Origin: Myxococcota bacterium
GTDB lineage: Bacteria; Myxococcota_A; SURF-8
DNA: 64,000 nucleotides
Assembly (NCBI GenBank): GCA_963674735.2
Contig: CAXXQS010000001.1
Location: 1,056,001-1,120,000, forward strand
Direction: 5' to 3'
Shown here: piece after piece, positions 1 to 64,000 of the stretch
Position numbering within the stretch: the first letter of the stretch is position 1
Layout: the number at the start of each line of letters is the position of its first letter
Notes under the pieces: model-generated
The model's input: the letters and a program-made list of their open reading frames with translations, nothing else
Database searches by the model: none
What the model was told of the DNA's origin: nothing
Made by a program: the position numbers and the translations under genes

Positions 1-1
1 A

Positions 2-775
2 CTTGATGAGCCTAAAGCTGCGGTGGTGATCCTACATGGATACTGTGAACACTGTTTGCGTTACGGTCATGTGGTTGATCACTTCGAGAAGCAAGGTTTG
101 AATAGTTACTTGATCGATCATCGGGGGCATGGCCGATCAGAGGGACCACGGGCGGCTGTCCTTCGATGGGAGGAATACCTCGACGATGTCGAGATCTTTC
201 TTGCGGAAGTGAGAAAACATTACACGGAAGGGCCGCTTTTTCTGCTTGGACACAGCATGGGTGGGTTGATTGCCACCAGCTATGTGCTTAATCGCAAACC
301 GAAGCTGGATGGTGTTATTCTTTCGTCGCCATATCTTGGCCTGAAGGCCGATGTGCCGCAATGGAAGGCGGTGGCAGGAAAAGTGATGTCGCGTCTGTGG
401 CCGTCGATTTCGCTCAAATCGGATTTGGATCCTCATCTCTTATCTCACGACCAAGCGGTGGTGCAGGATTATATCTCCGATCCCAATGTGCCAAAGTTGG
501 CCAATGCGCGTTGGTTTACAGAATCGAACAAATGGCAGGAGTATGTTCAGGAGAAGGCGTCAGGATGGGGTTTGCCAGCGCTTGTCATGCATGGTGGGGA
601 CGACCGCATTGCCGATCCGTCTGCAACGCGCCGTTTTCACGAACAAATTCCGGACAGCTTGGCGAAACTGATCATTTTCGAAGGCATGTATCACGAAATC
701 TACAACGAAGTGGATCGCATTCAGGTTTTAAACGCAACGACGGACTGGATTGCCGGGCGGCTGCAGGAGGGGTGA
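2..775 (+). CDS. Alpha/beta hydrolase, lysophospholipase/monoacylglycerol lipase family (5'-partial)
   Basis: Frame is open from the window start (LDEPKAAVVILHG). Motifs: DHRGHGRS, nucleophile GHSMG, HGGDD and YHE. Confidence 0.88.
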   Translation, partial: LDEPKAAVVILHGYCEHCLRYGHVVDHFEKQGLNSYLIDHRGHGRSEGPRAAVLRWEEYLDDVEIFLAEVRKHYTEGPLFLLGHSMGGLIATSYVLNRKPKLDGVILSSPYLGLKADVPQWKAVAGKVMSRLWPSISLKSDLDPHLLSHDQAVVQDYISDPNVPKLANARWFTESNKWQEYVQEKASGWGLPALVMHGGDDRIADPSATRRFHEQIPDSLAKLIIFEGMYHEIYNEVDRIQVLNATTDWIAGRLQEG

Positions 776-778
776 ATC

Positions 779-1600
779 TTGGCTGATCAAGACCGTGCAG
801 TAGCGAGCCTGACAACCCGGTCCAAATTTGTGGTCCCCAATATGATCACCGCCACAAGCCTGGTGATGGGGCTCATTTCGATCTTTTACTCGTACAATGC
901 AAACTATGTGGTTGCATCCTGGGTGATTCTTTACAGTGTGATTCTCGACAAGCTCGACGGCTCGACGGCGCGCGCCTTGAATGCGTCTACTCTCTTCGGG
1001 ACGGAATTCGATTCCTTCTCCGACTTCATTGCTTTCGGTTGTGCTCCGGCTTTTCTGGTCTTTGCCATTTGCACAAGCGATCCGATGGTAAAAGTGGCTT
1101 TCGAAAAATCCGAACACCCCTTATTCCTCTACATTTCCGTCATCTTTTTCATCTTGGCTTCGGCATTGAGATTGGCACGTTTTAACATCAAAGCTGAATC
1201 GGATTCTCCGTTCATGATCGGAGTCGCGACCACGGTTTGCGGAGCCTATATCGCTTCCTATATCCTTACGGCTTACAAGTACCTGGATTTCGAATTAAGC
1301 CTGAAATTACTTCAGAATCTCCCCTACGTGCTTATGATTCTAGGGGCGCTTGAAATTTCGAATGTGCCTGTACGGAAATTCGGGAGGCGTCCTAAGAAAT
1401 GGCTGAGGATGGTGGATTATTCTGTTTTCATGCTCGGTTTGGTTTGTATTCTCACCCGATCTTTCCCCGAAGTTTTGCTCTTTTCCGGTACCATCTTCAT
1501 TTTTCTTGCGTTAGAACAGTACCTCTTCCATCGAGAAGAAATATTCGCCCAAATACCCGCCCAGACGAGTCCGGATGACAAAGAGGAAACCGAGCCGTGA
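779..1600 (+). CDS. pssA: CDP-diacylglycerol--serine O-phosphatidyltransferase (CDP-alcohol phosphatidyltransferase)
   Basis: PNMIT, DKLDGSTAR...FGTEFDSFSDFIAFGCAP and LRLARFN motifs; several TM helices. Confidence 0.85.
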   Translation: MADQDRAVASLTTRSKFVVPNMITATSLVMGLISIFYSYNANYVVASWVILYSVILDKLDGSTARALNASTLFGTEFDSFSDFIAFGCAPAFLVFAICTSDPMVKVAFEKSEHPLFLYISVIFFILASALRLARFNIKAESDSPFMIGVATTVCGAYIASYILTAYKYLDFELSLKLLQNLPYVLMILGALEISNVPVRKFGRRPKKWLRMVDYSVFMLGLVCILTRSFPEVLLFSGTIFIFLALEQYLFHREEIFAQIPAQTSPDDKEETEP

Positions 1601-2778
1601 GTGCAGCGGTTTTAAGCGGCTTTGATCTTTTAGTCGCGGAAAAATTTAAGCGGTTAAAAGGACGGCGTGTTGCGATCTTGGCACATCAACCCAGTGTGGA
1701 CGGTCATTACCGCCATCTCGTTGATGTGATAGCCGATCAGTCGGACATTGAAATCGTGCGTCTATTCGCTCCTGAGCATGGTTTCTACGGTGACGCTCAG
1801 GATCAGGTTGCCCTATCGAAAAACAGCCGTTTGCGGGATGTGGACGTCGTCAATCTGTATGGAGAGAGCTTCGACTCGCTTTGGCCGCCGGACCAGGCCT
1901 TCGATCAAGTCGATCTGCTGCTGGTAGATATCCAGGATGTGGGAAGCCGCTATTATACCTACTTCGCCACGCTGGCTTTTTGCTTGGAACGAGCGGCTAA
2001 AAAGGGCATTGCGGTCTGTGTTCTCGATCGCCCAAATCCCTTAGGCGGGGAGGTGCTGGAAGGTGGATATCTCGAAGCCGCCATGAAGTCTTTTGTCGGC
2101 TGGTTTCGGATCCCTGTTCGTCACGGGATGACGGTTGGTGAACTGGCTCGGTGGGTCAATGAGCAAGAAGGATACCACGCCGATTTGGATGTTGTCGAGA
2201 TGGTTGGCTGGCGACGCTCGATGGCATGGGAATATTGCGGGTTGCCTTGGGTGATGCCGTCGCCCAATATGCCGACGCCCGATACGGCTCGTGTGTATCC
2301 CGGGGCTTGTTTGCTGGAAGGCACCAACATCTCCGAAGGCCGTGGAACCACACGACCTTTCGAGTTATTCGGTTCACCTTGGCTTGATACCCGAGAATTG
2401 ACCAAGCGCTTGGCTGCCGACAAACTTCCGGGTGTCCGGTTCCGTGAAACGGCCTTTCTGCCCCAATTTCATAAGTATGCCGGGACGGTTTGCCGGGCTC
2501 TTCAACTGCACGTCACCGATTCGTCTCTTTTCCGCTCCTGGCTCACGTATATCCGGATCCTCACTCATGTCGCCGCCATACACGAACAATTCGATTGGTA
2601 TCGTGGAACATATGAATTTGTAACCGACCGGTTAGCGATTGATCTGCTTCTAGGCGATTCCCGTTTGCGTCGTGCAATTGAAGACCAGGAGTCCGTCGAC
2701 TTCTTCCGAGATTGGGAACAGAATGCTTGCAAGGATTTCAGCCTTTCTCGCCACTTCGCCATTCGATACGCCGAATAG
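1597..2778 (+). CDS. namZ: Exo-beta-N-acetylmuramidase NamZ family (DUF1343)
   Basis: LFAPEHG, DIQDVGSRYYTY, VLDRPNPLGG, RHGMTVGELA, PSPNMP and SEGRGTTRPFE motifs; GTGA overlap with pssA. Confidence 0.9.
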   Translation: MSAAVLSGFDLLVAEKFKRLKGRRVAILAHQPSVDGHYRHLVDVIADQSDIEIVRLFAPEHGFYGDAQDQVALSKNSRLRDVDVVNLYGESFDSLWPPDQAFDQVDLLLVDIQDVGSRYYTYFATLAFCLERAAKKGIAVCVLDRPNPLGGEVLEGGYLEAAMKSFVGWFRIPVRHGMTVGELARWVNEQEGYHADLDVVEMVGWRRSMAWEYCGLPWVMPSPNMPTPDTARVYPGACLLEGTNISEGRGTTRPFELFGSPWLDTRELTKRLAADKLPGVRFRETAFLPQFHKYAGTVCRALQLHVTDSSLFRSWLTYIRILTHVAAIHEQFDWYRGTYEFVTDRLAIDLLLGDSRLRRAIEDQESVDFFRDWEQNACKDFSLSRHFAIRYAE

Positions 2779-2782
2779 GGGA

Positions 2783-4060
2783 ATGTCGAAGGACTTGGAG
2801 AGCATCGGTCCCTATCGTTTGATCAGGCGCTTGGGGAGCGGTGGTATGGCCGATGTGTATCTGGCCGAGAAGGCCGAGGCGCGCGGCGTTTTTAGAAAAG
2901 TGGCTTTAAAGCGTATCCATCCCCATCTTGCCCGTGATCCGAAATTTGTCGATCTGTTTATCCGGGAAGCATCCATTGCCCTTGATTTGAAACACCCAAA
3001 CTGTGTAACCGTACTAGGGTTCGAAGAGATCGAGGGCGGATTGTTGTTGGCTCTCGACTATATCGACGGTGTGACGCTGGAAGAAGTGAAAAAGGGTTGG
3101 ACCCCTGGTGCGGCATCTCAGGTACTATTAGGGGTTCTGGATGGTCTTGCTGCGGCGCATAGGCATTCCAAAGGGGCCATTGTCCACCGAGATGTGAGTC
3201 CGACCAATATTTTGATCGACCGTGACGGGCATGTGAAATTGATGGATTTCGGTGTCGCCCGCGCGATGGATGATCTGTCGGTAACGGAGCCGCGAGGTGT
3301 CCGTCGCTATGCCGCTCCTGAAGCCTCGCTCGGACAAGCGGTTGGGCCTCCGGCAGACCTCTATAGTCTTGCACGAACCTGTTTGGATGTCTGGGGTGTC
3401 GATGCGCCTCTACCGTTTACAGATGAAGCGGAAAGAGTGGAGTGGCTGGAATGTCGGAAGGTAGATTGGAAGGCGGTTTTAAAACCAATTTCGACTTGGC
3501 TATACGAGAATCCTGAAGCACGTCCCGGCGATGCGCAAGCGGCATTGAATGAATGTGAAAACGATCTCTCCGTGGACTTGGTTGCCGGACGACGTGAACT
3601 ACAGACGATAATCGAGCAAAATTCGGGGGGCGAATGCTCCGATGCTGTTCCGGGGCCGCGACGGACGCGAGTTTTAGAACCTGTGACTTCGAAATCAATG
3701 GAGAAGAAGCTTGACGAACACCGCAGATGGAGCGGAGTATGGGTGGCCGTCTCGATTCTTGTTATTTTGGGTGCCTTGATTGCAACGACCATGAGCGTTC
3801 TGAATCAGTCTACTTCTCATCCAGCTAACGTTAAAAGCGCTTATCCCCTTGTTCTGGATGCTCTTTTGAGGATCGACTCAAAACCGGATGCGAGCGTTCG
3901 TCTCGATGGAACACCGGTTGGAGAAACGCCGATAGTTATCAAAGCCAGTCCGGGACGTCATGATGTTGAGCTTGTTAGTGGGGAAGGGCAGGGAATTTAT
4001 CGGAAAACGGTTTACCTTCAGCCTGGACCCAACGCCGAAATATATGAATCTTTCAAATAG
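2783..4060 (+). CDS. Membrane Hanks-type Ser/Thr protein kinase with C-terminal PEGA domain
   Basis: GSGGMADVY, VALK, HRDVSPTN, DFG and APE motifs; one TM helix; PEGA-like IDSKPDASVRLDG..GETP. The ATG at 2783 is preferred over the ORF-track start at 2672. Confidence 0.9.
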   Translation: MSKDLESIGPYRLIRRLGSGGMADVYLAEKAEARGVFRKVALKRIHPHLARDPKFVDLFIREASIALDLKHPNCVTVLGFEEIEGGLLLALDYIDGVTLEEVKKGWTPGAASQVLLGVLDGLAAAHRHSKGAIVHRDVSPTNILIDRDGHVKLMDFGVARAMDDLSVTEPRGVRRYAAPEASLGQAVGPPADLYSLARTCLDVWGVDAPLPFTDEAERVEWLECRKVDWKAVLKPISTWLYENPEARPGDAQAALNECENDLSVDLVAGRRELQTIIEQNSGGECSDAVPGPRRTRVLEPVTSKSMEKKLDEHRRWSGVWVAVSILVILGALIATTMSVLNQSTSHPANVKSAYPLVLDALLRIDSKPDASVRLDGTPVGETPIVIKASPGRHDVELVSGEGQGIYRKTVYLQPGPNAEIYESFK

Positions 4061-4097
4061 CCTGGACGAATCGATTCACCGTTAATGCGTTTGGTAC

Positions 4098-4739
4098 TCA
4101 CAAACGACTGCGCACACAAGCTCGGACGGGGGAAGCGTCGAGCCCGATGAGCGGAAGGGGCAGGCAGACTAGATCGTAGTATCCGGTTGTTACCTCTGAT
4201 AAATTTAAACCTTCTACAATGGCTGTTTCCGCTTTCATGAATGTCAGATGGACGGGATGTCCCGGAGAGCGGAAAGGTTCGATGGATGGTCCATCAATTC
4301 CAACGAGTTTAATACCGTAATCAACTAGGAGGCGTGCCGCGGACTCATCCAGTGCAGTGAAATCCGTGCGAAAAGGTACTGAAGCATCGGTTGGTTCGTG
4401 GGAATTTCTTGTCTTGATCAGAAGGCGGATCAGGCCGCTTTCAAGTCCGGCCGATTTAAGCAAAGGCGCTGTTAAAATCGCAATATCTGGAAACTCGACG
4501 ACTTGAGCGGGACCAATCAGTGTTTCGAGTGGAAAGGTATCTACGCTTTTTCCGTGGTCCAACATATGCCAGGGAGCGTCGAGATGGCTGCCCATATGTA
4601 AATCGAGCGATACCCCGGAGGTGTTGGTTGTTTCACCCTTGCTAATGCGAGATCCGGGGTGTACCTGAAACGGTTCACTACCCGGCCAGAGAGCGAGTTT
4701 CGATGAAAGCGGGTAGGTAATGTCGATCCAGGAACTCAC
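4098..4739 (-). CDS. Cyclase family metal-dependent hydrolase (kynurenine formamidase KynB-like)
   Basis: Intact HxGxHxDxPxH (HMGSHLDAPWH), plus VGIDGPS and IVEGL..LPL...DASPVRA. Confidence 0.88.
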   Translation of the reverse strand: MSSWIDITYPLSSKLALWPGSEPFQVHPGSRISKGETTNTSGVSLDLHMGSHLDAPWHMLDHGKSVDTFPLETLIGPAQVVEFPDIAILTAPLLKSAGLESGLIRLLIKTRNSHEPTDASVPFRTDFTALDESAARLLVDYGIKLVGIDGPSIEPFRSPGHPVHLTFMKAETAIVEGLNLSEVTTGYYDLVCLPLPLIGLDASPVRACVRSRL

Positions 4740-7042
4740 GAGGCCGCACTTTCATCGTTCGTTTTGGGATTTTCTTTGTAAACCTGCAAAACCACGGTGA
4801 ATTCTGTTCCTTTTCCGAGTTGAGAATCGACAAGAATCTCGCCGTCATAGCGTTTGACAATTCCATAGCAGATAGAAAGTCCCAAGCCGGTTCCAACTCC
4901 AGGTGCTTTGGTGGTGACAAAGGGATCGAAAAGTTTGTCGCGTAGATTTTCCGGTATGCCTGGTCCGTCGTCACGGATTTTAACGGCTACTTTGCCGTCG
5001 AGCATGGTGGTTTCGATCCAGAGATTTCCTCCGCCTTTATTTGTTTCTTCAATCGCCTGGATTGCGTTGTTGATAATATTGATAAACAATTCTTCCAACT
5101 GAAGAAGCTCGATCTTGACCTTCGGCAAAGAGCGATCAAAGCTTAAATGTAACTTGATGCCTCCAAGATGGAATTTCTTTTCCCAGAATGGAAGCATTTC
5201 ATCAAGTATCAGATTGACGTCAGCCACTTCTTCATTGGCGTCCTGTTTTCGGGCAAAGCTAAGAAGACGGTGAGTGATGCCACGTGTCCGCTTGACGTGC
5301 TTGATTATTTTCGGCAGTCCCTCATGCAGTTCTTTAATGGTTTCGGCATCGGTTGCTTGAGGGTCCGCTTCAAGGAGTTCAAGAAGGTAACCGGTGATTT
5401 CCGAGATGACGGCCAGGGGGTTGTTGATCTCGTGTGCCACGCCGGATGCCAGCCGCCCCAAGGCGGCAAGCCGTTCCGATTGCATGACTTGACCGAGCAG
5501 CAATTTACGGCGAGAGATATCCTTCCCCATGCCTACGGTGCCGACTATATTGCCTTCCGAATCCTTGAGTTGTGAAAGGGTCAGGCTGACGGGTAGAGTG
5601 CTGCCATCTTTTCGTAATAGCTGGACTTCACAATCACGAACGGAGCCTTCTGTCCGCACTCGACGTACCAAACGTTCGCGTTCGAGTGGGTTCTGATACA
5701 TATCGCTGGCAGGCCGATGCACGACCTCTTCAAAACTGTAGCCCAACGATTCTTCCGCGCCCGGGTTGAAGGAAACGAGGCGGTCGTCCATATCGCTTGT
5801 GATGATGATAACCGGCGAGTTATTGACGATATTCTGGAGATAATCCCGCGTGCGTTTGAGTTCTTGCTCGGCGGCTTTGAGGTCGGTTACGTCCCTGGAA
5901 AGTCCGCAGACCGCTCGGATATGTCCGTCTGCATCCATAACCGGATATTTCGTCGTTGAGAGGAATACCCGGCGATTGTTGAGGATTACTTCTTCTTCGA
6001 AAGCAATCGGTTGACCTGTTTTTAGAACTTTGCGATCGCTCTCACGAAAAGATTCGGCGGCCTCGCGGTTGACGATTTCAAAAGGAGTGTGGCCGAGAAT
6101 TTCTTGTTTGGTGCGGTTAAACAATCGGCACATGGCCGGATTGACTTCGATATAGTTTCCTTGTTGATTTTTGATATAAGCCGCGATGGGTGCCATTTCC
6201 ATAAACTGCTGAAGCTGGATTTCCGTCTCTTTCAGTTTCTCTTCGGCACGGATGCGATCAGTTATGTCACGCGTCGATTCGATCATGCCCTGTATGGTGC
6301 CGTCGCGGTCGCGCAATGGCGCGGCGACGATCGCGGCGTAACGGGTGTGCCCATTTTTATCGAAGTGTTTGCGGACCAAAGAAACCATTTCACCACTTTG
6401 GATAACACGGTGGAAAGGGCAGTTTTCAACGGCAACCTGGCAATCGCCGCGTATAGCCTGCTCAACGTCATAGCAGTGTTGACCCCTGATCGACTCGATG
6501 TCATGGTGATTGTTCTTGAGAAAGATGGAATTGGCGTCGAGTATGATCATGTCGGTATCGACCACGACGATTTCATCGGGAATCGAATCGAAAATCTGGC
6601 TGAACCATTCGCGTTCGACTTCTACACGTTCGCGCATTTCCGTGCGCTGCTGAATGATGGCTTGCTGGGCCGTATAGAGTTCCCAAAACAAACTTGCCCC
6701 GAAATGATCGATGAGGCGCATGCCTTGGGGACGCTCTTTTTCAAGTTGATCACGGACTTCTTTCTTCCCCGTCAATTCGATAATCAAATCAAGGTCGGGA
6801 AGCTTTAGTAGCTCGTTGTAGTCGTTTGTTACGAGTTCAACGCCGATTTCCTTCGCGTACAGGATTCCAGGCGCGTTGGGATGGATATCAGCTACGCCCC
6901 GGATGTTGAGTCGCCAGGGACCGACCCGGTCGTTTTGCATCATTTGGAGAAACGATTTGCATCCCTGACCGCCTCCGACAATTGCTGCGGAAAGCTGGCG
7001 TGGTTTGGAAGCTGAAGTGACGAGCGGATTTGTATCAGCCAT
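4736..7042 (-). CDS. Cytoplasmic multi-PAS sensor histidine kinase with an N-terminal Rossmann-like domain
   Basis: N-terminal AIVGGGQG...DLIIELTG; three PAS/PAC domains; H-box AHEINNPL; N, G1, F and G2 boxes; no TM. Confidence 0.9.
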   Translation of the reverse strand: MADTNPLVTSASKPRQLSAAIVGGGQGCKSFLQMMQNDRVGPWRLNIRGVADIHPNAPGILYAKEIGVELVTNDYNELLKLPDLDLIIELTGKKEVRDQLEKERPQGMRLIDHFGASLFWELYTAQQAIIQQRTEMRERVEVEREWFSQIFDSIPDEIVVVDTDMIILDANSIFLKNNHHDIESIRGQHCYDVEQAIRGDCQVAVENCPFHRVIQSGEMVSLVRKHFDKNGHTRYAAIVAAPLRDRDGTIQGMIESTRDITDRIRAEEKLKETEIQLQQFMEMAPIAAYIKNQQGNYIEVNPAMCRLFNRTKQEILGHTPFEIVNREAAESFRESDRKVLKTGQPIAFEEEVILNNRRVFLSTTKYPVMDADGHIRAVCGLSRDVTDLKAAEQELKRTRDYLQNIVNNSPVIIITSDMDDRLVSFNPGAEESLGYSFEEVVHRPASDMYQNPLERERLVRRVRTEGSVRDCEVQLLRKDGSTLPVSLTLSQLKDSEGNIVGTVGMGKDISRRKLLLGQVMQSERLAALGRLASGVAHEINNPLAVISEITGYLLELLEADPQATDAETIKELHEGLPKIIKHVKRTRGITHRLLSFARKQDANEEVADVNLILDEMLPFWEKKFHLGGIKLHLSFDRSLPKVKIELLQLEELFINIINNAIQAIEETNKGGGNLWIETTMLDGKVAVKIRDDGPGIPENLRDKLFDPFVTTKAPGVGTGLGLSICYGIVKRYDGEILVDSQLGKGTEFTVVLQVYKENPKTNDESAAS

Positions 7043-7150
7043 AATAATCGCCTCTGATATAAGGATCGTTCGACACGCGTTTCAACGCACCGGTACAGAC
7101 GGGATTGTACAGGAAAATGGCAAGGTTGCAGCGAAATAATTCAAACGAGT

Positions 7151-7612
7151 TTAGTCGTTTGATGGTTTCGAGGCCCACCAGAAATATCCGCTGACAACGA
7201 ATAACCCGATTTCGAGGATCATGGCTCCAAGATAGGCCAACGAACGCACATCGATGAAAAAATAGGCCAGGAAACTGAAGGCCATGATGCCATGAACGAG
7301 AATGACCGGTTGCATCCAGTCGAGCTTTATGGGATTGCGCCACACCCGCCAGGAACAAAAGGTAAGGGTAACGAATAGGCCGATCACCGGTACCATCCAG
7401 AAATCGTTTGAACCGGTGTTGATAGCCTGCATGCTGAACAATTTGTCGCCGATCCAGTCGATGGATGAAATGACCTGGTTGCCAAGGAAGATCATAAGCG
7501 GAATCATCACCAAGTGGTAAAGGGTCATCCACCGTGCGACTTTTTGAAGGTTGAACTGTTCGGGTGTCAGGTTGGACGTTGTAACCTCTTGCTTCGGTTC
7601 AAACGGATCCAT
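7151..7612 (-). CDS. Hypothetical 4-TM membrane protein
   Basis: Four hydrophobic segments; SD-like AAGGGGAA before the ATG; co-oriented between alaS and the kinase. Confidence 0.7.
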   Translation of the reverse strand: MDPFEPKQEVTTSNLTPEQFNLQKVARWMTLYHLVMIPLMIFLGNQVISSIDWIGDKLFSMQAINTGSNDFWMVPVIGLFVTLTFCSWRVWRNPIKLDWMQPVILVHGIMAFSFLAYFFIDVRSLAYLGAMILEIGLFVVSGYFWWASKPSND

Positions 7613-7639
7613 GAGTTCCCCCTTTTCAGTGGTCGCGCC

Positions 7640-10357
7640 CTAAAGCGCGCTGATGATTTCTTTCAATTTGTCGAAAGCCGAGGCGATACGACTTGGATCT
7701 CCTCCCCCGGCTTGAGCCATATCGGGACGCCCACCGCCTTTGGCTCCTGCCTCCGCCGCAGCTTTTCCGATGGTTTTACCAGCCGGAACTTTCTTTCGTA
7801 GATCTTCACTGACAGCCAGCAGGAAATTCACTTTGTCATTTATAGGCGCAGCCAAGAATACCACACCGGAACCGAGTTTGTCGAGCACCTGCGAGCCGTA
7901 GTCACGGAAGACTTTCGGGTCGACATCCTCGACTATCGTGCATAAGATCTTAATTTCGTTAATTATTTCAACTTTCTCAAGCAGCGAAGCCGATTGAAGA
8001 CGGGCTTTTTCAAGTTGTAATTGCTCGATACGTTTCTTGTCGGCTTTTTGTTGGTTAAACAAGCCGGACAGGGCTTTTTCGAGCTGTGCCGGTGCGGTGG
8101 AGAGCATGCTTGCGAGGCTTTGTAGAACCTGCGTATCGTTTATCGATTGCTCGATTGCAGATTGGCCGGTTACGGCTTCGATCCGACGAATTCCTGATGC
8201 AATCGATGTTTCCGAAATGACTTTGAAAAATCCAATATCACCGCTTCGTCTGACGTGGGTGCCGCCGCATAGCTCCATTGAATCGGATGAAAGAGTGACA
8301 ACCCGCACGGTGTCGCCATATTTTTCGCCGAAAATGGCGGTAGCTCCGGATTCCTGGGCTTCATCCAATGACTTTACTACGGTTTCCGCTGCGTCGTTGT
8401 TGCGGACTTTGGCGTTGACGAGGCGCTCAACCTCGGCGATTTCATCCGGAGTCAAGGCCTGGAAGTGGGTGAAATCGAAGCGCAAGCGGTCGGGGCCGAC
8501 CCATGAACCGGACTGCTTGACATGAGTGCCTAGAACTTGGCGAAGTGCAAACTGCAGCAGATGAGTAGCGCTGTGGTTGCGGCGGACCGCATTGCGGCGC
8601 TCGGAATCGACATATAACCCGACTTCATCACCTACTTTGAGCGATCCTTTCAGAATTCGGCCTTTGTGGACGAAAAGCCCGTCGATTGGCTTTCGTGTGT
8701 CAAGCACAAGAAGAACCGTATTCGCCTGCAGCTCTGTTTCGATACCATGCGCCAGATTTTCGATTATGTTAGACAAATTTCCATCCGGAGCCGGTCCGAC
8801 AAGCAAAAGACCGCGGTCGCCGACCTGACCGCCCGATTCTCCGTAAAAGGGGGTGCGATCGGTGATGACTTCAACGTCCATTCCTTCAGGTGCTTCGTCA
8901 AGAGCTTGTCCACCGGAAAGGATGGCTTTGATGACGCCGGTTGCTTGATCTTCGTCGTATCCGACAAATTCGACATCTTTTCCCAGGGTTGTGTGAGCAT
9001 CGCCATAGAGCTTGACGCCGTCTTCTCCCGCTGCTCCTTTCCAGGATGCGCGACCTCGTTCACGTTGTTTTTTCATCTCGGCATCGAAACCCGGCATGTC
9101 TACAAGTTTACCGTGCTCTGCGGCGATAAGCTGGGTCAGGTCGAGTGGAAAACCATAGGTGTCGTATAGTTTGAAAGCCAAATCACCCGGAAGCGATTCG
9201 CTTTCGCCCGTTTTGAGACGACCCAACTCCATCTCCAGAATATCCAAACCGGTATTGAGCGTGCGGCGGAAACTCTTCTCCTCTTCGCGAGCAACGTTGA
9301 GGATGAAATCCCGGTTGCGTGTCAGTTCGGTATAAACATCGCCCATTTCCGAAATAACAACTTCGCAGATGTCCGGCATGAAAAGGTTGTCGAGACCCAA
9401 ACGCTTGCCGTGGCGGATGGCGCGTCGCATGATGCGGCGCAGGACGTAACCGCGATGTTCGTTGGATGGCAACATGCCGTCGCCGATCAGAAACGCGGTG
9501 GCGCGGGCATGGTCGGCAATCACACGCAGGCTGGTATCATCCTCATCGTTAGCACCGTAAGTTTTGCCGGAGAGGCGGCAGGTGGTTTGAATGATGGGCT
9601 GAAATAGATCGGTGTCGTAATTGGAGAACACGCCTTGTTTGATGGCTGTGATGCGTTCGAGACCGGCGCCGGTATCGACGGAAGGCGAGGGTAGGGGTAG
9701 CAGGGTGCCGTCGGACTGACGGTCGAACTGCATAAACACCAGGTTCCATATTTCCAGAAAACGATCCGAATCGCCGTATATATCTTCGTCTTTCCATATG
9801 TCGCCAGGACCGCTTCCCTGATCGACATGGAGTTCTGAGCAAGGACCACAGGGACCTGTTTCCCCCATGGACCAGAAATTGTCTTTCGCACCCATACGGA
9901 CGATGTGATCTTCTGCGATGTCGGTTTCTCGTCGCCAAATATCGAAGGCATCGTCATCTTCTTCGAAAACGGTCGCATAAAGAACGTTTTTGTCGAGTTT
10001 GTAAATATCCGATGCGAGTTCCCAGCATAGCCGGATGGCTTCTTGCTTGAAGTAGTCGCCAAAGCTGAAATTACCCAGCATCTCGAAAAATGTGTGGTGA
10101 CGAGCCGTGCGACCGACGTTTTCCAAGTCGTTGTGCTTACCCGAGACGCGCATGCACTTTTGGGCTGTGGTGGCGCAGGGAGTCGGACGTGCGATCTGTC
10201 CGGTAAAGATGTCCTTGAATTGGTTCATTCCCGCGTTGGTGAACAGCAGGGTCGGATCATCGAGCGGGATCAATGACGACGAACGCATATGCTTATGGTT
10301 TTTCGATTCGAAATAGCGGATAAACGTTTCGCGAACGTCTTTTGAACGGGTACTCAT
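7640..10357 (-). CDS. alaS: Alanine--tRNA ligase
   Basis: LLFTNAGMNQFK, RHHTFFEMLGNFSFGDYFK, editing-domain HSATH and ELCGGTH, C-terminal GGGRPDMAQAGG. Confidence 0.99.
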   Translation of the reverse strand: MSTRSKDVRETFIRYFESKNHKHMRSSSLIPLDDPTLLFTNAGMNQFKDIFTGQIARPTPCATTAQKCMRVSGKHNDLENVGRTARHHTFFEMLGNFSFGDYFKQEAIRLCWELASDIYKLDKNVLYATVFEEDDDAFDIWRRETDIAEDHIVRMGAKDNFWSMGETGPCGPCSELHVDQGSGPGDIWKDEDIYGDSDRFLEIWNLVFMQFDRQSDGTLLPLPSPSVDTGAGLERITAIKQGVFSNYDTDLFQPIIQTTCRLSGKTYGANDEDDTSLRVIADHARATAFLIGDGMLPSNEHRGYVLRRIMRRAIRHGKRLGLDNLFMPDICEVVISEMGDVYTELTRNRDFILNVAREEEKSFRRTLNTGLDILEMELGRLKTGESESLPGDLAFKLYDTYGFPLDLTQLIAAEHGKLVDMPGFDAEMKKQRERGRASWKGAAGEDGVKLYGDAHTTLGKDVEFVGYDEDQATGVIKAILSGGQALDEAPEGMDVEVITDRTPFYGESGGQVGDRGLLLVGPAPDGNLSNIIENLAHGIETELQANTVLLVLDTRKPIDGLFVHKGRILKGSLKVGDEVGLYVDSERRNAVRRNHSATHLLQFALRQVLGTHVKQSGSWVGPDRLRFDFTHFQALTPDEIAEVERLVNAKVRNNDAAETVVKSLDEAQESGATAIFGEKYGDTVRVVTLSSDSMELCGGTHVRRSGDIGFFKVISETSIASGIRRIEAVTGQSAIEQSINDTQVLQSLASMLSTAPAQLEKALSGLFNQQKADKKRIEQLQLEKARLQSASLLEKVEIINEIKILCTIVEDVDPKVFRDYGSQVLDKLGSGVVFLAAPINDKVNFLLAVSEDLRKKVPAGKTIGKAAAEAGAKGGGRPDMAQAGGGDPSRIASAFDKLKEIISAL

Positions 10358-10358
10358 A

Positions 10359-10856
10359 TCAGGTGTCCTCTTCGAAATTGTGCTCCATCAACGCGTCGAG
10401 TATAGATCGTATCGAGTCGATGGAAAAACCGCGACCAGCCAGATGGCGGCCGACTTTATCTCGCTTTCGTCTGGGGTCTTCATCGTGTATCTGTTTCCAG
10501 CGACGCAAAGCCACTTCCCAAGCAACTTCACGTTCGTTGACCGTTTCGCGGTATTCTTCGATGACTTCCTCGGCCAATTCCCGATCTACCCCGGCTTTCA
10601 ACAACCGGCTGCGTGCATCGTGAAACCCGCGACGACGAATCACCACCCGGTCTTTTACCAGTAGGCGGGCGAATCGCCGGTCGTCAAGGTAGTGTAAGTC
10701 GGTGAGTTTTGTCAAGGTTACGCTGATTTCGGCGGTATCATATTTGCGCTGACGCAGCTTTCGGGTCAGTTCGGCGGTGGAGTGGTCGCGGTGGGCTAGA
10801 ATATCCACTGCGCATTCGAAGGCTGAGCGGTCAGTTTTGCGTTTCGATCCACTCAC
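10359..10856 (-). CDS. recX: Regulatory protein RecX
   Basis: RDHSTAEL, YLDDRRFA and LAGRGF motifs; downstream of recA. Confidence 0.92.
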   Translation of the reverse strand: MSGSKRKTDRSAFECAVDILAHRDHSTAELTRKLRQRKYDTAEISVTLTKLTDLHYLDDRRFARLLVKDRVVIRRRGFHDARSRLLKAGVDRELAEEVIEEYRETVNEREVAWEVALRRWKQIHDEDPRRKRDKVGRHLAGRGFSIDSIRSILDALMEHNFEEDT

Positions 10857-12019
10857 TTGCCGAACCGTTCAACCTCGAGGATATCGTCGTCGGTTGAATC
10901 CGCGCTTGTATCGGATTTGTCGAAATGCTCCCAGCGGCCGTCGCTGGACGATTGAATCCCTTTGTATCGCAAGGCGAAATCATCGGGATTGGAGGCCTGG
11001 GTCAGCGCCTGGTCGTAGGTGATCAACCCGGAATGAACCAGGGACATCAGAGATTGGTCGAACGTTTGCATCCCATAGCTGGTGTAACCGGCTGCTATCG
11101 CCTCGGAAATTTCTTTCACACGGCTCTCGTCTTCGATGAGCTGGCGAACATGTTTCGTGTTGATCATTACTTCCACGGCCGGAGCACGTCCTTTGCCGTC
11201 GGCGGTCGGGACTAACCGTTGTGAGATGACGGCCTTGAGCACTGTCGCGAGTTGCAGGCGGACCGAGTGCTGATGATGCGGGGGAAAGAGCGAGATTATT
11301 CGGTTAATCGTTTCGGTTGTGTCCATGGTGTGCAACGTCGACATCACCAGGTGGCCTGTTTCGGCCGCCGCCATGGCGGTTTCGAATGTTTCCAGGTCGC
11401 GGAGCTCGCCGAGTAAAATGACATCGGGATCTTGGCGAAGAGCGGATTTCAGCGCCTTTCCGAACGTAAAGGTATCCATGTTGACTTCGCGTTGATTGAT
11501 CATCGAACGGCGGTCACGGATGAGGAACTCGATCGGATCTTCGATGGTGATGATATGGCAGGTACGCACCCGATTGATGTGATCAATCATCGCCGCCAAT
11601 GTGGACGACTTTCCGGCGGAAGTGGTGCCGGTTACGAGAATCAATCCACGCTGAAACTCGGCTATCTTCTTCAAAACAGGCGGCAATCGCAGTTCGTCGA
11701 AGGTGGGAACGTGCATGGGAATCACCCGGATCGCCGCTCCTACGGAACCCCGTTGATGAAAGGCGTTGATGCGAAAACGGCCGACCCCACCGATGCCGTA
11801 TGCGAAATCGATTTCAAGCTCGTTCTGCAGCAATTCCTGTTGGCGCTTGGACATGATGTCATACAGCATGTCACGAATCGCTTCGGGGGTAAGACGGTCG
11901 GCGTTGCGCAAGGAAACCAGCGACCCGGCAATTCGAAACATGGGAGGTAATCCCACTTTCAGGTGAATATCACTGGCACCGCCTTTGAAACCAACGGTCA
12001 AGATTTCGGTGAGATCCAT
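10853..12019 (-). CDS. pilT: Type IV pilus retraction ATPase, PilT/PilU family
   Basis: ASDIHL, Walker A GTTSAGKS, TIEDPIE, ALRQDPDVIL, AAETGHLV and GMQTFDQ; GGAGG precedes the ATG at 12019. Confidence 0.93.
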   Translation of the reverse strand: MDLTEILTVGFKGGASDIHLKVGLPPMFRIAGSLVSLRNADRLTPEAIRDMLYDIMSKRQQELLQNELEIDFAYGIGGVGRFRINAFHQRGSVGAAIRVIPMHVPTFDELRLPPVLKKIAEFQRGLILVTGTTSAGKSSTLAAMIDHINRVRTCHIITIEDPIEFLIRDRRSMINQREVNMDTFTFGKALKSALRQDPDVILLGELRDLETFETAMAAAETGHLVMSTLHTMDTTETINRIISLFPPHHQHSVRLQLATVLKAVISQRLVPTADGKGRAPAVEVMINTKHVRQLIEDESRVKEISEAIAAGYTSYGMQTFDQSLMSLVHSGLITYDQALTQASNPDDFALRYKGIQSSSDGRWEHFDKSDTSADSTDDDILEVERFGK

Positions 12020-12092
12020 TTGTTCCTCCCGACTTTCCCCCTCATATCCGCTTATCGTCAATCGCGATCTTTATCAATCGATGGAGATAAGC

Positions 12093-13154
12093 CTACTTTT
12101 TCTTCCCGGCTTTGCTCTCCGCTTCCACCGGTTCTTCCTCAACTGCTTCGGGTTGGCCGAATCCGAATTTGGCTTTGACTTCATCTTCAATGCTGAGAAG
12201 GATGTCCGGGTTTTCTTTTAGGAAATTCTTCACATTCTCGCGCCCCTGGCCGATGCGGTCGGTTTTGTAGCTAAACCAGGAACCCGACTTGTCCACGATG
12301 CCTTGATCGACCGCCATGTCGAGGGTCGCACCTTCGCGAGAAATGCCATATCCATACATGATATCGCATTCGATGGATTTGAAAGGTGGAGCCAGTTTGT
12401 TTTTGACAACTTTGATACGTGTGCGCGAACCCAGGATTTCGTCACCTTGTTTGATGGCGCCGATACGTCGGATGTCGATACGAACCGAACTGTAGAATTT
12501 CAGGGCGTTGCCACCGGTTGTGGTTTCGGGGTTGCCGAACATCACGCCGATTTTCATACGGATTTGGTTGATGAAAATAACGGTTGTCATCGATTTGGCG
12601 ATCAGACCGGTTAATTTGCGCATGGCCTGAGACATCAGACGGGCCTGCAAGCCGACATGAGAGTCGCCCATTTCGCCATCGATCTCAGCGCGCGGTACCA
12701 AAGCGGCGACGGAATCCACCACCAAAACATCGATGGCGTTGGAGCGAACCAGAGTTTCCATGATTTCGAGGGCTTGCTCGCCGTAATCAGGTTGCGAGAT
12801 GAGGAGCTCGTCCGTATTCACACCCAGGTTTTTCGCGTAATTGACATCGAGTGCATGCTCGGCATCGATATAGGCGGCAACACCGCCTGCTTTTTGTGCA
12901 TTGGCCACGCAATGCAGCGCCAGGGTTGTTTTTCCCGAAGCTTCCGGACCGTAAATCTCCGTTACCCGACCGCGTGGAAGGCCACCGGCTCCCAGCGCGA
13001 TATCAAGCGGAAGGGCTCCTGTGGGAATCGTGGCAACGGCGGCAGGATTTACACCTTTATCGCCCAGGCGCATAATCGCACCCTTGCCGAACTGTTTTTC
13101 GATGGAGCCGATTGCCAGCTCAATGGATTTGAGTTTATTGGGATCTACAGCCAT
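12093..13154 (-). CDS. recA: Recombinase A
   Basis: [22 protein letters not shown] and GGNALKFY motifs. Confidence 0.99.
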
Positions 13155-13164
13155 GGAGTCCTCC

Positions 13165-13650
13165 TCACGATTGTGCGTGTTTCAATAGCATATTTATAGC
13201 TGAATAAGCCGCTTTATTTCTGATGGATGAACGATCGCCGTCAAAGTGATAGTGTGCCTGATGAGTTCCGGATGGTCCGGCAAGGGCAATAAAGACCGTC
13301 CCCACCGGTTTGGATTCGGAACCGCCATCGGGTCCGGCTATGCCGGTAATGGCCAGCGCCCAGGTTGCCCCACTTGCGCTACGCTCGCCTTCCGCCATTG
13401 CTCGTGCGCAGGCTTCGCTGACCGCGCCGTGTTCGTCGAGGAGTGTTTCGGGTACGCCAAGTCGCCGGACTTTCGAACTATTGGCGTAAGTGACGATTCC
13501 TTCGATGAGTATGGCCGAGGCTCCGGGAATGTCGGTGATTTGTTTGGCGAGCAGTCCTCCCGTGCAAGATTCGGCCAACGAGAGGGTTTCGCCTCGTTTT
13601 GTTAAGGAATTAACCAGTAATTGTAATGAGTTAGCAGCCTGTTCAGTCAT
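13165..13650 (-). CDS. cinA: CinA C-terminal domain protein / nicotinamide-nucleotide amidohydrolase PncC
   Basis: AESCTGG, GAVSE and [16 protein letters not shown]; no N-terminal MoCF domain; upstream of recA. Start could be 13650 or 13662. Confidence 0.88.
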
Positions 13651-13871
13651 GCTCTTTGCCAAATTGCAGTCGAACGTTTCGTGATATTTTCGCAGAAATT
13701 CAGTACGTAGGGCAACGCGAAAATACCGGCAAATCGTCTATAGAAACGCCTGATAGAACCCTCACATTGAAACCATGTCCCCTGCGGCTTGTCAAGCTAT
13801 TAAATATCGTTTCAAAGAGAGGTGTGACGTATTCTGGCACACGCTGCTCAGGATTTCCAAGGCTGAAAAAA

Positions 13872-14813
13872 CTAGCGATTTCGAGATTTCTTTGGTTTTC
13901 TCGATGGTTTGGATGAGCGTGATCGATTGTGGGAGGGTGTCGCATTGGGATCCGGCCAAAGAAGCGGGTGGCGGGGTAGCCAATAGAAAACCATGAAAGC
14001 AGCTCCCGCAACGAGAAAGATCCCGATGAATTGGGATGTACTCAATAACCCAACCGTTCCCCGGCCACCGTCGTCGCGAACAAACTCGATCAGAAAGCGG
14101 AAGAAGGAATAGAGCCCGACAAAAGCCCAGAAGGCTAAGCCATCGCGCCATAGATGTCGAGTCTTTGTTGTCGGCTGTCCTGTGAACACACGATGGAGGC
14201 GAATCTGGGTTAGAAGCCACCATGTGAAGCCGGCCAGAACGAAACCGGCAGCCGATTCGAATAGTTGAGTGGGTAAGACAGGAGTCGAGAAGCCGTCCGG
14301 CAATAAAGCCCAGTGGCGGTGACTGTGCTGCTGGGCAACAAGACTTGGGGGCGGAAAACTCAACCCCAAAAAACTGTCGGTGCGAACGCCGTAACAACAA
14401 CCGCGAAGGAAGCAACCCAAGCGCGTGAGTCCCAATCCGAGTGCGAGTGCGGGGGTGGCGGCATCGAGGTGGGGACGTATCGGCAATTTGCGGTAGATGA
14501 ATATCGCCAACCCGGTTCCAACTCCAAAAATGAAGCCGCCATAAGCCACCATGCCGCCTTCGCGAACATTTACGATTCGAGCGAAGGTCCAGTCGAGGTG
14601 AGGGTTTGAAATGACGTGGAAAAGTCGTGCTCCGACAAGAGAAAGAAAGGCCGCTAGGATGATCGGTAAAACATAATTTTCCGGGTTGAGCCCGTGCCGT
14701 TTGGCCGTGAATGGAATGAAATACCACCCGACGATAAAGGCCAAGCCCAACATGACACCATAGCCGTATACCGGCAAATCAATCCAGGGAATGGTGAACA
14801 GAACGGGTTTCAT
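13872..14813 (-). CDS. lgt: Prolipoprotein diacylglyceryl transferase
   Basis: YGVML, GARLFH, GGMVAYGG, RLGCFLRGCCYG, PTQLFE and RFLIEFVR motifs. Confidence 0.93.
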   Translation of the reverse strand: MKPVLFTIPWIDLPVYGYGVMLGLAFIVGWYFIPFTAKRHGLNPENYVLPIILAAFLSLVGARLFHVISNPHLDWTFARIVNVREGGMVAYGGFIFGVGTGLAIFIYRKLPIRPHLDAATPALALGLGLTRLGCFLRGCCYGVRTDSFLGLSFPPPSLVAQQHSHRHWALLPDGFSTPVLPTQLFESAAGFVLAGFTWWLLTQIRLHRVFTGQPTTKTRHLWRDGLAFWAFVGLYSFFRFLIEFVRDDGGRGTVGLLSTSQFIGIFLVAGAAFMVFYWLPRHPLLWPDPNATPSHNRSRSSKPSRKPKKSRNR

Positions 14814-14910
14814 CGCTCCTCAACAAGAATAAAGTCAACGATTCAACAAATCCGCGAGACTGTGTCACCGATGGCGGGTAAAGTCAAGCCTTGCAAGGTA
14901 ATGAAAACAT

Positions 14911-14938
14911 TTGACAAAGCTGTTTGGCATTATATAAT
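14911..14938 (+). promoter_or_regulatory. Sigma70-type promoter upstream of the FHA gene
   Basis: TTGACA-N16-TATAAT. Confidence 0.7.
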
Positions 14939-15042
14939 GCTGCTGCTTAAGGCAAAAACTCACTTAAGGCAAAGAAAATATAAGGGGTTTTTCTCGAACG
15001 TGAACAGCACGCAACGAGTGTTTTCGAGCAGAGAGGGAACTG

Positions 15043-17451
15043 ATGACCGACGACAAAGGGCGGAAAGATCAGGGCGGCTTTTTCGATAACGAGAAAGAGG
15101 ATGGGTATCTATCCGAAAAAACAGTTGTCGATACGGATGTTTTGAAGAAGCTTCACGATCGGCTTAAGGTCGATGACGAGGTGATTCAGGATCTTTCCGA
15201 TGGCGCGGAGTTGCTTGACGAAGTGGTGTTAACCACCCCACCCACGCCACCGGTCCCACCTCAACCCAGTGTGCCGGAAGCACCCCCGCTTCCCCCGACT
15301 CCACCGGTTTCCACCCAGGATGAGACGACCAAGCAGAAGGTGGAAAAAGTTCATGAATTATTCGAGCAACCCGAAGATGAATCCGTTGATCTAAGCGAGA
15401 TTGCAGAGGAAAAAACGGTTATTCTGGCGGATGAAGATGTTTCCGGGGCTCCCAAGGTCTCCGGAGCCAAGCTCGTGGTGGAAGACGGACCCGACAAAGG
15501 GAAAGAATACACGATCGAGTTTAATGAAATCTTTATCGGGCGTGGAGTCGAAAACGATTTCGCCGTTGCCGACCGGGCTATTTCGCGTAAGCATTTCCGC
15601 ATTCGCCGGCGGTTCGACGAATACATCATCGTCGATCTCAAAAGTGGCAATGGAACACGGGTCAATTCCGAAAAAGTCGAGGAAGTTTTACTCAACCACG
15701 GAGATGTTATCGTAGTGGGGCGGAGCTCGATTCGCTTTATCGATCTGGAAAAAGAGGCTCAAGGTATACCCGCTGTTGCGCCTGTTGCAGAACCGGCTCC
15801 GCCGATCGAACCTACTCGCGTGAAAGCTACGCCGGTGGAACGTCCGGTTGAACCTGTGCCTGAACCCAAGCCTAAGCCGGAGCCGAAGGTCGAGGCCAAA
15901 CCGGAGCCGAAAGTCGAAGCCAAACCTGAGCCGAAGCCCGAGATTAAACCGGAAGCAGTCGCCCCGACTCGCGCAAAGGATCGGTTGGAACCCCTCTCGG
16001 CACAGCGTTCGGGAACGATGCTTCCGGGCGAAACCGACAAGGCCACGTCGTTTGGTCTCTTGTTTGTCGGAATCATCGTGGTTGTCTGTGTTGTGGCAGG
16101 CTTGATTCTGATCACACAGTACTATGACGAAGAGGCCAAGCAAGCTCCGACTCCCGTTACACAGCAACCTCCTACCGTTTTGCAAAAAGAAGCCAAGATC
16201 AAAAAGCTGATCGATCAGGCTGAAGTCCTGGTGCAGAATCGTTTCTTCACCAAGGGCGTCGACAAATTCAATGAAGTTTTAGCAATTGACAAGGGGAATA
16301 CCCGAGCCGAGATGGGCAAGGTAAAAGCTCAGCGTGAAATTGCGAATAACCAAGCCCTAGACGAGGGCAAGCAGCTGTTTAACGAGCAGAAATTCAAAGA
16401 GGCTGCCATTCGACTGCAAGTCATTGGTGACAGCAGCGTTTTCCATCCCAAAGCGCAGGCGATGCTGAAAAAGATCGAAGACGCCAAGTATGATGCCGAA
16501 GTCGAAAAGGGGAAGGGGCTTCTCGAAAAGAAAAAATACGATTCTGCTATCGCTGTTTTCGACGGTGTGTTGGCTCAAAGCGCCACGCACGAAGGTGCCC
16601 GGAAATACAAGCAGATTGCCCTTGACGAAAAACAAATGACCGCTAAGCAACGGGAAGAGCAGGCTCGCCTCGATGCGGAAAGACGGGGCCAGGCCGAAGC
16701 GCAGCGCCGCCAGCGTGCTGAAGATGAGCGTCGCCAGAAAGCGGAGAACGAACGTCGCAAAAAGGCCGAAGAGCAAAAACGAATCAAAGCTGAACAGGAT
16801 CGACGCGAACGTGAACAACGTGAAGCGGAAGCTCAAAAACGCCGCGAAGAAGAACAACGTAAACGCTTGGTTCAGGGAAACTCGGACCTGGACAAGGGAA
16901 TCGGCCTCTACAAGAACGGCAAACTGGATCAAGCCGTGGTTGAGTTGTATACCATCGCGAATGGGCGTGGTAACACGAAAGTTATAAACAAAGCCAAATC
17001 TCTCGTGGCCTCGATGAAACGCTTCAACGAGAGTTACGACGCCGGCAAGAAGGCTCACGCGGCCAAAAACCCGGCTGCCGCAATTCCCAAACTTAAAAAT
17101 GCGATGCGTGAGGATATGAAAATCGCTTCCGGGTCGGCTTATGTCAGCGAATTGCGTCAGAAATTGGCCGATATGTACTATCTGATCGGGAACAGTGCCA
17201 AGCAAAGCCAGTCCTGGGAAAAAGCCTATACGGCTTACAATCGATCGCTTCAGTTCTACCCGCAACACGGTCCGGCCAAGCAGGGAATCGAAAGTCTTTC
17301 GAACCAAGCCAGAAAGCTGTATTACGAAGGCTTTGCGATTAAGGATGTCGAGCCGGAGCAGACCGAGCAGAAGTGGAAAACCGTGAAAAAAATTGTTCCC
17401 TCTTCGAACGAGTGGTATAAGAAGGCGGACGCTGGCCTGCAGGATTTATAA
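15043..17451 (+). CDS. FHA domain / single-TM / TPR and coiled-coil protein
   Basis: FHA motifs (IGR, SRKH, DLKSGNGT); Pro-rich PEPK linker; one TM; periplasmic TPR-like helices and an E/K/R/Q coiled coil. Confidence 0.85.
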   Translation: MTDDKGRKDQGGFFDNEKEDGYLSEKTVVDTDVLKKLHDRLKVDDEVIQDLSDGAELLDEVVLTTPPTPPVPPQPSVPEAPPLPPTPPVSTQDETTKQKVEKVHELFEQPEDESVDLSEIAEEKTVILADEDVSGAPKVSGAKLVVEDGPDKGKEYTIEFNEIFIGRGVENDFAVADRAISRKHFRIRRRFDEYIIVDLKSGNGTRVNSEKVEEVLLNHGDVIVVGRSSIRFIDLEKEAQGIPAVAPVAEPAPPIEPTRVKATPVERPVEPVPEPKPKPEPKVEAKPEPKVEAKPEPKPEIKPEAVAPTRAKDRLEPLSAQRSGTMLPGETDKATSFGLLFVGIIVVVCVVAGLILITQYYDEEAKQAPTPVTQQPPTVLQKEAKIKKLIDQAEVLVQNRFFTKGVDKFNEVLAIDKGNTRAEMGKVKAQREIANNQALDEGKQLFNEQKFKEAAIRLQVIGDSSVFHPKAQAMLKKIEDAKYDAEVEKGKGLLEKKKYDSAIAVFDGVLAQSATHEGARKYKQIALDEKQMTAKQREEQARLDAERRGQAEAQRRQRAEDERRQKAENERRKKAEEQKRIKAEQDRREREQREAEAQKRREEEQRKRLVQGNSDLDKGIGLYKNGKLDQAVVELYTIANGRGNTKVINKAKSLVASMKRFNESYDAGKKAHAAKNPAAAIPKLKNAMREDMKIASGSAYVSELRQKLADMYYLIGNSAKQSQSWEKAYTAYNRSLQFYPQHGPAKQGIESLSNQARKLYYEGFAIKDVEPEQTEQKWKTVKKIVPSSNEWYKKADAGLQDL
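15868..15950 (+). repeat. Intragenic ~24-bp tandem repeat encoding KPEPKVEA
   Basis: KPKPEPKVEAKPEPKVEAKPEPKPE in the linker of the FHA protein. Confidence 0.75.
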
Positions 17452-17538
17452 GTCTGAAGGCTTATCGCCTCCTGATATGGCGGGATCGGTTGCACCTGCG
17501 GATAGAACGCCGAATGCCCCGAGAAACCAGTCATAACC

Positions 17539-17568
17539 TACCGGGTCCAAAAGACCCGGTATTTTTTT
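17539..17568 (+). terminator. Intrinsic terminator or attenuator hairpin directly upstream of the tryptophanase RBS
   Basis: TACCGGGTC-CAAAA-GACCCGGTA followed by T7. Confidence 0.8.
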
Positions 17569-17584
17569 GCGCAAGGAGTTCCTC

Positions 17585-18961
17585 ATGAAGACGATCATTG
17601 AACCTTTCCGAATCAAGATGGTGGAGCCGCTCAACTTCACATCCGAGACTGAGCGCAAGCAAATCCTGAAAGAAGCCCATAATAATGTTTTTTTGATTAA
17701 GTCCGAGCATGTGCTGATTGATTTGCTGACCGATAGCGGTACGTCGGCCATGTCAACGGAACAATGGGCGGGTATGATGCGAGGAGATGAATCCTACGCC
17801 GGAAGTCCCAGCTTTTTCCGATTCGAGGAAGCTGTAAAAAGCATCTTTGGCTTTAAGCACGTGATTCCCACTCACCAAGGACGCGCTGCCGAACGCATTC
17901 TCTTTACAACCGTAGGGGGGGAAGGCAAAAGCATCCTGAACAACACGCATTTCGATACGACACGCGCCAACATTGAATTTACCAAAGCCGAGGCGATCGA
18001 TCTGGTTATCGAGGAAGGCAAACACCCGGAAGTCGTACATCCTTTCAAGGGGAATATGGATCTCGACAAGCTGGAAAAGGCCATTCAAGAGATCGGTGCC
18101 GAGAATATTCCGATCGGGATGACTACCGTTACCAATAATTCCGGTGGCGGCCAACCGGTTTCGATGGAAAACATTCGTTTGACGGCTGAAATACTGCATA
18201 AGCACGGCATTCCTTTCTTCATCGACGCTTGCCGCTTCGCGGAGAACGCCTATTTCATTAAAATGCGTGAGGAGGGGTATGCGGATAAGGAAATCCGCGA
18301 TATCGCACAGGAGATGTTCTCCTATGCCGATGGCTGTACCATGAGCGCCAAAAAGGATGCCATGGTCAATATCGGCGGATTCCTGGCGATGAACGATGAC
18401 GAGCTAGCCGAGAAATGTAAAAATCTTCTCATCCTGACCGAAGGATTTCCCACCTACGGCGGCCTTGCCGGGCGCGACCTTGAAGCGATGGCGGTAGGCC
18501 TCAATGAAGTTCTCGAAGAGCGCTATTTGCAGTACCGCATTGCAAGCGTTGCGTATTTTGCACGGAAATTGCGGGATGGCGGAGTCAAGATTGTCGAACC
18601 TCCGGGTGGTCACGCTATTTTTCTCGATGCACGCAGCTTTCTACCGCATGTCCCACTCGATCAATTCCCAGCCTGGGCGCTGACGAACGCGCTTTATGAA
18701 CAGGCCGGTATTCGGGGGGTGGAAATCGGGTCTGTTATGTTTGGACGCAAGGACAAAGAAACCGGTAAAGAGATCCCCGCGCCGATGGACCTCGTTCGGT
18801 TGACCATTCCGCGTCGCGTTTATACACAGAGCCACGTGGATTATCTCGCCGAAGCCATCCTTGAGATCTACGGCACACGCGAACAGATAAAAGGGGTTCG
18901 GATTGTGAAGGAACCGCCTTTCTTGCGACATTTCAGCGCGCATTTCGAGCCCGTCGAATAA
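17585..18961 (+). CDS. tnaA: Tryptophanase (PLP-dependent beta-eliminating lyase)
   Basis: EPFRIK, IDLLTDSGT, HQGRAAE and SAKKD (PLP Lys). Specificity positions FDTT, EIG and LRHF match tryptophanase rather than tyrosine phenol-lyase (FTTT, ERG, LRFF). AAGGAG RBS. Confidence 0.9.
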   Translation: MKTIIEPFRIKMVEPLNFTSETERKQILKEAHNNVFLIKSEHVLIDLLTDSGTSAMSTEQWAGMMRGDESYAGSPSFFRFEEAVKSIFGFKHVIPTHQGRAAERILFTTVGGEGKSILNNTHFDTTRANIEFTKAEAIDLVIEEGKHPEVVHPFKGNMDLDKLEKAIQEIGAENIPIGMTTVTNNSGGGQPVSMENIRLTAEILHKHGIPFFIDACRFAENAYFIKMREEGYADKEIRDIAQEMFSYADGCTMSAKKDAMVNIGGFLAMNDDELAEKCKNLLILTEGFPTYGGLAGRDLEAMAVGLNEVLEERYLQYRIASVAYFARKLRDGGVKIVEPPGGHAIFLDARSFLPHVPLDQFPAWALTNALYEQAGIRGVEIGSVMFGRKDKETGKEIPAPMDLVRLTIPRRVYTQSHVDYLAEAILEIYGTREQIKGVRIVKEPPFLRHFSAHFEPVE

Positions 18962-19020
18962 GCGAAACAGAAGGCAGCAAAAGGCCGAGAAGGGCAATTC
19001 TGCTATGATTATATGACTAA

Positions 19021-19050
19021 GCCAAGGCGACCTCAAGGGGTCGCCTTGGC
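19021..19050. terminator. Hairpin between the convergent tnaA and giant lipoprotein genes
   Basis: GCCAAGGCGACC-TCAAGG-GGTCGCCTTGGC, a 12-bp stem. Confidence 0.75.
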
Positions 19051-19065
19051 GGTTTCTGGATGTGT

Positions 19066-22000
19066 TTAGAGCCCGTTGCTTGCATTGATCACCACCGCAT
19101 CGCAAATGGGATCGGTCGCTGAAGGATCGTAGTAAACCCGTACATAGTAGGTGGCCGATTCATCCGTGCAGAAACGGTAAGGCCAGTTCGATTCATAGCT
19201 TGGGGCGAAAGTCGGCATCCATTCTTCGGGACGACATGGGCATTCGCCCGAAGTTCCCGGCCCCACAGTCGGGTCGCTGAAGTTGTAATAATCGTTGAAT
19301 TCAACCGTGTCGCTGCAGGCCAGCTGACTTCCCTGGCATCCACCTCGGTAAATATCGAAGCGGAACAGATTTCCCGGGTTATCGGATAACCAGACGTGAA
19401 GCGAGAAATTGTCGCAGGAAACATCCAGGGTATCGTTGGCGTAGAACATCAGCCAGGCTTCGTCGGCGGTGTTCAATAACTGAATCGATTCCGAAAGCAC
19501 CATACCTGGCAGTTCGTCGGAAAGATTGGAGCCTCCGGGCAACAGATCGGCTTCATTGCATGTTGGTGAATCGGGAAGCGCGGTTGCTTCGCATTCGCAA
19601 CCATCGGATGAATCCTCGTTCAAATCGAAATAGCCATCCAGGCAAGCTCCAACCTGACATTCGCCGTCGACGCAGGTTCCCTGTGCGTTGCTGTATTCGC
19701 AGGATTGGTTGCAAGCTCCGCAGTGAACGCTCCAATTGTAATTTCCTTGGGCATCCTTGAAATCCTCGTCTGTCTGACCATCGCAATCGTCATCGAGGTA
19801 ATTGCACACCTCATCCGTTCCCTGATAGGCGGTACCGCTGAAGTCGGTGCTGCAAATCGTGGCCAATCTGGCTGGATCGTTTGGATCACATTCGGTACGG
19901 CCCGGACCGCATAAGCCTTCCCCGATGCAGCCGACACCTAGGTCGAAACCTTCGTCGGTTATCCCATCGCAGTTGTTATCGAGGCCATCGCACACTTCGT
20001 CTTCGGCATTTTGCCACGCGGTGCATTCGATTCCCTGATAATCTTCACGGCAGACCCATTCACCGGTTCCGCACAAGCCAGGACTGCAAGGCTGGTTCTT
20101 TTCGGGCCACAACTCATCGGTCTGGCCGTCGCAGTCGTTATCCTTTTCGTCGCACAATTCCTGCTTGCCGCCAACTTCAGGATCGTCGTAATCCGATCCG
20201 CCCGGATTGGTCGAGCAAATGGCGGAGTATAAACCGAAGCACTCCCATTGCCCGATTCCGCATTCACCATCGCCGACGCAGAACTCTGTAAGCGAGTACC
20301 CTTCGTCGGTTTGATAGTCGCAATCGTTATCGAGACCATCGCAGCGTTCGGGGCGTCCTGCGTAGGCCGAACCGCCATAGAGCGTCGAACAGCGCGTGGT
20401 GCTGAGAGTGGCACACTCAAGAACGCCATTCGGGCATTCTCCCACGCCATTGCAACTAGATCCAATGCTGAAGTCTTCGTCCGTTTGGCCGTTGCAATTG
20501 TCGTCTTTGTTGTTACAAGTCTCGGTGACCGGGTTATATTGGCTCCCGGTGCCGCGGTCATCTTCGTAGGCAATAGTCGAGCAGCGGGTGCGTTCTTCCG
20601 TGTCGTCGCATTCCCAAACGCCGGTTCCGCATTCTCCCACACCTTGGCAGAAGGTGTTGAGCAGGCCTCCACAATTCAGTCCGTTGCAGTATGGCCATTC
20701 TTCATTGGGGTCACTCGGATCGAGACTGCGGTAATCTTCGTCGATCAGACCATCACAGTCGTTGTCCACTCCGTCGCATTTTTCCGGGCTACCGGTATAG
20801 GCCGAACCGCCAAACTCAGTGGAACAGATAACATCGTAGAGACTCCCGCATTCATAAACTCCGGCGTTGCATCCCTGCGAGGGTTGGCACGCGGATCCGA
20901 CACCGAATGTTTCGTCGGTGAGCCCGTTGCAGTCGTTATCCACTCCATCGCACAACTCGGGAACGGCTTGTGAGTTGCTGCCGCCCGGCATCGACGAGCA
21001 GATCGTGTTGTGTGCTCCGAAGCATTCGATAACGCCTTGTCCGCAGCCACCGATGCCCGTACAAACGGCACCGACGTTGAAGTTTTCATCGAAGGAACCA
21101 TCGCAATCGTTGTCTTTTGCGTCGCAGATTTCGGGACTGGTATCGGGGCTCGACCCGTTTGCATCGGATGAACAGCGTGTTGTGATGGGGGTGTCGCATT
21201 CGATGAACCCGGCCCCACATTCTCCCAAACCATCGCAAGACTGTCCGATGTTGTAAATTTCATCGGTTCGGCCGTCGCAGTTGTTGTCGAGATCGTCGCA
21301 AAGTTCGGGTTCTGCTTCCGATTGAGAACCATTGGGACTTGTAGAGCAGATCGAGGTGAAAACATTCAGGCATTCCAGGACTCCGGGACCACATTCACCC
21401 TGAGGCTGGCAAGATTGACCGATGTTGTAGTTTTCATCGGTCTGGCCGTCGCAATCGTTATCGATGCCATCGCAAAGTTCCATCGTAGACATATTGGCCG
21501 ATCCACCAGGCATGGTGGAACAACGAGTGCTTCCCTGGTCGTCGCATTCAAGCACGCCGCTTTCACACTGACCGACCCCGGGACAAGCCGTGCCGAGTGG
21601 GAAGTCTTCGTCGGTTTGTCCGTCGCAGTCATTATCCATACCGTCGCAAATTTCGCTACCGGAAGGATTGTATTGAGATCCTCCGAAACTGGTGGAACAA
21701 ATAAGGCTACCGGCATCGGCGCATTCGTAAATGCCGTAGTGGTCGCTGCAGCCTCCCGTGCCGACGCAGGGATTGCCGAGATCCGGCCAATCTTCATCGG
21801 TTTGCCCATCGCAATCGTTGTCCAAACTATCGCAGATTTCGGGCGATTGGGCCGTTTGAGAACCGTCGGGGTCGCTGGAACAGATGGCGAGATTTTGATT
21901 GCTCGGATGGCATTCAATGACTCCGGTTCCACACTCACCCACACCGTTACATTCAAGTCCTACGCCGAAATCTTCGTCGGATTGTCCATCGCAATCATTG

Positions 22001-25000
22001 TCGAGTCCGTCGCACAATTCGGTGGATCCGCCGTAAAAGCCGCCATTGATGTCTGTCGAACACACCGCCTGATTTTCATCGAGACATTCAAGAGCGCCCA
22101 AACCGCATTCGCCCACTCCTTCGCAGGGTTGACCGACCCCGAAGTCTTCATCGGTGGCCCCGTCACAGTCGTCGTCGATATGGTTGCATTTTTCGGGAGA
22201 GCCGGAATACTGCGAACCGCTTGGATCCGTCGAACAGCGAACATCGTGTTCACCGTCGCATTCCAAAATACCATAGCCGCATTTTCCGGTTCCAAGGCAA
22301 GAAATCGGCTGCCATGTTTGAGAGTTGAGTAGGAACGTTTCGTCGATTTTGCCGTCACAATCGTTGTCTCGACCGTCGCAGATTTCATTCACACCTTCGT
22401 ACTCACTGCCTGCAATGTCGGTCGAACAGCGGAAAGCGGTTTCGTTTTTGCACTCGTAGACGCCGATTCCGCATTCCCCGATGCCTTCACAACTCTGACC
22501 GACAAGATAGTCTTCGTCGGTTTGGCCGTCGCAATCGTTATCGAGATGGTCGCAGAGCTCGAAGGATCCCGCGTAGTCGCTGCCTTCGATATCCGTGGAA
22601 CAACGGGTTTGGTTGGTTCCGGGGACGCATTCGATATTCCCGGCGCCGCACAATCCGATACCCTCGCAGATCGTATCGAGATTGTATCCCTCATCGGTTT
22701 CACCGTCGCAGTTGTTGTCCAAGCCGTCGCACAATTCAGTGGCCCCTTGGTGCTGGCTTCCTCCAAAGTCGGTGGAACAGCGGCTGGAACCGGATTCGTC
22801 GCATTCGTAAACGCCTTGTCCGCAGGCGCTGCTGGTGTTGCAGACTTGGCCGATATTGAAGCCTTCATCGGTTTCGGTGTCGCAGTCGTTGTCTAATCCA
22901 TCGCAAATTTCCAACTGCGATCCGTCACCCGACCCCTCGGGACCGCTGGAGCAGCGGGAGGTGCCGTCAGGCGCGCATTCGATGATGCCGGACCCGCATT
23001 CTCCGGGAGACGAGCAGGCTTCTCCTACTTGCATGCCTTCATCGGTTTGCCCGTTGCAATTGTCATCGAGATTATTGCACAACTCCTCATGGGGAATATA
23101 TTGAGATCCGCCGGGATTGGTGGAGCAAAGACTGTTGACGGTATTGATGCATTCGTAAACCCCGGCTCCGCACTCGCCGATTCCGTCGCAAGACTGGCCG
23201 ACCAGGAAGTCTTCGTCGGTTTGACCGTCGCAATCATTATCAATGCCATCACAGAGTTCGGATTCGGGCGTGTATTGGCTTCCTCCCAAGGAGGTCGAAC
23301 AAATCCGCGTATCGGCATTCAGACATTCCCAGACACCCGATCCGCATTGACCTTGACCTTGGCAGCTTTCACCAATCTCGAAATCTTCATCGATCAAGGT
23401 GTCGCAGTCGTTGTCATTACCGTCGCACAATTCGATCTGGCTGTTGTCGTGCGTTCCTCCGGGGTTGGATGAACATTGAATACCGCTTTGCGCGGATGTG
23501 CATTCTGTGATGCCGGCGCCGCAGGATCCAATACCGGTGCAAGGATCGCCGAGGTCGAATGTTTCATCCGTCAGTCCGTCGCAATCGTTGTCCTTGCCGT
23601 CGCAAAGCTCAGACATTCCCAAGTAGGCGCTACCACCGGGAGCCGTAGAGCAGATGGCGAGGGCTGGGGTGTCGCATTCGACGATACCCATTCCGCATTC
23701 GCCGGGACCATCGCAAGCCTCCCCAAGCGGGATCGACGTCGTACCTTCGTCGAGGAAGAAATCTTCGTCGGTCAGGTAGTCGCAGTCGTCATCCTGTCCA
23801 TTGCAGCTTTCGGGAGAACCGGTCCAATTGCTGCCGCCGAATTGGGTCGAACACCGGACGGAGCTGGGAGTGTCGCATTCCAGAACGCCGCCGCCGCAGG
23901 GGCCGGGGGCCGTACACGGTTCACCGATCGGGAAGGATTCATCGGTTTCGCCGTCACAGTCGTTGTCTTTTTGGTCACAACGTTCCGTGATACCATCGAA
24001 AGCCGACCCGCCGGGGTTGGTCGAACAGATCGAGCGGGTGGGGTCGTTCGCGTCGCATTCGATGATGCCCAAACGGCATTCGCCGATGCCGTCGCAGGTG
24101 TCTCCCAGTTGGAACCCTTCATCGGTCCGGCCATCACAGTTATTATCGAGATTGTCGCATAATTCGGTGCTTCCGCCATAGTGACTGCCGCCCAAATCGA
24201 CGTCGCAGCGGATAGATGTGTCATTGGCACATTCGGTCACACCTTGGCCGCATTCGCCTTCACCCTCGCAAACCTGGCCGATCGCGAAATCCTCATCCGT
24301 TTGCGAGTCGCAATCGTCGTCGACGCCGTTGCAAAACTCCGTTCGTCCCCCGAATTCGGAGCCGCCACTGTCCGTACTGCAAACGATTCCGTCTTCATCG
24401 AGGTTGCATTCGTAGACACCGATACCGCAAGCGCCGACACCGTCGCAGGCTTGGCTTAACGTGGGCCAGTCTTCATCCGTTTGTGTATCGCAATCATCGT
24501 CGAGCCCGTTGCAGCGTTCGCCGGTCGGGTTGAACTGCGATCCGCCGGGGTCGGTGGAGCAGATGGGGGTTGTAGCATCTAGACATTCCATCAGTCCCTG
24601 ACCACAGCCTCCGCTGCCCGTACAAAGAATGCGTTCACCATAAACATCGAAAATGCCGAAACCTTCGTCGATCAATCCGTCGCAGTCGTCGTCACTCAGG
24701 TTACAGCTCTCGCTAACTCCCTCGTACTGAGACCCTCCCCATTCAGACGAACACCGCACGCCTCCGATCCCGTTGCACTCATTCACACCTTGCCCGCATT
24801 CTCCCAAACCGTCACAGCTTTGGCCGAGGTCGAAGTCCTCATCGGTCAGACCATCGCAGTCGTCATCCTGGCTGTTGCAGGATTCCGGAAGGTCTTCGCT
24901 TTGGCTGCCGTCGATGTCGGTGCTGCAAATCGTGGTCAACGCGTTCTGAGGGTCGCACTCCTTCACTCCGGGACCGCATTCGCCGACTCCGTTGCAGCTT

Positions 25001-28000
25001 GTTCCGAGTTGGTATCCTTCGTCGGTAACGCCATCGCAATCGTTGTCGAGACCATCGCAGAGCTCGTCGACACCTGCATACTCGCTTCCGCCGATATCGA
25101 CCGAGCAACGTCTGGCGGTGAGAGTGGCGCATTCATATACGCCTGAGTCGCATTCCCCCTGACCGGTGCAAGAGTTTCCGATGTCGAAATCTTCATCGGT
25201 TTCAGAATCGCAATCATCGTCGAGCCCATTGCAGACTTCCTGATTGGTTCCATATTGAGAACCGCCCGGGTCTTTGGAACAGCGTGTTTGTGATGGATCA
25301 TCGGTATTGCACTCGACAAACCCGATGCCGCATGCTCCCCCGGCATCGCAGGTGTCGCCGAGATTCGGGAAATCTTCATCCGTTTCGCCGTCGCAATCGT
25401 TGTCGAGTTGGTCGCAAAGTTCGGCTTGTCCACCGAAGTCAGGATTCGCGATGCAATTCTCGGGATCTTGTGCCGGATCGCAGCTTACGCAATCTCCGGG
25501 GTTGTAATAGGGATCACAGGTCGATAAGACGTATGGCAGGTCGACCGAGCAGACGCGTTCATCCGGTCCGTTGCAGAGCCACGAACCGAATGCGAGCAAA
25601 CAGACCCCGGTGCCGTTGCAGCCGTATCCGATCTGGTAGTCTTCATCGACTTGAGTATCGCAGTCGTCGTCAAGGCCGTTGCAGAGTTCCACCTGCTCAT
25701 CGTAAGCGGAACCTCCGGGATTCGTGGAGCAAATGTAAGATGAGTCGTCTTCGGGGTTGCACTCATAGACACCGGTCGGGCAGGCTCCGATTCCCAAACA
25801 AGTCGAGCCGACCGGGAATGTTTCATCCGTGTAACCGTCGCAATCGTCATCGAGCAGATTGCAGCGCTCGGTAATGGACTGATCTTCAGATTGGAACGGT
25901 TCGGTAGAGCAGGCGCGCGTCGATTCGGTTTTGCATTCCCAAGTGCCGATTCCGCACTGGCCCACCCCGTCGCAAAGCTCGCCGATACCGAAATCTTCAT
26001 CGATGCGACCATCGCAGTCGTTGTCCAGGCTATCGCAAGCTTCAGGCTCCCCGGCATATTCGGAACCACCGGATGATGTGGAGCAGACGGCTTCCTGATT
26101 GCCTCCGCATTCCCACTCTCCGGGGTCGTCGGCGCATTCTCCGATTCCGCTACAGCTTTCTCCAAGGTCGAAATCTTCATCGGTTTCGGTGTCGCAGTCG
26201 TCGTCGATGCCGTTGCAAAGCTCGGAAGAACCGTCGTACTCCGTTCCGCCCACGTCCGTGGAACAGCGAACGCTGCCGGAAACATTGCACTCGTAAACGC
26301 CTTCGCCGCAAGCACCGATACCGTTGCACAGTTGGCCGAGGGCGTAGTCCTCATCGGCGACGCCATCGCAATCGTCGTCGAGCCCGTTACAGCTTTCCGT
26401 GCCGCTATCGTCAGCGGACCCGCCGGGGTCGGTCGAGCAGCGGTTGCTGATCAACGATGCGCATTCGAATTGGCCAATTCCACATTCGCCCGTTCCGTCA
26501 CAGGTGTCGCCGATAAAGAAATCCTCATCGGTTTGTCCGTCGCAGTCGTTGTCGAGATCATCGCAGGATTCAGGGATATCTTCTCGATGAGAGCCCTCGG
26601 GATCGGTGGAGCAGATCGTGGAAAGCGGGTCGCCGGGGCGGCACTCAATCATGCCCTGGCCGCACTCGCCTTCGCCGTCACAGATTGCGCCGACAAAGAA
26701 ATCTTCATCGGTTTGCGCGTCACAATCGTCATCGATATCGTTACAGGTTTCATTTACGCCTTCATAGTCGTCATGACCCACAAGCGAGCTTGAGCAGGTA
26801 ACCTCCAAGGCGTTTAAGCAAACCCAAACACCCAGACCGCAGGGGCCTTCGCCGTCGCAAAGTCCTCCGATATTGTAATCCTCATCGGTCTGGCCGTCGC
26901 AATCATTATCGAGAGAATCACATTGTTCGTCGGACCCGGAATAGGCCGAACCGTTGAAGTTGGTGCTGCAGAGCCGGACGCTGCTGTCGTCGAGATCGCA
27001 TTCCCAAACTCCGTTGGGACATTCTCCGACGCCGCTGCAGCTTTGGCCGATATCGAAATCTTCGTCTTTTTGACCATCGCAGTCGTTGTCTTTGCCATCG
27101 CAAAGCTCGGGCTTGCCGCCGACCAGCGGGTTGTCGTATTGGGAACCCCCGATGTCCGTGGAGCAGCGCGCATGGGTTGTGTCGGCGCACTCGATCAGAC
27201 CCGATCCGCATTGGCCGATACCATCGCAGCTTTGGCCGACCAGGAAATCTTCATCCGTCAAACCATCGCAATCGTTATCTAAACCATCGCAAAGCTCGGT
27301 CACGTTCGTATACTCGCTGCCGCCGGGGTTGCTGGAACAGCGTGTGTTATCGGGACCTGCGCATTCAAGCACGCCATTTGCACATTCACCGATGCCGAGA
27401 CAGGCTGCCCCCACCCCGAAATCTTCATCGATCAAGCCGTCGCAATCATCGTCCTGTTCATTGCAGATTTCGGTTTCACTCCCATCGGACGATCCTCCGA
27501 TGTCGGTGGAACAGATCCAGCTTGAAGGGTCGGTGGGGTGGCATTCGCGGACGCCTTCACCGCAAATTCCGACTCCGTTGCAGGGCAGTCCCAGGCTGAA
27601 ATTCTCATCGGTCGACCCATCGCAGTCGTTGTCTTTATTGTCGCACAATTCCGAAACGGGTACATAGGCCGAACCGCCGGGATTGGTCGAACAGATGGCG
27701 CGGCTGAAACTGAAACATTCCAACTGGCCCTGCGGACATTCTCCGACGCCTTCGCAGGCGGACCCGATGTTGTAATCTTCATCCGTTTGGGAGTCGCAAT
27801 CGTTATCGATGTCGTCGCACCACTCCAGCTTGGCCTGATTCTCGCTGCCGCCGGGTTCGGTCGAACAAATAATGGAGTTCGCGTCTGCCGGATCGCATTC
27901 GAGTGCACCGGAACCGCAATAGCCTTCACCTTCACAAGAATCGCCCAACGGAAAATCCTCGTCGGTCTGGCTGTCACAGTCATCATCGAAGCCGTTGCAG

Positions 28001-31000
28001 AGTTCGGAAACGGATTGATCCTGACTGCCATCGACGTCGGTGCTGCATATCGCCCGGTTCGTGTCGGTCGGATGACATTCGGTGATGCCGGAACCGCAGA
28101 CTCCGATGCCGTTGCATGGTAAGCCGATGTTGAAGTCTTCATCCGAAAAACCGTCGCAGTCGTTATCAAGACCATCGCATACATCGGTGCTGGACTGATC
28201 GTCCCGGCCACCCATATCCGTGCTGCATATCGTGGCGGACGAATCGTCGGGAGCGCACTGAAGCTGCCCTTGGCCGCATTCACCGATACCATCGCAGCTT
28301 GTCCCAATACTGAAGCCTTCATCGGTTTGATCGTCGCAATCGTTATCGACCTCGTCGCAGATCTCCGTCGTCGATTGATCGGCTGATCCGCCGGGGAGAG
28401 TCGAACAACGTGTGGCATGCAGACCGTTACACTCCAGGATACCGTCTCCGCAGGCTCCGATTCCGCTGCAGGAAGCCCCGATATTGAAGCCTTCATCGGT
28501 AGCACCATCACAGTTGTCGTCTACTCCGTTGCAGACTTCTTCGGAGTTGTTGTACTGGGATCCGCCCGGTGCTTTGGAGCAAATGGTTTGGGTGGCATCG
28601 CTCTGCATACACTCGATGACACCGACATTGCAGTCGCCGACGCCATAGGTACACAGATCGCCGAGTGTGGGAAAGTCTTCATCGGTCTGGCCGTCGCAAT
28701 CGTCGTCGAAAGCATTGCAAAGCTCATCGGCGTGTTGATGCTGGCTACCGCCGATATCGGTCGAGCAGAGCGTGCGTGTTGGGTTGGATGCGTCGCATTC
28801 GGTAAGCCCTTCGCCGCAAACGCCAATGCCTTCGCAGATAACACCGACTGAGAATCCTTCATCGGTTTGGCCGTTGCAATCGTTGTCTTTGTCGTCGCAT
28901 ATCTCCGTTACATCCTGTGGATTCGAGCCTAGTGCGTCGGTGGAACAGACGGTCTGGTTAGCGTTTGTCGGATGGCACTCGACCAAACCTTCCCCGCATT
29001 CGCCTTCGCCGTTACAGGCCGAACCCAGGCTGAAATCTTCATCGGTTTGTCCGTCGCAGTCGTTGTCGTGGTTATCGCAGATCTCTGCCGAGCCGTCGTA
29101 GGAACTGCCGCCGGGACCGGTTGAGCATTGTACGATATTTTGCGCATCGCATTCCACAACACCCGCGCGACATTCGCCGGGAGGTTGGCAGGCCTCTCCC
29201 ACGCCTAAACCGCCATCGGTCAAGCCGTCGCAGTCGTCGTCCAGATTGTTGCAGAGTTCTTCCTTGGATTGATCGTCGGAGCCTCCCGGTTCGCTGCTGC
29301 AAATTGTTCGATTGTCGTTATCCGGGTCGCATTCGACAACTCCGATACCGCATTCTCCCGTACCGTCGCAGAGAACACCCAAAGAGAAGGCCTCGTCGAC
29401 TTGATTGTTGCAGTTGTTGTCTTTGCCGTCGCATACTTCTGGTGCGGATTCGTCGCTCGTTCCTCCGGGTTCCGTGGAACAGATTACGCCGATCGGGTTG
29501 TTGGGATCGCATTGTGTGACTCCGGCTCCACACTCACCCGCGCCATCGCAGGCTTCATCAAGATTGAATCCTTCATCGGTGGAGTCGTCGCAGTCGTTGT
29601 CTTTGCCGTCACAGATTTCGGCACTGCCGTCGTAAGCGCTACCACCGAAAGCGGTGGAGCAACGAGTGAGGTAGAGTCCATCGCATTCGATGACACCTTC
29701 ACCGCACTCGCCGGGAGGTTGGCAGGGGTTGCCGAGTTCGAGCTCTTCATCGGTTTGTCCGTCGCAATCGTCATCGAGATTGTTGCATAGTTCCCCGTTC
29801 GGAATGTGGGACGATCCTCCAATATCCGTTGAGCATAAGGTGAGATTTTCATCTTGCGGGTCGCATTCGATCACGCCTTCGCCGCATTCGCCCACACCAT
29901 CGCAGAGCGTGTCGACATCGAAGCCCTCATCCGTCTGTGTATCGCAGTCATCATCGAGGCCGTTGCAGTATTCGGTGCCGCCGGAGTATTCCGAGCCATC
30001 GATATCGGTGGAACACACGGATTCGTTCGCGTTCTTGCATTCGATAAGACCCAGGCCGCATTGACCGATGCCGTCGCAGCTTTGGCCGATATCGAAACCC
30101 TCGTCGGTTTGCCCATCGCAGTCGTTATCCTTGGCATCGCAGATTTCATCGACGCCTTCATAAACCGAGCCCATGCGATCAGTCGAACAAACGGTGAATT
30201 GCGGATTTTCAGGGTGGCACTCGATGTGTCCCTGCCCGCATTCGCCCAGACCTTCGCAGGCCGTCCCGAGATCGAACTGTTCATCGGTTTGGCCGTCGCA
30301 GTTATTGTCTTCGGTATCGCATACTTCCACTCCGCCGTTGGAATAGCAGCAGTAATACTCACAATCGGACGGATCATCGTCGATATCGTGCCAGCATTCT
30401 TCGCAGTTACGTCCCGAACCGGCCAGGTAGACCGTCGTGACGGGATTATCCAGATCGGATGAGTGAATGTTTACGCGGCAGGTGTAAGTGGTGACCGCCA
30501 ACGGCAAAAACGAAACGCCGAAGGTGAAGGATTCGTGTCCTTCGGTACCCGGAGTGATGTCGAAGGGGAGCGATGCTGAAGCGCCGGAGATGGAGAATTC
30601 GCTGCCGGTGCCATTATCGATCTCGATGTCCAGCCGTTCGATGGTCAGAGGGCCGAAACCGCTGTTCGTAATCACAAATTCGCGTGGCCCGAATGTTTGG
30701 TAAACTTGCAAACGTCCGAAGTCCCAAGGGGAATTCTCTGCCGTTGCCGGAGTGACGGCAATCAAGGGATTGATGGCGTAGCCGGACAGACCGATGCGGG
30801 TCTCGGGACGTTCGGGATCGTTGCTTTCGAGTAGCAGGGTGGCGGCATCGGCACCGGGCGGAAGCTTGGGTTGATAGGTCAGAGTGAAGAGCGTCTCGGC
30901 TTCCGGTTGAATCGGATCGGCCGGATTGGGGCTGATTCTGAAATCAAGTTGACCGCTGGGAAGCAAACTGATGGGATTGAGGAGAAGCTCCACTTCCCCT

Positions 31001-32790
31001 AGGTTCTGTGCCACAAAGGCAAGATCGACTTGCTCTCCGATGCGAACCTGCTCGAAATACAAGCTGTCGGCAAGCGGAGCACCTTCCGGATCGGTTAATG
31101 ACAGAGTTGGGGCGACGCCCTGGCCATCCATCAGGACATCCAGAGACGGAGTGTCGGGATCGTCGGCATTGATCGTCAGTTTTCCGCTATAGGCGGCACG
31201 TTCCAAAGGCGTAAAGGTGAGCGTGAGGTCAAGTGTGTCATCGACGGCGATCGTTGCCGGCAGTTGCTCGCCGGGGGCCAGTGCGACCGAAAAAGCCGCG
31301 TCCCCGCTGAGACTGAAACTGGTTATGTCGAGCGCCGTTTCGCCGACGTTCGCGATGGAAACCGTTTCTTCCGCCGTTGTATAAACCCCTGTTTGGCCGA
31401 AACTGACAGACTGACGGCTCAATTCCCATGAAGGCGTGATCCCTTCGCCGCTGAGCGCCACATCCAATGTGCTGGAGGGGTAAAAACGACCGGTCAAGCG
31501 CAGGGTTGTATTGTGAGTGCTCAGGCTCGTCGGGACGTAGGAAACATGGATTGTTTGGCTCTGGCTTGCGCCGAAAGGTTGGTCGAGAGCGGCGGATGCA
31601 TCGAAAGAGAAGGGGGTGCTTCCTTCAACGATTTCAGCACTTTCGATGATGGCTTCGCCTCCGCCCGAATTGGTGAGAACGAGCGCTAACTGTGTGAGCG
31701 AACCAAGCGGGCGGCGTCCGAAATCCATGCTTTCGGGGGTTAACTCGATACTGGGTGCGACTCCGCGACCACTAAGATCAACCGCGCCCGTTGCGCGCGT
31801 ATCGGATTCGGCATTGGTGGTGAACAGCATACGATCGGAAATATTTCCGACACTGTCGGGCTTGAAAACAACCGGAATGTCGATACTGTCACCCGGCGCC
31901 AGCATCTGTGTCTGGTCGGCCACGAAGGTATCGTCGTAATAAAACTGGGGCGAACTGCTCTCGAAGGTGAAGGGGCCAAGCTCCAAGACGGCATTCGAGT
32001 CGGGTTGAGCGACATGGGTCAAGGTGACGCTCAAGCTTTTTCCGGCCGGATTCAGAATATCCCAATCGCCGAAGTTCAGCGTTGCGGTTGAGATGGACAA
32101 AAGTGGGCTGCCACTGTAGGTGGAACGTGTTTGAACGCTGGCTTCCGGAATCAGGGGGTCGTTGCTCAGGATATACAGGGTGCAACTGTCTTCTCCGGCA
32201 TCGAGCATGCGATAGGAGAGGATGATGACGCGACTTTCGCCCGGACCGATGGCGGCGAATTCCTGGGGAGGGGTTACAACCGAGAATTCGTCTTGGCAGG
32301 AATGGTGGAAATTGACGGCGCGGATTTCGAGCGCGGCGTCACCGTGGTTTTGAATGAGCAGGTTTTCCGTGTCGGTCTGGTTGAGGATGACGGGGTCGAA
32401 GATAATCTGAGCGGGCAGGACGATGCTTGGGGCCGGACCTTCCGAGTCGGCGATAACATCGTTGTCAATATCATTTTCGGAATCGAGATCTTCGTCGCCA
32501 TCAATGTCAGTATCGGGCTTTTCGCTCAAATCACTTTCCGTATCGCTGTCGAGGTCATCGATATCGCCATCGGTCGGGATATCCCCATCGGTTGTTGGAT
32601 CCGAGTCCGTATCTCCATCGGTGGGCCAATGGTAGTCCCGATCCCCTTGTGTTTGATCGAGATCTCCGGGCGTGGGGGAGGTGTCGTCTTCGGAGGATCC
32701 TAAACATCCGCTGAAAAGGGTGCTGGATGTAAGGAGAAAAAACAGACTGATCCCGAGGAAGGCGGGATAGCGAAAAACGTTCATCTTCAT
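19066..32790 (-). CDS. Giant 4574-aa Cys-rich surface lipoprotein: acidic linker, six choice-of-anchor-D/ASH-like Ig domains, ~58 MopE-like metal-binding repeats and a C-terminal domain
   Basis: Uninterrupted ORF; GGAGG RBS; signal peptide with lipobox FSG-C; six 'F(G)...N.G..L.I' beta-sandwich units; repeated E-x-C-[DN]-x-x-D-[ND]-[DN]-C-D-G-x-x-D-E motif. Confidence 0.9.
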   Translation of the reverse strand: MKMNVFRYPAFLGISLFFLLTSSTLFSGCLGSSEDDTSPTPGDLDQTQGDRDYHWPTDGDTDSDPTTDGDIPTDGDIDDLDSDTESDLSEKPDTDIDGDEDLDSENDIDNDVIADSEGPAPSIVLPAQIIFDPVILNQTDTENLLIQNHGDAALEIRAVNFHHSCQDEFSVVTPPQEFAAIGPGESRVIILSYRMLDAGEDSCTLYILSNDPLIPEASVQTRSTYSGSPLLSISTATLNFGDWDILNPAGKSLSVTLTHVAQPDSNAVLELGPFTFESSSPQFYYDDTFVADQTQMLAPGDSIDIPVVFKPDSVGNISDRMLFTTNAESDTRATGAVDLSGRGVAPSIELTPESMDFGRRPLGSLTQLALVLTNSGGGEAIIESAEIVEGSTPFSFDASAALDQPFGASQSQTIHVSYVPTSLSTHNTTLRLTGRFYPSSTLDVALSGEGITPSWELSRQSVSFGQTGVYTTAEETVSIANVGETALDITSFSLSGDAAFSVALAPGEQLPATIAVDDTLDLTLTFTPLERAAYSGKLTINADDPDTPSLDVLMDGQGVAPTLSLTDPEGAPLADSLYFEQVRIGEQVDLAFVAQNLGEVELLLNPISLLPSGQLDFRISPNPADPIQPEAETLFTLTYQPKLPPGADAATLLLESNDPERPETRIGLSGYAINPLIAVTPATAENSPWDFGRLQVYQTFGPREFVITNSGFGPLTIERLDIEIDNGTGSEFSISGASASLPFDITPGTEGHESFTFGVSFLPLAVTTYTCRVNIHSSDLDNPVTTVYLAGSGRNCEECWHDIDDDPSDCEYYCCYSNGGVEVCDTEDNNCDGQTDEQFDLGTACEGLGECGQGHIECHPENPQFTVCSTDRMGSVYEGVDEICDAKDNDCDGQTDEGFDIGQSCDGIGQCGLGLIECKNANESVCSTDIDGSEYSGGTEYCNGLDDDCDTQTDEGFDVDTLCDGVGECGEGVIECDPQDENLTLCSTDIGGSSHIPNGELCNNLDDDCDGQTDEELELGNPCQPPGECGEGVIECDGLYLTRCSTAFGGSAYDGSAEICDGKDNDCDDSTDEGFNLDEACDGAGECGAGVTQCDPNNPIGVICSTEPGGTSDESAPEVCDGKDNNCNNQVDEAFSLGVLCDGTGECGIGVVECDPDNDNRTICSSEPGGSDDQSKEELCNNLDDDCDGLTDGGLGVGEACQPPGECRAGVVECDAQNIVQCSTGPGGSSYDGSAEICDNHDNDCDGQTDEDFSLGSACNGEGECGEGLVECHPTNANQTVCSTDALGSNPQDVTEICDDKDNDCNGQTDEGFSVGVICEGIGVCGEGLTECDASNPTRTLCSTDIGGSQHQHADELCNAFDDDCDGQTDEDFPTLGDLCTYGVGDCNVGVIECMQSDATQTICSKAPGGSQYNNSEEVCNGVDDNCDGATDEGFNIGASCSGIGACGDGILECNGLHATRCSTLPGGSADQSTTEICDEVDNDCDDQTDEGFSIGTSCDGIGECGQGQLQCAPDDSSATICSTDMGGRDDQSSTDVCDGLDNDCDGFSDEDFNIGLPCNGIGVCGSGITECHPTDTNRAICSTDVDGSQDQSVSELCNGFDDDCDSQTDEDFPLGDSCEGEGYCGSGALECDPADANSIICSTEPGGSENQAKLEWCDDIDNDCDSQTDEDYNIGSACEGVGECPQGQLECFSFSRAICSTNPGGSAYVPVSELCDNKDNDCDGSTDENFSLGLPCNGVGICGEGVRECHPTDPSSWICSTDIGGSSDGSETEICNEQDDDCDGLIDEDFGVGAACLGIGECANGVLECAGPDNTRCSSNPGGSEYTNVTELCDGLDNDCDGLTDEDFLVGQSCDGIGQCGSGLIECADTTHARCSTDIGGSQYDNPLVGGKPELCDGKDNDCDGQKDEDFDIGQSCSGVGECPNGVWECDLDDSSVRLCSTNFNGSAYSGSDEQCDSLDNDCDGQTDEDYNIGGLCDGEGPCGLGVWVCLNALEVTCSSSLVGHDDYEGVNETCNDIDDDCDAQTDEDFFVGAICDGEGECGQGMIECRPGDPLSTICSTDPEGSHREDIPESCDDLDNDCDGQTDEDFFIGDTCDGTGECGIGQFECASLISNRCSTDPGGSADDSGTESCNGLDDDCDGVADEDYALGQLCNGIGACGEGVYECNVSGSVRCSTDVGGTEYDGSSELCNGIDDDCDTETDEDFDLGESCSGIGECADDPGEWECGGNQEAVCSTSSGGSEYAGEPEACDSLDNDCDGRIDEDFGIGELCDGVGQCGIGTWECKTESTRACSTEPFQSEDQSITERCNLLDDDCDGYTDETFPVGSTCLGIGACPTGVYECNPEDDSSYICSTNPGGSAYDEQVELCNGLDDDCDTQVDEDYQIGYGCNGTGVCLLAFGSWLCNGPDERVCSVDLPYVLSTCDPYYNPGDCVSCDPAQDPENCIANPDFGGQAELCDQLDNDCDGETDEDFPNLGDTCDAGGACGIGFVECNTDDPSQTRCSKDPGGSQYGTNQEVCNGLDDDCDSETDEDFDIGNSCTGQGECDSGVYECATLTARRCSVDIGGSEYAGVDELCDGLDNDCDGVTDEGYQLGTSCNGVGECGPGVKECDPQNALTTICSTDIDGSQSEDLPESCNSQDDDCDGLTDEDFDLGQSCDGLGECGQGVNECNGIGGVRCSSEWGGSQYEGVSESCNLSDDDCDGLIDEGFGIFDVYGERILCTGSGGCGQGLMECLDATTPICSTDPGGSQFNPTGERCNGLDDDCDTQTDEDWPTLSQACDGVGACGIGVYECNLDEDGIVCSTDSGGSEFGGRTEFCNGVDDDCDSQTDEDFAIGQVCEGEGECGQGVTECANDTSIRCDVDLGGSHYGGSTELCDNLDNNCDGRTDEGFQLGDTCDGIGECRLGIIECDANDPTRSICSTNPGGSAFDGITERCDQKDNDCDGETDESFPIGEPCTAPGPCGGGVLECDTPSSVRCSTQFGGSNWTGSPESCNGQDDDCDYLTDEDFFLDEGTTSIPLGEACDGPGECGMGIVECDTPALAICSTAPGGSAYLGMSELCDGKDNDCDGLTDETFDLGDPCTGIGSCGAGITECTSAQSGIQCSSNPGGTHDNSQIELCDGNDNDCDTLIDEDFEIGESCQGQGQCGSGVWECLNADTRICSTSLGGSQYTPESELCDGIDNDCDGQTDEDFLVGQSCDGIGECGAGVYECINTVNSLCSTNPGGSQYIPHEELCNNLDDNCNGQTDEGMQVGEACSSPGECGSGIIECAPDGTSRCSSGPEGSGDGSQLEICDGLDNDCDTETDEGFNIGQVCNTSSACGQGVYECDESGSSRCSTDFGGSQHQGATELCDGLDNNCDGETDEGYNLDTICEGIGLCGAGNIECVPGTNQTRCSTDIEGSDYAGSFELCDHLDNDCDGQTDEDYLVGQSCEGIGECGIGVYECKNETAFRCSTDIAGSEYEGVNEICDGRDNDCDGKIDETFLLNSQTWQPISCLGTGKCGYGILECDGEHDVRCSTDPSGSQYSGSPEKCNHIDDDCDGATDEDFGVGQPCEGVGECGLGALECLDENQAVCSTDINGGFYGGSTELCDGLDNDCDGQSDEDFGVGLECNGVGECGTGVIECHPSNQNLAICSSDPDGSQTAQSPEICDSLDNDCDGQTDEDWPDLGNPCVGTGGCSDHYGIYECADAGSLICSTSFGGSQYNPSGSEICDGMDNDCDGQTDEDFPLGTACPGVGQCESGVLECDDQGSTRCSTMPGGSANMSTMELCDGIDNDCDGQTDENYNIGQSCQPQGECGPGVLECLNVFTSICSTSPNGSQSEAEPELCDDLDNNCDGRTDEIYNIGQSCDGLGECGAGFIECDTPITTRCSSDANGSSPDTSPEICDAKDNDCDGSFDENFNVGAVCTGIGGCGQGVIECFGAHNTICSSMPGGSNSQAVPELCDGVDNDCNGLTDETFGVGSACQPSQGCNAGVYECGSLYDVICSTEFGGSAYTGSPEKCDGVDNDCDGLIDEDYRSLDPSDPNEEWPYCNGLNCGGLLNTFCQGVGECGTGVWECDDTEERTRCSTIAYEDDRGTGSQYNPVTETCNNKDDNCNGQTDEDFSIGSSCNGVGECPNGVLECATLSTTRCSTLYGGSAYAGRPERCDGLDNDCDYQTDEGYSLTEFCVGDGECGIGQWECFGLYSAICSTNPGGSDYDDPEVGGKQELCDEKDNDCDGQTDELWPEKNQPCSPGLCGTGEWVCREDYQGIECTAWQNAEDEVCDGLDNNCDGITDEGFDLGVGCIGEGLCGPGRTECDPNDPARLATICSTDFSGTAYQGTDEVCNYLDDDCDGQTDEDFKDAQGNYNWSVHCGACNQSCEYSNAQGTCVDGECQVGACLDGYFDLNEDSSDGCECEATALPDSPTCNEADLLPGGSNLSDELPGMVLSESIQLLNTADEAWLMFYANDTLDVSCDNFSLHVWLSDNPGNLFRFDIYRGGCQGSQLACSDTVEFNDYYNFSDPTVGPGTSGECPCRPEEWMPTFAPSYESNWPYRFCTDESATYYVRVYYDPSATDPICDAVVINASNGL
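19760..30330 (-). repeat. Intragenic tandem array of ~58 diverged units of about 58-62 aa with 6 Cys each
   Basis: Manual count gives 59 CxxxDxxCDGxxDE motifs. Unit consensus: DF.IG..C.G.GECG.G..EC.....CST.PGGS.Y....E.CDG.DNDCDGQTDE. Confidence 0.9.
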
Positions 32791-33111
32791 CGTAGCCTCC
32801 AGACAACACGGACAATCCGGGTGCGTTGATCTGTGGCGAATGCCTCCAATATCGTTCGCACACCCATCCGAGTAAAACCCGACCCCACAGAATTTGGGGT
32901 TTTAGGCATATCGTGTTTCCGTTTTATGCACCGTTTAGAAAACGTTAAATACAGTGTGATGATAAAGAGTTATACGATTAAAGTCAAGGTGCGAAACGGC
33001 CTGGATGCGCTCGATTCGCGCAATGCGCGAATTAATTTCAAAGAGTGAAAAACCGGCGAGTAGTCCGAATGAGAGGAGGGGGCGGCGATTGGAGCTAAGT
33101 GGGCATTTTTC

Positions 33112-33140
33112 TTGAAATCTTCGGGGCTTTTGAGTATTCT
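33112..33140 (+). promoter_or_regulatory. Putative sigma70 promoter for the lipoprotein at 33206
   Basis: TTGAAA-N17-TATTCT. Confidence 0.5.
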
Positions 33141-33205
33141 GGCCCCGGTTCTGAGGAAAATTACGATCTCAATCGGCGCGATGCTGGTTTGAAAAGGAGG
33201 GGAGC

Positions 33206-34282
33206 ATGCAGAATAAACGGGTAAAACAATGGACTTGCCTGCTTGTGTGGGTTCTGGCGGCCATGATGCTATGTGCTTGTAGCGATGAGGGAGAAGACGA
33301 AGCTGCCGACGGCGATGCCGGGCCGATTGCCGGAAATGTGGTGTTGAGTGATGAAAATCGCAATTTTCAGGTTCCGCATGTGTTCGACCTCAACGGTCAA
33401 TCGACCATTCTGTTTCGTGACGTTAATGGAATTTTTGCCTATCGCATGAACGCAGGCGACCTGATTCCCATCGACACACTGGGCTCCACCGCTTTGGGCT
33501 ATGGTGTCAATCAGTACGTTGTCGATGACAACTACTTTGTTTGGAATACCCGTACCACCTCGTCCTATCGCTATCAATGGGCGGTGAGTACCACACGCGA
33601 TGCTCAGACCGGACCGCTGGTGCCCGGCATGTGCATCATCACCGACCAGCTGAACCAGAAAGCCTTCGTGGCGGTCAAAGAGAGTGGCGATATGTTCCAG
33701 ATCGCGCTCAGCAACTTCAGCGACACAAGTGAACTGGATCCCATTCGTCTACTCGATCCTGACCAAACCAGTACACCGGTACAGATTCAAGCCTTTAGCT
33801 GTGAAGGAGGTCGCGGCTTTGTGGGATCTGCCGATGGCCGCCTGTTCGAGGTTAATCTGCTTGACAGTACGCCCACGTTGACTCCGCTTTTTGAGGTGGA
33901 CGACAGTTACTTTGCGATGCTGCAGTTTTCCGATCCCTATCTGGTTTGGATAAATTCCAATAATGACATTTGGTTGTACAACACCGAAACGCAGGATGGT
34001 CCGCGTTTGGCTGTCGATGTGGATCCGGTCAATCGAACGACATCGCGTGTCGAAGATTTACGGATCTTTGGCTCGGTTGTCGTGTGGAGCGATGATTCGG
34101 AAGGTAATTACAACATTTGGGCAGCCGATCTGGAAACGATCACCGATCCGGCGATCTATCCGCAGATCACCAACGAGCCGAACGACCAGCGTTTCCCTTA
34201 TATCTACCAGCAGAAAGTCTACTGGCAGGACAACCGCAACGGGAATTGGGAAGTGTTTTCCGGGATCTTGTCCACCCTTTAA
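33206..34282 (+). CDS. Beta-propeller lipoprotein with TolB-like / Methanosarcina-type propeller repeats
   Basis: Lipobox LCA-C; AGGAGG RBS; repeats VVWSDDSEGNYNIW and VYWQDNRNGNWEVF. Confidence 0.75.
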   Translation: MQNKRVKQWTCLLVWVLAAMMLCACSDEGEDEAADGDAGPIAGNVVLSDENRNFQVPHVFDLNGQSTILFRDVNGIFAYRMNAGDLIPIDTLGSTALGYGVNQYVVDDNYFVWNTRTTSSYRYQWAVSTTRDAQTGPLVPGMCIITDQLNQKAFVAVKESGDMFQIALSNFSDTSELDPIRLLDPDQTSTPVQIQAFSCEGGRGFVGSADGRLFEVNLLDSTPTLTPLFEVDDSYFAMLQFSDPYLVWINSNNDIWLYNTETQDGPRLAVDVDPVNRTTSRVEDLRIFGSVVVWSDDSEGNYNIWAADLETITDPAIYPQITNEPNDQRFPYIYQQKVYWQDNRNGNWEVFSGILSTL

Positions 34283-34302
34283 GCACGATAGACAAAAAGC
34301 GG

Positions 34303-34333
34303 AAAAGCCGGGGTTTGAACCCCGGCTTTTTTT
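34303..34333. terminator. Bidirectional intrinsic terminator
   Basis: AAAAGCCGGGGTT-TG-AACCCCGGCTTTTTTT between convergent genes. Confidence 0.85.
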
Positions 34334-34348
34334 CGTGATTACAGGTGT

Positions 34349-35587
34349 TTAATCGCCGAAGTGCTTTTCTTCGTCATATTCGGCGCCGACGGCGTCCGGT
34401 TCCACATCTCGTCCGGCCGCGGGCATTTTGGCCTTTTCTTTGTACCACTCATGCTGAATCAGCAGATTCATGATTTCGTTGGTCCCGGTCCAGATCATCA
34501 TCAGACGCAAATCGCGCAGGAAACGTTCGATGGGGAAGACATCGGTATAGCCGATGCCTCCCATTACCTGCATGCAGCGATTGACGACGTCCCAGGCGGA
34601 TTCGGTGGAGAACTTTTTTGCTTCCGATACCATCCGGCGAGCGTCTTTGCCGCTATCCACCATGCTTGCAGTAGACCAGACAAGGGATCGAGCCGCATCG
34701 AGGCGAGTGACCGATTCGGCGATATGGAAATTCACCGCCTGGAATTTGTTGATGGTTTTGTTGAACGCGGTACGACGAGTGGAATAGCGGGTGGCCACTT
34801 CAAGAGCGGCACGAGCCGTGCCCACTGCGCCGCAAGCCGTGGTCAGCCGTTCGGGGATCATCATGCGGTTGAAAACCTCGGCCCCGCGATTGAGGCCCAG
34901 AATCACGTTTTGTTTGGGAACGCGCGTTCCTTTGAAGGAGATACGGGCTGTCCCGCCGCCGCGTGACCCCATCAGTCCGTAGAGGTGATCGACCCGCACC
35001 GTATCGTCTCGGTCGACAAGGAGAGCGGAAATACATTGGTGGGGATGGGCATTCTCATCGAAGTTGGTGCGCGCATAAACCAAGAAGAAGTCGGCGCCTT
35101 CTCCTCCCACGATGAAACGTTTTTGCCCCGTGAGCAGAAAGTGATCGCCGTTGTCGACGGCTTTGGTGGCGGCGCCGAAGAAGTCGGAGCCCCCGCGTGG
35201 CTCGGTCAAACCCTCCGCGCAAAATTTTTCTCCGCGCAGCACCGGTGCCAGGTAAGTTTCTTTCTGTTCGTCGGTGCCGAAGGTATTCAAAGCCTCGCCG
35301 ACAATGCTTACCAACGAATAAAGACAGGCAAGCGGAGCGCCCAGCGTGCCGATTTCTTCCAGTACGCAGGCTTCGTGTTGCCAGTCGAATCCTCCGCCTC
35401 CGTAGGTCGGGTCAAAGCGCAATCCCAACAAACCCCGGGCGGCGGCCTTTTTCAGGTACTCGGTTGGGAAGCGAACGCTTTCCGATTCCATATCCCGAAT
35501 CAATTGTGCCGGTACATCTTCTTTGAGAAATTGGCGGGCGCGTTCACGCAGAGCAATATGGCTTTCGTTCAAGAAGTGGTCGAACAT
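34349..35587 (-). CDS. Acyl-CoA dehydrogenase
   Basis: GLTEPRGGSD, GQKRFI, MQVMGGIGY..FPIERFLRD and IWTGTNEI. The start at 35587 (MFDHFL) is preferred; the ORF-track extension overlaps the kinase gene. Confidence 0.92.
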   Translation of the reverse strand: MFDHFLNESHIALRERARQFLKEDVPAQLIRDMESESVRFPTEYLKKAAARGLLGLRFDPTYGGGGFDWQHEACVLEEIGTLGAPLACLYSLVSIVGEALNTFGTDEQKETYLAPVLRGEKFCAEGLTEPRGGSDFFGAATKAVDNGDHFLLTGQKRFIVGGEGADFFLVYARTNFDENAHPHQCISALLVDRDDTVRVDHLYGLMGSRGGGTARISFKGTRVPKQNVILGLNRGAEVFNRMMIPERLTTACGAVGTARAALEVATRYSTRRTAFNKTINKFQAVNFHIAESVTRLDAARSLVWSTASMVDSGKDARRMVSEAKKFSTESAWDVVNRCMQVMGGIGYTDVFPIERFLRDLRLMMIWTGTNEIMNLLIQHEWYKEKAKMPAAGRDVEPDAVGAEYDEEKHFGD

Positions 35588-35597
35588 ACAAACCCCC

Positions 35598-37115
35598 TTA
35601 CGATACGAGACTGCTTTCTTCAGCGATCGATTCTTCAAAAGCTTTTTGTTTGGCTTGGCTGATGATTTCCTTGGCTTCATCCGGCGCGACATGATCGAGC
35701 AGGATTGTGAAGCGGGTTCCAATATCCGGGGTGCTTTCGAGCCGGATGTCTCCGCCATGTTTACGAATGATACTAAACGCAACCGACATGCCGAGCCCCG
35801 TTCCTTCTCCAACGTCCTTGGTGGTGAAGAACGGATCAAAAATGCGATTTTGTATGTTCTCGGGAATGCCCGATCCGTTATCGGTGACAATTACGGTAAA
35901 GCGCCCATTGGTAAATTGCGTTTCTATGCGCAAAGTCGGGTCCGGGCGTCCAGCCATCGCGTGTGCGGAATTGATGAAGAAATTCAGAAAAACTTGCTTG
36001 AGTTGTTGTGGATAGCCGATGATCGTTGGAAGGTTGGGACTAAGATCTTCAATAATGCTTACATGTTTCAGCTGGTTGTTTGCCACGCGCAGACTCAATC
36101 GGATAATTTCATTAAGATCCGCTTCATTGGCGCTTTCCGTTCCTTGATGGCTGAAATCCTTGAGGTCTTTAACGAGCTTGGTTACACGACTGGTTCCTTC
36201 TTCCATGTCGGTACAGATATTTTCCATGTCATCAAGGATCGGTAAAAGTCCGGATTTATAGATCCAATCAATCACTTCTCTGGCTATTGTCTCGGATTGG
36301 GATCCTTCCGCTTCAGCCGCTTTCACTCGTTTGGCGAGCTCTTTTAACCTTGGTGCAGATAAACGAAGCATTTCGAGGTTGGTCGAAATGAAGGTGATCG
36401 GATTGTTGACTTCATGTGCGATTCCAGCCACCAATTGACCGAGGGAGGACATCTTCTCGTTTTGAATAAGCTGAAATTGCAACATTTTTTGTTCGGTGAC
36501 ATCTCGGGCGATCAGGACGTAACGATTGTCCAAATCATTATGGATTGGAGCGATGTACATTTCGTATTCTCGTCCGAGCACGTGATGTTGATACTCACGA
36601 GAAAGTTCCCTTTGAGTTCGCATGGGACATACGGCGCAATCGTCGGCTGTGCATTTAAGAACATCGAGACACGAAAGTCCGACTTGATCGCCAAAGCGGT
36701 CAATGGCCACCTGATTCATGAAAATGATTTGTCCGTTGGAGGCCAAGACCAAGATGGAATCTTTCAGGCTGTTGAAGATCGTCAACATCTGAATCCGCTG
36801 CTTTAATTCCTGGAATTCGCTGTTTGTGGGCGGTTCAGAGCTGTCGGAGATATCGGACTCGGGCTGCTTATGTTTCGTAGCGAACCGGACCGAGATGGCG
36901 CCGACGCAGATCGTGAAACTTAAAATGATTCCATAAACCGCATGCGGATAAAAAACAACGAGTAGCAAACCGCACAAGTCGAAAGCCGCAATCAGTAGTG
37001 CGAGTATTCGGTGGATGGCAGGACGGTTGGGTTCCGTTAAAACTTTTACGATCAGAGCGAAGGCCGTTACAAGAAAAACGAGCGGAAGAAAGGTATGTAA
37101 CCAGAGTGAATTCAT
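35598..37115 (-). CDS. Membrane sensor histidine kinase (3 TM, PAS, HisKA, HATPase)
   Basis: N-terminal TM helices; AHEVNNP; DNGSG, FDPFFTTK and GTGLG. Start uncertain (37115 or 37223). Confidence 0.88.
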   Translation of the reverse strand: MNSLWLHTFLPLVFLVTAFALIVKVLTEPNRPAIHRILALLIAAFDLCGLLLVVFYPHAVYGIILSFTICVGAISVRFATKHKQPESDISDSSEPPTNSEFQELKQRIQMLTIFNSLKDSILVLASNGQIIFMNQVAIDRFGDQVGLSCLDVLKCTADDCAVCPMRTQRELSREYQHHVLGREYEMYIAPIHNDLDNRYVLIARDVTEQKMLQFQLIQNEKMSSLGQLVAGIAHEVNNPITFISTNLEMLRLSAPRLKELAKRVKAAEAEGSQSETIAREVIDWIYKSGLLPILDDMENICTDMEEGTSRVTKLVKDLKDFSHQGTESANEADLNEIIRLSLRVANNQLKHVSIIEDLSPNLPTIIGYPQQLKQVFLNFFINSAHAMAGRPDPTLRIETQFTNGRFTVIVTDNGSGIPENIQNRIFDPFFTTKDVGEGTGLGMSVAFSIIRKHGGDIRLESTPDIGTRFTILLDHVAPDEAKEIISQAKQKAFEESIAEESSLVS

Positions 37116-37325
37116 CGATCTGTCGCCAATCACGAAGGCAAGCTGTTTAAATGATTTAATCTTTTCTGATAACCGTGCGAAGTTTAAAAGATGAGCGGAT
37201 AATCTGCAAGCCTTAATTCTCATAGATCATTGTAAAGCATTATAAAGCCGATGATTGTCAATAACTTGAAATAACTCTTGAAAACATGGCATAGTGCTGC
37301 CTGAAAAAGATGAATGGAGGTAATC

Positions 37326-39143
37326 ATGCGAAATCCGTGGACGATTCTGTTTTCCTTGCTGTTTGTTGCCGTTTTAATCGCGGGAGGCTGTGGGTCCGAT
37401 GACGAGAAGGCCTCTACGGATGGAGATGAGGATTCGCGGGTCGATGGAGACAACCTAAATCCTCCGGATGGTGATCAAGATAATTCCGATGTGGATGGCG
37501 ACTCCGAATCGGATGGGGATTTTGAGGAACCTCCATTTGATCCGCCTGCTTGCGGAACCGCGCTTTATACCAACCATCACCTGATCCCCGGTCCGACGGA
37601 AGCCGGCTATAATGCAGAATTGGCTTTGAAAGCAACACGCTATGAACGGCAGTTCCATTTGTTCAACGCCTATCCCATGGCGACGGACGCCTCCGCCAGT
37701 GTCTCGATCGACAGTACCGACACCCGCGATTTGATCACGCGTTTTTTGCAGGAGGACGATTCCTGGGATTTCGAAGCCTACGCGGGCAAGAATCAGCTTG
37801 AGGTGATCGAGAGTTGGTCGAAAGTGGCCGGTCTTTATGGGGGAATGGGTATTGTGGCCGATGCGCTGCGCTATGGGACGCTCCGAGATCAAGGGGCGGC
37901 CTGCGAGGACGTCGATCGGGCTCGCGACTTTCTGCTCGCTTCGTTGGACGCCTTGCATATGGCTCATACGATCGGAGGCGTTCCGGGTGTCGTGGTTCGT
38001 GGGTTCATCCGAAAAGACCTTCCCGGCGAAGGCCAGTCCACCGTTCAATCCGTGGTTCCGCTTTTCGACGATCAGGGTAACCCGTTGCCCGAGGTCAAGA
38101 ACAATGGCACTTGGCGTGAAGACAATTCGGGGCTCTATCCTGATTATCTGTTCGAAGATTCCTGCAGTCGCGACATGATGCTCGGCTGGGCGGCGGCTTC
38201 GGCGGTCTGTATGGAAGTCATTCGCCGCGATCCGACTTTCTCGGAAGATCTGAAGACTCGCCTCAAAGAGGATGCTCGAATTGTGGGAGAATCACTGCGT
38301 ACGGTTCGCGAATCCGACCACGATCTGGAACTGCCCGATGCCGATGGGCGCATCACGTATCACGGGTATTTAAATGAAGAATGTGTCGAGCGAGAATTGT
38401 ACCTCGATGGTTTCAAAAACGGCTTTTATTCGCTGATGGCGTTGGGGATCGTTTCCGCTTACGCCTATGCTTCCGATGATCCGGGGGCGTGGCAATACCT
38501 GAACGATGAGCTGATCGACGCGCGCAGTCTGCCGGACATCGCCAAAGACAACATGATTTATATCAACATGGGGTTGGAATCGAACTGGTCGAATTACAAT
38601 ATGGCTTTTATTTCCGGTTGGTTGGCGATGCGTTACGTTCGCCATGCCGAAGCGCGCGATAAAATTCGCGAGGCGATCGATGTGCAACTCTACGACACTC
38701 CCGACGCGGTCCAACAACCGGTGGGTGCGAAGATGAGTTTGTTCGATTTTATCTTTGCGGCGGCTAAAATGGACGAGTCGAGCTATTGGAGCCCCAGCGT
38801 TCAACCGGATGCGCAAGCGGTTGCGGATGGTATCGAAACCTTGAAGGAATTCGATACACCCCCCTATTGGGATTACGAAGTGATCCAGTGCGATGAAGCG
38901 GAACTGGAAAGCGGGCAGTGCGAATTGGAAGACGGCACCGAGGTGACGGTGTACGATGAGGGCGGGCGAAAGGGAAGCACGGTCTGTGACCAGCCGATCC
39001 CAAAGCGTATGCGCCGACCGAGCAACTTCGAATGGCGCAGCAACCCCTACAACCCGAATGGCGGCGGAAACGGCTCGAATCTGCTATCGGGGGTGGATTT
39101 CCGTTGCGCTTATTGGATCGGTCGCTGGACGCAAATTCCTTAG
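37326..39143 (+). CDS. Hypothetical lipoprotein with an acidic DGD linker and a helical, possibly (alpha/alpha)-barrel, domain
   Basis: GGAGG RBS; lipobox AGG-C; five DGD motifs; about 530-aa globular region of no recognised family. Confidence 0.8.
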   Translation: MRNPWTILFSLLFVAVLIAGGCGSDDEKASTDGDEDSRVDGDNLNPPDGDQDNSDVDGDSESDGDFEEPPFDPPACGTALYTNHHLIPGPTEAGYNAELALKATRYERQFHLFNAYPMATDASASVSIDSTDTRDLITRFLQEDDSWDFEAYAGKNQLEVIESWSKVAGLYGGMGIVADALRYGTLRDQGAACEDVDRARDFLLASLDALHMAHTIGGVPGVVVRGFIRKDLPGEGQSTVQSVVPLFDDQGNPLPEVKNNGTWREDNSGLYPDYLFEDSCSRDMMLGWAAASAVCMEVIRRDPTFSEDLKTRLKEDARIVGESLRTVRESDHDLELPDADGRITYHGYLNEECVERELYLDGFKNGFYSLMALGIVSAYAYASDDPGAWQYLNDELIDARSLPDIAKDNMIYINMGLESNWSNYNMAFISGWLAMRYVRHAEARDKIREAIDVQLYDTPDAVQQPVGAKMSLFDFIFAAAKMDESSYWSPSVQPDAQAVADGIETLKEFDTPPYWDYEVIQCDEAELESGQCELEDGTEVTVYDEGGRKGSTVCDQPIPKRMRRPSNFEWRSNPYNPNGGGNGSNLLSGVDFRCAYWIGRWTQIP

Positions 39144-40423
39144 CGGACTTTGTGCAGAACCGCGATTGATTCCAGATGGTAAGTTTGCGGGAAGAAATCG
39201 AAAAATGCGACGCTTTTAAGCGTGTAACCTGCGGCCGCTAAGGGCTGCAGGTCACGGGCCAGCGTGGCCGGGTTGCACGACTGGTACAGCACGAGTTGGG
39301 CGTCCAAGCGCGGCAACAACTCCGCTCCGTCCTTGAAACCGGCGCGCGGCGGGTCCAGCAGTACGATATCCGTTTTATGCTCGGCTTCCGTCAAGTCACG
39401 GATGGCTTGTTGCGCCGTTTCGGTGCGAAAATCGATGACGTCTTTCTTTCGATCCAGATTCCGGCGGGCCTCACGCTGGGCTACCGGGTCGGATTCGATC
39501 AGAACGAGTTCATTTGCGTGGTCGGACAGGATCGCCGATAAGTTCCCTGAACCGGAAAAGAATTCCACGGCTTTCTTCAACGAAAGGCCTTCCTTCGCGG
39601 CCGCTTGCAATTGGTCGGACAAGTAGGTTTGGGCGGTTACGTTCAGGTTGGAATGGGCTTGCCAGAAGCTGCGGATGTCGTGGCTCAGTCCGTCCGGGCG
39701 GTTGTAGGCGGGCAGAGGAAGCGCGCTTTTCCCGGCACGGACGGGTTTTCCGGCACCGGTGGCGATGATGCCCGCCAGTTCGGGGATCTTCTGCATGATC
39801 TTCTCAAGGCGCTCCCGGCGCACCGCTCTACGTACCATGAGATGCAGCGCACCCTGGTTGGAAAGCGATGACCAACCGGCCTCCAGTTCGTTCAGTGGGA
39901 GCCGTTCGGAGGCAAGAACTGCCTTTATCGCGCTCAACAGGAAGTTGAGATCGGGATGCAGGGTCATGCAGAGGTCGAAGGGAACGACGCGGTGGCTCAG
40001 TGGCGAGAAGAACCCCAGGCGGCCATCGGGTGTGGCATGTAAACGAGCCCGGATCCGTGTGCTGAACGGTTGCGGTGACGCAAAGTGCTCGACCTGCTCA
40101 GGCTCCAGTCCGCCGATGCGGCGCAAGGTTTCGAGCGCGAGTAACGTTTTCTCCTCGAACTGGCGCTTATCCAGTACATGCTGCCACTGGCAACCGCCGC
40201 AACGGTCGAAAATGGGGCAGGGGGGGATCGCGCGATCGGGAGAGGCTTCCAGGATCTTTACGATTCTGGCTTTATCGAAGCGTTCAGTGGATTTGTAGAT
40301 CTCGACCTGCAAGCGGTCGCCCGGGCAAGCGCCGTCGATAAACATCACTTTGCCATCGTGGCGCGCGACTCCGGCTCCGCCGCTGGCTAGAGCATCAACT
40401 GAAACTTCAACTGGGTTTGTCAT
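39140..40423 (-). CDS. rlmD: 23S rRNA (uracil-C5)-methyltransferase, RlmD/TrmA family
   Basis: TRAM domain, [4Fe-4S] motif CPIFDRCGGC, DPPRAG, SCNPATLARD and FPQTYHLE. Confidence 0.88.
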   Translation of the reverse strand: MTNPVEVSVDALASGGAGVARHDGKVMFIDGACPGDRLQVEIYKSTERFDKARIVKILEASPDRAIPPCPIFDRCGGCQWQHVLDKRQFEEKTLLALETLRRIGGLEPEQVEHFASPQPFSTRIRARLHATPDGRLGFFSPLSHRVVPFDLCMTLHPDLNFLLSAIKAVLASERLPLNELEAGWSSLSNQGALHLMVRRAVRRERLEKIMQKIPELAGIIATGAGKPVRAGKSALPLPAYNRPDGLSHDIRSFWQAHSNLNVTAQTYLSDQLQAAAKEGLSLKKAVEFFSGSGNLSAILSDHANELVLIESDPVAQREARRNLDRKKDVIDFRTETAQQAIRDLTEAEHKTDIVLLDPPRAGFKDGAELLPRLDAQLVLYQSCNPATLARDLQPLAAAGYTLKSVAFFDFFPQTYHLESIAVLHKVR

Positions 40424-42915
40424 CGCTGCGCCACCGTCAAGACATCGATAAGGCCGACATCATACCAGGGAAGCGGCATGACCTCCAAGTTTCCATCGTA
40501 TTTAAGATGTGCGGCTCCATGGCGGTCGGTTCGATGAAGCTTGGGAAAGCGTGAACGCATGTGTTCCCAGGTGTCGGCGGATAGGTAGCGCTGCAGCGAG
40601 CGATTGATGAGCAGAACCACATGAGTGGGTGAAAAGGCGTCCAACAGGCTGTCGAAACCTGTTGGGCTGCCGGGTCCGATGAACACGACTGCGTGAATCG
40701 ATTCGGTATCCGTATCGGCCAGATAATGCCAAATCGATGGATGGATACGATGGGGAGAAGATACGATCAAGACTCGTCCGGCGGGAGTCGAAAGCTCGAC
40801 AAGCGGGACCGGTTTGCCTGTTAGAACCGGGGCACGCCAGATGTGCATGCCGGGAGTGGAGGTCGGGGATTTGCAAAGGCGTGGAACGTCCCGGACAAAC
40901 GGGCAGGTTTGCCGGTAGAGATATTGGGGAGTGGGAAAAGAGAAACGTTGCGCTAAAAACGTGTTGGATGCCTGACGACCCGCCGACGGGAAGGGTTGCC
41001 AGACTTCGTCGAGGCTATCGGCCCCAAGTGCCCATAAAAGCGGGGCCAGACGTCGATCCAAGTCGCCGAGATCGGAAACGGGACGGGTGGCCAGGTCGAA
41101 AAACGCCACCGACTCATCGGGTTGGGCGACGATGATTGCAGCAGCTTCCCGTGTATGCGGCACCCATATTCCGGTGTTGGGAAAGGGGAAAAGCTGCGGG
41201 ACTAGCCAGACGAGCGAGCCGATGGCGGCCAGTAGGCAAGATGCGAAAAGGTAGCTGATTTTCATGCGCTTCCGCTCGTGTCGATTGGGCAACGTGAGGC
41301 GACCTTTCGGGAGGCTGGCCGAAGGTGTCAGGCCGATGAACAGGCACAAAGTGGCTGCGAAAAGCCACCAGAAAGCGGGTTGCGGAGTCGCGGCGTAAAC
41401 GACTCCGCCGAATGTGTCGGTCAGTGACTGTTGCACGGTGATGCTGGCGTCAATCAAAAAATCACCGACTTGCAAAAACAAATCCGTCCCGGGCAGCCCG
41501 ACCAGCCAAGCAAGCGTGGTCAATCCCAAAAGCGGAATGATAATCGTTGTGTAGAGTGGAACCACGATGAGGTTGGCGAGGGGGCCCAGCCAACTGACCA
41601 TATGGAAATGGGTGGCGAGGATGGGGGCGCTGACTACGGTACAGACCAAGCTGACCGCCAGCCAGAATACCCAGGCCCGACAGATGGCATTGAGCCGGTT
41701 TTTTCTCCAAAGCCAAGCGCGTGTTTTCTCGGGAATGAGTCGCTCCAGGCGCGGAACTCCGATTATGATCGCGGCCACAGAGGCGAAGCTGAGTTGAAAG
41801 CCGACCTCGAACAGCGAATACGGCATGCCGATCAAGATAATGATCCCGGCCAGCGCGAGGCTGTTGATTCCGTTGGAGTGACGACGCAGCAATCCGCTGG
41901 ATAAAAACACCGTGACCATGATGGCGGCTCGCAACGTCGCGATGCGTAGCCCGGCCATGAGGGCGTATCCCCAAATCAAGGGCAAGCTGATCGCGGCTGC
42001 CGCCTGAAGGGGTGTTATGAAATGAAAAACGGCTGGCAGGCGTTTCCATGCAAACTGGACGGAGACGAAAAGCCACAGCGCCATGATGCCAAGATGCAGG
42101 CCGGAAATGGCCAGTAAATGGGCAGTCCCGGCGTATTGAAACACCTGCTTCAGATCTTCCGGAACGCCTTTGGGCATGCCGAGTGTCAGGGCTTTGAGGA
42201 TCTCGTTTTGTTGGTTGTCGCCCATCCCATCTATCCACTGGCTCATTCGAAAACGTGCTTTTTCAAAGATAAGCCGAAAACTTGATCGTGCGTCGGGCGA
42301 CAGGGTCTGAATCGCCTTGGTCGAGCGGATATAAGCCGTGGACCATACGCCATGATGGGCCAAATACGCGCCGAGATCGAATTCTCCGGGATTTTGAGGC
42401 CGTGGTAGTCGGCGCAGGCGCAACGTCGCCTGTACGCGGTCTCCGGGGCTCCAGATGGGACTGTCGATGGCGGCATAGACCAGGAGCAGACCTTGGCAAA
42501 GACGTTCCGGGGTTCCAGGCAACCGGCAACGTTCTGCCTCAATCAGAACTTGCCACGAACGCCGACCTTTTACGGGTGCTCGTGGAATGATGCCGGTTAC
42601 ATCGACGGATTGTCCATGTGCCAGATGGGCCAAGTGATTTTGCGCCGGAGGGATGGAGTGGTTATGACGGTAAGAGGCGAAACCGACACAATAGGCGGCT
42701 AGCATGAGGAAAAGAGTCAGAAACAGTGCGAAATGGTGGGTGATGAGCCCCCATAGCGCGATTGGAATCAGCAAAACGAGTGAAAGTGCGAGCAGGAATA
42801 GTTCGAATGCGGGACTATCGGCAGCTACGATACCCAAAGAAAGGGCCGGTACGACCAAAAGAAGGGGGCGCGCCAGCAAGCCACGCAGCCACTCGACTAA
42901 CGCCCAGCCGATCAT
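40420..42915 (-). CDS. comEC: ComEC/Rec2 DNA uptake channel
   Basis: DUF4131-like NPGEFD; GTAHLLAISGLH; GFQLSF; ANLI; degenerate C-terminal domain with RTDRHGA. Confidence 0.88.
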   Translation of the reverse strand: MIGWALVEWLRGLLARPLLLVVPALSLGIVAADSPAFELFLLALSLVLLIPIALWGLITHHFALFLTLFLMLAAYCVGFASYRHNHSIPPAQNHLAHLAHGQSVDVTGIIPRAPVKGRRSWQVLIEAERCRLPGTPERLCQGLLLVYAAIDSPIWSPGDRVQATLRLRRLPRPQNPGEFDLGAYLAHHGVWSTAYIRSTKAIQTLSPDARSSFRLIFEKARFRMSQWIDGMGDNQQNEILKALTLGMPKGVPEDLKQVFQYAGTAHLLAISGLHLGIMALWLFVSVQFAWKRLPAVFHFITPLQAAAAISLPLIWGYALMAGLRIATLRAAIMVTVFLSSGLLRRHSNGINSLALAGIIILIGMPYSLFEVGFQLSFASVAAIIIGVPRLERLIPEKTRAWLWRKNRLNAICRAWVFWLAVSLVCTVVSAPILATHFHMVSWLGPLANLIVVPLYTTIIIPLLGLTTLAWLVGLPGTDLFLQVGDFLIDASITVQQSLTDTFGGVVYAATPQPAFWWLFAATLCLFIGLTPSASLPKGRLTLPNRHERKRMKISYLFASCLLAAIGSLVWLVPQLFPFPNTGIWVPHTREAAAIIVAQPDESVAFFDLATRPVSDLGDLDRRLAPLLWALGADSLDEVWQPFPSAGRQASNTFLAQRFSFPTPQYLYRQTCPFVRDVPRLCKSPTSTPGMHIWRAPVLTGKPVPLVELSTPAGRVLIVSSPHRIHPSIWHYLADTDTESIHAVVFIGPGSPTGFDSLLDAFSPTHVVLLINRSLQRYLSADTWEHMRSRFPKLHRTDRHGAAHLKYDGNLEVMPLPWYDVGLIDVLTVAQR

Positions 42916-42975
42916 GGCGTTGCGCGATTCTGAATGGGGTGGGCTCGTTTTGCATATGAAAGCGATAACGGAGGC

Positions 42976-43902
42976 TTAGAGACTGCGATCCATTCGCTTG
43001 AGCATGGCGGACAAGGCTTTCCGGTCGGGCGAGGAGGTGGCACCGCCGGGCTGCTGAACTGCGAGACTACCGCAGGCACAGCCACGCGCCAGGCAATCGT
43101 CGAAGGGTTTTCCATCAACCAGACCCGAGAGGAAACCCGCGTTGAAATTGTCGCCTGCACCTGTTGTATCAACCGCTTTCACCTTCGGAGCCGTGATGCG
43201 CAACGTTTGTCCATCGTCATAGCCCAAAGCTCCCTTGGGACCGTCCTTGATTACCGCGGTGGTGTGTTTATTCAAGGACTTAAGGGCTTGACGGACGTTG
43301 TTGACCCCGGCCACTTGTCGGGCTTCCACCGCATTGGGCAGGATGATGTCCACGGATGACAGAATACGTCTCACCTTGGGAATGTCGAGTGATCCCCAGG
43401 GATTGTGCATATCCATGGCCACCGTGATTCCAGCCTGACGCGCGTTTTGGGCGAGCTTGATCGCGCTGGGGTGTTGAATCATGGAAGCCAGCAGCAGGAT
43501 CTTCGTTTTTTTGGGGTCGAGCAGGGACTCGGGAAAGTGGTGTAGGTCGTCCCGGTCGAGGTAAGAGACGAAAGCACGGTCTTCGGGGAAGGTCAGCGCA
43601 ACCGTCAGGGCGCGTGCCTGGCCTTTCACGCGGTTCAGGTGGGCCGTGTCGACTCCCGCCTCCTTGAGTTCATGCTCCAGGTAACGGGAGATCATGTCAT
43701 CCCCGATTTGGGCGACCAAGGCTACATTCAGCCCCAGGCAAGCCATCGCGGCGGCGCAATTGTAAGCGCCACCGGGGGCAATCGTGAGATTGCGGGCGAA
43801 TATTTCGTGGCCCAGTTTCGGCATCGAGGGGAGACCCTCGAAAATGAAGTCGAGGAAAACGGCGTTTGGTTCGAAAACGACGACGTCGTAGGGCGGTGTC
43901 AT
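42976..43902 (-). CDS. PfkB-family carbohydrate kinase
   Basis: PGGAYN, PNAVEA, KDGPKG and DTTGAGDNFNAG motifs. Confidence 0.92.
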   Translation of the reverse strand: MTPPYDVVVFEPNAVFLDFIFEGLPSMPKLGHEIFARNLTIAPGGAYNCAAAMACLGLNVALVAQIGDDMISRYLEHELKEAGVDTAHLNRVKGQARALTVALTFPEDRAFVSYLDRDDLHHFPESLLDPKKTKILLLASMIQHPSAIKLAQNARQAGITVAMDMHNPWGSLDIPKVRRILSSVDIILPNAVEARQVAGVNNVRQALKSLNKHTTAVIKDGPKGALGYDDGQTLRITAPKVKAVDTTGAGDNFNAGFLSGLVDGKPFDDCLARGCACGSLAVQQPGGATSSPDRKALSAMLKRMDRSL

Positions 43903-45242
43903 GTCCAGTCCTCGAAATAGTGCGGATTGGCGTTCATGAAGCCGTCCATCAAGCGGGACCCGGCAGAGGGATCGGCGACGAGTGGGTTAGCTACCAAAGC
44001 CGCTTCGGCCGCTTCGCGGGATCGGGCGGCAATCGCCTCGACGGCCAGATTTTCGTAGCGTTTCACGCTGCGAATGACGTCCAACGCACGGGGAGACAAA
44101 TCGGTGTTGGGTATGGGAGTGATTGTGTTGTTGCCGATATCACAGGTAATCTCGACGACGTCGTTGTCCGATAAAGCTGAAATGGCGCCTCGGTTCGGGA
44201 CGCAGAAGACGTGGCGGCGTGTCGAGCCGGATGCAATGGCTTCGAGGAAGTCGAGCGCGACTCCGGCATAGCCTTCCTCGTCGTCCGTGGGGAGGTAACG
44301 GACTTCTTCGCGGGCGTATTCCATGTAGCTTTCATTGCGCTTGCGCACGTAAGCCAGATAATCGTCGAGTGCGTCACCAACATGTTTTCGGGCGATGGCG
44401 GGTTCGATGTTCGAAAGCAGGCCCGCGTTCCATTCGGCGACCAGTTCACCCCGGCATTTCGGCTCGTCCTGCATGGCGGTCAACGCTTCATCGGGAAGGA
44501 AGTAGTAGTAGAGATATTCGTTCAGGTAGCAACCCAGTTCCGCCGGAAGTGCAGCCGGGAAGATCGGTTGAGCTTTATGGAGAAAGGCCGGATCTTTCAG
44601 CAAGTCGGGAAGAACGGCCTTGCCCTTATGGGTGATGGATGTGGTGAAGGAACAATGATTGAGTCCGGCGACACGGGTGTCGATTTCGGCTTTTGTAATC
44701 CCGAGATGATCGGCGGCATAATCGCGTCCGGTATCGGCGGAGTCGCAAATGCCGATAACGCGGTCGAACCCTGCGCGATTCAGCGCTTCGGTGGCCAGTC
44801 CGGCTGGATTGGTGAAGTTGAGCAGCCAGGCTTCGGGATTGAGATCGAAGGTCAGGCGGGCGTAGTCGATCAAAGCCGGAACGGATCGGCAGGCGAAAGC
44901 GAAACCCGCCGCACCGGTGGTTTCCTGTCCGATCGTTCCCGCATCGAGGCACATGCGTTCATCGCGCGCACGACCGATTTCAAAACCCTCGCGGATAGTG
45001 GTGATAACGGCCCCAGCCCCGCGTATGGCATCGGCGGGGTTGTCGTGGAGGGTCAACTTAAATGGAGAACCGGCTTTTTCAAGTAAATGACGCGCTAGAG
45101 GTAGGATCAGCTCCACCTTGCGGGGGTCGATGTCGTAAATGGCCAGTTCGTCGATATCGATTGCGCTTTGACGTTTCGCGATGCTGCCGACCAATAAAGG
45201 GGCGCGAACACCCGCACCACCGATTACCGTTATTTTCATCAA
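43899..45242 (-). CDS. Glycoside hydrolase family 4 (6-phospho-beta-glucosidase-like)
   Basis: IGGAGVR, GQETTGAAG, NFTNP, GICD, GLNH and NEYLYYY motifs. Confidence 0.9.
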   Translation of the reverse strand: MMKITVIGGAGVRAPLLVGSIAKRQSAIDIDELAIYDIDPRKVELILPLARHLLEKAGSPFKLTLHDNPADAIRGAGAVITTIREGFEIGRARDERMCLDAGTIGQETTGAAGFAFACRSVPALIDYARLTFDLNPEAWLLNFTNPAGLATEALNRAGFDRVIGICDSADTGRDYAADHLGITKAEIDTRVAGLNHCSFTTSITHKGKAVLPDLLKDPAFLHKAQPIFPAALPAELGCYLNEYLYYYFLPDEALTAMQDEPKCRGELVAEWNAGLLSNIEPAIARKHVGDALDDYLAYVRKRNESYMEYAREEVRYLPTDDEEGYAGVALDFLEAIASGSTRRHVFCVPNRGAISALSDNDVVEITCDIGNNTITPIPNTDLSPRALDVIRSVKRYENLAVEAIAARSREAAEAALVANPLVADPSAGSRLMDGFMNANPHYFEDWT

Positions 45243-45314
45243 TCCACCTCGTCGATTTTGCGGGAAAAAGGGTTCCGATTGCAGGTGATCGAGCTCAAAG
45301 TTTCCGGAACGAAT

Positions 45315-46529
45315 CTACTTTTCGTTCAGCTTGAACTGAATGATTTTCTCGACAACATCTTTGGAGATTGCACCCACTACCAAGTGCGAGCGGTCCACTA
45401 CCAACGCGGGAGTTCCGGGTATTTTCAGCCCCATGGCTTCCGTGATATCGGCGCGTAATTCCGTGCGCACATCGGGACCGGTCAGGCATGCGTCCATCTT
45501 CTGAGCGTCGAGCCGGAGGGCTTTGACGCTTTGCTGCAAGAATGTCGGGCTGATTTTCTTTTGATTTTGCAACAGATAGTGGTGATAGCTGGCAAACCGG
45601 TCCTGATGACCGGCACATTTTGCGTAAATAGAGGCCATGCAGGCGTAAGGATGGAAGGGACGATCGATCATTGGGTTGCATGCCTGATCAAGCGGCAGTT
45701 CCTTACGGATGATCTTGATTTGCGGGTATTTTTCCGTCAACTCTTCGAGAACCAGCTCCATCTGGCGGCAGAAGGGGCACTGGTAGTCGGAATAGAGGAT
45801 GAATTCAACTTCGCCTTCGGGATTGCCCAGCACGTTTCCTTTTCCGGACACCGGCCCTTTAACCGGCTCGAAGTCTTTCAGGATTTGAGCGAGCTTTTGT
45901 TCCAGGATTGATTGTTCGTGAAAATGCCCCCAACCGAAAAGGCCGATAACACCGGCTAAAACAACCAGCCCGGCCAGTATGCGGGTCCAACGGCCGAACA
46001 ACCAGCGGAAGTCGTCTGCAAAACGTTTGAAATGCCGTGAGATGGGGACATCGAGTCCGATCGTGGCAAAAATGAAAAACAACAGGTTGATCAGATAAAG
46101 CAGCATGCACATCAGGCACCAGGATCCGATTTCCGCGTAACAAATCCACGCGAGAAAGACGCTGTACCCGATAGAAAAGAGACTGATATAGAAGAGATAA
46201 AGCATCGCATTGGGGAGTTTTCGACGCCAGGAAGACAGCGCAACGGCTGACAAAACGAAGCAGAACAAGTAGGTAAGGGTTCCCAAAAGCGAGATTGGAA
46301 CCCCAAGCAACGTCGCCCAGGGACTGACACTGACGACATCGCAGTTGATTGTCTCATTGATATTGCAAAAACTGCGGTAATCGCTGCCGCCACTGGATAC
46401 TTTGAAATGGATGTAGGTCAGGTCAATCGCGGTTGCCACTCCACCCAGCAAGACCACAATCAGGACGATTAAGGCTATCGTCGTCCGCTTTTTCCGCTTC
46501 GCACTGCTTTCAACCGTCATCGTTTCCAT
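45315..46529 (-). CDS. VKOR-DsbA fusion protein for disulfide bond formation
   Basis: VKOR loop cysteines (CNINETINC) and CLMC; C-terminal thioredoxin fold with DYQCPFC and GTP. Confidence 0.9.
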   Translation of the reverse strand: METMTVESSAKRKKRTTIALIVLIVVLLGGVATAIDLTYIHFKVSSGGSDYRSFCNINETINCDVVSVSPWATLLGVPISLLGTLTYLFCFVLSAVALSSWRRKLPNAMLYLFYISLFSIGYSVFLAWICYAEIGSWCLMCMLLYLINLLFFIFATIGLDVPISRHFKRFADDFRWLFGRWTRILAGLVVLAGVIGLFGWGHFHEQSILEQKLAQILKDFEPVKGPVSGKGNVLGNPEGEVEFILYSDYQCPFCRQMELVLEELTEKYPQIKIIRKELPLDQACNPMIDRPFHPYACMASIYAKCAGHQDRFASYHHYLLQNQKKISPTFLQQSVKALRLDAQKMDACLTGPDVRTELRADITEAMGLKIPGTPALVVDRSHLVVGAISKDVVEKIIQFKLNEK

Positions 46530-46610
46530 TGTCCCGCGTGTTATCTGTAATCCACAATCGCTCGTAGACGTGCCGTCGGCCGTGCTGGTTGACTGAGTTG
46601 CTCGTAGTGC

Positions 46611-46639
46611 TTGCCAATACCGCCAGCTGGCCGTATAAT
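46611..46639 (+). promoter_or_regulatory. Sigma70-type promoter
   Basis: TTGCCA-N17-TATAAT upstream of the ORF at 46798. Confidence 0.65.
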
Positions 46640-46797
46640 ACCTTTTGCTAACCCGGTGTCAACCTGTTTCATTCCCGATTCCGCAACATTCGTAACCCTA
46701 TAGGAACGGGGAATAAAAAAAACACTTGCATTCCCCTAGTGTGTATGCTAAACGTCTTCGGCCTTAGAGGGAAAGATCGAATTGTGGAGTGATAGCG

Positions 46798-47199
46798 ATG
46801 ACAAAGAAAAAAACGAAGACAGTCGAAGCGACGAAAAAAAGCCCGCTCCAGATCGTGAAGGAGCGCTATGGTGAAAAGAAGAAGCTGATTTCCGAATTGG
46901 CTGGACGCATCGAGCGCCGTGATGGCGAATCGAAGGGAAACTTTGAGAAGCGACTGAGCAAAGTAAGCTGCGCCAAGCTGCTGAATTTGCTCGATCGGGC
47001 CGATGAAGTCGAGAAGGCTGGTGGCCGCGCGACTTTGATGGAGTTTATCCAGACAGATGCCGCTCGCCGTCAGGCCAAGAAATCCGATCCGAAGCTCGAT
47101 GAGAGCTACAAAGCGCATCTCGACAAGAAAACCACCGGAACTCTGCTGGATAGCTATCGTGTGGTTCAGAAACACAAGCGCGCTCAAAAACAAGCCTAG
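46798..47199 (+). CDS. Small basic helical hypothetical protein
   Basis: GGAG RBS; K/R-rich; KSPLQIVKERYG motif; has its own promoter and terminator. Confidence 0.75.
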   Translation: MTKKKTKTVEATKKSPLQIVKERYGEKKKLISELAGRIERRDGESKGNFEKRLSKVSCAKLLNLLDRADEVEKAGGRATLMEFIQTDAARRQAKKSDPKLDESYKAHLDKKTTGTLLDSYRVVQKHKRAQKQA

Positions 47200-47219
47200 T
47201 ATCTTCCCTCGTTTGGATT

Positions 47220-47250
47220 CAAAGCCGGAGCGGTGTCGTTCCGGCTTTTT
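47220..47250. terminator. Intrinsic terminator
   Basis: AAAGCCGGAGCG-GTGT-CGTTCCGGCTTTTT between convergent genes. Confidence 0.8.
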
Positions 47251-47295
47251 CAATTTGTCCCCTTCCCAATCTGGGTCGGTACTTCGACGAACGGC

Positions 47296-48432
47296 TCAGA
47301 TGTCGTCTTTCACACCGATGGACATGAATTCAGATGCTCCCGGGGATGACGCAATCGCATCTTCCGGGCCGATCATCACGATTTCATAAGCGGGATATGG
47401 CTTGAGCAATTCCGTGATGGACTTCGGTCCGCCCACGAATAGCGATACGCTCAACGCTTCGGCGATCAACGGATCGGGACCGATTACGGCCGTCGCCAAT
47501 GTCGGGCGGGCCGGTTCGCAGGTCGTCGGATCGAGGAAAGGGTGAACGCGCTGTTTACGCCGGGTAAAACCCTGTTCATAGACCGTTGACGTCATCAACG
47601 CGCGATCGCCTGTCGTGACCATGGCGTATTGTTGCAGAGGATTCACCGGATGTGGCAGAGCCACTTTCCAGGGGGAACCGTTCAAAGATCCATGCGAGAT
47701 GGAATCGGAGCCGAAGAATACGAAATAGTCCGTAAAACCGGCTTTGTCCAGGGTTTCCTTAACAAAACTCAGTGCGACTCCTCGACGAAAAAGCCTGAGA
47801 TCCAACCCGCTGTTCTTTTTCGGCAAAAAAACACTTTTCGCGGTGTCGTCAAAGATGATTTTCGTGCTTCGAGCGAATTGCAACGCGGTTTTCAACTCTT
47901 TGGGTTCCGGGTACTTGGCACGTGATGGCTCGAAATCGTACAGATCGAAGCAGGGTTTCAGAGTTAGGCTGGATAGACCGCCACTTTTTATACTCAAGTC
48001 ATCAAGTTGCCGAAGCATTGTGTAAATGGGGTCGGATACGACGACGGGAGCCATGCCCGCCTGGGCATTTAAGCGGGCCAGAACGCCTTTCTCGTGACCG
48101 GTTTCGATTTCATTTAGAAGGTTATTCAAATCTACTTTAAGCTGTTGCAGGGTTTGATCGAAGGTGAAAATCTTCGACGAAAAGACTTTGATTGTGAGTT
48201 TGGAGTCGTACACTTTGAAAGATCGTTCGAAAAGGCGAGGATTGTCTTTTTCCGCTTCAGCCACTTTCTGCATTACCTTCGCGGTGACACGGCTTTGATG
48301 TTCCTCTCGGGTTTCCCAAGGGGGAAAGAAAATGAGGTACGCGGCAAGCGTGCCAAGCAAAGCGACAATCATTCCGATGTGACTTTTGCGAGGTTGTACG
48401 TAATGTTTGCGGCGAGTGGAAAACAGGGACAT
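47296..48432 (-). CDS. ApbE-like FAD:protein FMN transferase (divergent)
   Basis: RLNAQAG..PVVVS, WKVALPHP, HPFLDP, and TAVIGPDP..AEALS follow the ApbE layout; N-terminal TM. Confidence 0.75.
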   Translation of the reverse strand: MSLFSTRRKHYVQPRKSHIGMIVALLGTLAAYLIFFPPWETREEHQSRVTAKVMQKVAEAEKDNPRLFERSFKVYDSKLTIKVFSSKIFTFDQTLQQLKVDLNNLLNEIETGHEKGVLARLNAQAGMAPVVVSDPIYTMLRQLDDLSIKSGGLSSLTLKPCFDLYDFEPSRAKYPEPKELKTALQFARSTKIIFDDTAKSVFLPKKNSGLDLRLFRRGVALSFVKETLDKAGFTDYFVFFGSDSISHGSLNGSPWKVALPHPVNPLQQYAMVTTGDRALMTSTVYEQGFTRRKQRVHPFLDPTTCEPARPTLATAVIGPDPLIAEALSVSLFVGGPKSITELLKPYPAYEIVMIGPEDAIASSPGASEFMSIGVKDDI

Positions 48433-48592
48433 CGTTGATCCTTTCAGAAGCCTGATCCGCTTTCATCTAACACAGAACTCATACCAGAGCAAGGTATCAC
48501 AATCCATGAACGAAGGGGGGTGGAAATGCATGAACGGTCTAATTCCTTGCTCAGAAATGCAACTGGGATTATACATTTAAGTGGAGGTGGCG

Positions 48593-49225
48593 ATGATTCC
48601 CGGACTCAATAGCAATATCCGAGTGAGTGAGAAGATGTTTCACATCCAAACGGAAGATTCCGGTCCCCGTTACGGTCATGTGATTTCGCATCTTTTTCAA
48701 GAAGGAACGATTCTGGCGTCGGTGAAAACCGCTTATAAAGAGCTTCTGGATCTTGATCAGGCCGAGCTTGAAGCCGAAGTCGTCAAGATCATGCGGAAAT
48801 CACACCGACAGATGGTACAGAAGCTCACCAGCGGCGAGTATGCAACCGAAATGGGTCTCAACGACAGTGGGACCATGAAGGTAATGGTGGAAGTGGAAGA
48901 AGAGGAACTCACGCCTGCTGCAGACCCCGAGAGTGACGAGGCCGAGGAAGTTCAATCCTCAACCGGTGAAACGAAGGGGAGTGATGCGGAAAAGCACGAG
49001 GATATCCGCTCTGACGTGGAGTTGGCCACACCCGACGAAAAAGACAAGACGAACCTTTCAAGTCCAGCCGATGGCCCTTCGTCGATGATCGATGAACCGC
49101 AGTTGACAACCGAGGAGCTGGTCAAACGCATCGAGGAACTGATGACACCCGCCCCGCGAGGCGAGTCGGCCGAACAAAGAATTTCTTCTCTACTGGAACG
49201 TTTTTCCGAAAATCGGCCGGATTGA
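48593..49225 (+). CDS. Hypothetical protein with a G.N.N...FHIQTEDSG domain and an acidic tail
   Basis: GGAGG before the ATG; the N-terminal motif resembles an uncharacterised deltaproteobacterial family (recalled, not searched). Confidence 0.7.
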   Translation: MIPGLNSNIRVSEKMFHIQTEDSGPRYGHVISHLFQEGTILASVKTAYKELLDLDQAELEAEVVKIMRKSHRQMVQKLTSGEYATEMGLNDSGTMKVMVEVEEEELTPAADPESDEAEEVQSSTGETKGSDAEKHEDIRSDVELATPDEKDKTNLSSPADGPSSMIDEPQLTTEELVKRIEELMTPAPRGESAEQRISSLLERFSENRPD

Positions 49226-49244
49226 CCTGTATGACAGACGCCTT

Positions 49245-49976
49245 TCAGTCGATGTTGTTAGCGCCATTCTGGGCTACCAGATTTGCGGCGCGTAGCAGGG
49301 AAGGGAATGTCCCCGCATCCGTCCACCAGCCTTCCAGCACATCGTAAGTTAACTTTCCGCGATTCAGGTACATGTTGTTGACGTCCGTGATCTCCAGCTC
49401 GCCGCGCTCGGAAGGCTTGAGGTTGCGGATAAAGTCGAATACGGTGGAATCGTAAAAGTAGATGCCGGTTACGGCCAATCGCGAAGGAGGATCTTTGGGT
49501 TTCTCATAGATTTCCACGATCTTATCATCCACGATTTTGGGGACACCGAAACGTTCGGGGTCGGGAACATCTTTTAGCAGGATTTTGGCGCCATCGCCTT
49601 GTTGGCGAAACCGTTCGGCGGCATGGCGGATATTTTTTTCGATGAGGTTGTCGCCGAGTACAACGCAGACCAACTCTCCATCACAGAAATGCTCGGCCAA
49701 ACGCAAAGCATCGGCGATACCGCCTTCACCTTCCTGGTAGGTATAGTTCAAATCTTTTAGCCCGAAATCCTGACCGTTCCCGAGTAACTCCAGAAAGTCA
49801 CCGGCGTGTTTTCCGCCCGTGACAATCAGGATATCATCGATTCCGGCGTTGATCAGGCATTGTATGGGATAATGGATCATCGGCTTGTCGTAGATGGGCA
49901 ACAAATGCTTGTTGGTAATCTTGGTCAAGGGATGAAGCCGCGTTCCCAATCCGCCAGCCAGAACAACGCCTTTCAT
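49245..49976 (-). CDS. Sugar-1-phosphate nucleotidyltransferase (short glucose-1-phosphate thymidylyltransferase, RfbA/SpsI-like)
   Basis: LAGGLGTRL.P.T...NKHLLP, LGDN, EKP and RGELEITD motifs. Confidence 0.9.
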   Translation of the reverse strand: MKGVVLAGGLGTRLHPLTKITNKHLLPIYDKPMIHYPIQCLINAGIDDILIVTGGKHAGDFLELLGNGQDFGLKDLNYTYQEGEGGIADALRLAEHFCDGELVCVVLGDNLIEKNIRHAAERFRQQGDGAKILLKDVPDPERFGVPKIVDDKIVEIYEKPKDPPSRLAVTGIYFYDSTVFDFIRNLKPSERGELEITDVNNMYLNRGKLTYDVLEGWWTDAGTFPSLLRAANLVAQNGANNID

Positions 49977-50031
49977 TGGCTTTCTCCTCTCGGAATTTGA
50001 TCGGTGCCGATAAAAAAACAACCGCCATTTT

Positions 50032-51357
50032 TTAGGCGCGGAAGATTTTTTTGCGGTTCTTTTTCACATTCCGGGTTGCATTACGTGTATCGATTACCAG
50101 TGGCGCATGTTTGACGATGAAATCGTAGTCGTAATCCGAGTGGTCGGTGGAAATCAGGACCACGTCAACCGACGCAAGCTTTTTCTCCGTCAGCGGTTGG
50201 GATTTCATGTTGAATTTGTGTTTGCGCGTGGGTGCCAGTTTGGGGATATGCGGATCGTTGTATTCCACTTTGGCACCATGTTCGCGCAACAGGTCGATCA
50301 ACTCCAAGGTCGGCGATTCGCGCATGTCGTCCACGTCTTTTTTGTAGGCCGCTCCCAGAACGAGGACGGTCGAACCCTTGAGCGATTTACAATGTTCGTT
50401 TAGCGCTTCCAGTGTTTTGTGGATGACGTATTCCGGCATGCTGGTGTTGATTTCACCGGCCAGTTCGATAAAGCGCGTCGAGATTTTATACTCGCGGGCT
50501 TTCCACGTGAGATAGAAGGGATCGATCGGAATGCAGTGTCCCCCCAAACCGGGGCCCGGGTAGAACGGCATAAAGCCGAAGGGTTTGGTCGAGGCGGCAT
50601 CGATCACTTCCCAAATGTCGATGTTCATCCGATCACCGACCATTTTCAATTCATTGACCAACGCGATGTTGACCGAACGGAAGATGTTTTCGAGTAGCTT
50701 GGTCATTTCGGCTTCGCGACAGCCTTTGACCTTCACCACGTGGTCGATGACGTTTCCGTATAGAGCCGACGCGAGAAGACCGCATTGGCGGGTTAGACCC
50801 CCGACCACTTTGGGAATGGTGCGCGTGTTGAAACTGGGGTTGCCCGGATCTTCGCGTTCGGGTGAATAAGCGAGAAAGAAATCTTTTCCACACTTGAGTC
50901 CGCTTCCCTCTTCAAGGATCGGCAAGGTCAGTTCATCGGTCGTGCCGGGGTAAGTGGTGGATTCCAGCGAAATCAACTGGCCGGGGCGCAGGGTCTTTCG
51001 AATTTGCCGTGCCGTGTTCTCGACGAATGAGAGGTCGGGCTCACGATTCACGTTCAGCGGTGTGGGGACGCAGATAATCAGGGCGTCACATTCTTTGAGG
51101 CGGCGAAAGTCGGTTGTGGCCTCAAATTTATTGGAATCGTTGAGTGCTTTCAATCGGCTGGGCGAGATATGCTTGATGTAGCTCTTGCCCTTGGCCAGTG
51201 CTGTGATTTTGAATTCATCGAGATCGAACCCGATCACGGAGTAGCCTGCACGGTTGAATTCCAATACCAGTGGCAAACCGACATAGCCAAGTCCGATAAC
51301 GCCAACAATGGCACTACGAGATTCTATTTTTTCCATCAATGCTTTGTACATGGTCAT
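50032..51357 (-). CDS. UDP-N-acetyl-hexosamine 6-dehydrogenase (WbpA/WecC-type)
   Basis: GLGYVGLP, CVPTP, ESTTYPGTT, SPERE and GGHCIP motifs. Confidence 0.93.
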   Translation of the reverse strand: MTMYKALMEKIESRSAIVGVIGLGYVGLPLVLEFNRAGYSVIGFDLDEFKITALAKGKSYIKHISPSRLKALNDSNKFEATTDFRRLKECDALIICVPTPLNVNREPDLSFVENTARQIRKTLRPGQLISLESTTYPGTTDELTLPILEEGSGLKCGKDFFLAYSPEREDPGNPSFNTRTIPKVVGGLTRQCGLLASALYGNVIDHVVKVKGCREAEMTKLLENIFRSVNIALVNELKMVGDRMNIDIWEVIDAASTKPFGFMPFYPGPGLGGHCIPIDPFYLTWKAREYKISTRFIELAGEINTSMPEYVIHKTLEALNEHCKSLKGSTVLVLGAAYKKDVDDMRESPTLELIDLLREHGAKVEYNDPHIPKLAPTRKHKFNMKSQPLTEKKLASVDVVLISTDHSDYDYDFIVKHAPLVIDTRNATRNVKKNRKKIFRA

Positions 51358-51517
51358 CCCCTCGGTAAATCTATCTAATCAACGCGACACAATACTCGAG
51401 AGCCGGGAAAAAGTCAACAATACAGACTGCTTGGGCGCAGAATTACAGATAGACCCGAGGTGAAAGAGTTTCTGCTGTTGCTTAGGCTCCCCAATCAACT
51501 TCAAGATTAGGCTGGAA

Positions 51518-51546
51518 TTGACATCTCCGTTAGGTTCAGGTTAACT
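51518..51546 (+). promoter_or_regulatory. Putative sigma70 promoter for the GH5 gene
   Basis: TTGACA-N17-TTAACT. Confidence 0.45.
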
Positions 51547-51599
51547 GACAAGAGATAACGCGTTTATTACAATGTCAAATTTAAATCTGGAGGATTGCC

Positions 51600-53225
51600 A
51601 TGTCGCGGATGCCGCTTGTGTGGCTGTTCGTTTCTGTCATTACAGTCGTTTGTCTTTCGGGATGTCGCGATAATGATGAAGACGATAATTCCGTTTTGGA
51701 GTGTAATCCTGCCTGTGAAGCCGGAACTGTTTGTGAAGCGGGAGAGTGTGTCGCACTGGGGGGAGACGGAGATAAGCAAGAGGCCGATGTCGAGGTTGAT
51801 GGTTTCATCGATGGCGATACGGATGAAGAGGTGATTGTCGAATTACCTTTGCCGTTCATCGTGGACGAGCAGGGAAGGGCAATGATTTTACACGGAGTCA
51901 ACGTCGATTACGGCGTAAAGGGAAATCCGGCACAGCTACCGGTTATTCCGGAGGATGAACCGATTCGTTTGTCCCGTGACCTGGGGTTCAATCTCGTGCG
52001 CTTGTTGCTGGTGTGGGAGGGCGTGGAGCCCGAACCGGGCGAGATCGACCAGAGCTACCTTGACCAGATTGAAACACGGGTCGACCAGTTCGCTGCGGCG
52101 GGGATGAATGTGGTGCTCGATATGCACCAGGATGTCTATGCACGTCGCTTTTGTTGTGACGGGGCTCCCGAATGGGCGATTCGGGATGATGGAGAGTCAT
52201 TTGCTATCCAGCCACAATGGTTTCTCAATTATTTCCAGCCGGCCGTCGTGCGCGCGTTCGATAACTTCTGGGCTTACGACCAAGGTGAACATCAAGATTT
52301 GCAGGATCATTACGCGAATATGTGGAAAGCGGTCGTCGAGCGCTTCAAAGACCATCCTGCCGTGTTGGGTTACGATCTGATGAACGAGCCCCATCCCGGA
52401 TCGGATTTCGATGCCGGGGAGGCTTTAGGGCTGGGTGCGGCTGAAGATAGTCCGTCTCCGGCATTCGACCGTGACAAGTTACAGCCTTTCTATCAGAGAA
52501 TCATCAATGTCATCCGGCAAGTGGATGAAGAAGGGTGGATATTCTTCGAAACGCGATATGGTGCGCCGGGGAATGGAAGTCCATCTTTCATAGAGGGATT
52601 GGTAGATCCTCGATCGGGTGCACCCCGGCTGGCGTACTTTCCACACTTGTATTCCGTTAGCCTTGAAAACAACCAAAGCTATAACCCGGAAGTCGATAAA
52701 ACCATCGAAAACTGGGAAACGAATCGAGCCTTGGAGGTGGACCGAGAAAACTGGCCACTTTTAATCGGCGAATGGGGGTTGGATCCGGCTTGGGAGAAAA
52801 GCGCTTTATTTACGAGCAAGCTATTGGCGATGGCCGACCGGCGGATGGCTGGCTGGGCGTACTGGTCATGGGATCCGGGCGGTTGGAGCTTTCTCGATTC
52901 GGATTTCACGGAAAGAGACTGGGCGGGGATGTTGGCGCGGGTTTATCCCCAGAAGATTTCGGGTCGTCCCGAGTTCTTTAGCTTTGATCCGGACGCTCGC
53001 CTGTTTAGCTTGACCTATTCGGATCGCGAAGGTGTCAGTGGCGCAACGGAAATCTACATTCCGGCGAGTCGCCATTACCCGGAAGGGTGGACGCTCGAAG
53101 TGTCGGATCCCGATGGAAGCTGGAGTATGGAATGGGATGCCGAGCTGGAAATCGTCCGTGTCACGACGACGCCTGATAGCGATGGGCACACCTTGACGAT
53201 TCGCCCATCGCAGAATTCTGACTAG
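51600..53225 (+). CDS. GH5 endoglycoceramidase-like lipoprotein with C-terminal beta-sandwich
   Basis: Lipobox LSG-C; ILHGVN, LDMHQD, DGAPEW, acid/base NEP, nucleophile GEW, and RVYPQKISG. Confidence 0.88.
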   Translation: MSRMPLVWLFVSVITVVCLSGCRDNDEDDNSVLECNPACEAGTVCEAGECVALGGDGDKQEADVEVDGFIDGDTDEEVIVELPLPFIVDEQGRAMILHGVNVDYGVKGNPAQLPVIPEDEPIRLSRDLGFNLVRLLLVWEGVEPEPGEIDQSYLDQIETRVDQFAAAGMNVVLDMHQDVYARRFCCDGAPEWAIRDDGESFAIQPQWFLNYFQPAVVRAFDNFWAYDQGEHQDLQDHYANMWKAVVERFKDHPAVLGYDLMNEPHPGSDFDAGEALGLGAAEDSPSPAFDRDKLQPFYQRIINVIRQVDEEGWIFFETRYGAPGNGSPSFIEGLVDPRSGAPRLAYFPHLYSVSLENNQSYNPEVDKTIENWETNRALEVDRENWPLLIGEWGLDPAWEKSALFTSKLLAMADRRMAGWAYWSWDPGGWSFLDSDFTERDWAGMLARVYPQKISGRPEFFSFDPDARLFSLTYSDREGVSGATEIYIPASRHYPEGWTLEVSDPDGSWSMEWDAELEIVRVTTTPDSDGHTLTIRPSQNSD

Positions 53226-53415
53226 ATCGCAGATTACAGAAATGACTGTTGATGGCTATTTGAGCCGGTGTAACGGTTCTTATATTCGAAGTGGCACAAC
53301 TTGCGTCCATTCCGACCGTTTGGCTGGTGCAAATCCTTGGAAGAAAACGGGGGGCTGCCGTTCTCTATTAAAAACCACATGGGGATGGATGGTGTGACCG
53401 AAAGGAAGCACGTAA

Positions 53416-54420
53416 ATGACAACCCCCAAGCTGGCGCTGGTTTTGCTCGGCGTGGTGATCGTTGCCGTGATTATGGCCCTAACGATTTCGGGAGGAAAAG
53501 CGGAGGAAAGCATGCGAGCCCCGGTGATTCCTGCTCATGATAAGGAGAAACTCGATATGCGGGATGCACGTCTGACCGACATGGAGAAGCATGTCATTTT
53601 GAATAAGGGAACCGAGAGACCGTTTTCGGGCAAATATGTCGACCACCACGCTGAAGGCTATTACACATGCAAACGTTGCGGCGCCAGACTCTTCGAGTCG
53701 CAATCCAAGTTTGATTCCCAGTGCGGCTGGCCAAGCTTCGATGAAAATCTGCCGGGAGCGGTCGAGCGCATTCCCGATGCGGATGGGATGAGAACGGAAA
53801 TCGTGTGCGCGGCTTGCAAAGCCCATCTGGGGCATGTGTTCGAAGGCGAACACTTCACCGAGAAAAACACGCGCCACTGTGTGAACTCCATCTCCTTGAA
53901 CTTTACTTCGGCGGATCAGGTGGATTCGGCCAAGGCGGAAGCGTATTTCGCGGGAGGCTGTTTCTGGGGGGTTGAGTACTACATGGAGGAAGCTCCGGGT
54001 GTATTGGATGTCAGCTCAGGCTATATGGGAGGGCAAGTCGAAAATCCCAGTTACGAGCAGGTTTGCTCAGGTCGCACGGGTCATGCGGAAGCGGTCCGGG
54101 TGGTTTACGACCCCTCAAAAATTTCATATGAGGATTTGGCTCGTCTATTCTTTGAAATCCACGATCCCACACAAGTGAATCGACAGGGACCGGACATCGG
54201 AGAACAGTACCGGTCGGCGATTTACGTGAAATCGGACGAAGAACGGGAGATTGTCAGTCGCTTGATTGACGAATTAAAAGAATCCGGCTTTGCGGTTTCA
54301 ACGAAACTGGAAATGGCTGGTCCTTTTTACCCGGCAGAGGAATACCACCAGAATTACTACGAAAAAACGGGAAAGCAACCTTATTGTCACCGCCGAGTTA
54401 CACGTTTTAAAAGGAAATAA
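53416..54420 (+). CDS. msrAB: Exported bifunctional methionine sulfoxide reductase (MsrB-MsrA order)
   Basis: N-terminal hydrophobic anchor; MsrB motifs GTERPF, CKRC, CAAC, GWPSF and RHCVNS; MsrA motifs GGCFWG and AEEYHQ. Confidence 0.93.
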   Translation: MTTPKLALVLLGVVIVAVIMALTISGGKAEESMRAPVIPAHDKEKLDMRDARLTDMEKHVILNKGTERPFSGKYVDHHAEGYYTCKRCGARLFESQSKFDSQCGWPSFDENLPGAVERIPDADGMRTEIVCAACKAHLGHVFEGEHFTEKNTRHCVNSISLNFTSADQVDSAKAEAYFAGGCFWGVEYYMEEAPGVLDVSSGYMGGQVENPSYEQVCSGRTGHAEAVRVVYDPSKISYEDLARLFFEIHDPTQVNRQGPDIGEQYRSAIYVKSDEEREIVSRLIDELKESGFAVSTKLEMAGPFYPAEEYHQNYYEKTGKQPYCHRRVTRFKRK

Positions 54421-54428
54421 TGGAAAGG

Positions 54429-54466
54429 AAAAAGGCCGAACCGTTCTGTTGAGACGATTCGGCCTT
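54429..54466 (-). terminator. Intrinsic terminator downstream of fusA
   Basis: AAGGCCGAA...TTCGGCCTT stem; the adjacent A-run gives a U-tract on the minus strand. Confidence 0.65.
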
Positions 54467-54488
54467 GAGATTATGAGTTGTCGGCTGC

Positions 54489-56564
54489 CTACTTGTCGGA
54501 TTTCAGTCGTTCTTTCGCTTCCGCCAATACTTTTTCCTGCATGGATGCAGGCATTGCGGAGTAATGTTTCAGCTCCATCGAGTAGTTGGCTCGACCCGAA
54601 GATAACGAACGAATATCGGTGGCGTACCCGAATAGCTCCATCAAGGGTGCTTCGGCGCTGATTTTCTGGCTGCCCTTCCGGTAACGGCGCATGTTATGGA
54701 TTTTGCCTCTGCGCCGATTCAGATCCCCGACCAGATCGCCGATGAAGTCGTCCGGCGTCGCGATTTCCATCAACATGATGGGTTCGAGAATCTGCGGTGC
54801 GGCCTTTCTGAAGGCTTCCTTGAAGCAAATCGAGGCGCAGGTTTTAAATGCCAAATCGGAACTGTCCACTGCGTGGGCGCTTCCGTCCAACAGCGTTACC
54901 TTGACATCCACCAGCTGGTAATCGGCCAGTACACCTTTGGTGAGGGTTTCCTCAATTCCTTTTCTGACAGCCGGGATGAACTCCGAGGGGATGTCTCCGC
55001 CCGTGACGGCATTGACGAATTCGAAACCGCCACCGGGGTTGGGTTCCAGTTGCATGATGGTATGCGCATACTGTCCTTTACCGCCGCTCTGCTTGACATA
55101 TTTGTAGTCGTGGCGACAGGGGATAGACACGGTTTCTCTGTATTCGACGGAGGGCTGTCCCACTTCAGTGATCACGCCGAAATCTGTTTTCAAGCGATCC
55201 ACGATGATCTCAAGGTGTAGTTCGCCCATTCCGGCGATGACGGTTTCGTTGGTGCGCTCGACCTGACGAACGGTGAAGGAAGGATCTTCCAAGCCAATAT
55301 GTCGCAAGGCTTTGAACAATTTTTCTTCATCTTTGCGGTTTTCGGTCGAGACCTTGACGCTGATGACCGGCTCCGGTACGCGTACGGACTCAAGCAGTAG
55401 GGGAGCGTTGACGTCGCAGATGGTATGACCGGTCAGAGTTGTTTTCAACCCGATCAAGGCTACGATATCTCCGGGGCCGACCTCTTGCACTTCGACGCGA
55501 TCTTTAGCCTGGATGCGCAAAATACGGCTGATGCGGACTTTTTTTCCGGTCGTCGTATTCAAAACGGTGTCGCCGGTTTTGAGGATACCCGAATAGGTGC
55601 GAACAAAGGTCTGCTGGCCGACGTAGGGATCGTGGATAACCTTGAAAGCGAGTGCACAGAATGGATCCGTCGCAGTCGGATGGCGAGTGAGTAAGGTTTC
55701 GGGGTTGTCGATGTCGTGTCCGGATGTCGCACCTCGATTGAGCGGGCTCGGCATATAATCGACAACGGCATTTAGAAGGAGCTGGATCCCGATGTTTTTG
55801 TAGGCCGCACCGCAGAAAACAGGTGTAATCAGCGAGCGAAGAACACAGAAGCGTGTTACGTCACGAATCATCTTCTCCGAAACAGGCTGATCGTCCAAAT
55901 ACAATTCCGCCAGGTCATCGTCGAATTCGGCCAACCGCTCAAGCAGAGCCGCACGCAACTTTTCAGCCTGGTTTTGACAGTCGGCAGGAATGTCTTTGTA
56001 AACGAGTGTCTTATCCTGTACTTCGACCATTTTCATGGTGATAAGATCGATGACCCCTTTGAAGGTGTCGCCTTCACCCACCGGCAACTGATAGGGAATG
56101 GCTTCTGCATTGAGCCTGTCGTTCATTTGGGCGATGACATCTTGATAGTCCGCCCCCGCTCGATCCATTTTATTGATAAAGGCGAGGCGCGGCACCATAT
56201 ACCGATCGGCTTGGCCCCAAACGGTCTCGCTTTGAGCTTCGACTCCGCCAACGGCGCAGAAGACCGCCACGATGCCGTCCAGTACACGCATGGAGCGTTC
56301 GACTTCAATCGTGAAGTCAACGTGACCGGGGGTGTCGATGATGTTGATTTTGTGGTCGTTCCACTCACAGCTGATCGCAGCGGAGGCGATCGTGATGCCC
56401 CGTTCCTGCTCTTGCTTCATGAAATCCATCGTCGCCATACCGTCATGGACTTCACCGATTTTGCGGTTAACTCCAGTAAAAAAGAGAATACGTTCGGTGA
56501 CGGTGGTTTTTCCGGCGTCGATGTGAGCGGCGATTCCGATATTACGTGACTTCTTGATACCCAT
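54489..56564 (-). CDS. fusA: Elongation factor G (stand-alone copy)
   Basis: [30 protein letters not shown] and KQSGGKGQY motifs; no rpsL, rpsG or tuf adjacent. Confidence 0.95.
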
Positions 56565-57136
56565 AACGTTCTATTTCCAAGCAAAAATGTTAAGGCCGCG
56601 CACTCTAGCGGAAAACATCTGCAAAGTAAAGAAAGGAAAACATGAAATGTCACTTTTATTCAGATTTCTTTCCAATCCGATGAACAAGTGCAAATAGTCT
56701 GGAAAAAGAGGTCTGTTTGGTTCTCAATTCAAAGCAAAAGAAGCGATTTCATCTAATAATGGACTTCCATTCGACGTAAACATATTAATATTAAAAAAAA
56801 ACATGAAAAAGAAATCCGTTTTACCCCCACCTTTTTTAAGGCGGACCCCAAAATTATGAAAAAATTTACTTGAGAAACAGGTGGAAATAGTATTCAATAA
56901 AGAGAGTGTTTGAGTCGTAATTGGTTGGTTGGACTGTTTCATATCCCGTGCGGTTGTGGTGCTTAAGTAGAACGACATCATGATCCAAGCCTTTTGAGTG
57001 AGTTTAACAAGCTGGTGTGCCGGGCAGTTGAGGTCGCTGGTGAAAATACCTTCCCAGAAAAAAATGACTTTGCTTTTTCGCATTCTCAGGATTCGGGAAT
57101 GTCTTGCCTCCGGAATGTAACTCGTTGTAATTGGTG

Positions 57137-57283
57137 ATGGAAAAACGTAAAAAGGGTTTTATCGTTTTAATAGGGTTCCTTTTCGTGAATATTCCGCTTT
57201 CGATTGTGGGTATCTACGCGGAACATTACTATAAACGCTGTCTAAAAGTGTCTGTGACTCTCGTTGCAATAAGTAAAGGTTAG
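57137..57283 (+). CDS. Candidate 48-aa single-TM small protein
   Basis: MEKRKKGFIVLIGFLFVNIPLSIVGIYAEHYYKRCLKVSVTLVAISKG; ends 8 nt before the next start; weak RBS. Confidence 0.35.
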   Translation: MEKRKKGFIVLIGFLFVNIPLSIVGIYAEHYYKRCLKVSVTLVAISKG

Positions 57284-57291
57284 GTGTTATC

Positions 57292-59070
57292 GTGTCGCAG
57301 AAAAAAAGAAATAAAAACAACGCAGGCGGCAACAAGCCGCATCCCGGATCAAAATGGGGAGGGGCTCGGGCTCAAGTTCCCGCCCAAGCGGATCGGATCG
57401 AACGCTTGGTTGATCGGGATGCCTATGGAATTGAATACGATAACGTAATACCTCTTGCCAGGCTAAAGTATTTATTCATGATTGGTATTCCCATCGTCGT
57501 TCTATCGGGGATCATGATAGGGCTGTCTATTGCCCATTTGCTGGGGAAGACCAATAACAACACAAACACCGCCATGGCGGCCAGTGTGTTGCAGACCAAC
57601 ACTCCCCATACATTATCGCAAACTGCGGGCAAAATAAATTCAGAGATTGAAACAAATCCCAAGCCTGATAGCAACACCACGGTGCGATCGAATGTCCGCA
57701 ACGGATCGGTTCCTTCTATCGAGCGCACCGTTTCCATGGCGCAAGCAACCAACTCTTCTGACGGTCTTTTCGGTAACTCAGAGACACCTTCGGCCGCCGT
57801 TCCCAAATCTTTCGCCCCAAACTGGCCCTGCAAGTCGAATTTTCAATGCTCTACGGAGCAGTATTGCAATTTTTCCAATGGTATCTGCCAAGTGGAAGTT
57901 CCGTTGTTTGAAGAAACGTCTGAACCGAGAATGTTATCGGTCTCTCCTCTGGATGCCGCTCCGGGTGATGTGGTTATCATCGATGGAGTTAACTTGCATA
58001 TCGAGGAACACCGGCGTGATCGCTATTGGGTCAATGGCGGATGGAAAATTGATGAGCAATTCCTCATGCACACGGTTATCAGTGTCGGAGGCGTCGATAT
58101 CCCCCAATCTTATTGGGGAGACCCGTTTCCGGAGCGCTTGACTTTTGCATTACCCGAAGGGCGTCAGGGATTGGTTGCCGTCACACACAATGATTCCGGT
58201 TTTTCATTTCAGTCCAACCATAAAATACGCTCGGTGGGCTCTAAGGGGGCAATGGTTGCCTGTGGACTATCCAATCCTCCCGCAACCGGCCTGAAGGCGG
58301 CCAAACCATACGAAATCGGCCCTTATGGCGCCGGCTTCAAAGACGTTCATGTGCCGTTTCCGTTAACGAGAATTTACTATCCTGCGCTATGCGGAGGCGT
58401 TCGTACGCCTCCTGCAAAAGGGCATTTTCCAATCGCCGTCATGTTGTCGGGAAACGGGTCGACCCCCTACAATTATGAGTTTCTCGGGAAATACTTGGCA
58501 TCCTGGGGATTTGTCGTTATTAACCCGAGTACCCGTGATCCCCAAGAGCTTAAGCGCCTTTACACCCGTCATATTATTTCCGCAAACACTTGGCTGCCTT
58601 TCCTGAAGGGTAGAGTCGATGCGTCTCAAGTTGTGTTGATCGGGCATTCCCGCGGCTGTGAACGTGCTCAGAACCTAGTTGCCAAAGACGATAAACGGAT
58701 AAAGGGATTCGTATATATGGGACCGTTTAATCCCACCCAGACTTTGGGGAAAACCGTTTTGTTCATCGCTGCTGAATACGATATGCAGGGAAAAGCCCCC
58801 AACGTCAGGCACCTTTGGGATCGCCAGATATCCCCTCGATATTATATCAATATAAAAGGTGGAAATCACAGCCAATTTACAGACTCACGGCATTGGGATC
58901 TTGTTCCGGAAGATGATGGAAAACCTCTGATTTCAAGGAACCAACAGCAAGAAATTACCCAGACATACATTTTAACATTCCTCCAAAGCGCTATGGGACA
59001 GCAGGAATTATTTCCCTTTGTTCTTCAGGGGCAGTATACTCCCGACGAAGTTATCTTCGAGTCGAGGTGA
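57292..59070 (+). CDS. Membrane-anchored alpha/beta hydrolase (chlorophyllase/cutinase-like) with a Cys motif and IPT/TIG domain
   Basis: One TM; S/T/N linker; CKSNFQC..C..C; IPT-like SVSP..A.PGD.V.I.G; LASWGFVV; putative triad GHSRG, AEYD, GGNH. Confidence 0.78.
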   Translation: MSQKKRNKNNAGGNKPHPGSKWGGARAQVPAQADRIERLVDRDAYGIEYDNVIPLARLKYLFMIGIPIVVLSGIMIGLSIAHLLGKTNNNTNTAMAASVLQTNTPHTLSQTAGKINSEIETNPKPDSNTTVRSNVRNGSVPSIERTVSMAQATNSSDGLFGNSETPSAAVPKSFAPNWPCKSNFQCSTEQYCNFSNGICQVEVPLFEETSEPRMLSVSPLDAAPGDVVIIDGVNLHIEEHRRDRYWVNGGWKIDEQFLMHTVISVGGVDIPQSYWGDPFPERLTFALPEGRQGLVAVTHNDSGFSFQSNHKIRSVGSKGAMVACGLSNPPATGLKAAKPYEIGPYGAGFKDVHVPFPLTRIYYPALCGGVRTPPAKGHFPIAVMLSGNGSTPYNYEFLGKYLASWGFVVINPSTRDPQELKRLYTRHIISANTWLPFLKGRVDASQVVLIGHSRGCERAQNLVAKDDKRIKGFVYMGPFNPTQTLGKTVLFIAAEYDMQGKAPNVRHLWDRQISPRYYINIKGGNHSQFTDSRHWDLVPEDDGKPLISRNQQQEITQTYILTFLQSAMGQQELFPFVLQGQYTPDEVIFESR

Positions 59071-59094
59071 CTTCGGCCTCTGGAGGAAAAATAC

Positions 59095-60288
59095 ATGGTG
59101 GGAACGGAAATCCTGGCGATCGTTTCAGCTGGGATGGTCAGTCTGGGGCTGTTTGAGAACTGGCTACACAGAAGGCGGCTGCGGAAGATTCCCAACCGAG
59201 TTCATGTGGCTGGAACTCGTGGAAAGTCTAGTGTTACCAGGCTGATTGCAGCTGGCATGAACGGCGCGAATATCCCAACAGTAGCAAAGACGACGGGTAC
59301 GACAGCTCGCATGATCTTCCCGAATGGACGCGAAGTCCCGGTCTATCGTCCCGCCGGTGCCAACATTATCGAACAGAAACGCATTGTTTCGGCTGCTGCG
59401 GGTGTAAAGGCTGAAGGCTTGGTAATGGAATGTATGGCGCTTCAGCCGATGCTGCATTATGTGGCCGAGCGCTACTTTGTTCGAGCTACTCATGGTGTGA
59501 TTTCCAATGTCAGAGCCGACCATCTGGATGTTATGGGTCCGGGAGAGGACGACGTCGCCAGAGCCCTGGCGGGTATGATTCCGCCGAAAGGTGTTTTGTA
59601 TACGGCCGAGCAGCGTCACTTGCATATCTTGGCCGACGTTGCCAAAGATCGTCAAACCCGATTGGTATCCATTGACGAACATGATATCGAATCCGTCAGC
59701 GACGATGATATGGCGGGGTTCTCTTATGCCGAGCACAAAGAGAATGTGGCATTGGCTCTGAGAATTCTTGCCGATTTCAATATTGATCGTCAAACGGCTT
59801 TGCAGGGGATGTGGAAGGTCAAACCCGATCCGGGAGCTTTATCCGAGCATATTTTGGATTACTTCGGCCGTCGAATCATTTTCGTCAACGGATTTGCAGC
59901 GAACGATCCGGAGTCGACGGAGCGTATTTGGCACTGGGCGGTCGAGAAATATTCGGATGTGGATAAGGTGGTCGGTGTGTTCAACTTACGATCCGACCGC
60001 CCGTCACGAACCCAGCAGTTGGTCCGCGATGTCGATTTCTGGAAAGAGGCGGACCGAATTGTGTTGATGGGCACCGGTTCTTATTTGTTTGCCAAGCTGG
60101 CTACGGGCCTTGGAGTCGATCTTGCGCATTTCTTCATTTCGGAAGGAACGCGTACGGAAGACATATTCGAAACGATATTGGGCGCTTGTGGCAAGACTAC
60201 ATTAGTGGTTGGAATGGGGAACATCGGCGGACATGGTCTCGATTTAGTCCGCTACTTCAGAAATCGTGCGATTCCGGAGAATTCCTGA
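59095..60288 (+). CDS. pgsB: Poly-gamma-glutamate synthase PgsB/CapB
   Basis: HVAGTRGKSSVTRLI, AKTTGT, ANIIEQ, ECMALQP, NVRADHLDVMGP, FAANDPEST and GNIGG motifs. Confidence 0.96.
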   Translation: MVGTEILAIVSAGMVSLGLFENWLHRRRLRKIPNRVHVAGTRGKSSVTRLIAAGMNGANIPTVAKTTGTTARMIFPNGREVPVYRPAGANIIEQKRIVSAAAGVKAEGLVMECMALQPMLHYVAERYFVRATHGVISNVRADHLDVMGPGEDDVARALAGMIPPKGVLYTAEQRHLHILADVAKDRQTRLVSIDEHDIESVSDDDMAGFSYAEHKENVALALRILADFNIDRQTALQGMWKVKPDPGALSEHILDYFGRRIIFVNGFAANDPESTERIWHWAVEKYSDVDKVVGVFNLRSDRPSRTQQLVRDVDFWKEADRIVLMGTGSYLFAKLATGLGVDLAHFFISEGTRTEDIFETILGACGKTTLVVGMGNIGGHGLDLVRYFRNRAIPENS

Positions 60289-60734
60289 TGTTTGAATTGC
60301 TACCGTTGTCTGTCGGGATAGGATTGGGGGTGGGACTGCTGTTTACCGAACTCTTCGGTTTGGCAACAGGCGGTCTGATCGTTCCGGGGTATATGGCTTT
60401 GGCCTTGCACCGACCTTACGATATTTTGGTGACGCTTGTTGCCGCGTTCGCGACTTTTGCCATCGTCCGTGCGCTTTCCATGTTTTTAATCGTTTTTGGA
60501 CGACGCCGAACGGCACTGATGATTCTCGTCGGCTATATGATCGGCATGATTGTGAACGAATGGCCAGGGCTGCTTCAGGTCGATTACGACGTGATCGGCT
60601 TCATCATTCCGGGATTGATTGCCATATGGATGGACAGACAGGGGATTATGCAAACCCTGGCTTCCCTTACTATCGTTTCAATCGTGGTCCGGCTCATCCT
60701 GATTCTTGCGGTAGGTCAGGAGGCGCTGTCATGA
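60288..60734 (+). CDS. pgsC: Poly-gamma-glutamate biosynthesis protein PgsC/CapC
   Basis: GGLIVPGYMAL, FGRRR and IGFIIPGLIA..MDRQG; TGATG coupling to pgsB. Confidence 0.95.
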   Translation: MFELLPLSVGIGLGVGLLFTELFGLATGGLIVPGYMALALHRPYDILVTLVAAFATFAIVRALSMFLIVFGRRRTALMILVGYMIGMIVNEWPGLLQVDYDVIGFIIPGLIAIWMDRQGIMQTLASLTIVSIVVRLILILAVGQEALS

Positions 60735-61876
60735 AAAAAATATACTGGCGCCCACAACGCATTTCCCTTCGTTTGCTGTGGGTTGTCGCTTTAATAGGGA
60801 TTGCCGGGCTCATCGTTGTCGAGACTTATACGGTTCGCGAAAAGCAACCGCATTACACCGAAAAAATCAAGGCCGCCCGGCTAGCCAAAGAAGCCTTCGA
60901 GGTGATTCGGCAGGAACGATTGCGTCTCGGTCATACGTTCGACCCGGAGTCCGATCCGGCCGGAACCGGCTTGATCGGTCAGCTACTAACTCCGGTCACC
61001 ACCAACCCCGGACATTTGCCCGCCAAACAGACAACCGCGAACCCGAATTTCGCGGCTGTTATCGTGCATCTTCTCAAACGGGCGGATGTCGAAGAAGGCG
61101 ACAAAGTGGCGGTAGGGTTTTCGGGGTCGTTTCCGGCCATTAATACCTGTGTTCTGGCCGCACTCCAAACATTGAAACTTCAGGCTATCATTATTTCGAG
61201 TGTCGGATCGTCGCAGTGGGGAGCGAATATCCCCACCTTCATGTGGCCGGACATGGAGCGGGTGTTAGCTGAAAAGCGCCTGTTCAATTACCGTTCCGTG
61301 GCGATTTCCCGTGGTGGAATCGATGATCGCGCTCTTGGATTGACCAAAGATTCGCGTCGAGCGCTTGATGTCGTCATTGAACGCAGTGGTATCCCAGCTC
61401 TGACGGTCAGCAACTATGGAGAGAGCGTCGAAAAACGCATGAGTCTCTATCAGGAATTCGCAGGAGAAGATAAGATAACCGCTTATCTCAATGTGGGTGG
61501 AGGAACGACGTCTGTCGGCACGAAGGTGGGGAAACGGATGTTTGATCCGGGGCTTAACCGTTCGGTGCCGCGAGGTGCGTATGATATCGATTCGGTCATG
61601 ACCCGCTACGCCATGGACGGTATTCCGATTATTCACATGATCAAGATCGACACACTTGCGGAACGCTATGGATTGCCTTTGCAGCCGACCGTTATGCCCA
61701 AAGTCGGAGAAGGAAAAATCTTTTACAAAGAGGTGCATTCCACCGAATTGGCAGCTGCCGTCTTGTTGACGATCATCGTTCTGTTAACGGCGTTTATCCG
61801 ACAGGACTGGGGATACCGCATGTTGAATGCCGGGAAAAAAGAATCGAAAGAAAGCTCACCGGAGCCCATGGTTTAG
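60731..61876 (+). CDS. pgsW: Poly-gamma-glutamate system protein PgsW
   Basis: TGLIG...TT..G.L.AK.T..NPNFAA, SGSFP, SSQWGAN and NVGGG; N- and C-terminal TM; ATGA overlap with pgsC. Confidence 0.88.
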   Translation: MKKIYWRPQRISLRLLWVVALIGIAGLIVVETYTVREKQPHYTEKIKAARLAKEAFEVIRQERLRLGHTFDPESDPAGTGLIGQLLTPVTTNPGHLPAKQTTANPNFAAVIVHLLKRADVEEGDKVAVGFSGSFPAINTCVLAALQTLKLQAIIISSVGSSQWGANIPTFMWPDMERVLAEKRLFNYRSVAISRGGIDDRALGLTKDSRRALDVVIERSGIPALTVSNYGESVEKRMSLYQEFAGEDKITAYLNVGGGTTSVGTKVGKRMFDPGLNRSVPRGAYDIDSVMTRYAMDGIPIIHMIKIDTLAERYGLPLQPTVMPKVGEGKIFYKEVHSTELAAAVLLTIIVLLTAFIRQDWGYRMLNAGKKESKESSPEPMV

Positions 61877-61886
61877 GAGACTCCAG

Positions 61887-63002
61887 ATGGCTGGATGGCA
61901 GATACCGCAATGGATGAGAACTGAAATTTGGAGTAACGAGATCGTCGACTGGTCGGTTGTGGTGCTGTTGGTTCTCTTATTGGTTGTCGCTATGCAGGGA
62001 GTTAAACGATTCGTTTTATCGCGGATCGGCAAGCAGGAGGACGGCGACAGCTCCAATTGGTCAAAGACGCTGAAAGAGACGCTCGGGCGCACAAGCCTTT
62101 TACTGTTCGTTGTTCTGGCGGTTGGGGTTGTATCGAAAATATTGTTTCTACCGAGCGGGGTCGAGGAGGTGCTCGGACAACTGTCGGTTCTTGCCATTAT
62201 CCTGCAGTTTGGGCTCTGGGCCGACTACTTTGCTACGGTTGCCATCCGCCGCTGGTTTAAAGCTGACAATGGGGCCGAGCAGCCGACTGCCGGTGCGACG
62301 ATAGTCCGCATTCTGGCCCGAGTTTTTGTCTGGTCCGGCATTTTGATTCTCATTCTGGACAATCTGGGAGTCAATGTTCTCACCTTGATTGCCGGTCTGG
62401 GGGTTGGGGGTGTGGCCATCGGTCTGGCTACACAAAGTATCTTCAGCGATCTATTTGCCTCTTTCTCGATTATCTTGGATAAGCCTTTTGCTGTCGGAGA
62501 CTTCGTCATTCTCAACGATATGATGGGAACGGTGGAGCGTATCGGACTGAAATCGACTCGGATTCGTAGCTTGAGCGGAGAACAATTGGTTTTCTCAAAC
62601 AACGATATGCTGCAGAGCCGTATCCGCAATTACAAAAACATTCAGATTCGCCGTAATGTTATCGCGGTCGGCGTTGAATACTCAACTTCGGCTGAGAAGT
62701 TGCGGATGATCCCCGGTATCGTTGAGTCCATCATCAATGGATTGGAAAAAACAACCTTCGATCGCGCCCATTTCCGAAGTTTCGGTGATTTTTCGTTGGT
62801 TTTTGAATTTGTTTACTTTGTTCATGATCCTGAGTATCGGTATTTTATGGATATCCAGGAAAAATTCAACTTGGCGTTGTGTGATCGCTTCCGTGAAGAG
62901 GGAATCGAGTTCGCTTTCCCCACGCAAACGTTGCATCTGTTCGGACGCGAAACGAAGTCGCGGGAGCACATGTCCGGCGAGCTTGCTGATTCCGGAATGT
63001 AA
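61887..63002 (+). CDS. Small-conductance mechanosensitive channel (MscS family)
   Basis: AGLGVGGVAIGLA, DKPFAVGD, IGLKSTRIR and GIEFAFPT motifs; AGGAG RBS. Confidence 0.93.
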   Translation: MAGWQIPQWMRTEIWSNEIVDWSVVVLLVLLLVVAMQGVKRFVLSRIGKQEDGDSSNWSKTLKETLGRTSLLLFVVLAVGVVSKILFLPSGVEEVLGQLSVLAIILQFGLWADYFATVAIRRWFKADNGAEQPTAGATIVRILARVFVWSGILILILDNLGVNVLTLIAGLGVGGVAIGLATQSIFSDLFASFSIILDKPFAVGDFVILNDMMGTVERIGLKSTRIRSLSGEQLVFSNNDMLQSRIRNYKNIQIRRNVIAVGVEYSTSAEKLRMIPGIVESIINGLEKTTFDRAHFRSFGDFSLVFEFVYFVHDPEYRYFMDIQEKFNLALCDRFREEGIEFAFPTQTLHLFGRETKSREHMSGELADSGM

Positions 63003-63176
63003 AGCTGGCTGTGCTGTCGATTCTCGGTTCTGAAACCGCCGAAAGCACTTGACTTCCAAAGAGATTCCGCGTTATCTATACCTACTTCAGAGGATGATCA
63101 CACCCTCGAAACCTTGGGGCACAAATGAGTCCCGGTTTTATGCACGGATGTGCATGTATTTTTCAAGGAGGCTTCA

Positions 63177-64000
63177 ATGCACGAAAACTTCGTATTCAGT
63201 TCAGAGTCGGTGACTGAGGGACATCCCGACAAGGTGGCCGACCAGATTTCCGATGCCATTCTCGATAATATCATTGCATGTGACACCAAAGCCCGCGTGG
63301 CTTGTGAAACGTTAGTGACGACGGGATTGGCCGTTGTCGCAGGCGAAATCACCACCGAATGCTATGTGGACATCCCGAAACTGGTACGTGAAACCATCGA
63401 GAACATCGGCTATACCGATGCCCGGATGGGATTCGATTGTAATACCTGTGCTGTGGTGTCGACCATCGACAAGCAGTCCTCCGACATCGCGATGGGAGTG
63501 GATAAGAAAGATCCCAAGCTTCAGGGTGCCGGGGATCAAGGCATGATGTTCGGGTATGCCTGTGACGATACACGCGATTTGATGCCGCTTCCCATCTTTC
63601 TGGCGCACGCACTGACCAAGCGATTGGCCGTCGTGCGCAAAAAGAATATCCTCGATTTTCTACGACCCGACGGAAAATCCCAGGTCACCGTGCAGTTCGA
63701 AAAAAACAAGCCTGTGCATATTCCCGCCGTTGTCATTTCGACCCAGCATAACGCGCATGTCAGCCACAAAAATTTGCGTGCCGCGATTATCGACGAAGTC
63801 ATTATGAAGGCTATCCCTAAGGCTTATCTCAAGTTGATCGACAAGAAAACCAAGTTCCACATCAACCCGACCGGCAATTTTATCATTGGCGGTCCCCAAG
63901 GCGATTGCGGCTTGACGGGCCGGAAGATTATCGTCGATACCTACGGTGGTTGGGGGCACAACGGCGGTGGAGCTTTCTCGGGCAAAGATCCCAGCAAGGT
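63177..64000 (+). CDS. metK: S-adenosylmethionine synthetase (3'-partial)
   Basis: Translated by hand: [19 protein letters not shown]...GAGDQG...[25 protein letters not shown]-like [19 protein letters not shown]; runs off the window end. Confidence 0.97.

Follow-up and report, generated by a model that had tools for sequence, protein, structure and literature searches.

A gene on the reverse strand of the analyzed stretch of DNA of a Myxococcota-like bacterium (64,000 nucleotides, hereafter the window) is a genuine lipoprotein gene, encoding an anchor, six Ig-like domains, 58 acidic six-Cys repeats, and a small end domain (Table 1). The 4574-aa product was used as the query and designated P0001, and two database orthologs were designated P0002 and P0003. 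The architecture, its conservation, a unit order that is collinear with an ortholog, and a coupled Asp/Asn pair in the repeat are established by the analyses below. From its sequence, we give about even odds that P0001 is exported by the Sec/lipoprotein route and forms a rod that binds Ca2+ and is held by disulfides, which would carry a PPC-like tip and serve at the surface as a spacer or adhesin.

Architecture of the giant lipoprotein

The layout expected in the original prediction was confirmed, as we found a lipobox, an acidic linker, six choice-of-anchor-D domains, 58 units followed by a 59th half unit, and a C-terminal domain. The count of about 350 Cys in the array was likewise borne out (354 in aa 824-4328).

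Table 1 Features of the P0001 gene in the window.
Feature	Residues (aa)	Position	Strand	Basis
Open reading frame, 4574 aa, ATG start		19066..32790	(-)	Open reading frame
Ribosome-binding site GGAGG, 5 nt upstream of ATG		32796..32800	(-)	Direct reading
Lipoprotein signal peptide, lipobox LFSG followed by C	1-29	32704..32790	(-)	Sequence; PROSITE PS51257 rule
Acidic linker, probably disordered	30-120	32431..32703	(-)	91 aa: 35 D+E, 2 K+R, 19 S+T
Six Ig-like choice-of-anchor-D / ASH-HYDIN domains	121-795	30406..32430	(-)	NF012200, PF22544, PF22073, PF15780
Short Cys-rich cap between stalk and array, 5 Cys at 796-815	796-823	30322..30405	(-)	Cys positions
Array of 58 complete units	824-4328	19807..30321	(-)	Motif spacing, unit alignment, PF11617, hmmsearch
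59th MopE motif fused to Cys-rich module (HCGAC...DGCEC)	4329-4400	19591..19806	(-)	Motif and Cys reading
C-terminal beta-sandwich domain, PPC-like by fold	4401-4574	19069..19590	(-)	AF2 and Foldseek

Pattern reading of the N-terminus identified a signal peptide and a lipobox with the invariant Cys, MKMNVFRYPAFLGISLFFLLTSSTLFSG followed by C, in which the Cys is residue 29. Such sites follow the lipobox pattern rule of PROSITE PS51257, and lipobox-like sites occur at the equivalent position in P0002 (ISSC) and P0003 (LSGC). The N-terminal signal peptide and lipobox would direct P0001 to Sec export, with Cys29 probably being lipid-modified. An lgt gene is located at 13872-14813 of the window.

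The export route had been described as unexplained, with no exporter nearby. The lipoprotein signal peptide would account for the inner-membrane step, so this part of the description was not retained. For the outer-membrane step of a 4574-aa lipoprotein, no candidate exporter was present among the window ORFs scanned. The Pfam scan of P0001 gave no RTX family, and no ABC, MFP, or TolC genes of type I secretion were found among the same ORFs.

NCBIfam NF012200 (choice_anch_D) matched the whole protein at 179.1 bits against a cut-off of 45, in five stretches. When the six stalk segments were delimited by eye and searched singly, all six matched choice_anch_D, five at E 1.4e-14 to 2.9e-7 and the second weakly at E 0.0079, with five of the six single-segment scores under the whole-protein cut-off of 45 bits. 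The cap segment that follows the stalk is similar in P0002 and P0003.

The repeat array

Each unit combines a MopE-type half, C-x3-D-[ND]-[DN]-C-D-G-x-T-D-E, with a four-Cys half, C-x5-C-x6-C-x7-9-C-S-T. The assignment of the first half to the MopE-type motif, made originally from the letters alone, was upheld by Pfam PF11617 (Cu-binding_MopE), which scored 671.5 bits on P0001 against a gathering cut-off of 27 and matched 36 stretches. The motif D[DN][DNS]C[DN] occurs 59 times, corresponding to the 58 complete units and the 59th that runs into the C-terminal module. Units are about 58 to 60 aa long, and the motif spacing is most often 58 aa (25 cases) or 60 aa (18 cases). A local hmmsearch with the unit profile detected 58 domains in P0001, 56 of which span 50 or more of the 58 positions in the profile. 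The periodicity of the array is far above chance expectation.

Exactly six Cys were counted in 56 of the 59 segments, eight in two, and ten in one. The protein contains 381 Cys in total, namely the lipobox Cys and 380 others. In the unit alignment, the invariant columns are C1, D5, C8, D13, C22, C28, G31, C35, and C45. The array is strongly acidic (790 D+E vs 81 K+R), and its 3505 aa include only 23 His and 19 Trp. The whole protein has 964 D+E vs 117 K+R and a net charge of about -847. A salt-in halophile proteome was rejected as the source of this acidity, as RecA, CinA, and PfkB are close to neutral.

Fold of the repeat unit

We modeled three consecutive units using AF2. The model was of moderate confidence (pLDDT 67.7, pTM 0.33) and predicted one short strand and a beta-hairpin per unit. 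Sequence searches of the PDB with the 58-position unit profile and the 26-position motif-half profile each gave no chain at E<=10. Foldseek with the three-unit model gave 84 matches, none of them at E<=0.001, and the top matches were fibronectin type I modules at E 0.07-0.16; for this reason, no fold was assigned to the unit. The likeness to eukaryotic matrix repeats that had been suggested for the regular pairing with the four-Cys half was thus not significant, with E 0.07 for the best match, one of the fibronectin type I modules. In the ESM Atlas, with PF11617 clusters excluded, the sole row for the three units was a Dicty_CTDC cluster with a score of 0.87, under the threshold for more than a lead.

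Conserved acidic core and the Asp/Asn pair

The core D-x-D-x-D-G is conserved together with D13 and E14. Among the 58 units, D5 and D13 are present in 58 and E14 in 57, while D7 is found in 49 (N in 9), D9 in 53 (N in 5), and G10 in 42.

Motif positions 2 and 6 in P0001 are occupied by D/N 37 times and N/D 22 times, and by D/D or N/N never. The mutual information between these positions has a z of 47.7, and every other column has z <=2.4. Across 236 other proteins, the counts were 3334 for D/N, 2171 for N/D, 521 for D/D, and 7 for N/N. Unit subtypes were rejected as the origin of this pattern, as position 2 covaries solely with position 6. The Asp/Asn coupling shows an interaction of positions 2 and 6 and is in itself no proof of metal binding.

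A VKOR-DsbA fusion gene is located at 45315-46529 of the window. A disulfide-bonded, Ca2+-binding rod fits the sequence, because the Cys counts are even, D-x-D-x-D-G is conserved with D13 and E14, the Asp/Asn swap is strict, and a VKOR-DsbA gene is present in the window. P0003 has 364 Cys, an odd count without the lipobox Cys, which is a point against a fully disulfide-paired explanation.

In the EGF arrays of fibrillin and Notch, small modules with six Cys and an acidic site for Ca2+ are repeated in tandem and stiffen into rods. By functional analogy, the array of P0001 may be compared with these calcium-binding arrays, but the Cys spacing of its unit is different. The Pfam scan found no EGF family in P0001, and Notch EGF 4-7 appeared only at a Foldseek E of 5.5, which is chance level. 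One relative of P0001 carries the JGI name 'Notch-like protein'.

The unit of P0001 also shares a Cys-flanked acidic D-N-D-x-D-G-x-x-D core with the teneurin C-rich domain and thrombospondin type 3 repeats. The teneurin C-rich region appears in a printed alignment with the PF11617 consensus (PMC3278476), and its domain was solved with three Ca2+, bound as in thrombospondin type 3 repeats, and six Cys in three disulfides, as described for that structure (PMC9058538). The teneurin domain is, however, a single 38-aa domain, whereas P0001 contains tandem 58-aa units. The link to Ca2+ binding of the teneurin and thrombospondin type 3 kind is the published short-motif alignment only, because neither the unit nor the motif-half profile matched a PDB chain. 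Pfam TSP_3 and TSP3_bac gave no match in P0001 at E<=0.01, and both are present in some other MopE giants.

The C-terminal domain

The C-terminal region (246 aa) showed no Pfam match at E<=1 other than one chance-level row, and PF04151 was absent. Its AF2 model had a pLDDT of 73.4 and a pTM of 0.71, with only 7 rows in the alignment behind the model. The alignment stayed at this size because no short protein with the domain was found (0 of 72 candidates of 95-305 aa at E<=0.001). The top Foldseek match was the pre-peptidase C-terminal (PPC) domain 5sv5 (E 6.5e-3, prob 0.96, TM 0.31 and 0.44 when normalized by query and target length, respectively), followed by the collagen-binding domains of ColH and ColG, with 3jqw, 1nqj, and 5iku listed; none reached E<=0.001. 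An Atlas cluster in which 39% of the members carry PPC scored 0.90. These models weakly suggest a PPC-like domain, which differs from the PPC and collagen-binding domains of bacterial collagenases in its extra cysteines and in a long low-confidence insert (model residues 103-139). The domain is at the extreme C-terminus in other proteins as well. A genome scan with the C-terminal alignment gave at least 43 loci, and most of the 43 listed match only the part with the 59th motif (query residues about 1-85).

Relatives and distribution

Matches to the unit profile comprised 7669 cluster representatives. Giants are common, with 524 matching proteins of 2515-8005 aa, and on this point the original prediction was overstated. 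The view that unit proteins mostly have fewer copies agreed with the profile search, and that of the motif as common in Myxococcota agreed with the labels of the genome loci (30 of the 43 listed). Among the matches of RecA, the two highest were 85% and 84% identical, one at 80% bears the label 'Myxococcales bacterium', and those at about 70-75% are of the Desulfuromonadales type. At least 36 full 58-aa units were found only in P0001-P0004, the next highest number being 15. Within this widespread class, which has a name but is unstudied, P0001 is the most expanded member encountered in the analysis, although other proteins reach 66 unit matches or 85 motifs.

P0002 (4209 aa, 55% identity) and P0003 (4323 aa, 48%) both have the lipobox, stalk, array, and C-terminal domain. 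The same architecture with a similar copy number is therefore already in databases as these two proteins, but neither is characterized. Among the 240 proteins compared, both the stalk and the C-terminal domain were matched in 10 besides the query, and 8 of these 10 are 1571-1855 aa long with 7-11 unit matches.

NCBI names the PF11617 repeat proteins 'MopE-related protein' or 'putative metal-binding motif-containing protein'. Those of Myxococcota and Bradymonadia resemble P0001 in the motif, the very long Cys-rich arrays, and the taxa. Most of them, unlike P0001, have another second half beside the motif, and the lipobox, six-Ig stalk, and PPC-like end are extras of the P0001 subfamily. Our literature search found no paper describing PF11617 repeat proteins of this kind in Myxococcota or Bradymonadia. 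A 2026 preprint that treats gene transfer and cysteine-rich repeats concerns a different repeat and lists Myxococcota only as hits, and a giant-gene preprint mentions Myxococcota just for their wealth of very large genes.

Discussion

In the mechanism that we consider, the membrane anchor of P0001 would be followed outward by a flexible acidic tether, the six-Ig stalk, and the 58 small modules. Three disulfides are probable in each module, as is the binding of one or more Ca2+ by its D-x-D-x-D-G loop. Together, the modules would form a long, stiff, and strongly anionic rod of roughly 150-230 nm, at a length of 2.5-4 nm per unit assumed from other small disulfide modules. The rod would hold the PPC-like beta-sandwich domain far out from the cell, so that P0001 could serve as a spacer or, if the domain binds a ligand, as an adhesin. 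Only about 7-11 units occur in relatives that share the stalk and end domain, suggesting that copy number sets the reach.

P0001 may be analogous in its overall order to the giant RTX/BIg adhesins of Gram-negative bacteria, for example LapA and the ice-binding adhesin of Marinomonas, in which a cell anchor is followed by a long repeat extender that Ca2+ makes rigid and then by the binding domain at the far end. Secretion of these adhesins is of type I, with an RTX signal at the C-terminus, and their Ig-like repeats lack cysteines. P0001 differs from them in its N-terminal lipoprotein signal, its putatively disulfide-rich units, and the absence of RTX repeats by Pfam.

The rod may instead be folded in the periplasm or released to the matrix, as an envelope-internal or shed protein with a structural or cation-buffering role. 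We consider this unlikely, although it is the best of the alternatives. No outer-membrane translocation system was found near the gene among the window ORFs scanned, and the net charge would suit cation buffering. However, at the assumed length per unit, 58 modules and six Ig domains would greatly exceed the width of the periplasm, and the order of anchor, stalk, repeats, and end domain is that typical of known giant adhesins. In addition, all four lipobox proteins in the window, one of which is a GH5 glycosidase, have an acidic stretch immediately after the Cys, and such a stretch resembles the surface-export signal of Bacteroidota lipoproteins.

A role as a metal sink, which had been among those proposed, or as a metallochaperone appears distinctly improbable. 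In this reading, about 350 Cys and 790 acidic residues would trap copper or other metals outside the cytoplasm. It is suggested by the Pfam family name Cu-binding_MopE and by an anionic array with so many Cys. The copper site of MopE and CorA, as reported for these proteins, consists of two His and a Trp-derived kynurenine (PMC3423442; PMC3912023). In P0001, His and Trp are few in the array, and neither ranks in the top three residues at any well-occupied column of the unit; copper binding of the MopE kind is unsupported because these ligands are not conserved. Neither the copper site nor the MopE* fold is present in the unit, which has no PDB sequence match at E<=10, in a library presumed to contain the MopE* and CorA chains, and shares with methanotroph MopE and CorA only the short acidic Cys motif that named PF11617. 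The even Cys counts per unit and the fixed Cys spacing favor disulfides over thiolate ligands.

Among the 120 giants listed, the end domains include RHS repeats in 15, FGE-sulfatase in 18, OmpA in 3, and a Por secretion tail in 2, with names checked on examples. PF11617 arrays with varied end domains argue for a general stalk role. P0001 could accordingly be imagined as a stalk that delivers a polymorphic toxin or an enzyme, as MopE giants with an RHS or FGE-sulfatase tip might, but this is very unlikely, as no RHS, toxin, or enzyme domain is present in P0001 or its two orthologs and the modeled C-terminal domain resembles a beta-sandwich of the binding type.

Misassembly arises classically at long tandem arrays, but a repeat number or frame produced by repeat collapse or mis-joining is extremely unlikely here, because the units are only 28-69% identical in pairs (mean 48%), the DNA copies are about 60-82% identical with no array detected by Tandem Repeats Finder, the longest exact direct repeat within the gene is 30 nt, the frame is uninterrupted for 13.7 kb, and the unit order is collinear with that of P0002. 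For P0001 and P0002, the collinear chain of units scored 4.13, compared with 2.43 +/- 0.14 (maximum 2.83) for 200 order shuffles, and the insertion-bearing landmark units pair up as 27-21, 32-26, 54-48, and 57-51. Mapping of single units by best hit was noisy, because the ortholog identity (about 59% on the chain) is near the best paralog identity (about 59%), and only the collinear-chain test is informative.

Taken alone, the P0001 gene would not surprise a specialist. PF11617-type arrays are, however, among the most abundant building blocks of giant proteins in Myxococcota-like bacteria, and we found neither a similar solved structure nor a paper on their function. The P0001 gene is a clean, regular, and complete example with the anchor, stalk, 58 units, and end domain. 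With its short-array relatives and sharp residue coupling, it is therefore a good entry point to the function of the rod and the question of Ca2+. More tentatively, and with low confidence, we propose that the 58-aa unit represents a new fold that binds Ca2+, contains three disulfides, and has no relative detected in the PDB. The swappable Asp and Asn of positions 2 and 6 would complete a site in it for a metal or a hydrogen bond. Myxococcota-like bacteria may build lipid-anchored surface fibres from this unit, their length being set by copy number (about 8 units ordinarily, 46-56 in this lineage), and such fibres would be a counterpart of the fibrillin/Notch-type rod for reaching prey or substrate.

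P0001 gene and protein architecture

The giant lipoprotein P0001 is encoded by an ORF with an ATG start codon and GGAGG 5 nt upstream of it. The protein is composed of 13.3% Gly, 13.0% Asp, 8.3% Cys (381 residues) and 8.1% Glu, with 0.8% His and 0.6% Trp. NCBIfam choice_anch_D matched the whole protein at 179 bits in five stretches and singly matched all six hand-cut stalk segments (five at E 1.4e-14 to 2.9e-7, one at E 0.0079), and the Pfam ASH, HYDIN and Cep192 Ig families additionally matched the stalk. The motif D[DN][DNS]C[DN] occurs 59 times, mostly at a spacing of 58 aa (25 times) or 60 aa (18 times), and its last copy is fused to the terminal Cys-rich module. Six Cys are found in 56 of the 59 segments, eight in two and ten in one. 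The original prediction, a lipoprotein of this size with a lipobox, acidic linker, six Ig-like domains, about 58 units, roughly 350 Cys and a C-terminal domain, was right in all countable points.

Features of P0001 and of genes in its neighbourhood
Feature	Position	Strand	Description
cinA-recA-ATPase-recX-alaS	7640-13662	minus	402-aa PilT-like T2SSE-family ATPase
lgt	13872-14813	minus	prolipoprotein diacylglyceryl transferase
P0001 gene	19066..32790	minus	4574 aa; lipobox, D/E-rich stretch
Units with coupled positions 2 and 6	19738-30321	minus	every unit
Signal peptide	N-terminus		ends LFSG, followed by Cys (residue 29)
Linker	after lipobox Cys		91 aa with 35 D+E and 2 K+R
Ig-like stalk	after linker		six domains
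Cys-rich cap	between stalk and array		short
Array	aa 824-4328		58 complete units, 354 Cys
59th motif and Cys-rich module	aa 4329-4400
C-terminal domain	aa 4401-4574
Lipoprotein, putative	33206-34282	plus	358 aa; lipobox, D/E-rich stretch
Lipobox protein	37314-39143	plus	D/E-rich stretch
comEC	40420-42915
VKOR-DsbA fusion	45315-46529	minus	404 aa, 12 Cys
Lipobox protein	51600-53225	plus	D/E-rich stretch

Relatives and repeat number

The first half of each unit was matched by Pfam PF11617 ('Cu-binding_MopE, putative metal-binding motif'; 671.5 bits, 36 stretches), which bears out the predicted resemblance to the MopE-type motif. A full-length search with P0001 among proteins of 2515-8005 aa gave 524 matches from 6397 candidates at E ≤ 0.001. 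Their database names include 'MopE-related protein' and 'putative metal-binding motif-containing protein', and they derive from bins labelled Bradymonadia, Myxococcales, Polyangiales, Sandaracinaceae and Deltaproteobacteria, with a few from Bacteroidota. A unit profile, built from 55 of the 58 units (units 27, 54 and 57 were left out for their odd lengths), gave 7669 matches among 1.84 billion cluster representatives at E ≤ 0.001 and 1008 at E ≤ 1e-30. The best 150 of the 7669 carried 6 to 66 matched unit stretches, with P0007 (66), P0003 (55) and P0030 (52) at the top. From these 524 and 7669 matches, PF11617 array proteins are a common, already named kind, and very long arrays are not rare. 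The earlier expectation that the motif usually occurs in fewer copies holds for most proteins with the unit.

The orthologs P0002 (4209 aa, 55% identity) and P0003 (4323 aa, 48% identity) share with P0001 the lipobox, acidic linker, six-Ig stalk, array and C-terminal region. Full units, defined as matching 50 or more of the 58 profile positions, were counted by local hmmsearch over 240 proteins from the full-length and unit-profile searches; after the four proteins named in the table below, the next highest count was 15. P0004 (2550 aa) has the C-terminal domain and no stalk match. P0008 (85 motifs) and P0014 (68) reach or exceed the motif number of P0001, with mostly different second halves. 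By BLASTP, 10 of the 240 proteins besides P0001 matched both the stalk and the C-terminal 174 aa, and 8 further proteins matched the stalk only. Eight of the 10 (P0155, P0185, P0163, P0152, P0207, P0169, P0212 and P0230; 1571-1855 aa) matched the unit only 7-11 times. Thus, repeat number varies about six-fold in this lipoprotein family, and P0001 is the most expanded member found of a family usually carrying about 8 units. Literature text searches found no papers describing PF11617 giant proteins of this kind; the class is known, named and functionally unstudied.

Full units and residue pairs at motif positions 2/6 ('other', pairs with residues besides Asp/Asn)
Protein	Full units	D/N	N/D	D/D	N/N	Other
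P0001 (59 motifs)	56	37	22	0	0	0
P0002	48	39	14	0	0	1 (G/N)
P0003	46	33	20	0	0	0
P0004	36	31	5	1	0	0
236 other proteins (6568 motifs)		3334	2171	521	7	535

Integrity of the array

Pairwise identity between P0001 units averages 48% (range, 28-69%), and the DNA of the unit copies is about 60-82% identical to reference copies. Tandem Repeats Finder reported no array for the gene, and its longest exact direct repeat is 30 nt; the repeats are ancient and have drifted apart. When unit pairs of P0001 and P0002 were chained collinearly, the best chain scored 4.13, against 2.43 ± 0.14 (maximum 2.83) in 200 shuffles of unit order, and the odd units bearing insertions have counterparts in P0002 (27-21, 32-26, 54-48 and 57-51). 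Unit order is therefore conserved. Misassembly, which had been raised as a possible refutation, is unlikely as either repeat collapse or mis-joining, because the units have diverged, exact repeats are short and unit order is shared with P0002.

Coupling of Asp and Asn within the unit

The unit consensus is C-[DN]-x-x-D-[ND]-[DN]-C-D-G-x-T-D-E-[DG]-F-x-x-G-x-x-C-x-G-x-G-E-C-G-x-G-V-x-E-C-x(7-9)-C-S-T-x-x-G-G-S-x-Y-x(4)-E-x. Its core, D5-x-D7-x-D9-G10 and then D13-E14, is arranged like the DxDxDG calcium loop, reportedly treated as a general motif by Rigden and Galperin in 2004.

Motif positions 2 and 6 are strictly coupled at every unit, with Asp and Asn swapping between them. Their mutual information is 0.94 bits (z 47.7 vs shuffles). 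Two unit subtypes underlying the pattern were ruled out, as position 2 covaries with position 6 only; no other column exceeded z 2.4, so the coupling is a pairwise constraint. Fisher p values for it overstate independence since the repeats share descent. Without selection, the near-absence of N/N over thousands of motifs is nevertheless hard to account for. Most simply, side chains 2 and 6 would share one site requiring at least one carboxylate. No mention of this swap in the PF11617-type motif was found in the searched literature.

Unit structure and metal binding

Units 39-41 were modelled by AlphaFold2 with an alignment of 48 three-unit P0001 windows, leaving out those with unit 27, 54 or 57. 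The model (mean pLDDT 67.7, pTM 0.33) showed one short strand and a beta-hairpin per unit. The predicted likeness to eukaryotic disulfide/Ca2+ matrix repeats gained no support from it: none of 84 PDB matches by Foldseek (E ≤ 10) reached E ≤ 0.001. The top rows were fibronectin type I module chains, several of them predicted-model entries (E 0.07-1.9), and others were the Entamoeba Gal/GalNAc lectin (E 1.5) and Notch EGF 4-7 (E 5.5). The matches are to other disulfide modules arranged as beads on a string, and no fold assignment follows from the model. HMMER searches of all PDB sequences with the unit and motif-half profiles gave no match at E ≤ 10.

The teneurin cysteine-rich region was aligned to the PF11617 consensus by Tucker et al. 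(PMC3278476). This 38-residue domain, solved by Meijer et al., is described as holding three Ca2+ and three disulfides, with eight acidic residues and one Asn as Ca2+ ligands and two of the three sites resembling thrombospondin type 3 repeats (PMC9058538). It is the sole structural anchor found for the unit, and an indirect one.

MopE and CorA are described as binding copper through two His and kynurenine, with a structural Ca2+ site apart from the copper site (PMC3423442; PMC3912023), and PF11617 is said to span only a small region of them, without specificity (PMC6189053). In contrast to these copper ligands, the P0001 unit has no conserved His or Trp. MopE-type copper binding by the array, and with it the proposed MopE-type metal sink, is therefore not supported by the sequence; the MopE name on PF11617 is a historical label.

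C-terminal region

A genome scan with the P0001 C-terminal alignment showed that the terminal Cys-rich module is widespread, as most of at least 43 loci matched only query residues ~1-85; the C-terminal domain is rarer. Full-length relatives of the latter (30-33% identity) form the very C-terminal end of MopE proteins of 625-1276 aa (loci L001, L002, L005 and L037), and L040 and L042 matched more weakly. Among the 43 loci listed, 30 carry Myxococcota and 3 'Deltaproteobacteria' lineage labels. L002, L004 and L022, matching the Cys-rich module or C-terminal domain, are in bins labelled Rickettsiales, Gammaproteobacteria or Candidatus Falkowbacteria, which mis-binning or a broader distribution could explain.

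AlphaFold2 predicted a beta-sandwich for the domain (7-row alignment; pLDDT 73.4, pTM 0.71) with an insert at model residues 103-139 predicted at low confidence. Foldseek gave no match at E ≤ 0.001; the best was the collagenase pre-peptidase C-terminal domain 5sv5 (E 6.5e-3, prob 0.96), followed by the ColH and ColG collagen-binding domains (E 0.05-0.07). An Atlas cluster with PPC in 39% of its members scored 0.90, and Pfam gave no match. The domain is tentatively called PPC-like.

Gene neighbourhood and host

P0001 is flanked by housekeeping genes: alaS, recX, a PilT-like ATPase, recA, cinA, lgt, an FHA/TPR protein and a beta-eliminating lyase on one side, and a lipoprotein without a Pfam match, an acyl-CoA dehydrogenase, a histidine kinase, comEC and a VKOR-DsbA fusion on the other. 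The ATPase gene lies between recA and recX. As predicted, no dedicated exporter, whether type I, type V or of another kind, was seen among the genes of the window. The proximity of lgt (4.3 kb from the P0001 3' end) is probably coincidental. The VKOR-DsbA fusion, a disulfide-forming system 12.5 kb away, is relevant to an exported protein with 381 Cys and is probably housekeeping.

The 358-aa putative lipoprotein, divergent from P0001 across a 415-bp gap, matched no Pfam family at E ≤ 0.1; the other two lipobox proteins besides P0001 are a 609-aa protein, also without a Pfam match, and a GH5 glycosidase. A D/E-rich stretch follows the lipobox Cys, by no more than a few residues, in all four lipobox proteins seen in the window, and the cytoplasmic neighbours are near neutral in charge. 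This stretch may help to sort or tether the lineage's lipoproteins. It is reminiscent of the signal for surface export in Bacteroidota lipoproteins, an analogy that is only a lead.

The best matches to RecA of the window are 85% and 84% identical; those at 80% include one labelled 'Myxococcales bacterium' and the RecA encoded on the same 5.98-Mb contig as P0002. The RecA matches and the Myxococcota labels of the scanned loci indicate a Myxococcota-like host.

Proposed function

The architecture of P0001 is conserved, its array is stable and residues within its units are coupled. The signal peptide and lipobox, conserved in the orthologs, point to export by Sec and the lipoprotein pathway. All Cys except Cys29 would form disulfides, given the even Cys counts per unit, their fixed spacing and the presence of the VKOR-DsbA gene. 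The acidic loop of the unit would bind Ca2+, and the 58 units would form a rod of 145-230 nm, at an assumed 2.5-4 nm per unit, exceeding the periplasm, with the PPC-like end as a binding tip. The original prediction is thus confirmed as an observation and supported in part as an interpretation: of the Ca2+- and disulfide-stiffened surface filament, adhesin or metal sink, the disulfide/Ca2+ rod with a binding tip is retained as a candidate and the copper sink is not.

Among the best 120 of the 524 giants, end domains comprised RHS repeats (15), FGE-sulfatase (18), OmpA (3) and Por secretion tail (2), the family names being verified on examples. Because the end domains vary, the PF11617 array may be a general-purpose extracellular stalk. 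The P0001 gene itself would not surprise a specialist; for a class without structure or known function, P0001 is a clean model for study.
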